In this document: positions 1 through 64,000 of the stretch, one piece after another
Position numbering within the stretch: the stretch's first letter is position 1
Layout: each line of letters begins with the position of its first letter
Made by a program: the position numbers and the translations under genes
Notes under the pieces: model-generated
Databases searched by the model: none
Seen by the model: the letters and a program-made list of their open reading frames with translations, nothing else
Told to the model about the DNA's origin: nothing
Origin: Eledone cirrhosa
Lineage: Eukaryota
Direction of reading: 5' to 3'
Length of the DNA stretch: 64,000 nt
NCBI GenBank assembly: GCA_964016885.1
Contig: OZ024740.1
Span: forward strand, 38,564,001-38,628,000

Positions 1-3000
1 TGTGTATGAGGTGCAGTACTGTATTGTGGTATGTGATGGTATGTGTATGAGGTGTAGTACTGTTTGGTGGTATGTGATGGTATGTGTATGGAGTATAGTA
101 CTGTATGGTGGTATGTGATGGTATGTGTATGGGGTTAAGTACTGTATGGTGGTATGTGATGGTATGTGTATGAGGTGTAGTACTGTATGGTGGTATGTGA
201 TGGTATGTGTATGGAGTATAGTACTGTATGGTGGTATGTGATGGTATGTGTATGGGGTTAAGTACTGTATGGTGGTATGTGATGGTATGTGTATGAGGTG
301 TAGTACTGTATGGTGGTATGTGATGGTATGTGTATGGAGTATAGTACTGTATGGTGGTATGTGATGGTATGTGTATGGGGTTAAGTACTGTATGGTGGTA
401 TGTGATTGTATGTGTATGAGGTGTAGTACTGTATGGTGGTATGTGATGGTATGTGTATGAGGTGTAGAACTGAATGGTGGTATGTGATGGTATGTGTATG
501 GGGTATAGTACTGTATGGTGGTATGTGATGGTATGTGTATGGGGTATAGTACTGTATGGTGGTATGTGATGGTATGTGTACGGGGTATAGTACTGTATGG
601 TGGTATGTGATGGTATGTGTACGGGGTATAGTACTGTATGGTGGTATGTGATGGTATGTGTATGGGGTATAGTACTGTATGGTGGTATGTGATGGTATGT
701 GTATGGGGTATAGTACTGTATGGTGGTATGTGATGGTATGTGTATGAGGTGTAGTACTGTATGGTGGTATGTGAAGGTATGTGTATGAGGTGTAGTACTG
801 TATGGTGGTATGTGATGGTATGTGTATGAGGTGTAGTACTGTATGGTGGTATGTGTATGGTATGTGTATGAAGTGTAGTACTGTATGATGGTATGTGTAT
901 GAGGTGTAGTACTGTATGGTGGTATGTCATGGTATGTGTACGGGGTATAGTACTGTATGGTGGAATGCGATGGTACGTGTATGAGTTGTAGTACTGTATG
1001 GTGGTATGTGATGGTATGTGTATGGGGTGTAGTACTGTATGGTGGTATGTGATGGTATGTGTATGGGGTATAGTACTGTATGGTGGTATGTGATGGTATG
1101 TGTATGGGGTATAGTACTGTATGGTGGTATGTGATGGTATGTGTATGAGGTGTAGTACTGTATGGTGGTATGTGATGGTATGTGTATGGGGTATAGTACT
1201 GTATGGTGGTATGTGATGGTATGTGTATGGGGTATACTACTGTATGGTGGTATGTGATGGTATGTGTATGGGGTATTGTACTGTATGGTGGTTTTCAATG
1301 GTATGTGTATGAGGTGTAGTACTGTATGGTGGTATGTGATGGTATGTGTTTGGGGTATAGTACTGTATGGTGGTATGTGATGGTATGTGTATGAGGTGTA
1401 GTACTGTTTGGTGGTATGTGATGGTATGTGTATGGGGTATAGTACTGTATGGTGGTATGTGATGGTATGTGTATAAGGTGTAGTACTGTATGGTGGTATG
1501 TGATGGTATGTGTATGGGGTATAGTACTGTATGGTGGTATGTGATGTTATGTGTATGGGGTATAGTACTGTATGGTGGTATGTGATGGTACGTGTATGGG
1601 GTATAGTACTGTATGGTGGTATGTGATGGTATGCGTATGAGGTGTAGTACTGTATGGTGGTATGTGATGGTATGTGTATGGGGTATAATACTGTATGGTG
1701 GTATGTGATGGTATGTGTATGGGGTATAGTACTGTATGGTGGCATGTGTATGGGGTATAGTACTGTATGGTGGTATGTGTATGGGGTTTAGTACTGTATG
1801 GTGGTATGCGATGGTACGTGTATGGGGTATGGTGGTATGTGATGGTATGTGTATGAGGTGTAGTACTGTATGGTGGTATGTGATGGTATGTGTATGAGGT
1901 GTAGTACTGTATGGTGGTATGTGAAGGTATGTATATGAGGTATAGTACTGTATGTTGGTATGTGATGGTATGTGTATGAGGTGTAGTACTGTATGGTGGT
2001 ATGTGATGGTATGTGTATGGGGTATAGTACTGTATGGTGGTATGTGATGGTATGTGTATGGGGTATAGTACTGTATGGTGGTATGTGATGGTATGTGTAT
2101 GAGGTGTAGTACTGTATGGTGGTATGTGATGGTATGTGTATGGGGTATAGTACTGTATGGTGGTATGTGATGGTATGTGTATGGGGTATAGTATTGTATG
2201 GTGGTATGTGATGGTATTTTTATGAGGTGTAGTACTGTATGGTGGTATGTGATGGTATGTGTATGAGGTGTAGTACTGTATGGTGGTATGTGAAGGTATG
2301 TATATGAGGTATAGTACTGTATGTTGGTATGTGATGGTATGTGTATGAGGTGTAGTACTGTATGGTGGTATGTGATGGTATGTGTATGGGGTATAGTACT
2401 GTATGGTGGTATGTGATGGTATGCGTATGGGGTATAGTACTGTATGGTGGTATGTGATGGTGTGAGTATGGGGTATAGTACTGTATGGTGGTATGTGATG
2501 GTATGTGTATGAGGTGTAGTACTGTATGGTGGTATGTGATGGTATGTGTATGGGGTGTAATACTGTATGGTGGTATGTGATGGTATGTGTATGGGGTGTA
2601 ATACTGTATGGTGGTATGTGATGGTATGTGTATGGGGTATAGTACTGTATGGTGGTATGTGATTGTATGTGTATGAGGTATAGTACTGTATGGTGGTATG
2701 TGATGGTATGTGTATGGGGTATAGTACTGTACGGTGGTATGTGATGGTATGTGTATGGGGTATAGTACTGTACGGTGGTATGTGATGGTATGTGTATGGG
2801 GTATAGTACTGTATGGTGGTATGTGATGGTATTGTATGGGGTATAGTACTGTATGGTGGTATGTGATGGTATGTGTATGAGGTGTAGAACTGTATGGTGG
2901 TATGTGATGGTATGTGTATGGGGTATAGTACTCTATGGTGGTATGTGATGGTATGTGTATGGGGTATAGTACTGTATGGTGGTATGTGTGGGTATGTGTG

Positions 3001-6000
3001 GGTATGTGTATGGGGTATAGTACTGTATGGTGGTATGTGATGGTATGTGTATGGGGTATACTACTGTATGGTGGTATGTGATGGTATGTGTATGGGGTAT
3101 AGTACTGTATGGTGGTATGTGATGGTGTGAGTATGGGGTATAGTACTGTATGGTGGTATGTGAAGGTATGTGTATGAGGTGTATTACTGTATGGTTGTAT
3201 GTGATGGTATGTGTATGGGGTATAGTACTGTATGGTGGTATGTGATGGTATGTGTATGAGGTGTAGTACTGTATGGTTGTATGTGATGGTATGTGTATGG
3301 GGTATAGTACTGTATGGTGGTATGTGATGGTATGTGTATGAGGTGTAGTACTGTATGGTGGTATGTGATGGTATGAGTATGGGGTATATTACTGTATGGT
3401 GGTATGTGATGGTATGTGTATGAGGTGTAGTACTGTATGGTGGTATGTGATGGTATGTGTATGAGGTGTAGTACTGTATGGTGGTATGTGATGGTATGTG
3501 TATGGGGTATAGTACTGTATGGTGGTATGTGATGGTATGTGTATGGGGTATACTACTGTATGGTGGTATGTGATGGTATGTGTATGGGGTATAGTACTGT
3601 ATGGTGGTATGTGATGGTGTGAGTATGGGGTATAGTACTGTATGGTGGTATGTGAAGGTATGTGTATGAGGTGTAGTACTGTATGGTTGTATGTGATGGT
3701 ATGTGTATGGGGTATAGTACTGTATGGTGGTATGTGATGGTATGTGTATGAGGTGTAGTACTGTATGGTTGTATGTGATGGTATGTGTATGGGGTATAGT
3801 ACTGTATGGTGGTATGTGATGGTATGTGTATGAGGTGTAGTACTGTATGGTGGTATGTGATGGTATGTGTATGGGGTATAGTACGGTATGGTGGTATGTG
3901 ATGGTATGTGTATGGGGTTTAGTACTGTATGGTGGTATGTGATGGGATGTATATGAGGTGTAGTACTGTATGGTGGTATGTGATGGTATGTGTATGAGGT
4001 GTAGAACTGTATGGTGGTATGTGATGGTATGTGTATGGGGTATAGTACTGTATGGTGGTATGTGATGGTATGTGTATGGGGTATAGTACTGTATGGTGGT
4101 ATGTGATGGTATGTGTATGGGGTATAGTACTGTATGGTGGTATGTGATGGTATGTGTATGGGGTTTAGTACTGTATGGTGGTATGTGATGGGATGTATAT
4201 GAGGTGTAGTACTGTATGGTGGTATGTGATGGTATGTGTATGAGGTGTAGAACTGTATGGTGGTATGTGATGGTATGTGTATGGGGTATAGTACTGTATG
4301 GTGGTATGTGATGGTATGTGTATGGGGTATAGTACTGTATGGTGGTATGTGATGGTATGTGTATGGGGTATAGTACTGTATGGTGGTATGTGATGGTATG
4401 TGTATGGGGTTTAGTACTGTATGGTGGTATGTGATGGGATGTATATGAGGTGTAGTACTGTATGGTGGTATGTGATGGTATGTGTATGAGGTGTAGAACT
4501 GTATGGTGGTATGTGATGGTATGTGTATGGGGTATAGTACTGTATGGTGGTATGTGATGGTATGTGTATGGGGTATAGTACTGTATGGTGGTATGTGATG
4601 GTATGTGTATGGGGTATAGTACTGTATGGTGGTATGTGATGGTATGTGTATCGGGTATAGTACTGTATGGTGGTATGTGATGGTATGTGTATGGGGTATA
4701 GTACTGTATGGTGGTATGTGATGGTATGTGTATCGGGTATAGTACTGTATGGTGGTATGTGATGGTATGTGTATGGGGTATAGTACTGTATGGTGGTATG
4801 TGATGGTATGTGTATGGGGTATAGTACTGTATGGTGGTATGTGATGGTATGTGTATGAGGTGTAGTACTGTATGGTGGTATGTGAAGGTATGTGTATGAG
4901 GTGTAGTACTGTATGGTGGTATGTGATGGTATGTGTATGAGGTGTAGTACTGTATGGTGGTATGTGTATGGTATGTGTATGAGGTGTAGTACTGTATGAT
5001 GGTATGTGATGGTATGTGTATGAGGTGTAGTACTGTATGGTGGTATGTGATGGTATGTGTATGGGGTATAGTACTGTATGGTGGTATGTGATGGTATGTG
5101 TATGGGGTATAGTACTGTATGGTGGTATGTGATGGTATGTGTATGAGGTGTAGTACTGTATGGTGGTATGTGATGGTATGTGTATGAGGTGTAGTACTGT
5201 ATGGTGGTATGTGATGGTATGTGTATGGGGTATAGTACTGTATGGTGGTATGTGATGGTATTTGTATGAGGTGTAGTACTGTATGGTGGTATGTGATGGT
5301 ATGTGTATGGGGTATAGTACTGTATGGTGGTATGTGATGGTATTTGTATGGGGTATAGTACTGTATGGTGGTATGTGATGGTATCTGTATGGGGTATAGT
5401 ACTGTATGGTGGTATGTGATGGTATGTGTATGGGGTATAGTACTGTATGGCGGTATGTGTATGAGGTGTAGTACTGTATGATGGTATGTGATGGTATGTG
5501 CATGAGGTGTAGTACTGTATGGTGGTATATGATGGTACGTGTATGAGGTGTAGTACTGTATGGTGGTATGTGATGGTATGTGTATGGGGTATAGTACTGT
5601 ATGGTGGTATGTGATGGTATGTGTATGGGGTGTAGTACTGTATGGTGGTATTTGATGGTATGTGTATGGGGTATAGTACTGTATGGTGGTATGTAATGGT
5701 ATGTGTATGGGGTATAGTACTGTATGGTGGTATGCGATGGTACGTGTATGAGGTGTAGTACTGTATGGTGGTATGTGATGGTATGTGTATGGGGTATAGT
5801 ACTGTATGGTGGTATGCAATGGTATGTGTATGAGGTGTAGTACTGTTTGGTGGTATGTGATGGTATGTGTATGGGGTATAGTACTGTATGGTGGTATGTG
5901 ATGGTACATGTATGGGGTATAGTACTGTATGGTGGTATGTGATGGTATGTGTATGAGTTGTAGTACTGTATGGTGGTATGTGATGGTATGTGTATGGGGT

Positions 6001-9000
6001 ATAGTACTGTATGGTGGTATGTGATGGTATGTGTATGGGGTATAGTACTGTATGGTGGTATGTGTATGAGGTGTAATACTGTATGGTGGTATGTGATGGT
6101 ATGTGTATGAGGTGTAGTACTGTATGGTGGTATGTGATGGTATGTGTATGAGGTGTAGTACTGTATGGTGGCATGTGATGGTATGTGTATGGGGTATAGT
6201 ACTGTATGGATGTATGTGATGGTTGTGTATGGGGTATACTACTGTATGGTGGTATGTGATGGTATGTGTATGGGGTATGGTACTGTACGGTGGTATGTGA
6301 TGGTATGTGTATGGGGTATAGTACTGTATGGTGGTATGTGATGGTATGTGTATGAGGTGTAGTACTGTATGGTGGTATGTGATGGTATGTGTATGGGGTA
6401 TAGTACTGTATGGTGGTATGTGATGGTATGTGTATGGGGTATAGTACTGTATGGTGGTATGTGTGGGTATTTGTATGGGGTATAGTACTGTACGGTGGTA
6501 TGTGATGGTATGTGTATGGGGTATAGTACTGTATGGTGGTATGTGATGGTATGTGTATGAGGTGTAGTACTGTATGGTGGTATGTGATGGTATGTGTATG
6601 GGGTATAGTACTGTATGGTGGTATGTGATGGTATGTGTATGAGGTATAGTACTGTATGGTGGTATGTGTGGGTATGTGTATGGGGTATAGTACTGTACGG
6701 TGGTATGTGATGGTATGTGTATGGGGTATAGTAATGTATGGTGGTATGTGATGTTATGTGTATGAGGTGTAGTACTGTATGGTGGTATGTGATGGTATGT
6801 GTATGAGGTGTAGTACTGTATGGTGGTATGTGATGGTATGTGTATGGGGTATAGTACTGTATGGTGGTATGTGATGGTATGTGTATGGGGTATAGTACTG
6901 TATGGTGGTATGTGTGGGTATGTGTATGGGGTATAGTACTGTACGGTGGTATGTGATGGTATGTGTATGGGGTATAGTACTGTATGGTGGTATGTGATGG
7001 TATGTGTATGGGGTATAGTACTGTATGGTGGTATGTGTGGGTATGTGTATGGGGTATAGTACTGTATGGTGGTATGTGATGGTATGTGTATGGGGTATAC
7101 TACTGTATGGTGGTATGTGATGGTATGTGTATGGGGTATAGTACTGTATGGTGGTATGTGATGGTGTGAGTATGGGGTATAGTACTGTATGGTGGTATGT
7201 GATGGTATGTGTATGGGGGTGCAGTACTGTATGGTTGTATGTGATGGTATGTGTGTGGGGTATAGTACTGTATGGTGGTATGTGATGGTATGTGTATGAG
7301 GTGTAGTACTGTATGGTTGTATGTGATGGTATGTGTATGGGGTATAGTACTGTATGGTGGTATGTGATGGTATGTGTATGAGGTGCAGTACTGTATTGTG
7401 GTATGTGATGGTATGTGTATGAGGTGTAGTACTGTATGGTGGTATGTGATGGTATGTGTATGGGGTATAGTACTGTATGGTGGTATGTGATGGTATGTGT
7501 ATGGGGTTAAGTACTGTATGGTGGTATGTGATTGTATGTGTATGAGGTGTAGTACTGTATGGTGGTATGTGATGGTATGTGTATGAGGTATAGTACTGTA
7601 TGGTGGTATGTGATGGTATGTGTATGGGGTATAGTACTGTATGGTGGTATGTGATGGTATGTGTACGGGGTATAGTACTGTATGGTGGTATGTGATGGTA
7701 TGTGTACGGGGTATAGTACTGTATGGTGGTATGTGATGGTATGTGTATGGGGTATAGTACTGTATGGTGGTATGTGATGGTATGTGTATGGGGTATAGTA
7801 CTGTATGGTGGTATGTGATGGTATGTGTATGAGGTGTAGTACTGTATGGTGGTATGTGAAGGTATGTGTATGAGGTGTAGTACTGTATGGTGGTATGTGA
7901 TGGTATGTGTATGGGGTATAGTACTGTATGGTGGTATGTGATGGTATGTGTATGAGGTGTAGTACTGTATGGTGGTATGTCATGGTATGTGTATGGGGTA
8001 TAGTACTGTATGGTGGAATGCGATGGTACGTGTATGAGTTGTAGTACTGTATGGTGGTATGTGAAGGTATGTGTATGGGCTGTAGTACTGTATGGTGGTA
8101 TGTGATGGTATGTGTATGGGGTATAGTACTGTATGGTGGTATGTGATAGTATGTGTATGGGGTATAGTACTGTATGGTGGTATGTGATGGTATGTGTATG
8201 GGGTATAGTACTGTATGGTGGTATGTGATGGTATGTGTATGGGGTATAGTACTGTATGGTGGTATGTGATGGTATGTGTATGGGGTATAGTACTGTATGG
8301 TGGTATGTGATGGTATGTGTATGAGGTGTAGTACTGTATGGTGGTATGTGATGGTATGTGTATGGGGTATAGTACTGTATGGTGGTATGTGATGGTATGT
8401 GTATGGGGTATAGTACTGTATGGTGGTATGAGATAGTATGTGTATGGGGTATAGTACTGTATGGTGGTATGTGATGGTATGTGTATGGGGTATAGTACTG
8501 TATGGTGGTATGTGATGGTATGTGTATGAGGTGTAGTACTGTATGGTGGTATGTGATGGTATGTGTATGGGGTATATTACTGTATGGTGGTATGTGATGG
8601 TATGTGTATGGGGTATAGTACTGTATGGTGGTATGTGATGGTATGTGTATGAGGTGTAGTACTGTATGGTGGTATGTGATGGTATGTGTATGGGGTATAG
8701 TACTGTATGGTGGTATGTGATGGTATGTGTATGGGGTATAGTACTGTATGGTGGTATGAGATAGTATGTGTATGGGGTATAGTACTGTATGGTGGTATGT
8801 GATGGTATGTGTATGGGGTATAGTACTGTATGGTGGTATGTGATGGTATTTTTATGAGGTGTAGTACTGTATGGTGGTATGTGATGGTATGTGTATGAGG
8901 TGTAGTACTGTATGGTGGTATGTGAAGGTATGTATATGAGGTATAGTACTGTATGTTGGTATGTGATGGTATGTGTATGAGGTGTAGTACTGTATGGTGG

Positions 9001-12000
9001 TATGTGATGGTATGTGTATGGGGTATAGTACTGTATGGTGGTATGTGATGGTATGTGTATGGGGTATAGTACTGTATGGTGGTATGTGATGGTGTGAGTA
9101 TGGGGTATAGTACTGTATGGTGGTATGTGATGGTATGTGTATGAGGTGTAGTACTGTATGGTGGTATGTGATGGTATGTGTATGGGGTGTAATACTGTAT
9201 GGTGGTATGTGATGGTATGTGTATGGGGTGTAATACTGTATGGTGGTATGTGATGGTATGTGTATGGGGTATAGTACTGTATGGTGGTATGTGATTGTAT
9301 GTGTATGAGGTATAGTACTGTATGGTGGTATGTGATGGTATGTGTATGGGGTATAGTACTGTACGGTGGTATGTGATGGTATGTGTATGGGGTATAGTAC
9401 TGTACGGTGGTATGTGATGGTATGTGTATGGGGTATAGTACTGTATGGTGGTATGTGATGGTATTGTATGGGGTATAGTACTGTATGGTGGTATGTGATG
9501 GTATGTGTATGAGGTGTAGAACTGTATGGTGGTATGTGATGGTATGTGTATGGGGTATAGTACTCTATGGTGGTATGTGATGGTATGTGTATGGGGTATA
9601 GTACTGTATGGTGGTATGTGTGGGTATGTGTGGGTATGTGTATGGGGTATAGTACTGTATGGTGGTATGTGATGGTATGTGTATGGGGTATACTACTGTA
9701 TGGTGGTATGTGATGGTATGTGTATGGGGTATAGTACTGTATGGTGGTATGTGATGGTGTGAGTATGGGGTATAGTACTGTATGGTGGTATGTGAAGGTA
9801 TGTGTATGAGGTGTATTACTGTATGGTTGTATGTGATGGTATGTGTATGGGGTATAGTACTGTATGGTGGTATGTGATGGTATGTGTATGAGGTGTAGTA
9901 CTGTATGGTTGTATGTGATGGTATGTGTATGGGGTATAGTACTGTATGGTGGTATGTGATGGTATGTGTATGAGGTGTAGTACTGTATGGTGGTATGTGA
10001 TGGTATGAGTATGGGGTATATTACTGTATGGTGGTATGTGATGGTATGTGTATGAGGTGTAGTACTGTATGGTGGTATGTGATGGTATGTGTATGAGGTG
10101 TAGTACTGTATGGTGGTATGTGATGGTATGTGTATGGGGTATAGTACTGTATGGTGGTATGTGATGGTATGTGTATGGGGTATACTACTGTATGGTGGTA
10201 TGTGATGGTATGTGTATGGGGTATAGTACTGTATGGTGGTATGTGATGGTGTGAGTATGGGGTATAGTACTGTATGGTGGTATGTGAAGGTATGTGTATG
10301 AGGTGTAGTACTGTATGGTTGTATGTGATGGTATGTGTATGGGGTATAGTACTGTATGGTGGTATGTGATGGTATGTGTATGAGGTGTAGTACTGTATGG
10401 TGGTATGTGATGGTATGTGTATGAGGTGTAGTACTGTATGGTGGTATGTGATGGTATGTGTATGGGGTATAGTACTGTATGGTGGTATGTGATGGTATGT
10501 GTATGGGGTATACTACTGTATGGTGGTATGTGATGGTATGTGTATGGGGTATAGTACTGTATGGTGGTATGTGATGGTGTGAGTATGGGGTATAGTACTG
10601 TATGGTGGTATGTGATGGTATGTGTATGAGGTGTAGTACTGTATGGTGGTATGTGATGGTATGTGTATGGGGTATAGTACTGTATGGTGGTATGTGATGG
10701 TATGTGTATGGGGTATAGTACTGTATGGTGGTATGTGATGGTATGTGTATGGGGTATAGTACTGTATGGTGGTATGTGATGGTATGTGTATGGGGTATAG
10801 TACTGTATGGTGGTATGTGATGGTATGTGTATGGGGTTTAGTACTGTATGGTGGTATGTGATGGGATGTATATGAGGTGTAGTACTGTATGGTGGTATGT
10901 GATGGTATGTGTATGAGGTGTAGAACTGTATGGTGGTATGTGATGGTATGTGTATGGGGTATAGTACTGTATGGTGGTATGTGATGGTATGTGTATGGGG
11001 TATAGTACTGTATGGTGGTATGTGATGGTATGTGTATGGGGTATAGTACTGTATGGTGGTATGTGATGGTATGTGTATGGGGTTTAGTACTGTATGGTGG
11101 TATGTGATGGGATGTATATGAGGTGTAGTACTGTATGGTGGTATGTGATGGTATGTGTATGAGGTGTAGAACTGTATGGTGGTATGTGATGGTATGTGTA
11201 TGGGGTATAGTACTGTATGGTGGTATGTGATGGTATGTGTATGGGGTATAGTACTGTATGGTGGTATGTGATGGTATGTGTATGGGGTATAGTACTGTAT
11301 GGTGGTATGTGATGGTATGTGTATCGGGTATAGTACTGTATGGTGGTATGTGATGGTATGTGTATGGGGTATAGTACTGTATGGTGGTATGTGATGGTAT
11401 GTGTATCGGGTATAGTACTGTATGGTGGTATGTGATGGTATGTGTATGGGGTATAGTACTGTATGGTGGTATGTGATGGTATGTGTATGGGGTATAGTAC
11501 TGTATGGTGGTATGTGATGGTATGTGTATGAGGTGTAGTACTGTATGGTGGTATGTGAAGGTATGTGTATGAGGTGTAGTACTGTATGGTGGTATGTGAT
11601 GGTATGTGTATGAGGTGTAGTACTGTATGGTGGTATGTGTATGGTATGTGTATGAGGTGTAGTACTGTATGATGGTATGTGATGGTATGTGTATGAGGTG
11701 TAGTACTGTATGGTGGTATGTGATGGTATGTGTATGGGGTATAGTACTGTATGGTGGTATGTGATGGTATGTGTATGGGGTATAGTACTGTATGGTGGTA
11801 TGTGATGGTATGTGTATGAGGTGTAGTACTGTATGGTGGTATGTGATGGTATGTGTATGAGGTGTAGTACTGTATGGTGGTATGTGATGGTATGTGTATG
11901 GGGTATAGTACTGTATGGTGGTATGTGATGGTATTTGTATGAGGTGTAGTACTGTATGGTGGTATGTGATGGTATGTGTATGGGGTATAGTACTGTATGG

Positions 12001-15000
12001 TGGTATGTGATGGTATTTGTATGGGGTATAGTACTGTATGGTGGTATGTGATGGTATCTGTATGGGGTATAGTACTGTATGGTGGTATGTGATGGTATGT
12101 GTATGGGGTATAGTACTGTATGGCGGTATGTGTATGAGGTGTAGTACTGTATGATGGTATGTGATGGTATGTGCATGAGGTGTAGTACTGTATGGTGGTA
12201 TATGATGGTACGTGTATGAGGTGTAGTACTGTATGGTGGTATGTGATGGTATGTGTATGGGGTATAGTACTGTATGGTGGTATGTGATGGTATGTGTATG
12301 GGGTGTAGTACTGTATGGTGGTATTTGATGGTATGTGTATGGGGTATAGTACTGTATGGTGGTATGTAATGGTATGTGTATGGGGTATAGTACTGTATGG
12401 TGGTATGCGATGGTACGTGTATGAGGTGTAGTACTGTATGGTGGTATGTGATGGTATGTGTATGGGGTATAGTACTGTATGGTGGTATGCAATGGTATGT
12501 GTATGAGGTGTAGTACTGTTTGGTGGTATGTGATGGTATGTGTATGGGGTATAGTACTGTATGGTGGTATGTGATGGTACATGTATGGGGTATAGTACTG
12601 TATGGTGGTATGTGATGGTATGTGTATGAGGTGTAGTACTGTATGGTGGTATGTGATGGTATGTGTATGGGGTATAGTACTGTATGGTGGTATGTGATGG
12701 TATGTGTATGGGGTATAGTACTGTATGGTGGTATGTGTATGAGGTGTAATACTGTATGGTGGTATGTGATGGTATGTGTATGAGGTGTAGTACTGTATGG
12801 TGGTATGTGATGGTATGTGTATGAGGTGTAGTACTGTATGGTGGCATGTGATGGTATGTGTATGGGGTATAGTATTGTATGGATGTATGTGATGGTTGTG
12901 TATGGGGTATACTACTGTATGGTGGTATGTGATGGTATGTGTATGGGGTATGGTACTGTACGGTGGTATGTGATGGTATGTGTATGGGGTATAGTACTGT
13001 ATGGTGGTATGTGATGGTATGTGTATGAGGTGTAGTACTGTATGGTGGTATGTGATGGTATGTGTATGGGGTATAGTACTGTATGGTGGTATGTGATGGT
13101 ATGTGTATGGGGTATAGTACTGTATGGTGGTATGTGTGGGTATTTGTATGGGGTATAGTACTGTACGGTGGTATGTGATGGTATGTGTATGGGGTATAGT
13201 ACTGTATGGTGGTATGTGATGGTATGTGTATGAGGTGTAGTACTGTATGGTGGTATGTGATGGTATGTGCATGGGGTATAGTACTGTATGGTGGTATGTG
13301 ATGGTATGTGTATGAGGTATAGTACTGTATGGTGGTATGTGTGGGTATGTGTATGGGGTATAGTACTGTACGGTGGTATGTGATGGTATGTGTATGGGGT
13401 ATAGTAATGTATGGTGGTATGTGATGTTATGTGTATGAGGTGTAGTACTGTATGGTGGTATGTGATGGTATGTGTATGAGGTGTAGTACTGTATGGTGGT
13501 ATGTGATGGTATGTGTATGGGGTATAGTACTGTATGGTGGTATGTGATGGTATGTGTATGGGGTATAGTACTGTATGGTGGTATGTGTGGGTATGTGTAT
13601 GGGGTATAGTACTGTACGGTGGTATGTGATGGTATGTGTATGGGGTATAGTACTGTATGGTGGTATGTGATGGTATGTGTATGGGGTATAGTACTGTATG
13701 GTGGTATGTGTGGGTATGTGTATGGGGTATAGTACTGTATGGTGGTATGTGATGGTATGTGTATGGGGTATACTACTGTATGGTGGTATGTGATGGTATG
13801 TGTATGGGGTATAGTACTGTATGGTGGTATGTGATGGTGTGAGTATGGGGTATAGTACTGTATGGTGGTATGTGATGGTATGTGTATGAGGTGCAGTACT
13901 GTATGGTTGTATGTGATGGTATGTGTGTGGGGTATAGTACTGTATGGTGGTATGTGATGGTATGTGTATGAGGTGTAGTACTGTATGGTTGTATGTGATG
14001 GTATGTGTATGGGGTATAGTACTGTATGGTGGTATGTGATGGTATGTGTATGAGGTACAGTACTGTATTGTGGTATGTGATGGTATGTGTATGAGGTGTA
14101 GTACTGTATGGTGGTATGTGATGGTATGTGTATGGGGTATAGTACTGTATGGTGGTATGTGATGGTATGTGTATGGGGTTAAGTACTGTATGGTGGTATG
14201 TGATTGTATGTGTATGAGGTGTAGTACTGTATGGTGGTATGTGATGGTATGTGTATGAGGTATAGTACTGTATGGTGGTATGTGATGGTATGTGTATGGG
14301 GTATAGTACTGTATGGTGGTATGTGATGGTATGTGTACGGGGTATAGTACTGTATGGTGGTATGTGATGGTATGTGTACGGGGTATAGTACTGTATGGTG
14401 GTATGTGATGGTATGTGTATGGGGTATAGTACTGTATGGTGGTATGTGATGGTATGTGTATGGGGTATAGTACTGTATGGTGGTATGTGATGGTATGTGT
14501 ATGAGGTGTAGTACTGTATGGTGGTATGTGAAGGTATGTGTATGAGGTGTAGTACTGTATGGTGGTATGTGATGGTATGTGTATGGGGTATAGTACTGTA
14601 TGGTGGTATGTGATGGTATGTGTATGAGGTGTAGTACTGTATGGTGGTATGTCATGGTATGTGTATGGGGTATAGTACTGTATGGTGGAATGCGATGGTA
14701 CGTGTATGAGTTGTAGTACTGTATGGTGGTATGTGAAGGTATGTGTATGGGCTGTAGTACTGTATGGTGGTATGTGATGGTATGTGTATGGGGTATAGTA
14801 CTGTATGGTGGTATGTGATAGTATGTGTATGGGGTATAGTACTGTATGGTGGTATGTGATGGTATGTGTATGGGGTATAGTACTGTATGGTGGTATGTGA
14901 TGGTATGTGTATGGGGTATAGTACTGTATGGTGGTATGTGATGGTATGTGTATGGGGTATAGTACTGTATGGTGGTATGTGATGGTATGTGTATGAGGTG

Positions 15001-18000
15001 TAGTACTGTAGGGTGGTATGTGATGGTATGTGTATGGGGTATAGTACTGTATGGTGGTATGTGATGGTATGTGTATGGGGTATAGTACTGTATGGTGGTA
15101 TGAGATAGTATGTGTATGGGGTATAGTACTGTATGGTGGTATGTGATGGTATGTGTATGGGGTATAGTACTGTATGGTGGTATGTGATGGTATGTGTATG
15201 AGGTGTAGTACTGTATGGTGGTATGTGATGGTATGTGTATGGGGTATATTACTGTATGGTGGTATGTGATGGTATGTGTATGGGGTATAGTACTGTATGG
15301 TGGTATGTGATGGTATGTGTATGAGGTGTAGTACTGTATGGTGGTATGTGATGGTATGTGTATGGGGTATAGTACTGTATGGTGGTATGTGATGGTATGT
15401 GTATGGGGTATAGTACTGTATGGTGGTATGCGATGGTACGTGTATGAGGTGTAGTACTGTATGGTGGTATGGGATGGTACGTGTATGGGGTATAGTACTG
15501 TATGGTGGTATGTGATGGTATGTGTATGGGGTATAGTACTGTATGGTGGTATGTGATGGTATGTGTATGGGGTATAGTACTGTATGGTGGTATGTGATGG
15601 TATGTGTATGAGGTGTAGTACTGTATGTTGGTATGTGATGGTATGTGTATGGGGTATAGTACTGTATGGTGGTATGTGATGGTATGTGTATGGGGTATAG
15701 TACTGTATGGTGGTATGTGATGGTACGTGTATGGGGTATAGTACTGTATGGTGGTATGTGATGGTATGTGTATGGGGTATAGTACTGTATGGCGGTATGT
15801 GATGGTATATGTATGGGGTATAGTACTGTATGGTGGTATGTGATGGTATGTGTATGAGGTGTAGTACTGTATGGTGGTATGTGATGGTATGTGTATGGGG
15901 TATAGTACTGTATGGTGGTATGTGATGGTATGTGTATGAGGTGTAGTACTGTATGGTGGTATGTGATGGTATGTGTATGGGGTATAGTACTGTATGGTGG
16001 TATGTGATGGTATGTGTATGAGGTGCAGTACTGTATTGTGGTATGTGATGGTATGTGTATGAGGTGTAGTACTGTATGGTGGTATGTGATGGTATGTATA
16101 TGGGGTATAGTACTGTATGGTGGTATGTGATGGTATGTGTATGAGGTGTAGTACTGTATGGTGGTATGTGATGGTATGTGTATGAGGTGTAGTACTGTAT
16201 GGTGGTATGTGATGGTTTGTGTATGGGGTATATTACTGTATGGTGCTATGCGATGGTACGTGTATTAGGTGTAGTACTGTATGGTGGTATGTGATGGTAT
16301 GTGTATGGGGTATAGTACTGTATGGTGGTATGTGATGGTATGTGTATGAGGTGTAGTACTGTATGGAGGTATGTGATGGTATGTGTATGAGGCGTAATAC
16401 TGTATGGTGGTATGTGATGGTATGTGTATGGAGTATAGTACTGTATGGTGGTATGTGATGGTGTGTGTATGAGGTGTAGTAGTGTATGGTGGTATGTGAT
16501 GGTGTGTGTATGAGGTGTAGTACTGTATGGTGGTATGTGAAGGTATGTATATGAGGTATAGTACTGTATGGTGGTATGTGATGGTATGTGTATGAGGTGT
16601 AGTACTGTATGGTGGTATGTGATGGTATGTGTATGGGGTATAGTACTTTATGGTGGTATGTGATGGTATGTGTATGGGGTATAGTACTGTATGGTGGTAT
16701 GTGATGGTATGTGTATGAGGTGTAGTACTGTATGGTGGTATGTGATTGTATGTGTATGAGGTGTAGTACTGTATGGTTGTATGTGATGGTATGTATATGG
16801 GGTATAGTACTGTATGGTGGTATGTGATGGTATGTGTATGGGGTATAGTACTGTATGGTGGTATGTGATGGTATGTGTATGAGGTGTAGTACTGTATGGT
16901 GGTATGTGATGGTATGTATATGAGGTGTAGTACTGTATGGTGGTATGTGATGGTATGTGTATGAGGTGTAGTACTGTATGGTGGTATTTGATGGTATGTG
17001 TATGAGGTATATTACTGTATGGTGGTATGTGATGGTATGTGATGGTATGTGTATGAGGTGTAGTACTGTATGGTGGTATGTGATGGTATGTGTATGGGGT
17101 ATAGTACTGTATGGCGGTATGTGATGGTATATGTATGGGGTATGCTACTGTATGGTGGTATGTGATGGTATGTGTATGGTGCATAGTACTGTATGGTGGT
17201 ATGTGATGGTGTGAGTATGGGGTATAGTACTGTATGGTGGTATGTGAAGGTATGTGTATGAGGTGTAGTACTGTATGGTGGTATGTGATGGTATGTGTAT
17301 GAGGAGTAGTACTGTATGGTGGTATGTGATGGTATGTGTATGGGGTATAGTACTGTATGATGGTATGTGATGGTATGTGTATGGGGTGTAGTACTGTATG
17401 GTGGTATGTGATGGTATGTGTATGGGGTATAGTACTGTATGGTGGTATGTGATGGTATGTGTATGGGGTATAGTACTGTATGGTGGTATGTGCTGGTATG
17501 TGTATGGGGTATAGTACTGTATGGTGGTATGTGATGGTATGTGTATGAGGTGTAGTACTGTATGGTGGTATGTGATGGTATGTGTATGGGGTATAGTACT
17601 GTATGGTGGTATGTGATGGTATGTGTATGGGGTATAGTACTGTATGGTGGTATGTGATGGTATGTGTATCAGGTGTAGTACTGTATGGTGGTATGTGATG
17701 GTATGTGTATGGGGTATAGTACTGTATGGTGGTATGTGATGGTATGTGTATGGGGTATACTACTGTATGGTGGTATGTGATGGTATGTGTATGGGGTATT
17801 GTACTGTATGGTGGTATTCAATGGTATGTGTATGAGGTGTAGTACTGTATGGTGGTATGTGATGGTATGTGTTTGGGGTATAGTACTGTATGGTGGTATG
17901 TGATGGTATGTGTATGAGGTGTAGTACTGTTTGGTGGTATGTGATGGTATGTGTATGGGGTATAGTACTGTATGGTGGTATGTGATGGTATGTGTATGAG

Positions 18001-21000
18001 GTGTAGTACTGTATGGTGGTATGTGATGGTATGTGTATGGAGTATAGTACTGTATGGTGGTATGTGATGGTATGTGTATGGGGTATAGTACTGTATGGTG
18101 GTATGTGATGGTATGTGTATGGGGTATAGTACTGTATGGTGGTATGTGATGGTATGTGTATGGGGTATAGTACTGTATGGTGGTATGTGATGGTGTGAGT
18201 ATGGGGTATAGTACTGTATGGTGGTATGTGAAGGTATGTGTATGAGGTGTAGTACTGTATGGTTTTATGTGATGGTATGTGTATGGGGTATAGTACTGTA
18301 TGGTGGTATGTGATGGTATGTGTATGGGGTATAGTACTGTATGGTGGTATGTGATGGTATGTGTATGAGGTGTAGTACTGTATGGTGGTATGTGATGGTA
18401 TGTGTATGGGGTATAGTACTGTATGGTGGTATGTGATGGTATGTGTATGAGGTGTAGTACTGTATGGTGGTATGTGATGGTATGTGTATGAGGTGCAGTA
18501 CTGTATTGTGGTATGTGATGGTATGTGTATGAGGTGTAGTACTGTATGGTGGTATGTGATGGTATGTGTATGGGGTATAGTACTGTATGGTGGTATGTGA
18601 TGGTATGTGTATGGGGTATAGTACTGTATGGTGGTATGTGATGGTATGTGTATGAGGTGTAGTACTGTATGGTGGTATGTGAAGGTATGTGTATGAGGTG
18701 TAGTACTGTATGGTGGTATGTGATGGTATGTGTATGAGGTGTAGTACTGTATGGTGGTATGTGTATGGTATGTGTATGAAGTGTAGTACTGTATGATGGT
18801 ATGTGTATGAGGTGTAGTACTGTATGGTGGTATGTCATGGTATGTGTATGGGGTATAGTACTGTATGGTGGAATGCGATGGTACGTGTATGAGTTGTAGT
18901 ACTGTATGGTGGTATGTGAAGGTATGTGTATGGGCTGTAGTACTGTATGGTGGTATGTGATGGTATGTGTATGGGGTATAGTACTGTATGGTGGTATGTG
19001 ATAGTATGTGTATGGGGTATAGTACTGTATGGTTGTATGTGATGGTATGTGTATGGGGTATAGGACTGTATGGTGGTATGTGATGGTATGTGTATGGGGT
19101 ATAGTACTGTATGGTGGTATGTGATGGTATGTGTATGGGGTATAGTACTGTATGGTGGTATGTGATGGTATGTGTATGAGGTGTAGTACTGTATGGTGGT
19201 ATGTGATGGTATGTGTATGGGGTATAGTTCTGTATGGTGGTATGTGATGGTATGTGTATGGGGTATAGTACTGTATGGTGGTATGAGATAGTATGTGTAT
19301 GGGGTATAGTACTGTATGGTGGTATGTGATGGTATGTGTATGGGGTATAGTACTGTATGGTGGTATGTGATGGTATGTGTATGAGGTGTATTACTGTATG
19401 GTGGTATGTGATGGTATGTGTATGGGGTATAGTACTGTATGGTGGTATGTGATGGTATGTGTATGGGGTATAGTACTGTATGGTGGTATGCGATGGTACG
19501 TGTATGAGGTGTAGTACTGTATGGTGGTATGGGATGGTACGTGTATGGGGTATATTACTGTATGGTGGTATGTGATGGTATGTGTATGGGGTATAGTACT
19601 GTATGGTGGTATGTGATGGTATGTGTATGGGGTGTAGTACTGTATGGTGGTATGTGATGGTATGTGTATGGGGTATAGTACTGTATGGTGGTATGTGATG
19701 GTATGTGTATGGGGTATAGTACTGTATGGTGGTATGTGATGGTATGTGTATGGGGTGTAGTACTGTATGGTGGTATGTGATGGTATGTGTATGGGGTGTA
19801 GTACTGTATGGTGGTATGTGATGGTATGTGTATGGGGTATAGTACTGTATGGTGGTATGTGATGGTATGTGTATGGGGTATAGTACTGTATGGTGGTATG
19901 TGATGGTATGTGTATGAGGTGTAGTACTGTATGGTGGTATGTGATGGTATGTGTATGGGGTATAGTACTGTATGGTGGTATGTGATGGTATGTGTATGAG
20001 GTATAGTACTGTATGGTGGTATGTGATGGTATGTGTATGGGGTATAGTACTGTATGGTGGTATGTGATGGTATGTGTATGGGGTATACTACTGTATGGTG
20101 GTATGTGATGGTATGTGTATGGGGTATTGTACTGTATGGTGGTTTTCAATGGTATGTGTATGAGGTGTAGTACTGTATGGTGGTATGTGATGGTATGTGT
20201 TTGGGGTATAGTACTGTATGGTGGTATGTGATGGTATGTGTATGAGGTGTAGTACTGTTTGGTGGTATGTGATGGTATGTGTATGGGGTATAGTACTGTA
20301 TGGTGGTATGTGATGGTATGTGTATGAGGTGTAGTACTGTATGGTGGTATGTGATGGTATGTGTATGGGGTATAGTACTGTATGGTGGTATGTGATGGTA
20401 TGTGTATGGGGTATAGTACTGTATGGTGGTATGTGATGGTACGTGTATGGGGTATAGTACTGTATGGTGGTATGTGATGGTATGCGTATGAGGTGTAGTA
20501 CTGTATGGTGGTATGTGATGGTATGTGTATGGGGTATAATACTGTATGGTGGTATGTGATGGTATGTGTATGGGGTATAGTACTGTATGGTGGTATGTAA
20601 TGGTATGTGTATGGGGTATAGTACTGTATGGTGGTATGTGTATGGGGTTTAGTACTGTATGGTGGTATGCGATGGTACGTGTATGGGGTATGGTGGTATG
20701 TGATGGTATGTGTATGAGGTGTAGTACTGTATGGTGGTATGTGATGGTATGTGTATGAGGTGTAGTACTGTATGGTGGTATGTGAAGGTATGTATATGAG
20801 GTATAGTACTGTATGTTGGTATGTGATGGTATGTGTATGAGGTGTAGTACTGTATGGTGGTATGTGATGGTATGTGTATGGGGTATAGTACTGTATGGTG
20901 GTATGTGATGGTATGTGTATGGGGTATAGTACTGTATGGTGGTATGTGATGGTATGTGTATGAGGTGTAGTACTGTATGGTGGTATGTGATGGTATGTGT

Positions 21001-24000
21001 ATGGGGTATAGTACTGTATGGTGGTATGTGATGGTATGTGTATGGGGTATAGTACTGTATGGTGGTATGTGATGGTATTTTTATGAGGTGTAGTACTGTA
21101 TGGTGGTATGTGATGGTATGTATATGAGGTGTAGTACTGTATGGTGGTATGTGATGGTATGTGTATGAGGTGTAGTACTGTATGGTGGTATGTGATGGTA
21201 TGTGTATGAGGTGTAGTACTGTATGGTGGTATGTGATGGTATGTGTATGGGGTATATTACTGTATGGTGGTATGTGATGGTATGTGTATGGGGTATACTA
21301 CTGTATGGTGGTATGTGATGGTATGTGTATGGGGTATAGTACTGTATGGTGGTATGTGATGGTATTTTTATGAGGTGTAGTACTGTATGGTGGTATGTGA
21401 TGGTATGTATATGAGGTGTAGTACTGTATGGTGGTATGTGATGGTATGTGTATGAGGTGTAGTACTGTATGGTGGTATGTGATGGTATGTGTATGGGGTA
21501 TAGTACTGTATGGTGGTATGTGATGGTATGTGTATGGGGTATAGTACTGTATGGTGGTATGTGATGGTATTTTTATGAGGTGTAGTACTGTATGGTGGTA
21601 TGTGATGGTATGTATATGAGGTGTAGTACTGTATGGTGGTATGTGATGGTATGTGTATGAGGTGTAGTACTGTATGGTGGTATGTGATGGTATGTGTATG
21701 AGGTGTAGTACTGTATGGTGGTATGTGATGGTATGTGTATGGGGTATATTACTGTATGGTGGTATGTGATGGTATGTGTATGGGGTATACTACTGTATGG
21801 TGGTATGTGATGGTATGTGTATGGGGCACAGTACTGTATGGTGGTATGTGATGGTGTGAGTATGGGGTATAGTACTGTATGATGGTATGTGAAGGTATGT
21901 GTATGAGGTGTAGTACTGTATGGTGGTGTGTGATGGTATGTGTATGGGGTATAGTACTGTATGGTGGTATGTGATGGTATGTGTATGCGGTATAGTACTG
22001 TATGGTGGTATGTGATGGTATGTGTATGGGGTATAGTACTGTATGGTGGTATGTGATGGTATGTGTATGGGGTATACTACTGTATGGTGGTATGTGATGG
22101 TATGTGTATGGGGTATAGTACTGTATGGTGGTATGTGATGGTATGTGTATGAGGTGTAGTACTGTATGGTGGTATGTGATGGTATGTGTATGGGGTATAG
22201 TACTGTATGGTGGTATGTGATGGTATGTGTATGGGGCATAGTACTGTATGGTGGTATGTGATGGTATGTGTATGAGGTGTAGTACTGTATGATGGTATAT
22301 GATGGTATGTGTATGGGGTATAGTACTGTATGGTGGTATGTGATGGTATGTGTATGGGGTATAGTACTGTATGGTGGTATGTGATGGTATGTGTATGGGG
22401 TATAGTACTGTATGGTGGTATGTGATGGTATGTGTATGAGGTGTAGTACTGTATGGTGGTATGTGATGGTATGTGTATGGGGTATATTACTGTATGGTGG
22501 TATGCGATGGTACGTGTATGAGGTGTAGTACTGTATGGTGGTATGTGATGGTATGTGTATGGGGTATAGTACTGTATGGTGGTATGTGATGGTATGTGTT
22601 TGGGGTATAGTACTGTATAGTGGTATGTGATGGTATGTGTATGAGGTGTAGTACTGTATGGTGGTATGTGATGGTATGTGTATGGGGTATAGTACTGTAT
22701 GGTGGTATGTGATGGTACGTGTATGGGGTATAGTACTGTATGGTGGTATGTGATGGTATGTTTATGAGGTGTAGTACTGTATGGTGGTATGTGATGGTAT
22801 GTGTATGGGGTATAATACTGTACGGTGGTATGTGATGGTATGTGTATGGGGTATAGTACTGTATGGTGGTATGGGATGGTATGTGTATGAGGTGTAGTAC
22901 TGTATGGTGGTATGTGTATGAGGTGTAGTACTGTATGATGGTATGTGATGGTATGTGTATGAGGTGTAGTACTGTATGGTGGTATGTGATGGTATGTGTA
23001 TGGGGTATAGTACTGTATGGTGGTATGTGATGGTATGTGTATGAGGTGTAGTACTGTATGGTGGTATGTGTATGGTATGTGTATGAGGTGTAGTACTGTA
23101 TGATGGTATGTGATGGTATGTGTATGAGGTGTAGTACTCTATGGTGGTATGTGATGGTATGTGTATGGGGTATAGTACTGTATGGTGGTATGTGATGGTA
23201 TGTGTATGGGGTATAGTACTGTATGGTGGTATGTGTATGGTATGTGTATGGGGTGTAGTACTGTATGGTGGTATGTGTATGGTATGTGTATGGGGTGTAG
23301 TACTGTATGGTGGTATGTGATGGTATGTGTATGGGGTGTAGTACTGTATGGTGGTATGTGATGGTATGTGTATGGGGTGTAGTACTGTATGGTGGTATGT
23401 GTATGGTATGTGTATGGGGTGTAGTACTGTATGGTGGTATGTGATGGTATGTGTATGGGGTGTAGTACTGTATGGTGGTATGTGTATGGTATGTGTATGG
23501 GGTGTAGTACTGTATGGTGGTATGTGATGGTATGTGTATGGGGTGTAGTACTGTATGGTGGTATGTGATGGTATGTGTATGGGGTATAGTACTGTATGGT
23601 GGTATGTGTATGGTATGTGTATGGGGTATAGTACTGTATGGTGGTATGTGTATGGTATGTGTATGGGGTGTAGTACTGTATGGTGGTATGTGATGGTATG
23701 TGTATGGGGTGTAGTACTGTATGGTGGTATGCGATGGTACGTGTATGAGGTGTAGTACTGTATGGTGGTATGTGATGGTATGTGTATGGGGTATAATACT
23801 GTATGGTGGTATGCGATGGTATGTGTATGAGGTGTAGTACTGTATGGTGGTATCTGATGGTATGTGTTTGGGGTATAGTACTGTATGGTGGTATGTGATG
23901 GTATGTGTATGAGGTGTATTACTGTTTGGTGGTATGTGATGGTATGTGTATGGTGTATAGTACTGTATGGTGATATGTGATGGTACATGTATGGGGTATA

Positions 24001-26818
24001 GTACTGTATGGTGGTATGTGATGGTATGTGTATGAGGTGTAGTACTGTATGGTGGTATGTGATGGTATGTGTATGGGGTATAGTACTGTATGGTGGTATG
24101 TGATGGTATGTGTATGGGGTATAGTACTGTATGGTGGTATGTGATGGTACGTGTATGGGGTATAGTACTGTATGGTGGTATGTGATGGTATGTGTATGAG
24201 GTGTAGTACTGTATGGTGGTATGTGATGGTATATGTATGGGGTATAATACTGTATGGTGGTATGTGATGGTATGTGTATGGGGTATAGTACTGTATGGTG
24301 GTATGTGTATGGGGTATAGTACTGTATGGTGGTATGTGATGGTATGTGTGTGGGGTATAGTACTGTATGGTGGTATGTGATGGTATGTGTATGAGGTGTA
24401 GTACTGTATGGTGGTATGTGATGGTACGTGTATGGGTATAGTACTGTATGGTGGTATGTGTATGGGGTATAGTACTGTATGGTGGTATGCGATGGTACGT
24501 GTATGGGGTATAGTACTGTATGGTGGTATGTGATGGTATGTGTATGACGTGTAGTACTGTATGGTGGTATGTGATGGTATGTGTATGGGGTATAGTACTG
24601 TATGGTGGTATGCGATGGTACGTGTATGGGGTATAGTACTGTATGGTGGTATGTGATGGTATGTGTATGGGGTATAGTACTGTATGGTGGTATGTAATGG
24701 TATGTGTATGGGGTATAGTACTGTATGGTGGTATGTGATGGTATGTGTATGAGGTGTAGTACTGTATGGTGGTATGTGATGGTATGTGTATGGGATATAG
24801 TACTGTATGGTGGTATGTGATGGTATGTGTATGGGGTATAGTACTGTATGGTGGTATGTGATGGTATGTGTATTAGGTGTTGTACTGTATGGTGGTATGT
24901 GATGGTATGTGTATGGGGTATAGTAGTGTATGGTGGTATGCAATGGTACGTGTATGGGGTATAGTACTGTATGGTGGTATGTAATGGTATGTGTATGGGG
25001 TGTAGTACTGTATGGTGGTATGTGATGGTATGTGTATGGGGTATAGTACTGTATGGTGGTATGTGATGGTATGTGTATGGGGTGTAGTACTGTATGGTGG
25101 TATGTGATGGTATGTGTATGAGGTGTAGTACTGTATGGTGGTATTTGATGGTATGTGTATGGGGTATAGTAGTGTATGGTGGTATGCAATGGTACGTGTA
25201 TGGGGTATAGTACTGTATGGTGGTATGTAATGGTATGTGTATGGGGTGTAGTACTGTATGGTGGTATGTGATGGTATGTGTATGGGGTATAGTACTGTAT
25301 GGTGGTATGTGATGGTATGTGTATGGGGTGTAGTACTGTATGGTGGTATGTGATGGTATGTGTATGAGGTGTAGTACTGTATGGTGGTATTTGATGGTAT
25401 GTGTATGGGGTATAGTACTGTACGGTGGTATGCGATTGTACGTGTATGAGGTGTAGTACTGTATGGTGGTATGTGATGGTATGTGTATGGGGTATAGTAC
25501 TGTATGGTGGTATGTGATGGTATGTGTATGGGGTATAGTACTGTATGGTGGTATGTGATGGTATGTGTATGAGGTGTAGTACTGTATGGTGGTATTTGAT
25601 GGTATGTGTATGGGGTATAGTACTGTATGGTGGTATGTGATGGTATGTGTATGGGGTATAGTACTGTATAGTGGTATGTGATGGTATGTGTATGGGGTGT
25701 AGTACTGTATGGTGGTATGTGATGGTATGTGTATGGGGTATAGTACTGTATGGTGGTATGTGATGGTATGTGTATGGGGTGTAGTACTGTATGGTGGTAT
25801 GTGATGGTATGTGTATGAGGTGTAGTACTGTATGGTGGTATTTGATGGTATGTGTATGGGGTATAGTACTGTACGGTGGTATGCGATTGTACGTGTATGA
25901 GGTGTAGTACTGTATGGTGGTATGTGATGGTATGTGTATGGGGTATAGTACTGTATGGTGGTATGTGATGGTATGTGTATGGGGTATAGTACTGTATGGT
26001 GGTATGTGATGGTATGTGTATGAGGTGTAGTACTGTATGGTGGTATTTGATGGTATGTGTATGGGGTATAGTACTGTATGGTGGTATGTGATGGTATGTG
26101 TATGGGGTATAGTACTGTATGGTGGTATGTGATGGTATGTGTATGGGGTATAGTACTGTATAGTGGTATGTGATGGTATGTGTATGGGGTATAGTACTGT
26201 ATGGTGGTATGTGATGGTATGTGTATGAGGTGTAGTACTGTATGGTGGTATGTGATGGTATGTGTATGGGGTTTAGTACTGTATGGTGGTATGTGATGTT
26301 ATATGTATGGGGTATAGTACTGTTTGGTGGTATTTGATGGTATGTGTATGAAATGTAGTACTGTATGGGGGTATGTGATGGTATGTGATGGTATGTGTAT
26401 GAGATGTAGTACTGTATGGTGGTATGTGATGGTATGTGTATGGGTTATAGTACTGTATGGTGGTATGTAATGGTATGTGTATGGGGTATAGTACTGTATG
26501 GTGGTATGTGATGGTATGTGTATGGGGTATAGTACTGTATGTTGGTATGTGATGGTATATGTATGGGGTATAGTACTGTTTGGTGGTATTTGATGGTATG
26601 TGTATGAAATGTAGTACTGTATGGTGGTATGTGATGGTATGTGATGGTATGTGTATGAGATGTAGTACTGTATGGTGGTATGTGATGGTATGTGTATGGG
26701 GTATAGTACTGTATGGTGGTATGTGAAGGTATGTGTATGAGGTGTAGTACTGTATGGTGGTATGTGATGGTATAGTACTGTATGGTGGTATATGTAAGAG
26801 GAGTAAGATACTGTATGG
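1..26818. repeat. 41-bp satellite array, ~650 units, running off the left edge; consensus GGTATAGTACTGTATGGTGGTATGTGATGGTATGTGTATGG
   Basis: Direct 41-nt periodicity. Two main variants (GGGGTATAG / GAGGTGTAG), plus 31- and 42-bp indel variants. The array decays at ~26770-26818. Confidence 0.99.
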
Positions 26819-27061
26819 TAACAAAGTATGGATGATAAATGAAGAAGATTTTCAGTGACTGAAGAGAAATATGTTGAGTATTATTTATTGGATATACAAC
26901 ATTAATTAATATGATAGTTGAGTGGAGGTGATTTGGTTTAGCATCAGAGGTTATTAATTGCGGGAGAGCAACAATTGGTATGGTTTAGTCATTACCTAGT
27001 GATATAGTGGTGTGTGTTGTTGAACAAGAACTCACCATGAACTAGCTACAATAAGAAGAAC

Positions 27062-27220
27062 CAGGGTTTCCCAAACTTTTTCAAATGCGGAACCCTCTTT
27101 GGTTCAGAATTCGGGGGAAACCCCAAAGTCTGTTATAAGGTCGTAATATAAATATACTTCTCTGCCTTTTTCCATGGAACCCCAGGCACTCATTTGCGGA
27201 ACCCACTTTGGGAACCACTG
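27062..27220. mobile_element. hAT/Charlie-like MITE, copy 1
   Basis: TIRs CAGGGTTTCCCAAA ... TTTGGGAACCACTG and internal GGAACCC repeats. Homologous to 37138-37297. No TSD is preserved. Confidence 0.75.
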
Positions 27221-27516
27221 GTTTAGACATTACTGAGTGAAATAGTGTTGTGAATTGTTGAGCAAGAACTCACCAAGAAAGTTCTGGAAAGATATTGGTG
27301 AGAATAGATCTGAGAGAACCCCTAGCTTTCATAGAATAGACTTATTTTCAGCTATCCAGAGACCCTAAATAAAGATGATCAAAGATAGGCCAAATCATGT
27401 CAGTATGGAAAAACAAACCTATCACTAAAGCAATGGTGATTTTACCTTTATTTATAACCATAGTACTTCTTTTTTTTTTTACTGGCTTAATGACAAGAGA
27501 AAGGGCAGCACTGCAG

Positions 27517-27660
27517 GGCCAGGTGGTGGTGTTAAACTGGGTGACAGATTAAATCTACCACCCAGGGACCAGTTAGTGATGTTAAACTGGGTGACAGATT
27601 AAATCTACCACCCAAGGGCCAGGTGGTGGTATTAAACTGGATGACAGACTAAGTCTACCA
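27517..27660. repeat. 49-bp tandem repeat x3
   Basis: Three copies of GGGCCAGGTGGTGGTGTTAAACTGGGTGACAGATTAAATCTACCACCCA with few changes. Confidence 0.9.
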
Positions 27661-28329
27661 CTGACAATGATGCTTACCAATCTAAACATTCTTCTTATTT
27701 TAAGTATGATATCTCCTGTAAAGTGTATCAACAGTATATCAAATAAAATTGTTTAGTCTGCTCCTGCTTAAATATATTACTAAAAGTCTATTTCAATGAG
27801 CCAGGTTAGCCGACAATCTTTATAACTAAAAAATGTTATGACCACAAAATAATATATTTTCCATGATCTGTAAACTTGCTAATGTTCAAGCAGTCAACTA
27901 CTTAGTTAACCAACTAACCAGTTAGGCTATTTAGTGAGTTAGCTAGTTAATCACATGTTAATATGTCAACCAGCAAGTTACTGATATAATTGGGATGAGG
28001 TGATGGTAATTGATAGTTTATTTAGCGAAGAGCAAGGGAAGCTATAAATTTGAAGTATAGATCCTTCAAAATATCACTGAAATTGACCTTATGGAAGAAG
28101 TGGATATGATTCATAGGAAGTGTAAGCTTGATTGGTAACAGGCACTCCTTCTAGGCAGTTTCTCTCTATGGTTCTTTCATAAAATATATTTTAATTTATG
28201 GCTTAGCCAGAAGAGGAAAGGCAGTACTCATGACACATTTTATGGGGCTGGTGTGGGTAAAGAGAAAAAGTTATCTGTAGATTATTAGAACTGACCCAAC
28301 TACTAACGGATTAGATGTTGCTAAATTTC

Positions 28330-29095
28330 ATCAAGGGCTTGGTGACAGTGTTAAATCAAGTAACAGATTAAGTCTATCCTCCTCTTCTCTCCCAAAATCT
28401 CCTCAAAGGCTAGTTAACAGGGTTAAATCAAGGGTTAAGTCTACCACCTAGGGTTAAATCAAGAGACAGACTAAGATTTGGGGGAAGGGGATAGCCCCTT
28501 CCCCCAAATCTCCTGAAGGGCTTGGTAACAGTGTTGAATTAAGAGACAGGCTAAGTCTATCCCCATCCCACCAAATCTCTTCAAAGGCTATGTGACAGTG
28601 TTAAATCAAGTAACAGTTTAAGCCTATCCTCTGCGTCTCCCCCAAAATTTCCTCAAGAGCTAAGTGACAGGGTTAAATCCAGTGACTAAGTCTATCCACT
28701 CCCCACAAAATTTCCTTAACTGCTTGGTCACAGTGTTAAATCAAGTGACAGATTAAACCTTTAGCATTTAAACAGGCTATATCCGACCAGAATTCTCTCA
28801 CCTCTATCTGTTTAAACCGGCAACCAGCTGTAACTGGCTGTTGATACTGATGTTATGGTATTGTTCTCAAAATATATAACATCAAAATCTTATAGATTCG
28901 ATATTATGTGAGATAATAATGTAAGATAAATCCTTTACCACAAAAATACAATAGTATATATAGAGTAACGTAAATACTAAAGGGTTAAGTCTATCTTTCC
29001 CCCCACCCCTACCCCACCCGAAAAATCCCCATGGTCTGGTTGACAGTGTTAAATCAAGTGACAGATTAAGTCTATCTCCTTCCTCTCCCCACAAA
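28330..29095. repeat. Degenerate ~70-75-bp tandem repeat interrupted by a MITE
   Basis: Recurrent GTGACAGTGTTAAATCAAGTGACAGATTAAGTCTATC core followed by a C-rich segment ending in CCAAAATCTCC. Confidence 0.85.
28757..28984 (-). mobile_element. piggyBac-like MITE with TTAA TSD, inverted relative to the copies at 35103 and 36592
   Basis: TTAA|ACCTTTAGCATTTA ... TAAATACTAAAGGG|TTAA. It splits the host unit GACAGATTAA|GTCTATC exactly at TTAA. Confidence 0.9.
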
Positions 29096-29293
29096 GGAAC
29101 AAACACTCTGGAAGACTTCTACACAATTTCCATCTCTACCAAACTTCACTTACAAAACTCTGCTTGACTTTCTTTACATATCAGTTGTTTAATTGTAGTT
29201 ATTCACTATAAAACAAAGATTAGATTGTATTAAAGTAAATAACTTGCTGCAAGACTTACACTTCAATTCATGAAAACAATAAATGAACTTTAC

Positions 29294-29397
29294 CTGAAAC
29301 AGTTGCTATGGAAATGGGTATAACCAGCTAATAGTGAAATACTTCCTGTACCGAGAGCTAATGACAGAAAAAGTTGTTTAGTTGCATCAGACCACAC
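29294..29397 (-). CDS. SLC6 transporter exon, TM6 (VWSDATKQLFLSLALGTGSISLLAGYTHFHSNCFR)
   Basis: 104-bp exon with CAG acceptor and GTAAAA donor, phase 0 to 2. Matches the SLC6 consensus VWxDAATQIFFSLGxGxGxLIxxASYNxFxNNCYR. Confidence 0.95.
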
Positions 29398-29900
29398 CTG
29401 AAAATGACAGAATCATAATAGTTTAACTTTCATTAAATAAAGACACATAACAAATAAATCACTGATACATTTAAAAACATAAATTGCAAATTAATTTGTA
29501 TATTATTTCAATATGAAATTTACATTAAATTTTTCTGTCTGCACAGGTTACATCAATTTTTATAACCATTTTGGTTATCTTCTGAGCTCACAAATCATTC
29601 CTCACTCTCATCACATCTAGCAATATATTTCTGGTGTGTATGATCCCCTTTCATTATTGTTTAGCCTTTGTTCATAACTAATCCCTTAATTTTCTTACCT
29701 GCTAAGTCAAAGAAGAAGCTGGATGTTTAGTTAGCTGAGACCAACACAAAGTCAAATGGTAGATAGGAGAAATTAGGTTGCAGTAATTACTGCTTTATTT
29801 CAGAAGTTAAGAGTTTAGTGAAAATGGAAAAGGAATAACATGTCATTGATGATAAATACTAAAAATACTCACCTTTCATGTTTAAACTTATATATTGTGA

Positions 29901-30765
29901 TTGTTCACATTTTTAACTAGCCACACAAACTTGTTCACATTTTTAACTAGCCACACAAACTTGTTCACATTTTTAACTAGCCACACAAACTTGTTCACAT
30001 TTTTAACTAGCCAGACAAACTTGTTCACATTTTTAACTAGCCACACAAACTTGTTCACATTTTTAACTAGCCACACAAACTTGTTCACATTTTTAACTAG
30101 CCACACATACTTGTTCACATTTTTAACTAGCCACACAAACTTGTTCACATTTTTAACTAGCCAGACAAACTTGTTCACATTTTTAACTAGCCAGACAAAC
30201 TTGTTCACATTTTTAACTAGCCACACATACTTGTTCACATTTTTAACTAGCCACACAAACTTGTTCACATTTTTAACTAGCCACACATACTTGTTCACAT
30301 TTTTAACTAGCCACACAAACTTGTTCACATTTTTAACTAGCCACACATACTTGTTCACAATTTTAACTAGCCAGACAAACTTGTTCACATTTTTAACTAG
30401 CCACACAAACTTGTTCACATTTTTAACTAGCCACACATACTTGTTCACATTTTTAACTAGCCAGACAAACTTGTTCACATTTTTAACTAGCCACACAAAC
30501 TTGTTCACATTTTTAACTAGCCACACATACTTGTTCACATTTTTAACTAGCCACACATACTTGTTCACATTTTTAACTAGCCACACAAACTTGTTCACAT
30601 TTTTAACTAGCCACACAAACTTGTTCACATTTTTAACTAGCCACACAAACTTGTTCACATTTTTAACTAGCCAGACAAACTTGTTCACATTTTTAACTAG
30701 CCACACAAACTTGTTCACATTTTTAACTAGCCAGACAAACTTGTTCACATTTTTAACTAGCCACA
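29901..30765. repeat. 30-bp minisatellite, ~29 copies (TTGTTCACATTTTTAACTAGCCACACAAAC)
   Basis: Near-perfect tandem with three variants: CCACACAAAC, CCAGACAAAC and CCACACATAC. Confidence 0.99.
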
Positions 30766-30906
30766 AAAAAGCAGTGTTGCTATTGATTAATTAAACTGAT
30801 TTAATAAAGGCTAAGTAATGAATCTTGAGAATTTGAAGAATTTAGTAAAGATGCCAAGAATATAGTTTATGTGATGTTATTTTTTAGTATGATGTGTCCC
30901 ACATGT

Positions 30907-31137
30907 TGTTGTTGTGACAGCTCACACCTATGCAGGTTTAGCTGGCCTCCTCCAAGGTATATCTCGGAGGTGTCTTGGGTGATTTAATGATAGGGACCTC
31001 GGTCCTATCATCTCATTTCTACAGCTGAGTAAACTGGAGCAACGTGAAATAAAGTGTCTTGCTCAAGGAAACAACAAATCACCCGGTCCGAGAATTGAAC
31101 TCACAACCTTCCGATTGCAAGCCCAATGCACCTTCAC
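30907..31137 (-). mobile_element. tRNA-derived SINE (family A head) with (ACA)n tail and 15-bp TSD
   Basis: B-box GAGTTCAATTC and core TTGAGCAAGACACTTTATTTCAC on the minus strand. Flanked by ATGTG[T/A]CCCACATGT at 30892-30906 and 31138-31152. Confidence 0.85.
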
Positions 31138-31495
31138 ATGTGACCCACATGTGACAGTACAACTCAGCATTGCTACCCAGTGATATGGGCCCAGACAGTG
31201 TGGGAGTGTTCTCTCGTGTGTGTGTGAGCCCATGTGTAGGGCTGACTGGTGGACAGAATGGAGAAAATGTTGTTCCAGAGAATGGCGAGAAAGACATGCT
31301 GGAATAGCAATTCCAACTGGCAGGGCTTGCTCCTGTGGGTAACCACAACAAAGACTTCATGAAAATTATATACATTTGGGAATATTTATTCCCAAATTTA
31401 TATAATTTTCATGAAGTCTTTTTTATGATTATAAATGAAATAAATAGTTCTGATTTTAATTTTGTAAATAGTTGATGCTTAAAATGTCTACATAC

Positions 31496-31630
31496 CTGAA
31501 GTTTCTGTAATGCATCCCAACCAGGTGTAAGAAAAAATTTGACACTTGGCAAAGCCCCATCTAACATGCAAACACATATTAGAAGAGGCAGGACTAAAAT
31601 ATATGGAAGTATGGCAGTCAAATACATCAT
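31496..31630 (-). CDS. SLC6 transporter exon, TM5-EL3 (MMYLTAILPYILVLPLLICVCMLDGALPSVKFFLTPGWDALQKLQ)
   Basis: 135-bp phase 0-0 exon with a polypyrimidine tract, TAG acceptor and GTATGT donor. Matches VVYFTAxFPYxVLxxLLxRGxTLxGAxxGIxFYLxPxWxxL. Confidence 0.95.
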
Positions 31631-31726
31631 CTAGAATGGAATAGAAAAAAAGAAGTAGTTATGAAGTGTTAATACAACTAGGCTTCATTTACAAGAACTT
31701 TAGGATCTATAAAATATATATATATA

Positions 31727-32059
31727 TGGAGGCACATGGCTTAGTGGTTAGAGCATTGGCCTTGCAATCGAAAGGTTGTGAGTTCAATTCTCAGACTGGG
31801 TGATGTGTTGTTTCCTTGAGCAAGACACTTTATTTCATATTGTTCCAGTTTATTCAGCTGTAGAAATGAGATGATAGGGACTGGGGTCCCTATCATTCCA
31901 CTGCAAAATGGACGAGTAGATGCCACGGAAAAAAGCCCCCAGCACTCAATGTAAATGAGGTTGGTGTTAGGAAGGGCATCCAGCTGTAGAAATCAAGCCA
32001 GAATCAGTTCCCGTCCCACCCTTGCAAGCAGGGGAAAGCGGACGTAAAATGATGATGAT
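31727..32059 (+). mobile_element. tRNA-derived SINE (family A head) joined to an (ATG)n-tailed 3' module
   Basis: A-box TGGCTTAGTGG, B-box GAGTTCAATTC, an 11-bp hairpin ATGATAGGGAC/GTCCCTATCAT, then GTTAGGAAGGGCATCCAGCTGTAGAAA ... GGACGTAAAATGATGATGAT. Confidence 0.88.
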
Positions 32060-32369
32060 ACCTGTATATTAATTCTTAACAACCTGTACCACTTGACACC
32101 ACATTAACAAGATACAGTATCACTAGATATTGAAGTCTTTACTTTAGTTTACTACAACATTTGACAACAATCTGTTCACTGGTAAATATACTACAAACAT
32201 TTGAATTAATAAACCTATTATTAAATATTTTCTACTAAATCATTACAGAATGTTATGGTGTTTATTCTTTCAATTTCAAAGTCAATGTTTAGCCCATTAA
32301 GATTTGAATTTAGAACTAAGGAGGATGTAATAGATTAGAACAATATTCTACAGTTTCTGCCAACTTGTA

Positions 32370-32997
32370 GTTGTTCAACCTGCAAGTGATAGCAGCCAGA
32401 TCTCCCTCAAGTCACACCCTTAAAAGAGGAAGGATGCATTAGATTTAATAGTCTCTGATTTTCTGAGTCTAAAAAATAATGAAATAATCATGGCTGGCAG
32501 ATTTTGATCATTGGTCAACTCAGAGTTGACCTGAGCCTAAACTGACATGTTTTTTAACATTGGTCAACTTAGTTAGAGATGACCTGAGTCTAAACCGGCA
32601 TGTCTTTTGTCATTGTTCAGCTCAGGGCTGACCTGAGCCTTGACTGGCATGTTTGTGGACATTGATCAGCTTAGTTAGAGCTTACCTGAACCTAAACTGA
32701 CATGATTTTTGTCATTGGTGAGCTTAGAGCTGACTTGAGCCTAAACTGGCATATTTTTTGTCTTTGGTCAACTTAGAATGGGCTTGGGTCTAAACTGGCA
32801 TGATTTTGGTCTTTGGTCAGCTTAAAGCTGACGTGTGTCTTGACTGGAATGTTTTTGATCATTGGTGAGCTTAGGTGGAGCTGATTTGAGCCTTGACTGT
32901 CATATTTTTGGTCATTGATCAGCTTAGTTAAAGCTGACCTGAGCCTAAACTAGTCATTGATCAACTCAGAGATGCCCTGGACCTATACAATAACAAT
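32370..32997 (+). repeat. Interspersed-repeat 3' segment continuing into a ~45-50-bp degenerate tandem array (~10 units)
   Basis: 32375-32510 resembles 34765-34910. The unit (T)CATTGGTCAGCTTAGAGCTGACCTGAGCCTAAACTGGCATG then repeats to ~32990. Confidence 0.75.
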
Positions 32998-33300
32998 TTG
33001 TTGCTATACGTTCAATCTTTAGCTATCTTCACTACTCTTTCATTCTCATCAACGTTTTACATCTGCTTTTCCATGTTCCATCTCCTCTGCAATCTGCATC
33101 ATTTTAAAATCAGCTCTAACCACCTCTGCCCAGATTTTTCTTGGTCTTCCTATACTACAGCCATTGGCATCTCCTGGAACTTCTTCACTAGATCTATATA
33201 TTCATGCTTCACTCCTTAGTAGATATTCTCACATTTCTACATCTCCTCTTAATATCTTGACACAATAGTCATAACACCCTGTCACAGTACTCCCACCCTG

Positions 33301-33555
33301 ATGCTATTGGAGGTCAACCCCCACAACTACCACAATGTTTTTGGAGGTCAATCCCCTCAACTACCACAATGCTATTGGAGGTCAACCCCTACAACTACCA
33401 CAATGCTATTGGAGGTCAACCCCCACAACTACCACAATGCTATTGGAGGTCAACCCCCACAACTACCACAATGCTATTGGAGGTCAATCCCCACCCCCAC
33501 CACACTATTGGAGGTCAACGCCCACAACCACTGCTCTATTGGAAGTCAACCCTTC
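33301..33555. repeat. 34-bp minisatellite, ~7 copies (ATGCTATTGGAGGTCAACCCCCACAACTACCACA)
   Basis: Direct periodicity. The three supplied ORFs here start 34 nt apart. Confidence 0.95.
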
Positions 33556-33841
33556 AGTCTTGTCAAGGATATGATAGCCTCCCCTGTGCACTCGGTAGAA
33601 CTTAAGACCATACGTAAGTTAAATGCAGATCCCCACCCCCCTCCAACCTATTGGAGAAGTAGCCCTGCTTCAGTATTGACTTGGTTTATATAGACCCATC
33701 CAACCCTTGCTAGCAGGGAAACTAAACATTAAATGATGATGATGATGATCGTGATATTAATAGTTATTTCATTACGGTCTCAAGTACGGTACAGATACAA
33801 GCCGAAGCTGAAGCATATAGACAATATGCCCCCACCCTCTC

Positions 33842-34068
33842 CCACTGTAAAGTGGATGTGTAGGTGCCACGGAAAAAAAGCACCCAGCACTCACTGTAAA
33901 TGAGGTTGGTGTTAGGAAGGGCATCCAGCTGTAGAAATCAAGCCAGAATCAGTTCCCGTTTGAGCAAGACAAAGTCAGCCGACCGGACACTGCCCACAAC
34001 AGGACAACCCGTCTAACCCATGCTAGCATGGAAGAACGGACGTAAAACGGTGACGATGATGAGGATGA
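33842..34068 (+). mobile_element. SINE 3' module without a tRNA head, (ATG)n tail
   Basis: High similarity to 31898-32059. Ends CCCATGCTAGCATGGAAGAACGGACGTAAAACGGTGACGATGATG. Confidence 0.85.
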
Positions 34069-34130
34069 TTTCATTGGCAACATTACATAAAGTGAAAATA
34101 TTAATTTGTAATATCTTCCAGTGTGCTTAC

Positions 34131-34254
34131 CTTAGCCATTGAGTGTATTCCTCTAATAAGAATTATAAATACAAGTAACCAAGTAGCAAGAAGACAAAGA
34201 ACAAGTTGCCAGTTTCCGGACAAAGATTTTTCAGACTGGAGAAGTAGTGTCTGC
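34131..34254 (-). CDS. SLC6 transporter exon, end of EL2 and TM4 (QTLLLQSEKSLSGNWQLVLCLLATWLLVFIILIRGIHSMAK)
   Basis: 124-bp exon with TTTGTTTTAG acceptor and AAG|GTAAGC donor, phase 2 to 0. Matches WxLxLCLLxAWxxxFxxxxKGxxSSGK. Confidence 0.95.
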
Positions 34255-34399
34255 CTAAAACAAAAAACATTCAATTATATATTCTTTTTAAAAATCAATA
34301 AATATATCTGATTACTTTATTTTAATCAATACGTTTCATTTTTTCATATTCTTAAAACTCTTCTGATCATCTTAACTCTCTCTAATGATTTCTAATTTA

Positions 34400-34600
34400 G
34401 GCACAAGGCCAGCAATTTGACGGGTGGAGGAAAGTCTATTAAATCCATCCCTTTACTTGTTTTGGTACTTTATTTCATCGACCACAGAAGGATGAAAGGC
34501 AAAGTTGATCTTGGCAGGATTTGAACTCAGAATGTAAAAAGCTGGTATAAATAAACTGTGTCATTTTGTTCAATGCTCTACCGATTCTGCCAATCCATCC
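34400..34600 (-). mobile_element. tRNA-derived SINE, family B
   Basis: Minus-strand A-box-like TGGCAGAATCGG and B-box GAGTTCAAATCC. Core GATGAAAGGCAAAGTTGA shared with the copies at 37865 and 39270. Confidence 0.85.
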
Positions 34601-35002
34601 CATTCAATTTTTTCTATATATAATATAAATGCAATAAGTATGCATAATACATAATATCAATGTGATAAGCATAAATAATAGTTTCAATAACCAAACTGCT
34701 ATCTGTCTTTCCAGTTCCATTTACCCTAACTCTGTGGGTTCAAAGGAATTCCTTTGAGATCACACAGCTTGCTAGAAATAGCAGTAGAATCTCGTTCAAA
34801 TTTCATTTGTTTAAAAAGAGAGGGACACGTTGGATAGTGTTGTCCTAGATGTGCAATGCCTGAAAGAAGTCCAAGATGCTCATGGCTGGAATGACTTTGA
34901 TAATAGGTCTTTTCAGTTCTGAAAGCAACAACTTAGTATAAGTTTCCTTCTTAGATCACTGCATTGGCGCTTTAACTTGAAATATAACCCATAAATAACC
35001 TC

Positions 35003-35090
35003 TGCTACCACTGTCATATCTGACCACTCCCTCTACTACCACTGTCATATCTGACCACTATACTACCACTGTCACATCTGACCACTATCT
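35003..35090. repeat. Short ~27-30-bp tandem repeat x3
   Basis: CTACCACTGTCATATCTGACCACT occurs three times. Confidence 0.85.
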
Positions 35091-35102
35091 TATCACTATT
35101 AA

Positions 35103-35320
35103 CCCTTTAACATTTACATTACTCTATATTTACTATTGTATTTTCACCATAAACGTTTTATTTCACATAATTATCTCACATAATATCAAATCTATGAGAT
35201 CTTGATAGTTATTTTGAGAACAATACCTTAACATAAATATGAGTAGCTGGTTACAGCCAGTTTGAACAGAAAGAGGTGAGAGGATTCTGGCTGGATATGG
35301 CCGGTTTAAATGCTAAAGGG
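35103..35320 (+). mobile_element. piggyBac-like MITE with TTAA TSD
   Basis: TTAA|CCCTTTAACATTTA ... TAAATGCTAAAGGG|TTAA. Homologous to 36592-36810 and 28757-28984. Confidence 0.92.
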
Positions 35321-35488
35321 TTAATCCTTTTGTTAATGTATTTCTAATGCAAGACCCTGCCTATGGATTTCAAATTCCAATAGTAAAAAAATGATTTAGT
35401 AATATAACTAACTTTCTTGTTAAGCTGGTGTTTGAAAAATAACAAATGTTATTATACAAAATTATGATGGACGGTTCTTAGATAAATA

Positions 35489-36170
35489 CTAGCTGAGGTA
35501 CACGGCTTCGCCCAAGAGAACAGTTATGAGAAAACGACTGTATTGGATGTGTTGTATAGTAAGAGGTGAGACCGTAATGTGTGTGTGTGTGAGTGTGGGT
35601 GAGAGAGACATAAAAAAAACAATAATAAAACTTCCTTATTAGGCTGGGGGAGTAAACTGCCGATTAAATGGTAGCATTGGCCTTGGATTTTAGATATGAA
35701 ATAACCACAGTCAGTATGATGTTTTTCAGCTCCAAAGGACGTCATCTGAAACACAGCAATATTCTACATAACATTGCTTCTGAAGTGTTGCTTTGTTAGT
35801 ACGGACTGTAAGTAGTATATGGATAAAAGCTGGAGGGTAGATTAATTTCAAATAGTATCAACTTTTCTTTGTTCTTTAAAATCAAAGACTGTAAAACGAC
35901 TTTATAAAAGCTAACACAATATTGTTAATCCTTCCTATAGATCAAAGGATCATTTCTAGACTTTCGTGGGACGTTTCTCTCTCTCTCTCTCTGAATATCT
36001 AACACTTTAATTGTATCTCTCTCTGTATAACGGCCTATCTCTCTCTTTCTGCCTCTCCCTCTCTCTCTCTCTTTAGATGTGAGTGTGTCTGTGTGAGTAG
36101 TTTTCATGTGATTCAACCAACCAGCCAACCAGTCAACCAATAAACATCTTTCTTTTATATTATATATAGA
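35489..36170 (-). mobile_element. Non-autonomous Helitron with a RepHel coding remnant
   Basis: Minus strand reads A|TCTATATATAAT ... GGGCGAAGCCGTGTACCTCAGCTAG|T, giving a 5' TC, a 3' CTAG, an A|T target and a GC-rich subterminal motif. The internal peptide FQMTSFGA...KIQGQCYHLIGSLLP matches the Helitron RepHel N-terminal motif FQMTSFG...FKIQGQVYHxIGSLLP. Contains (CT)n and (GT)n microsatellites. Confidence 0.9.
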
Positions 36171-36230
36171 TAAACACTTTATTATTGTATTGTAGAACCA
36201 GGGTGGTTTCAGATAGTTTCATATCTAAAG

Positions 36231-36425
36231 CAGACCTGCCAACCTCTAAAAACCCAAACAGGGAGTACCATGAAAAGAAGTGCCCCAAAACAGGGAGAAA
36301 TGAGGCAAAATGGGGAGATTTTACATAATGAAAGCTATACAAATTTTCACAAGAGAAGACATCTCTCACCCACCCCAAAGTGGGCGGGAGATCTCCCCGT
36401 CTGATAGGGAGAGTTGACAGGTCTG
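36231..36425. mobile_element. 195-bp TIR element (MITE) with 7-bp TSD TCTAAAG
   Basis: TIRs CAGACCTGCCAAC / GTTGACAGGTCTG (12 of 13 match). TCTAAAG at 36224-36230 and 36426-36432. Confidence 0.85.
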
Positions 36426-36591
36426 TCTAAAGGGTTTAGTTAGTAAAATAAAAGCTTGCCGATCTTATTTATTAATTTTACATTTATTTACTGGCCTTCA
36501 TTGAAATATTGCAGTCAAAATAATTCTTCTTCAAATAATTCTTCAGTCAATTATTATGTGTTGACAATAATTAGTTTCAAAAAGTCATTAA

Positions 36592-36810
36592 CCATTTAGC
36601 ATTCACATTACTCTATATATACTATTGTATTTTCATGGTAAAGGCTTTACCTCACATAATATCTCATATAATATCGAATCTATGAGATTTTGAAAGTATT
36701 TATTTTGAGAACAATACCTTAACATCAGTTTGAGTGACCAGTTACAGCCAGTTTCAACAGAAAGAGGTAGAGAATTCTGGCCGGTTTTGGCTGGTTTGAA
36801 CATTAAAGGG
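36592..36810 (+). mobile_element. piggyBac-like MITE with TTAA TSD
   Basis: TTAA|CCATTTAGCATTCA ... AACATTAAAGGG|TTAA. Colinear with 35103-35320. Confidence 0.9.
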
Positions 36811-36938
36811 TTAAACTTTTTGTTTTAACTTTACAACAACCATTTCATTCAAATTATTTTATAAGGAACTTTCAATAACTTTTTTATGATGAAATAAATA
36901 GAGGTCAGTGAAAAATTGAAATCAACGAAAACACTTAC

Positions 36939-37098
36939 TGAAAATAGACACCGCTAGGTAAGTTATAAAGAGCAGTTGCCAGACTTGTGTTTGTTATATT
37001 CATATGGAGAGACAAACCAGCAGGAACTTGGTTCATTCCTTGATGATGGTGATATGTATGTGACATAATGAAGGAAGATTCACAAAGTGGGTGATTGC
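36939..37098 (-). CDS. SLC6 transporter exon, extracellular loop 2 (SNHPLCESSFIMSHTYHHHQGMNQVPAGLSLHMNITNTSLATALYNLPSGVYFQ)
   Basis: 160-bp open exon with TTTTCTTACAG acceptor and GTAAGT donor. Phase 1 to 2 fits both neighbours exactly. It supplies the second EL2 Cys, the N-glycosylation sequons NIT and NTS, and LPSGVYF, equivalent to SPxEEYF. Confidence 0.9.
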
Positions 37099-37137
37099 CT
37101 GTAAGAAAATAATTTTTTTTTTAATCACTATATAGAA

Positions 37138-37297
37138 CAGGGTTTCCCACCCTTTTTAATTCAGAAACTTTTGTGGGGACACCAAAGTCTAATATATGGT
37201 CTTAATATAAATATACTCCTCTGCCTTTTTTCACAGAACCCCAGACACACCTTTGCAGAACCCTTGGGTTCTATGGAACCCACATTGAGAACCACTG
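37138..37297. mobile_element. hAT/Charlie-like MITE, copy 2
   Basis: CAGGGTTTCCCA ... TGAGAACCACTG. The 8-bp flanks ATATAGAA / TTATAGAG match at 6 of 8 and resemble NTCTAGAN. Confidence 0.78.
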
Positions 37298-37864
37298 TTA
37301 TAGAGCAAACATGTCATATATATTTACTGGATAAAAAGAAATCTTTGAAAATTGTTATATAGAATAAACATATGAAATGTAGCTTTAGAAAAGATTGTCA
37401 ACTTATATTATATAATTAAATAGAAAGGAAAAAACAATATTGTTAAAATGTAAAAATAAATTTAATTATAAAATTATATTGTCACATTTAATACAATTAA
37501 ATCTTTTTAGCTAAAATGAAAATATAGTTGAAATTATCTTAATGTAGCAAAACAAATGAGAGTTATGATTCAATATTCAGAAATTAGACAATTGAAACAG
37601 CAAATTTAAATAGTTTTCTGTCAATAAACATTGTATATATGTGGCTGATCTCTCAGACTTTTACAGAGATGGGGGAATAAAGTTAATATAAAGAATGGTG
37701 TGTTCATAAGTAGAGATGATATAAAATAGCTTATAAAATAGGGTGAAGGCCCTTAAAGATAGAAAGAGAAGTTGCCATCGACTACTGTGAGGAAGAGCCC
37801 TATATCTCACCCATTATATTGAAATGGTATTTTATGGAATATTATTATTCCATAGAGGAAGTAG

Positions 37865-38189
37865 GTATAGTATGGTATGGACCCGTAACTCTAGAGTGAG
37901 TCGTAGGGGTGCCATATTGACATACAGTGTTTGTAGGGCACTTTTTTAAACCTGGCAGAGCCCATCTCCTAGTAGATTTCTTGCAGAGACGGATGGAGAG
38001 AGTGAGAGAAAGGAAGTGAGAAAGAGGAAGAATCAAACCCAGTACATGACTGGTACTTTTTTTATCGACTATGAATGGATGAAAGGTAAAGTTGACCTCG
38101 GTGGGATTCGAACTCAGAGAGCAGAGAGTCGAAATGAATACTACAAAGCATTCATCCGACATTCTAACGACTCTGCTAATTCACTGCCT
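37865..38189 (-). mobile_element. Full-length tRNA-derived SINE, family B, with 13-bp TSD and (CCATA)n-like tail
   Basis: TSD ATAGAGGAAGTAG at 37852-37864 and 38190-38202. B-box GAGTTCGAATCC. The tail reads CCATACCATACTATAC on the element strand. Confidence 0.88.
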
Positions 38190-38307
38190 ATAGAGGAAGT
38201 AGTACCATTAGTAATACAGTTAAGAAATCTTATACTTTAGTTCTTGGTCTATAGAGGAAGTAGTACCATTAGTAATACAGTTAAGAAATCTTATACTTTA
38301 GTTCTTG
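38188..38307. repeat. 61-bp-period perfect direct duplication
   Basis: Two copies of CTATAGAGGAAGTAGTACCATTAGTAATACAGTTAAGAAATCTTATACTTTAGTTCTTG. Confidence 0.95.
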
Positions 38308-38487
38308 AAATATTGGTTATAAATACTGTGGACATAACTTTTGGTTGAAATTACTACATTGTGAATAAGTTTAAATTTATAGAACAGTTAAATTCAAGGA
38401 TGGAAATTTATATCAACTGGTCAGAAATCTTTTAATTCCAGAAATATAGGATCCAACCCTTTCTTGCAGGCAAAAAAGACATTAAAC

Positions 38488-38700
38488 AATGACAATGACG
38501 ATGGTGATGATGATGGTGATGTGGCGGCAATGGTTGTAATGGTGATGATACTGATGATGGTAATGATGATGATGATGATGATGATGATAATGGTGATGAT
38601 GATCGTGGGGATAATGATAAAAGTGATGATGGTCATTATGATGGTGATGATGATCATGATATAATGATTATGATGATGATGGTGGTGATGATAATGGTAG
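38488..38700. repeat. Degenerate (ATG/GTG)n microsatellite
   Basis: Trinucleotide low-complexity tract. Confidence 0.95.
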
Positions 38701-38703
38701 TAA

Positions 38704-38889
38704 TCATCATCATCATCATCATCATCGTTTAACGTCCATCTTCCACACTAGTATGGGTTAGACGGCTTTGTTCCACTTGATGTGGGAATGGTCGGGAGAC
38801 CGCGTCTAGCTCGCATGGAAGCGTCTCTGGCAGGTTTTTTTACAGCTGGATGCCCTTCCTAACACCAACCACATTTACAGTGTGGACTG
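38704..38889 (-). mobile_element. SINE 3' module with (ATG)n tail, inverted relative to the copies at 31898 and 33842
   Basis: (CAT)n CGTTTAACGTCC ... TACAGCTGGATGCCCTTCCTAACACCAACC. Confidence 0.85.
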
Positions 38890-39060
38890 TTGTGTCATCG
38901 ACACAGTGGACGGATCGGGAGAGGGGGTGGGGTAGGGTGTGGCGGTGGGGTGTACATTGACAATGATAAGCGTGATAATGGTCACGATGATGATGATAAA
39001 GTTTATCCTAGTGTAAAAGATGAGAGTTTGCAGTGAAATGAGGTTTAATGATGTACTCAC

Positions 39061-39198
39061 TGTTTGTGTATGTTTTACTACAAATCCATGGTAAAGGTTG
39101 CATGATGGATATACCAGCATAGTAAAGACTCCAAGATGTAATGACACTATAATACATGGCAATAAGGATTGTTACTACTAACATTGCCCAGCTAACAC
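39061..39198 (-). CDS. SLC6 transporter exon, TM3 (GVSWAMLVVTILIAMYYSVITSWSLYYAGISIMQPLPWICSKTYTN)
   Basis: 138-bp phase 1-1 exon with TTTACAG acceptor and GTGAGT donor. Matches GxGxAMxxxxxxxxxYYNVIIAWxLYYxxxSxxxxLPWxxC. Confidence 0.95.
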
Positions 39199-39269
39199 CT
39201 GTAAATTAAACAGAAAGGTAGAACATTTATTCATATCAATAACTGTGTTAAATAATTGTTTATACTTTT

Positions 39270-39440
39270 GGCACAAGGCCAGCAATTATCCCAGTGTATT
39301 ACTGGTACTTTATTTTATCGACCCCGTAAGGATGAAAGGCAAAGTTAACCTCAGCGGGATTTGAACTCAGACCATAAAGGGCCGTAACTCTTTGCAACAA
39401 AGCATGGCGTCCGATCCCCTACCGATACTGCTAATCCACC
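39270..39440 (-). mobile_element. tRNA-derived SINE, family B
   Basis: GGCACAAGGCCAGCAAT ... CTGGTACTTTATTTTATCGACCCC ... GATGAAAGGCAAAGTTAACCTC ... GATTTGAACTCAG, as at 34400. Confidence 0.85.
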
Positions 39441-39667
39441 AAATAATACAAAACATTCTTAAGTTTCTGTGTTTAGACTTCAAATAAAATACTAAACACA
39501 TTTAAATGTTTATATTTTTACATTTCAAATAAAATACTACATACATTTACCCTATATACTCAAATATAAGCTTATATTTTTTGTATGAGAAATGTGCAAA
39601 AGTCCAGAACCCATGTATAAATTGAGGCAGGTAAACAACCCATTATGTTTAGATGGCACAGTTTTGG

Positions 39668-39844
39668 AATTCTTATGAGTGGAGAATATATTTATAAAAT
39701 TTTTATAATTTTTATAGTTTTTGTTTCAGAACATCATTACATAATGATATTCTGAAACAAAAACTATACTCTAAATGAAACTTAAAACATTTTAAATATT
39801 AAAATATAAAAATTTTATAAATATATTCTCCACTCATAAGAATT
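39668..39844. repeat. Nested inverted repeat: 40-bp perfect outer arms around a 27-bp inner hairpin
   Basis: 39668-39707 is the exact reverse complement of 39805-39844. 39713-39768 is a 27-bp stem with one mismatch and a 2-nt loop. Confidence 0.95.
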
Positions 39845-39852
39845 TTACCAAT

Positions 39853-40482
39853 TTCCAGATGTAGGAGCAGTAATTTATGTATAGCAACACCATTCCAGAT
39901 GTAGGAGCAGTAATTTATGTATAGCAACACCATTCCAGATGTAGGAGCAGTAATTTATGTATAGCAACACCATTCCAGATGTAGGAGCAGTAATTTATGT
40001 ATAGCAACACCATTCCAGATGTAGGAGCAGTAATTTATGTATAGCAACACCATTCCAGATGTAGGAGCAGTAATTTATGTATAGCAACACCATTCCAGAT
40101 GTAGGAGCAGTAATTTATGTATAGCAACACCATTCCAGATGTAGGAGCAGTAATTTATGTATAGCAACACCATTCCAGATGTAGGAGCAGTATTTTATGT
40201 ATAGCAACACCATTCCAGATGTAGGAGCAGTATTGTATGTATCAGAACAGCAGCACTCCAGATGTGGGAGCAATACTATATGTATCTCAGTGCCATTTCA
40301 GATGTAGGAGCAGTATTATATGTAAACAACAGCAGCACTCCAGATGTGGGGGCAGTATAATATGTATAGTAACACCATTCCAGATGTAGGAGCAGTATTG
40401 TATGTATAACAACAGCAGCACTCCAGATGTGGGAGTAGTATTGTATGTATCTCAGTGCCATTCTAGATGTAGGTGCAGTATT
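39853..40482. repeat. 40-bp minisatellite (CATTCCAGATGTAGGAGCAGTAATTTATGTATAGCAACAC), ~9 near-perfect then ~6 diverged units
   Basis: Direct periodicity with decay toward the right. Confidence 0.97.
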
Positions 40483-41208
40483 CTACTGTAAAGGGTCACC
40501 AATTGACTAGAACTGAAGTATTTTCTTGTTGTAAAAAGAAAGTCTAGTCTTTGAGCTAAAGTTTTAGCTGTGTTACTGTTTGTGAAGTTGCAAGGAAAAA
40601 TCATCAGAAATTATGAATATTTCAAGTGACTGAACGCTGTAATTGTGTGTTTCTAACTGTAGAGAGCTCTAGAAAATGTATTGTTTCCTTGACATATACA
40701 GTGATTGTATTTAGAAGAATTTTGAGTGAAACTAAAAGGTGGCTTTCATGTGGTGTCGCATGTGAGGTGATGGTTGGGTACAAGAAGTGGGGGGAAGTGT
40801 GAAGAGAGGTAACATCTACATAGGAGTGAGTGTTGTTGGGCGTGACATCAGGTACTCTCAGGTCTTGAATAACCCCCCCCCCCCACACACTTATTAATTT
40901 TTTGTATCCTTCCCTCCCTCCTTTTATTACAAACACTCCTTATCCCCGCTTATTAAATTTTTCTAATCTATTTCCGGTGAAATGTCTTTGTTAGTGAATC
41001 ATATTGATACAGCAACTAGAGAATCTAATAATTTTATTTTTCATTAAAAAAACATTATATATGACAAGAAAAGAACATTACAAGAAATTCCATATTTACG
41101 AACGTACACTATACAATTACCGACCCCCACACATAAGAATTTAAGCAAATGTCCATCACCCCTCCCCACACACACACACACACCACCACCTATTATTTGG
41201 GACCCGGG

Positions 41209-41417
41209 AGTAGATGGAGTGAATGTTGGAGTGTTGTTACAGGTGACAGTGAGTGTAGGAGTGTTGTTACAGGTGACATCAAGTAGATGGAGTGAGTGTA
41301 GGAGTGTTGTTACAGGTGACATCAAGTAGATGGAGTGAGTGTAGGAGTGTTGTTACAGGTGACATCAAGTAGATGGATTGAGCATAGGAGTGTCATTAGG
41401 GGTGACATTAAGTAGAT
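41209..41417. repeat. 43-bp minisatellite, ~4-5 copies (AGTAGATGGAGTGAGTGTAGGAGTGTTGTTACAGGTGACATCA)
   Basis: Direct repeats, with a diverged unit near 40810-40850. Confidence 0.9.
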
Positions 41418-42740
41418 TATTAATATATAGAAGGAAGTCTGTTGGAAACTTCAGCAAACCTTGAGATAAACCAAAATTGATAAGAGTGTTGGTTGTCTTA
41501 ATCTGACAAACTACTCTGGTGGCATTTGACAGGAAACTTCCAATCCAAGAGATGAAGATTGTTTGAAGCTGATTGGCAGCTAGCTTAGCTACTATGTTCT
41601 CAAATATTTTAACTTTGATGCAGAACTTCTGAAAGCAAATATTTTAACTAAATAAAAAATCATATTTACAGAAACTTAATCTCGGAATATCAGCTCATCT
41701 TTATTTTATTTATTGAATGTTATGGGTAAAAGATGAAAAGTGACCCAAGTAAGATTAATATATATATATATATATTATAGATAGAAACTTACCTCACCTC
41801 TCAGGGAATTATGAGAATACAATGGTAAAATGTAAACAGAAGGGAAATCAACAGGGACAAAGAGAAATGTTGAGATAAAAGGTGTTAAAAGTAAAATTTA
41901 GTTAGCTAATATTTACTTTATTTAACAGTAAATAACGGTTAAATAAAGTAAATTGATGAAAGAATATAATGGGATGAATGTCAATAGTAAAACTATTCAT
42001 ATCAATATTAGACATAGCACTTCTTGTGCTTAAGGGATGATAATAGTAGAACTACTGAACATACCATATACACCATCACTTGTCATTAATAAGGGTTAAA
42101 AGTAGAACTACAGGCAATACTATAATATTTACACCATCTCATGTCATTAATAAGGGTTAACAGTAGAACTACTGGCAATACTATAACGTATTCACCATCT
42201 CTTGTCATTAATAAGGGTTAACAGTAGAACTACTGGCAATAATATAACATATATACCATCTCTTGTCATTAAGAAGGGTTCACATTAGAACTACTGGAAA
42301 TGCTATAACATATACACCATCTCTTGTCATTAAGAAGGGTTAACAGTAGAACTACTGGCAATACTGTAACATATACACCATCTCTTGTTGTTAACAAGGG
42401 TTAACAGTAGAACTACTGGCAATACTATAAAATATACACCATCTCTTGTCATTAACAAGGGTTAACAGTAGAACTACTGGCAATACTATAACATATATAC
42501 CATCTCTTGTAATTAATAAGGGTTAACAGTAGAACTACTGGCAATACTATAACATATATACCATCTCTTGTCATTAAGAAGGGTTAACAGTATAACTACT
42601 GGAAATACTATAACATATACACCATCTCTTGTCATTAAGAATGGTTAACAGTAGAACTATTTGCAATAATATGACATATACACCATCTCTTTTCATTAAC
42701 AAGGGTTAACAGTAGAACTACTGGCAATACTATAAGATAT

Positions 42741-43140
42741 GGATTCATTGAAGCTCCGACGCCTGGCAACTGACTTGGTAAACACCCACAAAATTGTTAA
42801 CCATGTTGCCAACAACAACCCTGAGTGCCTTTTCGATTTCCATGTGTCTAACACACGTGGACATGCCCACAAAGTAAGAAAACAGCACAGTTCCCATGAC
42901 TTTCGGAAACATTTTTTCACGCTCAGAGTTGCTGAAGCATGGAACAAACTACCTGCATCAGTTGTTAGCTGTCGAGACATTGCATCCTTTAAGGCCTCCA
43001 TGCTTCCCGAGATCCGCCAACACTACAGCTAACACATACAAACATGTACTTCCCTGGCATTTGTGTATTATTCTATGTACTATATTGACGAGTTGTAGTG
43101 CACCTGAGCACTTTACACAATAATTTCATTATTATTTTAT
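42741..43140 (+). mobile_element. 5'-truncated CR1/L2-group LINE (ORF2 C-terminus and 3' UTR) inserted in the 61-bp satellite
   Basis: Peptide SLKLRRLATDL...TRGHAHKV...RKHFFTLRVAEAWNKLPASVV...SFK matches the CR1-type C-terminal motifs LxxRRxxxDL, TRGH and FFxxRVxxxWNxLP. 3' stem-loop GTGC-ACCTGA-GCAC and an (ATT)n tail. The satellite register resumes on both sides. Confidence 0.92.
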
Positions 43141-46100
43141 ATACACCATCTCTTGTCATTAACAAGAGTTAACAGTAGAACTACTGTCAATACTATAACA
43201 TATACACCATCTCTTGTCATTAAGAAGGGTTAACAGTAGAACTACTGGCAATACTATAACATATACACCATCCCTTGTCATTAAGAAGTGTTAACCGTAG
43301 AACTACTGGCAATACTATAACATATACACCATCTCTTGTCATTAAGAAGGGTTAACAGTAGAACTACTGGCAATACTATAACATATACACCATCCTTTGT
43401 CATTAAGAAGGGTTAACAGTAGAACTACTGGCAATACTATAACATATACACCATCTCTTGTCATTAAGAAAGGTTAACAGTAGAACTACTAGCAATACTA
43501 TAACATATACACCATCTCTTGTCATTAAGAAGGGTTAACAGTAGATCTACTGGCAATACTATAACATATACACCATCTCTTGCCATTAATAAGGGTTAAC
43601 AGTAGAACTACTAGCAATAATATAACATATATACCATCTCTTGTCATTAAGAAGGGTTAACAGTATAACTACTGGAAATACTATAACATATACACCATCT
43701 CTTGTCATTAAGAATGCTTAACAGTAGAACTACTTGCAATACTATAACATATACACCATCTCTTTTCATTAACAAGGGTTAACGGTAGAACTACTGGCAA
43801 TAATATAAGATATACACCATCTCTTGTCATTAACAAGAGTTAACAGTAGAACTACTGTCAATACTATAACATATATACCATCTCTTGTCATTAAGAATGG
43901 TTAACAGTAGAACTACTTGCAATACTATGACATATACACCATCTCTTGTCATTAACAAGAGTTAACAGTAGAACTACTGTCAATACTATAACATATACAC
44001 CATCTTTTGTCATTAAGAAGGGTTAACAGTAGAACTACTGGCAATACTATAACATATCCACCATCCCTTGTCATTAAGCAGTGTTAACCGTAGAACTACT
44101 GGGTAATACTATAACATATACACCATCTCTTGTCATTAAGAAGGGTTAACAGTAGAACTACTGGCAATACTATAACATATACACCATCTTTTGTCATTAA
44201 GAAGGGTTAACAGTAGAACTACTAGCAATACTATAACATATACACCATCTCTTGTCAATAATAAGAGTTAACAGTAGAACTACAGGCAATACTGTAACAT
44301 ATACACCATCTCTTGTCATTAAGAAGGATTAACAGTAGAACTACTGGCAATACTATAAGATATACACCATCTCTTGTCATTAACAAGGGTTAACAGTAGA
44401 ACTACTGGCAATACTATAACATATATACCATCTCTTGTAATTAACAAGGGTTAACAGTAGAACTACTGGCAATACTATAACATATATACCATCTCTTGTC
44501 ATTAAGAAGGGTTAACAGTATAACTACTGGAAATACTATAACATATACACCATCTCTTGTCATTAAGAAGTGTTAACCGTAGAACTACTGGCAATACTAT
44601 AACATATACACCATCTCTTGTCATTAAGAAGGGTTAACAGTAGAACTACTGGCAATACTATAACATATACACCATCCTTTGTCATTAAGAAGGGTTAACA
44701 GTAGAACTACTGGCAATACTATAACATATACACCATCTCTTGTCATTAAGAAAGGTTAACAGTAGAACTACTAGCAATACTATAACATATACACCATCTC
44801 TTGTCATTAAGAAGGGTTAACAGTAGATCTACTGGCAATACTATAACATATACACCATCTCTTGCCATTAATAAGGGTTAACAGTAGAACTACTAGCAAT
44901 AATATAACATATATACCATCTCTTGTCATTAAGAAGGGTTAACAGTATAACTACTGGAAATACTATAACATATACACCATCTCTTGTCATTAACAAGGGT
45001 TAACGGTAGAACTACTGGCAATAATATAAGATATACACCATCTCTTGTCATTAACAAGAGTTAACAGTAGAACTACTGTCAATACTATAACATATATACC
45101 ATCTCTTGTCATTAAGAATGGTTAACAGTAGAACTACTTGCAATACTATGACATATACACCATCTCTTGTCATTAACAAGAGTTAACAGTAGAACTACTG
45201 TCAATACTATAACATATACACCATCTTTTGTCATTAAGAAGGGTTAACAGTAGAACTACTGGCAATACTATAACATATCCACCATCCCTTGTCATTAAGC
45301 AGTGTTAACCGTAGAACTACTGGGTAATACTATAACATATACACCATCTCTTGTCATTAAGAAGGGTTAACAGTAGAACTACTGGCAATACTATAACATA
45401 TACACCATCTTTTGTCATTAAGAAGGGTTAACAGTAGAACTACTAGCAATACTATAACATATACACCATCTCTTGTCAATAATAAGAGTTAACAGTAGAA
45501 CTACAGGCAATACTGTAACATATACACCATCTCTTGTCATTAAGAAGGATTAACAGTAGAACTACTGGCAATACTATAAGATATACACCATCTCTTGTCA
45601 TTAACAAGGGTTAACAGTAGAACTACTGGCAATACTATAACATATATACCATCTCTTGTAATTAACAAGGGTTAACAGTAGAACTACTGGCAATACTATA
45701 ACATATATACCATCTCTTGTCATTAAGAAGGGTTAACAGTATAACTACTGGAAATACTATAACATATACACCATCTCTTGTCATTAAGAATGGTTAACAG
45801 TAGAACTATTTGCAATAATATGACATATACACCATCTCTTTTCATTAACAAGTGTTAACAGTAGAACTACTGGCAATACTATAAGATATACACCATCTCT
45901 TGTCATTAACAAGAGTTAACAGTAGAACTACTGTCAATACTATAACATATACACCATCTCTTGTCATTAAGAAGGGTTAACAGTAGAACTACTGGCAATA
46001 CTATAACATATACACCATCACTTGTCATTAAGAAGTGTTAACCGTAGAACTACTGGCAATACTATAACAGATACACCATCTCTTGTCATTAAGAAGGGTT

Positions 46101-49100
46101 AAAAGTAGAACTACTGGCAATACTATAACATATACACCATCCTTTGTCATTAAGGAGGGTTAACAGTAGAACTACTGGCAATACTATAACATATACACCA
46201 TCTCTTGTCATTAAGAAAGGTTAACAGTAGAACTACTAGCAATACTATAACATATACACCATCTCTTGTCATTAAGAAGGGTTAACAGTAGATCTATTGG
46301 CAATACTATAACATATACACCATCTCTTGTCATTAATAAGGGTTAACAGTAGAACTACTAGCAATAATATAACATATATACCATCTCTTGTCATTAAGAA
46401 GGGTTAACAGTAGAACTACTGGCAATACTATAACATATACACCATCTCTTGTCATTAATAAGGGTTAACAGTAGAACTACTGGCAATACTATAACATATA
46501 TACCATCGCTTGTCATTAACAAGAGTTAACAGTAGAACTACTGGCTGTACTATAACATATATACCATCTCTTGTCATTAACAAGTGTTAACAGTAGAACT
46601 ACTGGCAATACTATAACATATACACCATCTCTTGTCATTAAGAAGGATTAACAGTAGAACTATTGGCAATACTATAACATATACACCATCTCTTGTCATT
46701 AACAAGGGTTAACAGTAGAACTGCTGGCAATACTATAACATATAAACCATCTCTTGTCATTAAGAAGAGTTAACGGTAGAACGACTGGCAATACATATAT
46801 ACCATCTCTTGTCATTAACAAGGGTTAACAGTAGAACTATTCGCAATACTATAACATATACACCATCTCTTGTCATTAAGAAGGGTTAACAGTAGAAATA
46901 CTGGCAATACTATAACATATACACTATCTCTTGTCATTAAGAAGGGTTAACAGTAGAACTACTGGCAATACTATAACATATACACCATCTAGAACTATTG
47001 GCAATACTATAAAATATACACCATCTCTTGTCATTAAGAAGGGTTAACAGTAGAACTACTGGCAATACTATAACATATATACCATCTCTTGTCAGTAACA
47101 AGGGTTAACAGTAGAACTACTGGCAATACTATAACATATACACCATCTCTTGTCATTAAGAAGGGTTAACAGTAGAACTACAGGCAATACTATCACATAT
47201 ACACTATCTCTTGTCATTAACAAGGGTTAACAGTGGAACTATTCGCAATATTATAACATATACACCATCTCTTGTCATTAAGAAGGGTTAACAGTAGAAC
47301 TACTGGCAATACTATAACTTATACACCATATCTTGTCATTAAGAAGGGTTAACAGTAGAACTATTCGCAATACTATAACATATACACCATCTCTTGTCAT
47401 TAACAAGGGTTAACAGTAGAACTACTGGCAATACTATAAAATATACACCATCTCTTGTCATTAACAAGCATTAACAGTAGAACTACTGGCAATACTATAA
47501 CATAAATACCATCTCTTGTAATTAACAAGGGTTAACAGTAGAACTACTGGCAATACTATAACATATATACCATCTCTTGTCATTAAGAAGGGTTAACAGT
47601 ATAACTACTGGAAATACTATAACATATACACCATCTCTTGTCATTAAGAATGCTTAACAGTAGAACTACTTGCAATACTATAACATATACACCATCTCTT
47701 TTCATTAACAAGGGTTAACGGTAGAACTACTGGCAATAATATAAGATATACACCATCTCTTGTCATTAACAAGAGATAACAGTAGAACTACTGTCAATAC
47801 TATAACATATATACCATCTCTTGTCATTAAGAATGGTTAACAGTAGAACTACTTGCAATACTATGACATATACACCATCTCTTGTCATTAACAAGAGTTA
47901 ACAGTAGAACTACTGTCAATACTATAACATATACACCATCTTTTGTCATTAAGAAGGGTTAACAGTAGAACTACTGGCAATACTATAACATATCCACCAT
48001 CCCTTGTCATTAAGCAGTGTTAACCGTAGAACTACTGGGTAATACTATAACATATACACCATCTCTTGTCATTAAGAAGGGTTAACAGTAGAACTACTGG
48101 CAATACTATAACATATACACCATCTTTTGTCATTAAGAAGGGTTAACAGTAGAACTACTGGCAATACTATAACATATACACCATCTCTTGTCATTAAGAA
48201 CGGTTAACAGTAGAACTACTAGCAATACTATAACATATACACCATCTCTTGTCAATAATAAGAGTTAACAGTAGAACTACAGGCAATACTGTAACATATA
48301 CACCATCTCTTGTCATTAAGAAGGATTAACAGTAGAACTACTGGCAATACTATAAAATATACACCATCTCTTGTCATTAACAAGGGTTAACAGTAGAACT
48401 ACTGGCAATACTATAACATATATACCATCTCTTGTAATTAACAAGGGTTAACAGTAGAACTACTGGCAATACTATAACATATATACCATCTCTTGTCATT
48501 AAGAAGGGTTAACAGTATAACTACTGGAAATACTATAACATATACACCATCTCTTGTCATTAAGAATGGTTAACAGTAGAACTATTTGCAATAATATGAC
48601 ATATACACCATCTCTTTTCATTAACAAGTGTTAACAGTAGAACTACTGGCAATACTATAAGATATACACCATCTCTTGTCATTAACAAGAGTTAACAGTA
48701 GAACTACTGTCAATACTATAACATATACACCATCTCTTGTCATTAAGAAGGGTTAACAGTAGAACTACTGGCAATACTATAACATATACACCATCCCTTG
48801 TCATTAAGAAGTGTTAACCGTAGAACTACTGGCAATACTATAACAGATACACCATCTCTTGTCATTAAGAAGGGTTAAAAGTAGAACTACTGGCAATACT
48901 ATAACATATACACCATCCTTTGTCATTAAGGAGGGTTAACAGTAGAACTACTGGCAATACTATAACATATACACCATCTCTTGTCATTAAGAAAGGTTAA
49001 CAGTAGAACTACTAGCAATACTATAACATATACACCATCTCTTGTCATTAAGAAGGGTTAACAGTAGATCTATTGGCAATACTATAACATATACACCATC

Positions 49101-52100
49101 TCTTGTCATTAATAAGGGTTAACAGTAGAACTACTAGCAATACTATAACATATACACCATCTCTTGTCATTAAGAAGGGTTAACAGTAGATCTATTGGCA
49201 ATACTATAACATATACACCATCTCTTGTCATTAATAAGGGTTAACAGTAGAACTACTAGCAATAATATAACATATATACCATCTCTTGTCATTAAGAAAG
49301 GTTAACAGTAGAACTACTAGCAATACTATAACATATACACCATCTCTTGTCATTAAGAAGGGTTAACAGTAGATCTACTGGCAATACTATAACATATACA
49401 CCATCTCTTGCCATTAATAAGGGTTAACAGTAGAACTACTAGCAATAATATAACATATATACCATCTCTTGTCATTAAGAAGGGTTAACAGTATAACTAC
49501 TGGAAATACTATAACATATACACCATCTCTTGTCATTAAGAATGCTTAACAGTAGAACTACTTGCAATACTATAACATATACACCATCTCTTTTCATTAA
49601 CAAGGGTTAACGGTAGAACTACTGGCAATAATATAAGATATACACCATCTCTTGTCATTAACAAGAGTTAACAGTAGAACTACTGTCAATACTATAACAT
49701 ATATACCATCTCTTGTCATTAAGAATGGTTAACAGTAGAACTACTTGCAATACTATGACATATACACCATCTCTTGTCATTAACAAGAGTTAACAGTAGA
49801 ACTACTGTCAATACTATAACATATACACCATCTTTTGTCATTAAGAAGGGTTAACAGTAGAACTACTGGCAATACTATAACATATCCACCATCCCTTGTC
49901 ATTAAGCAGTGTTAACCGTAGAACTACTGGGTAATACTATAACATATACACCATCTCTTGTCATTAAGAAGGGTTAACAGTAGAACTACTGGCAATACTA
50001 TAACATATACACCATCTTTTGTCATTAAGAAGGGTTAACAGTAGAACTACTAGCAATACTATAACATATACACCATCTCTTGTCAATAATAAGAGTTAAC
50101 AGTAGAACTACAGGCAATACTGTAACATATACACCATCTCTTGTCATTAAGAAGGATTAACAGTAGAACTACTGGCAATACTATAAGATATACACCATCT
50201 CTTGTCATTAACAAGGGTTAACAGTAGAACTACTGGCAATACTATAACATATATACCATCTCTTGTAATTAACAAGGGTTAACAGTAGAACTACTGGCAA
50301 TACTATAACATATATACCATCTCTTGTCATTAAGAAGGGTTAACAGTATAACTACTGGAAATACTATAACATATACACCATCTCTTGTCATTAAGTATGG
50401 TTAACAGTAGAACTATTTGCAATAATATGACATATACACCATCTCTTTTCATTAACAAGTGTTAACAGTAGAACTACTGGCAATACTATAAGATATACAC
50501 CATCTCTTGTCATTAACAAGAGTTAACAGTAGAACTACTGTCAATACTATAACATATACACCATCTCTTGTCATTAAGAAGGGTTAACAGTAGAACTACT
50601 GGCAATACTATAACATATACACCATCCCTTGTCATTAAGAAGTGTTAACCGTAGAACTACTGGCAATACTATAACAGATACACCATCTCTTGTCATTAAG
50701 AAGGGTTAAAAGTAGAACTACTGGCAATACTATAACATATACACCATCCTTTGTCATTAAGGAGGGTTAACAGTAGAACTACTGGCAATACTATAACATA
50801 TACACCATCTCTTGTCATTAAGAAAGGTTAACAGTAGAACTACTAGCAATACTATAACATATACACCATCTCTTGTCATTAAGAAGGGTTAACAGTAGAT
50901 CTATTGGCAATACTATAACATATACACCATCTCTTGTCATTAATAAGGGTTAACAGTAGAACTACTAGCAATAATATAACATATATACCATCTCTTGTCA
51001 TTAAGAAGGGTTAACAGTAGAACTACTGGCAATACTATAACATATATACCATCGCTTGTCATTAACAAGAGTTAACAGTAGAACTACTGGCTGTACTATA
51101 ACATATATACCATCTCTTGTCATTAACAAGTGTTAACAGTAGAACTACTGGCAATACTATAACATATACACCATCTCTTGTCATTAAGAAGGATTAACAG
51201 TAGAACTATTGGCAATACTATAACATATACACCATCTCTTGTCATTAACAAGGGTTAACAGTAGAACTGCTGGCAATACTATAACATATAAACCATCTCT
51301 TGTCATTAAGAAGGGTTAACGGTAGAACGACTGGCAATACATATATACCATCTCTTGTCATTAACAAGGGTTAACAGTAGAACTATTCGCAATACTATAA
51401 CATATACACCATCTCTTGTCATTAAGAAGGGTTAACAGTAGAAATACTGGCAATACTATAACATATACACTATCTCTTGTCATTAAGAAGGGTTAACAGT
51501 AGAACTACTGGCAATACTATAACATATACACCATCTAGAACTATTGGCAATACTATAAAATATACACCATCTCTTGTCATTAAGAAGGGTTAACAGTAGA
51601 ACTACTGGCAATACTATAACATATATACCATCTCTTGTCAGTAACAAGGGTTAACAGTAGAACTACTGGCAATACTATAACATATACACCATCTCTTGTC
51701 ATTAAGAAGGGTTAACAGTAGAACTACAGGCAATACTATCACATATACACTATCTCTTGTCATTAACAAGGGTTAACAGTGGAACTATTCGCAATATTAT
51801 AACATATACACCATCTCTTGTAATTAAGAAGGGTTAACAGTAGAACTACTGGCAATACTATAACTTATACACCATATCTTGTCATTAAGAAGGGTTAACA
51901 GTAGAACTATTCGCAATACTATAACATATACACCATCTCTTGTCATTAACAAGGGTTAACAGTAGAACTACTGGCAATACTATAAAATATACACCATCTC
52001 TTGTCATTAACAAGGATTAACAGTAGAACTACTGGCAATACTATAACATAAATACCATCTCTTGTAATTAACAAGGGTTAACAGTAGAACTACTGGCAAT

Positions 52101-55100
52101 ACTATAACATATATACCATCTCTTGTCATTAAGAAGGGTTAACAGTATAACTACTGGAAATACTATAACATATACACCATCTCTTGTCATTAAGAATGCT
52201 TAACAGTAGAACTACTTGCAATACTATAACATATACACCATCTCTTTTCATTAACAAGGGTTAACGGTAGAACTACTGGCAATAATATAAGATATACACC
52301 ATCTCTTGTCATTAACAAGAGATAACAGTAGAACTACTGTCAATACTATAACATATATACCATCTCTTGTCATTAAGAATGGTTAACAGTAGAACTACTT
52401 GCAATACTATGACATATACACCATCTCTTGTCATTAACAAGAGTTAACAGTAGAACTACTGTCAATACTATAACATATACACCATCTTTTGTCATTAAGA
52501 AGGGTTAACAGTAGAACTACTGGCAATACTATAACATATCCACCATCCCTTGTCATTAAGCAGTGTTAACCGTAGAACTACTGGGTAATACTATAACATA
52601 TACACCATCTCTTGTCATTAAGAAGGGTTAACAGTAGAACTACTGGCAATACTATAACATATACACCATCTTTTGACATTAAGAATGGTTAACAGTAGAA
52701 CTACTGGCAATACTATAACATATACACCATCTCTTGTCATTAAGAACGGTTAACAGTAGAACTACTAGCAATACTATAACATATACACCATCTCTTGTCA
52801 ATAATAAGAGTTAACAGTAGAACTACAGGCAATACTGTAACATATACACCATCTCTTGTCATTAAGAAGGATTAACAGTAGAACTACTGGCAATACTATA
52901 AAATATACACCATCTCTTGTCATTAACAAGGGTTAACAGTAGAACTACTGGCAATACTATAACATATATACCATCTCTTGTAATTAACAAGGGTTAACAG
53001 TAGAACTACTGGCAATACTATAACATATATACCATCTCTTGTCATTAAGAAGGGTTAACAGTATAACTACTGGAAATACTATAACATATACACCATCTCT
53101 TGTCATTAAGAATGGTTAACAGTAGAACTATTTGCAATAATATGACATATACACCATCTCTTTTCATTAACAAGTGTTAACAGTAGAACTACTGGCAATA
53201 CTATAAGATATACACCATCTCTTGTCATTAACAAGAGTTAACAGTAGAACTACTGTCAATACTATAACATATACACCATCTCTTGTCATTAAGAAGGGTT
53301 AACAGTAGAACTACTGGCAATACTATAACATATACACCATCCCTTGTCATTAAGAAGTGTTAACCGTAGAACTACTGGCAATACTATAACAGATACACCA
53401 TCTCTTGTCATTAAGAAGGGTTAAAAGTAGAACTACTGGCAATACTATAACATATACACCATCCTTTGTCATTAAGGAGGGTTAACAGTAGAACTACTGG
53501 CAATACTATAACATATACACCATCTCTTGTCATTAAGAAAGGTTAACAGTAGAACTACTAGCAATACTATAACATATACACCATCTCTTGTCATTAAGAA
53601 GGGTTAACAGTAGATCTATTGGCAATACTATAACATATACACCATCTCTTGTCATTAATAAGGGTTAACAGTAGAACTACTAGCAATACTATAACATATA
53701 CACCATCTCTTGTCATTCAGAAGGGTTAACAGTAGATCTATTGGCAATACTATAACATATACACCATCTCTTGTCATTAATAAGGGTTAACAGTAGAACT
53801 ACTAGCAATAATATAACATATATACCATCTCTTGTCATTAAGAAAGGTTAACAGTAGAACTACTAGCAATACTATAACATATACACCATCTCTTGTCATT
53901 AAGAAGGGTTAACAGTAGATCTACTGGCAATACTATAACATATACACCATCTCTTGCCATTAATAAGGGTTAACAGTAGAACTACTAGCAATAATATAAC
54001 ATATATACCATCTCTTGTCATTAAGAAGGGTTAACAGTATAACTACTGGAAATACTATAACATATACACCATCTCTTGTCATTAAGAAGGGTTAACAGTA
54101 GAACTACAGGCAATACTATCACATATACACTATCTCTTGTCATTAACAAGGGTTAACAGTGGAACTATTCGCAATATTATAACATATACACCATCTCTTG
54201 TCATTAAGAAGGGTTAACAGTAGAACTACTGGCAATACTATAACTTATACACCATATCTTGTCATTAAGAAGGGTTAACAGTAGAACTATTCGCAATACT
54301 ATAACATATACACCATCTCTTGTCATTAACAAGGGTTAACAGTAGAACTACTGGCAATACTATAAAATATACACCATCTCTTGTCATTAACAAGGATTAA
54401 CAGTAGAACTACTGGCAATACTATAACATAAATACCATCTCTTGTAATTAACAAGGGTTAACAGTAGAACTACTGGCAATACTATAACATATATACCATC
54501 TCTTGTCATTAAGAAGGGTTAACAGTATAACTACTGGAAATACTATAACATATACACCATCTCTTGTCATTAAGAATGCTTAACAGTAGAACTACTTACA
54601 ATACTATAACATATACACCATCTCTTTTCATTAACAAGGGTTAACGGTAGAACTACTGGCAATAATATAAGATATACACCATCTCTTGTCATTAACAAGA
54701 GAGAACAGTAGAACTACTGTCAATACTATAACATATATACCATCTCTTGTCATTAAGAATGGTTAACAGTAGAACTACTTGCAATACTATGACATATACA
54801 CCATCTCTTGTCATTAACAAGAGTTAACAGTAGAACTACTGTCAATACTATAACATATACACCATCTTTTGTCATTAAGAAGGGTTAACAGTAGAACTAC
54901 TGGCAATACTATAACATATCCACCATCCCTTGTCATTAAGCAGTGTTAACCGTAGAACTACTGGGTAATACTATAACATATACACCATCTCTTGTCATTA
55001 AGAAGGGTTAACAGTAGAACTACTGGCAATACTATAACATATACACCATCTTTTGTCATTAAGAAGGGTTAACAGTAGAACTACTGGCAATACTATAACA

Positions 55101-58100
55101 TATACACCATCTCTTGTCATTAAGAACGGTTAACAGTAGAACTACTAGCAATACTATAACATATACACCATCTCTTGTCAATAATAAGAGTTAACAGTAG
55201 AACTACAGGCAATACTGTAACATATACACCATCTCTTGTCATTAAGAAGGATTAACAGTAGAACTACTGGCAATACTATAAAATATACACCATCTCTTGT
55301 CATTAACAAGGGTTAACAGTAGAACTACTGGCAATACTATAACATATATACCATCTCTTGTAATTAACAAGGGTTAACAGTAGAACTACTGGCAATACTA
55401 TAACATATATACCATCTCTTGTCATTAAGAAGGGTTAACAGTATAACTACTGGAAATACTATAACATATACACCATCTCTTGTCATTAAGAATGGTTAAC
55501 AGTAGAACTATTTGCAATAATATGACATATACACCATCTCTTTTCATTAACAAGTGTTAACAGTAGAACTACTGGCAATACTATAAGATATACACCATCT
55601 CTTGTCATTAACAAGAGTTAACAGTAGAACTACTGTCAATACTATAACATATACACCATCTCTTGTCATTAAGAAGGGTTAACAGTAGAACTACTGGCAA
55701 TACTATAACATATACACCATCCCTTGTCATTAAGAAGTGTTAACCGTAGAACTACTGGCAATACTATAACAGATACACCATCTCTTGTCATTAAGAAGGG
55801 TTAAAAGTAGAACTACTGGCAATACTATAACATATACACCATCCTTTGTCATTAAGGAGGGTTAACAGTAGAACTACTGGCAATACTATAACATATACAC
55901 CATCTCTTGTCATTAAGAAAGGTTAACAGTAGAACTACTAGCAATAATATAACATATATACCATCTCTTGTCATTAAGAAGGGTTAACAGTAGAACTACT
56001 GGCAATACTATAACATATACACCATCTCTTGTCATTAATAAGGGTTAACAGTAGAACTACTAGCAATAATATAACATATATACCATCTCTTGTCATTAAG
56101 AAGGGTTAACAGTAGAACTACTGGCAATACTATAACATATACACCATCTCTTGTCATTAATAAGGGTTAACAGTAGAACTACTGGCAATACTATAACATA
56201 TATACCATCGCTTGTCATTAACAAGAGTTAACAGTAGAACTACTGGCTGTACTATAACATATATACCATCTCTTGTCATTAACAAGTGTTAACAGTAGAA
56301 CTACTGGCAATACTATAACATATACACCATCTCTTGTCATTAAGAAGGATTAACAGTAGAACTATTGGCAATACTATAACATATACACCATCTCTTGTCA
56401 TTAACAAGGGTTAACAGTAGAACTGCTGGCAATACTATAACATATAAACCATCTCTTGTCATTAAGAAGGGTTAACGGTAGAACGACTGGCAATACATAT
56501 ATACCATCTCTTGTCATTAACAAGGGTTAACAGTAGAACTATTCGCAATACTATAACATATACACCATCTCTTGTCATTAAGAAGGGTTAACAGTAGAAA
56601 TACTGGCAATACTATAAACATATACACTATCTCTTGTCATTAAGAAGGGTTAACAGTAGAACTACTGGCAATACTATAACATATACACCATCTAGAACTA
56701 TTGGCAATACTATAAAATATACACCATCTCTTGTCATTAAGAAGGGTTAACAGTAGAACTACTGGCAATACTATAACATATATACCATCTCTTGTCAGTA
56801 ACAAGGGTTAACAGTAGAACTACTGGCAATACTATAACATATACACCATCTCTTGTCATTAAGAAGGGTTAACAGTAGAACTACAGGCAATACTATCACA
56901 TATACACTATCTTTTGTCATTAACAAGGGTTAACAGTGGAACTATTCGCAATATTATAACATATACACCATCTCTTGTCATTAAGAAGGGTTAACAGTAG
57001 AACTACTGGCAATACTATAACTTATACACCATATCTTGTCATTAAGAAGGGTTAAAAGTAGAACTATTCGCAATACTATAACATATACACCATCTCTTGT
57101 CATTAACAAGGGTTAACAGTAGAACTACTGGCAATACTATAAGATATACACCATCTCTTGTCATTAACAAGGATTAACAGTAGAACTACTGGCAATACTA
57201 GAACATAAATACCATCTCTTGTCATTAAGAAGGGTTAACAGTAGAACTACTGTCAATACTATAACATATACACCATCTCTTGTCATTAAGAAGGGTTAAC
57301 AGTAGAACTACTGGCAATACTATAACATATACACCATCCCTTGTCATTAAGAAGTGTTAACCGTAGAACTACTGGCAATACTATAACATATACACCATCT
57401 CTTGTCATTAAGAAAGGTTAACAGTAGAACTACTAGCAATACTATAACATATACACCATCTCTTGTCATTAAGAAGGGTTAACAGTAGATCTACTGGCAA
57501 TACTATAACATATACACCATCTCTTGTCATTAATAAGGGTTAACAGTAGAACTACTAGCAATAATATAACATATATACCATCTCTTGTCATTAAGAAGGG
57601 TTAACAGTAGAACTACTGGCAATACTATAACATATACACCATCTCTTGTCATTAATAAGGGTTAACAGTAGAACTACTGGCAATACTATAACATATATAC
57701 CATCGCTTGTCATTAACAAGAGTTAACAGTAGAACTACTGGCTATACTATAACATATATACCATCTCTTGTCATTAACAAGTGTTAACAGTAGAACTACT
57801 GGCAATAGTATAACATATACACCATCTCTTGTCATTAAGAAGGATTAACAATAGAACTATTGGCAATACTATAACATATACACCATCTCTTGTCATTAAG
57901 AAGGGTTAACAGTAGAACTACTGGCAATACTATAACTTATACAGCATATCTTGTCATTAAGTAGGGTTAAAAGTAGAACTATTCGCAATACTATAACATA
58001 TACACCATCTCTTGTCATTAACAAGGGTTAACAGTAGAACTACTGGCAATACTATAAGATATACACCATCTCTTGTCATTAACAAGGATTAACAGTAGAA

Positions 58101-61100
58101 CTACTGGCAATACTATAACATAAATACCATCTCTTGTAATTAACAAGGGTTAACAGTAGAACTACTGGCAATACTATAACATATATACCATCTCTTGTCA
58201 TTAAGAAGGGTTAACAGTATAACTACTGGAAATACTATAACATATACACCATCTCTTGTCATTAAGAATGCTTAACAGTAGAACTACTTGCAATTCTATA
58301 ACATATACACCATCTCTTTTCATTAACAAGGGTTAACGGTAGAACTACTGGCAATACTATAAGATATACACCATCTGTTGTCATTAACAAGAGTTAACAG
58401 TAGAACTACTGTCAATACTATAACATATATACCATCTCTTGTCATTAAGAATGGTTAACAGTAGAACTACTTGCAATACTATGACATATACACCATCTCT
58501 TTTCATTAACAAGGGTTAACAGTAGAACTACTGGCAATACTATAAGATATACACCATCTCTTGTCATTAACAAGAGTTAACAGTAGAACTACTGTCTATA
58601 CTATAACATATACACCATCTCTTGTCATTAAGAAGGGTTAACAGTAGAACTACTGGCAATACTATAACATATCCACCATCCCTTGTCATTAAGCAGTGTT
58701 AACCGTAGAACAACTGGGTAATACTATAACATATACACCATCTCTTGTCATTAAGAAGGGTTAACAGTAGAACTACTGGCAATACTATAACATATACACC
58801 ATCTTTTGTCATTAAGAAGTGTTAACATTAGAACTACTGGCAATACTATAACATATACACCATCTCTTGTCAATAATAAGGGTTAACAGTAGAACTACAG
58901 GCGATACTGTAACATATACACCATCTCTTGCTGTTAACAAGGGTTAACAGTAGAACTACTGGCAATACTATAAAATATACACCATCTCTTGTCATTAACA
59001 AGGGTTAACAGTAGAAATACTGGCAATACTATAACATATATACCATCTCTTGTAATTAACAAGGGTTAACAGTAGAACTACTGGCAATACTATAACATAT
59101 ATACCATCTCTTGTCATTAAGAAGGGTTAACAGTAGATCTACTGGCAATACTATAACATATACACCATCTCTTGTCATTAATAAGGGTTAACAGTAGAAC
59201 TATTGGCAATACTATAACATATACACCATCTCTTGTCATTAAGAAGGGTTAACATTAGAACTACTGGTAATACTATAACATATATACCATCTCTTGTCAT
59301 TAACAAGGGTTAACAGTAGAACTACTGGCAACACTATAACATATACACCATCTCTTGTCATTAAAAGGGTTAACAGTAGAATTACTGGCAATATTATAAC
59401 ATATACACCATCTCTTGTCATTAACAAGGGTTAACAGTAGAACTGCTGGCAATACTATAACATATAAACCATCTCTTGTCATTAAGAAGGGTTAACAGTA
59501 GAACGACTGGCAATACATATATACCATCTCTTGTCATTAACAAGGGTTAACAGTAGACCTATTCGCAATACTATAACATATACACCATCTCTTGTCATTA
59601 AGAAGGGTTAACAGTAGAAATACTGGCAATACTATAACATATACACTATCTCTTGTCATTAAGAAGGGTTAACAGTAGAACTACTGGCAATACTATAACA
59701 TATTCACCATCTAGAACTATTGGCAATACTATAAAATATACACCATCTCTTGTCATTAAGAAGGGTTAACAGTAGAACTACTGGCAATACTATAACATAT
59801 ATACCATCTCTTGTCAGTAACAAGGGTTAACAGTAGAACTACTGGCAATACTATAACATATACACCATCTCTTGTCATTAAGAAGGGTTAACAGTAGAAC
59901 TACAGGCAATACTATCACATATACACTATCTCTTGTCATTAACAAGGGTTAACAGTAGAACTACCGGGGTTACTATAACATATACACCATCTCTTGTCAT
60001 TAAGAAGGTTTAACAGTAGAACTACTGGCAATACTATAACATATACACCATCTTTTGTCATTAAGAAGGGTTAACAGTAGAACTACTGGTAATACTATAA
60101 CAAATACACCATCTCTTGTCATTAAGAAAGGTTAACAGTAGAACTACTAGAATACTATAACATATACACCATCTCTTGTCATTAAGAAGGGTTAACAGTA
60201 GATCTACTGGCAATACTATAACATATACACCATCTCTTGTCATTAATAAGGGTTAACAGTAGAACTAGTAGCAATACTATAACATATATACCATCTCTTG
60301 TCATTAACAAGGGTTAACAGTAGAACTACAGGCAATACTGTAACATATACACCATCTCTTGCTGTTAACAAGGGTTAACAGTAGAACTACTGGCAATACT
60401 ATAAAATATACACCATCTCTTGTCATTAACAAGGGTTAACAGTAGAACTACTGACTATACTATAAGTATATACCATCTCTTGTCATTAACAAGGGTTAAC
60501 AGTAGAACTACTGGCAATACTATAACATATATACCATCGCTTGTCATTAACAAGAGTTAATAGTAGAACTACCGGCTATACTATAACATATACACCATCT
60601 CTTGTCATTAACAAGTGTTAACAGTAGAACTACTGGCAATACTATAACATATACACCATCTCTTGTCATTAAGAAGGGTTAACAGTAGAACTACTGGCAA
60701 TACTGTAACATATACACCATCTCTTGCTGTTAACAAGGGTTAACAGTAGAACTATTTGCAATACTATGACATATACACCATTTCTTTTCATTAACAAGGG
60801 TTAACAGTAGAACTACTGGCAATACTATAAGATATACACCATCTCTTGTCATTAACAAGAGTTAACAGTAGAACAACTGGCAATACTATAACATATACAC
60901 CATCTCCTGTCATTAAGAAGGGTTAACAGTAGAACTACTGGCAATACTATAACATATACACCATCCTTTGTCATTAAGAAGGGTTAACAGTAGAACTACT
61001 AGCAATACTATAACATAAACACCATCTCTTGTCATTAAGAAGGGTTAACAGTCGATCTACTGGCAATACTATAACATATACACCATCACTTGTCATTAAT

Positions 61101-61863
61101 AAGGGTTAACAGTAGAACTACTAGCAATACTATAACATATATACCATCTCTTGGCATTAAGAAGGGTTAACAGTAGAACTACTGGCAATACTATAACATA
61201 TACACCATCTCTTGTCATTAACAAGTGTTAACAGTAGAACTACTGGCAATACTATAACATATACACCATCTCTTGTCATTAAGAAGGGTTAACAGTAGAA
61301 CTACTGGCAATACTATAACATATACACCATCGCTTGTCATTAAGAATGGTTAACAGTAGAACTATTTGCAATACTATGACATATACACCATTTCTTTTCA
61401 TTAACAAGGGTTAACAGTAGAACTACTGGCAATACTATAAGATATACACCATCTCTTGTCATTAACAAGAGTTAACAGTAGAACAACTGGCAATACTATA
61501 ACATATACACCATCTCCTGTCATTAAGAAGGGTTAACAGTAGAACTACTGGCAATACTATAACATATACACCATCCTTTGTCATTAAGAAGGGTTAACAG
61601 TAGAACTACTAGCAATACTATAACATAAACACCATCTCTTGTCATTAAGAAGGGTTAACAGTCGATCTACTGGCAATACTATAACATATACACCATCACT
61701 TGTCATTAATAAGGGTTAACAGTAGAACTACTAGCAATACTATAACATATATACCATCTCTTGGCATTAAGAAGGGTTAACAGTAGAACTACTGGCAATA
61801 CTATAACATATACACCATCTCTTGTCATTAATAAGGGTTAACAGTAGAACTACTGGCAATACT

Positions 61864-61927
61864 CTTTTACTCTTTTATTCTTTTACCTGTTTCAGCCATC
61901 CGGCTGAGGCCATGCTGGGGCACCGCA
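61864..61927 (-). mobile_element. Short retroposon (SINE/LINE) 3'-end fragment inserted in the 61-bp satellite
   Basis: A ~64-bp non-satellite insert reading GCGGTGCCCCAGCATGGCCTCAGCCGGATGGCTGAAACAGG plus a (TAAAAGAR)n tail on the minus strand. It interrupts CAATACT|ATAACAT. Confidence 0.8.
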
Positions 61928-64000
61928 TATAACATATATACCATCGCTTGTCATTAACGAGAGTTAACAGTAGAACTACTGGCTATACTATAACATATAT
62001 ACCATCTCTTGTCATTAACAAGTGTTAACAGTAGAACTACTGGCAATACTATAACATATACACCATCTCTTGTCATTAATAAGGGTTAACAGTAGAACTA
62101 TTGGCAATAATATAACATATACACCATCTCTTGTCATTAAGAAGGGTTAACATTAGAACTACTGTCAATACTATAACATATATACCATCTCTTGTCATTA
62201 AGAATGGTTAACAGTAGAACTACTTGCAATACTATGACATATACACCATCTCTTTTCATTAACAAGGGTTAACAGTAGAACTACTGGCAATACTATAAGA
62301 TATACACCATCTCTTGTCATTAACAAGAGTTAACAGTAGAACTACTGTCAATACTATAACATATACACCATCTTCTGTCATTAAGAAGGGTTAACAGTAG
62401 AACTACTGGCAATACTATAACATATACACCATCCTTTGTCATTAAGAAGGGTTAACAGTAGAACTACTAGCAATACTATAACATAAACACCATCTCTTGT
62501 CATTAAGAAGGGTTAACAGTAGATCTACTGGCAATACTATAACATATACACCATCACTTGTCATTAATAAGGATTAATAGTAGAACTACTAGCAATACTA
62601 TAACATATATACCATCTCTTGTCATTTAGAAGGGTTAAGAGTAGAACTACTGGCAATACTATAACATATACACCATCTCTTGTCATTAATAAGGGTTAAC
62701 AGTAGAACTACTGGCAATACTATAACATATATACCATCTCTTGTCATTAACAAGTGTTAACAGTAGAACTACTGGCAATACTATAACATATACACCATCT
62801 CTTGTCATTAACAAGGGTTAACAGTAGAACTACTGGCAATACTATAACATATACACCATCTCTGGTCATTAACAAGGGTTAACAGTAGAACTACTGGCAA
62901 TACTATAACATATACACCATCCTTTGTCATTAAGAAGGGTAAACAGTATAACTACTAGCAATACTATAACATAAACACCATCTCTTGTCATTAATAAGGG
63001 TTAACAGTAGAACTACTAGCAATACTATAACATATATACCATCTCTTGTCATTTAGAAGGGTTAAGAGTAGAAGTACTGGCAATACTATAGCATATACAC
63101 CATCTCTTGTCATTAATAAGGGTTAACAGTAGAACTACTGGCAATACTATAACATATATACAATCGCTTGTCATTAACAAGAGTTAACAGTAGAACTACT
63201 GGCTATACTATAACATATATACCATCTCTTGTCATTAACAAGTGTTAACAGTAGAACTACTGGCAATACTATAACATATACACCATCTCTTGTCATTAAC
63301 AAGGGTTAACAGTAGAACTACTGGCAATACTATAACATATACACCATCTCTGGTCATTAACAAGGGTTAGCAGTAGAACGACTGGCAATACATATATACC
63401 ATCTCTTGTCATTAACAAGGGTTAACAGTAGAACTATTCGCATTACTATAACATATACACCATCTCTTGTCATTAAGAAGGGGTAACAGTAGAAATACTG
63501 GCAATACTATAACATATACACAATCTCTTGTCATTAAGAAGGGTTAACAGTAGAACTACTGGCAATACTATAACATAAACACCATCTAGAACTATTGGCA
63601 ATACTATAAAATATACACCATCTCTTGTCATTAAGAAGGGTTAACAGTAGAACTACTGGCAATACTATAACATATATACCATCTTTTGTCATTAAGAAGG
63701 GTTAACAGTAGAACTACTGGCAATACTATAACATATACACCATCTCTTGTCATTAAGAAAGGTTAACAGTAGAACTACTAGCAATACTATAACATATACA
63801 CCATCTCTTGTCATTAAGAAGGGTTAACAGTAGATCTACTGGCAATACTATAACATATACACCATCTCTTGTCATTAATAAGGGTTAACAGTAGAACTAC
63901 TAGCAATACTATAACATATATACCATCTCTTGTCATTAACAAGGGTTAACATTAGAACTACTGGCAATACTATAACATATACACCATCTCTTGTCAATAA

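Follow-up and report, generated by a model that had tools for sequence, protein, structure and literature searches.

A mollusc tandem SLC6 protein with a probably non-pumping first unit and a predicted amino-acid-transporting second unit

A gene of the octopod Eledone cirrhosa, five exons of which lie in the 64-kb stretch of DNA analysed here (the window), likely encodes a protein of ~2,014 residues with two LeuT-fold SLC6 units in tandem. On present evidence we consider it probable that the first unit, which is without most sodium-site and gate residues, does not pump, and that it is followed by a second unit predicted to transport amino acids driven by sodium. An SLC6 transporter is ordinarily regarded as one unit of 12 helices, and it has long been asked whether such proteins oligomerise and for what reason. 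Where the preliminary description envisaged a possibly orphan transporter, we find no stand-alone gene but the front part of a two-unit SLC6 protein whose orthologues occur in both bivalves and gastropods.

Table 1. Exons of the tandem SLC6 gene and satellite arrays in its introns; plain numbers are window positions, and prefixed entries lie beyond the window.
Feature	Position	Strand	Content
Exons 1-3	G000:C1:38981503-38708014		Start codon, degenerate TM1, TM2
61-bp satellite array	43139..63587	.	Within 104.8-kb intron 3
Exon 4	39061..39198	-	138 nt; TM3 (YYS, Y108-equivalent retained) and beginning of extracellular loop 2, first unit
Exon 5	36939..37098	-	160 nt; extracellular loop 2 including second cysteine
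Exon 6	34131..34254	-	124 nt; TM4 and RGIHSMAK loop
Exon 7	31496..31630	-	135 nt; TM5 and EL3
Exon 8	29294..29397	-	104 nt; TM6 (QLFLSLALGTG); Leu at F253, Thr at F259, Y268 retained
41-bp satellite array	1..26773	.	Within 73.1-kb intron 8
Exons 9-12	G000:C1:38520222-38379776		TM7-12 of first unit
Linker exon 13	G000:C1:38343919-38343734		62 aa, conserved
Exons 14-24	G000:C1:38205583-38155210		Second SLC6 unit
Tail exons 25-27	C436:152220-146220		

All five window exons have AG/GT ends and splice into a single stop-free frame of 661 nt, as originally described, and the translation contains each of the motifs listed at that time (YYS, RGIHSMAK, CVCMLDGA, QLFLSLALGTG and AGYT). An HMM alignment likewise bears out the by-eye placement of Leu at F253 and Thr at F259, and the tyrosines equivalent to Y108 and Y268 are present in exons 4 and 8, respectively. 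The unit is indeed atypical, although some of its motifs deviate less from the norm than was supposed: among ordinary SLC6 proteins, only 69 of 98 end the YYN motif in Asn, and 5 of 94 have Thr at position 259. When each window exon was searched separately, four of the five matched the Pfam SNF profile (PF00209; E 2e-7 to 1e-3) and the EL2 exon (exon 5) alone gave no match. DNA contigs from runs X1-X3 (one sample, possibly the assembly's source) span exons 4-7 and show no differing letters in exons 4, 5 and 7. The largest residue losses of the first unit (TM1, the N-terminal gate and TM8) fall outside the window.

The window exons are numbers 4-8 of a 27-exon gene that extends over more than 826 kb. 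The first unit comprises 12 exons and 651 stop-free residues, scores 430 bits against an SLC6 profile with a gap-free core and is 82% identical to an Argonauta protein. It is a complete but degenerate SLC6 unit and, in agreement with the earlier view, not a pseudogene. Its exon 9 was located by a splice-phase scan, having been missed by a TM7 profile scan whose best-looking candidate (C1:38518457) contained a stop and lacked splice sites. The chain of 24 exons on C1 encodes 1,379 residues with GT-AG introns throughout and is free of stops, frameshifts and broken splice sites. Splice phases agree over exons 12-13-14, so that the linker joins both units in frame, and the near-canonical second unit begins 138 kb past the linker, across intron 13. 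Runs X1-X3 yielded no contigs on the linker exon, which is uninformative. The exon chain suggests that both units would be co-spliced in the octopod.

A search with the linker returned 42 matches, all named ones molluscan. SLC6 sequence flanks the linker on both sides in 26 of the 31 examined (the other 11 matches are 114-183-aa ORFs on short contigs), giving two SNF units per polypeptide as in the octopod chain. The double proteins represent 20 named genera of bivalves and gastropods, mostly under records annotated 'uncharacterized', and include LOC111125661 (C. virginica), LOC106067429 (Biomphalaria) and LOC124115625 (Haliotis), among others. An entire 1,555-aa double protein is encoded, uninterrupted and hence without introns, by one 6,099-nt Logan contig assembled de novo; this is the only de novo contig to cover both units, and the database models of related species may lack independence. 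With the Argonauta fragment as query, no relatives of greater length were returned at E<=1e-20. We found no literature under six orthologue locus ids and no description of a double SLC6 in the literature searched, which takes in few subscription papers; the 503-protein SLC6 tree of 10.1101/301192, which includes octopus, may contain these sequences.

The same records bear on the quite improbable reading that two adjacent genes are involved, or that one locus mainly makes a separate degenerate SLC6 and, from an internal promoter, a linker-second-unit transporter, with the double form a lesser product or an artefact of merged annotation. The linker is the starting point of two oyster Logan contigs (987 aa), whose 5' end differs, and a second-unit-only transcript may therefore exist. 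Further in its favour, intron 13 is long, the octopod has an in-frame Met a little ahead of the second unit, and skipping the exon-13 donor leads to a stop ~20 codons on, which would yield the first unit as a stand-alone protein. Cephalopod records are also divided: the Argonauta locus is split between the partial models GAB1598094 and GAB1598096, with the linker exon joined to the second unit, and no cephalopod record runs from the first unit into the linker. Against separate products, however, stand the conservation of the linker exon in octopod, bivalves and gastropods, its matching octopod phases, the preponderance of double records among those examined and the single contig that covers both units. 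In addition, introns 12-13 contain no long non-repetitive ORFs beyond three retroelement-like frames and one of low quality, and other double SLC6 models (nematode, centipede and a monoamine-type pair in Gigantopelta) are unrelated and absent from the linker matches.

To describe the first unit we used positions in LeuT numbering and took the gates to consist of R30-D404 and F253 (outer) and R5-D369 and Q361/E (inner). The Na1 list (N27, T254 and N286) follows PMC6590891 and PMC8310414, and part of the numbering follows PMC6590891. Out of 11 ion and gate residues, a set picked after the residue counts were known and omitting several retained site residues, first units keep 0-4 (four in the octopod) and 67 ordinary complete SLC6 proteins 6-11. 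At the Na1 positions the octopod unit reads S/S/N; its outer gate has His for R30 and Leu for F253 and keeps D404, and its inner gate has Glu for R5 and Met for D369 and keeps Gln at Q361/E, leaving neither the Na1 site nor the gates intact. Across orthologues the Na1 asparagines survive in 5/22 (N27) and 5/21 (N286) first units, D369 in 2/21, R5 in 1/21, and R30 and the chloride-site Ser in none (0/22 and 0/21), and the substitutes for R30, R5 and the Ser vary by species with no common replacement. The monoamine Asp98-equivalent in TM1 is Gly in 18, Asn in two and Ser in two of 22. First units agree with the family consensus at 37% of the 17 functional columns but at 60% of the 96 scaffold ones (p 0.024), compared with 96% and 84% in second units; scored by the commonest residue per column, the functional and scaffold columns of first units do not differ significantly (0.59 versus 0.70, p 0.11), and these p-values are optimistic because the sequences are related and the residue set was chosen after the counts were known. 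Judged by its residues, the first unit likely does not pump.

Its fold is nevertheless predicted to be whole. An AlphaFold2 model of the oyster orthologue, rather than of the octopod protein, has a pLDDT of mostly 80-95 in the core and superposes on SERT (6vrh) with Z 47.0 and an rmsd of 2.1 Å over 511 residues, consistent with a full 12-helix LeuT fold; the top Foldseek match is GlyT1 (TM-score 0.89). The linker has a pLDDT below 50 in an alignment-based model that covers little of the second unit, a single-sequence AlphaFold model of the Mytilus double protein reaches 38.9, and the ESM Atlas gave generic SNF clusters only. The complete predicted fold, the close match to the Argonauta protein (83.6% in 207 columns) and an Na2 site partly retained in the octopod (Asn/Ser) would suit a transporter coupled to ions, either its substrate or its coupling ion being new, but the loss of the Na1 Asn and of both gate arginines with no common replacement makes this highly improbable. 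The novel substrate or ion coupling entertained in the preliminary description loses support, as orthologues differ from one another at the ion and substrate positions and share no single new set, the invariant TM6 Gly-Thr-Gly being the exception; of the options it offered, a non-transporting SLC6 fits best.

That motif, at the floor of the S1 pocket and invariant in 21/21 first units despite the rarity of Thr259 elsewhere, instead raises the possibility that, in a genuine fusion, the first unit has kept some ability to bind or conduct a solute, whether as a carrier without coupling, as a leak or as a sensor tuning the second unit. Y47 (23/23), E62 (23/23), S/T254 (21/21), Y268 (17/21) and E419 are also retained, the octopod unit keeps Y108, Q250, N286 and D404, and the entire first unit persists in three mollusc classes. 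Both gates are gone, however, and the TM1 pocket is free to vary (D/R/H/G/E/S at the G26 position; Y108 in 11/22), and the pattern is therefore unlike that left by a shared ligand; we regard solute passage or binding as unlikely.

The second unit, by comparison, has 11/11 ion and gate residues in the octopod and all 11 in 20 of 23 second units (range 8-11); in three pulmonate snails it too is eroded, with 8-9 retained. These residues predict a sodium-driven amino-acid transporter. All 23 second units have Asp at the N286 position and Gly at the Asp98-equivalent, which is not of the monoamine type, and Gly stands at LeuT G24; from G24 and N286 the cargo is probably small neutral amino acids, with a low chloride need. 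GlyTs carry Trp at the 259 position, as does the octopod second unit, and GlyT2-type chains are the best solved-structure sequence matches of the Argonauta first unit (E 1e-37 to 5e-35), whose record is labelled 'dopamine transporter-like'. Unlike GlyT2/SLC6A5, GlyT1 and PROT, the mollusc protein has two units per chain, a first unit whose ion sites and gates are missing, and a second unit with Asp at N286 and without E419. Asp at this position goes with weak or absent chloride dependence (PMC8310414). Insect KAAT1/CAATCH1 and B0AT-type chloride-independent SLC6 proteins share this residue; unlike the mollusc double, they are single-unit. Drosophila bedraggled is a degenerate, stand-alone orphan SLC6 in which transport residues have eroded and which is suspected of serving some purpose other than transport. 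The mollusc first unit may resemble it in these respects, and no bedraggled-type sequence was identified among the database matches.

In the phylogeny proposed as a check, first units form their own clade (support 100/100), as do second units (100/99), and first units evolve 1.8-2.6 times faster while being conserved whole through three mollusc classes. A branch with 92/92 support divides both units from the fish GlyT2 P0052, and neither falls in a GlyT1/GlyT2 (SLC6A5/SLC6A9) clade, in a tree with few named GlyTs. A joint clade of first and second units is neither rejected (AU p 0.18) nor demonstrated (UFBoot 63, for a group that also takes in two other rows), and for this reason we only infer an origin by early tandem self-duplication and fusion. 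Such a fusion would have released the first unit from transport, and the first unit may since have acted as a built-in partner that aids the folding, membrane arrival or regulation of the second. With slightly better than an even chance, in our estimate, the single-chain 24-helix SLC6 of molluscs predates the split of cephalopods, snails and clams and is a natural covalent heterodimer, its dead unit being an obligate chaperone or a Gly-Thr-Gly solute sensor that controls the live one.

Fragments of these proteins carry dopamine, GABA, betaine or glycine transporter labels in cephalopod and snail records; such labels can misdirect work on octopus neurotransmitter markers, and the annotation is corrected here. 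If the proposal is true, the first unit would be a clear case of a pseudo-transporter, akin to pseudokinases. A covalent pair of dead and live units kept in three mollusc classes would make a partner-subunit role in folding, trafficking and gating directly testable, and the double SLC6 offers a ready target for cryo-EM.

The five minus-strand exons lie where the preliminary description placed them in the window (OZ024740.1:38564001-38628000, assembly GCA_964016885.1, 3.0 Gb), with AG/GT ends, 661 nt in total and a single open frame, and every motif quoted from them is found in the spliced translation. Searched separately, four of the five match the Pfam SNF family, and the sole database match of exon 4 is a partial Argonauta hians protein (82%). 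Rather than the possible orphan transporter proposed there, however, they are part of a double SLC6 gene, in which a degenerate first unit (exons 1-12) is followed in frame by a linker exon and a near-canonical second unit (exons 14-24). The profile used in the exon search was built from 75 representatives of 151 SLC6 proteins, and the 12 first-unit exons encode 651 aa with no stops and an ungapped membrane core. The linker exon, single-copy, in phase 0 at both ends and positioned between the two units, matched no Pfam family, and the second unit is an SLC6 "neighbour" 174 kb past exon 12. Far from being disrupted, the remaining exons join those of the window without a stop, giving 24 exons on this contig that encode 1,379 aa over 826 kb. 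Three further exons, on an unplaced 173-kb contig (C436) that probably belongs in the assembly gap directly after exon 24, bring the protein to ~2,014 aa; most orthologues share its end motif, which resembles a PDZ-binding end. One tail exon is octopod-expanded, and bivalve tails are much shorter. Five introns of the gene exceed 70 kb, and two very large intronic satellites lie on either side of the window exons; the long open frames in both satellites are repeat artefacts.

Features of the double SLC6 gene and its surroundings (C1, contig OZ024740.1; W, window positions)
Feature	Coordinates	Strand	Remarks
Exons 1-3	C1:38981503-38708014	minus	upstream by 105-378 kb; found with Argonauta protein
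Intron 1	C1:38981399-38709135		272 kb
Exons 4-8	W:29294-39198	minus	window exons
Exons 9-12	C1:38520222-38379776	minus	downstream, up to 214 kb; SLC6 profile and splice-phase scan
Linker exon 13	C1:38343919-38343734	minus	186 nt; strong acceptor, GTAAGT donor
Second unit, exons 14-24	C1:38205583-38155210	minus	starts at splice acceptor in linker frame
Gap	C1:38154236-38154435		200 N; ~770 bases past exon 24
Last three exons	C436:152220-146220		
Expanded tail exon	C436:148950-147323		543 codons; repeated S-P-E-H-N-like units
41-bp satellite	W:1-26773		x655; one side of window exons
61-bp satellite	W:43139-63587		x337; other side of window exons
Retroelement-like fragment	W:42699-43125		short (LINE end), by visual reading of the translation; lies within 61-bp satellite

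The best matches of a representative search were proteins of 1,000-1,700 aa, several of them molluscan, and those of Ylistrum, Mytilus and Physella combine a degenerate SLC6 unit resembling the octopod first unit, the conserved linker and a near-canonical unit resembling the octopod second one. A profile built from four linkers matched 42 proteins, the named ones all from molluscs (23 genera). SLC6 sequence flanks the linker on both sides in 26 of the 31 proteins examined for domains (20 named bivalve and gastropod genera), upstream only in two and downstream only in three; the other 11 matches, outside this examination, are short single-exon ORFs. RefSeq lists several double-form isoforms for oyster, abalone and snails, and a 6,099-nt Logan contig carries the entire coding sequence for a double protein of 1,555 aa, hence without introns, and is most likely a transcript. 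Taken alone, fusion of both units into one protein is very likely. That the locus yields mainly separate products appears improbable, even with two transcript-like oyster Logan contigs (P0188, P0213) that start from the linker exon and differ at their 5' end, possibly from an internal promoter or as a short isoform, and with no cephalopod record among those matched covering the first unit through the linker. A separate double SLC6 model from Gigantopelta (XP_041349165.1), whose inspected unit is monoamine-type, is absent from the linker matches and could represent merged annotations or else a second fusion.

In the main tree (mixture model, 31 rows), first units form one clade (support 100/100) whose branching order tracks cephalopods, gastropods and bivalves, and second units form a separate clade (100/99), with one flatworm protein and one further protein nearby. 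Other trees gave similar clades, one with weak support for pulmonate second units, and an AU test of the two units as sisters gave p 0.18. Exon lengths of first and second units (132/132, 239/239, 125/125, 248/245, 201/198, 174/174) match as expected of SLC6 paralogues. First units have the higher evolutionary rate, by a factor of 1.8-2.6; octopod-Argonauta identity is 83.6% (207 columns) in the first unit and 92.0% (522 columns) in the second. AlphaFold2, given a 43-row alignment for the oyster orthologue, nonetheless predicts a first unit of 12 helices with confidence and the linker only with low confidence; this unit resembles GlyT1 (TM 0.89) and, in the comparison suggested by the preliminary description, superposes on SERT (Z 47.0, rmsd 2.1 Å over 511 residues).

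The decisive residue losses of the first unit lie outside the window. Its TM1 reads LALNISSILHFAS, the family form being YAVGLGNVWRFPY; this change eliminates both the Na1 Asn and the Arg of the outer gate, and the Arg/Asp pair of the inner gate is likewise absent. Na and Cl sites follow lists in PMC6590891 and PMC8310414, and the role of Tyr176/Tyr108 follows PMC6829555. In a comparison of 23 units of each kind, both kinds retain scaffold residues, and ion and gate residues survive mainly in the second: of 11 key residues, chosen post hoc once this pattern had been seen and excluding several that first units retain (W8, Y47, E62, S/T254, Y268), 0-4 are present in first units, 8-11 in second units and 6-11 in ordinary complete SLC6 proteins (n=67). 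In a wider test, first units retain the family residue at 37% of 17 functional versus 60% of 96 scaffold columns (p 0.024); their modal conservation did not differ significantly between these column classes (p 0.11).

Substitutes for the lost residues vary from species to species, a pattern more in keeping with relaxed constraint than with a new substrate common to all. Only the TM6 Gly-Thr-Gly departs from it, being unchanged in 21/21 first units: the Thr259 flagged in the window proves a signature of this family. Of the two options left open by the preliminary description, the non-transporting one is favoured over a novel substrate or ion coupling, and a coupled transporter with new chemistry seems highly improbable; a first unit acting as a solute sensor or uncoupled carrier is a less remote prospect, albeit an unlikely one. 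Second units carry Gly at G24 (amino-acid type) and, in 23/23, Asp at N286; for KAAT1 and B0AT proteins, PMC8310414 links this Asp with weak chloride dependence. In pulmonates (Physella, Biomphalaria, Bradybaena), second units are eroding too, with 8-9 key residues left and a long branch, and both halves may be non-pumping there.

The literature searched yielded no account of a tandem SLC6. Six locus ids of orthologues returned no papers, the main text of an octopus SLC6 tree paper (10.1101/301192) does not mention a double SLC6, and the slc6 content in the portions consulted of PMC9815951 and 10.1101/2024.04.14.589438 is slc6a15/18. As the database sequences are mostly "uncharacterized", the architecture is annotated yet unremarked within that literature. 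We lean towards a joint reading in which the second unit would perform Na+-driven pumping of small neutral amino acids, and the first would serve as a folded, non-pumping partner assisting assembly, trafficking or regulation.
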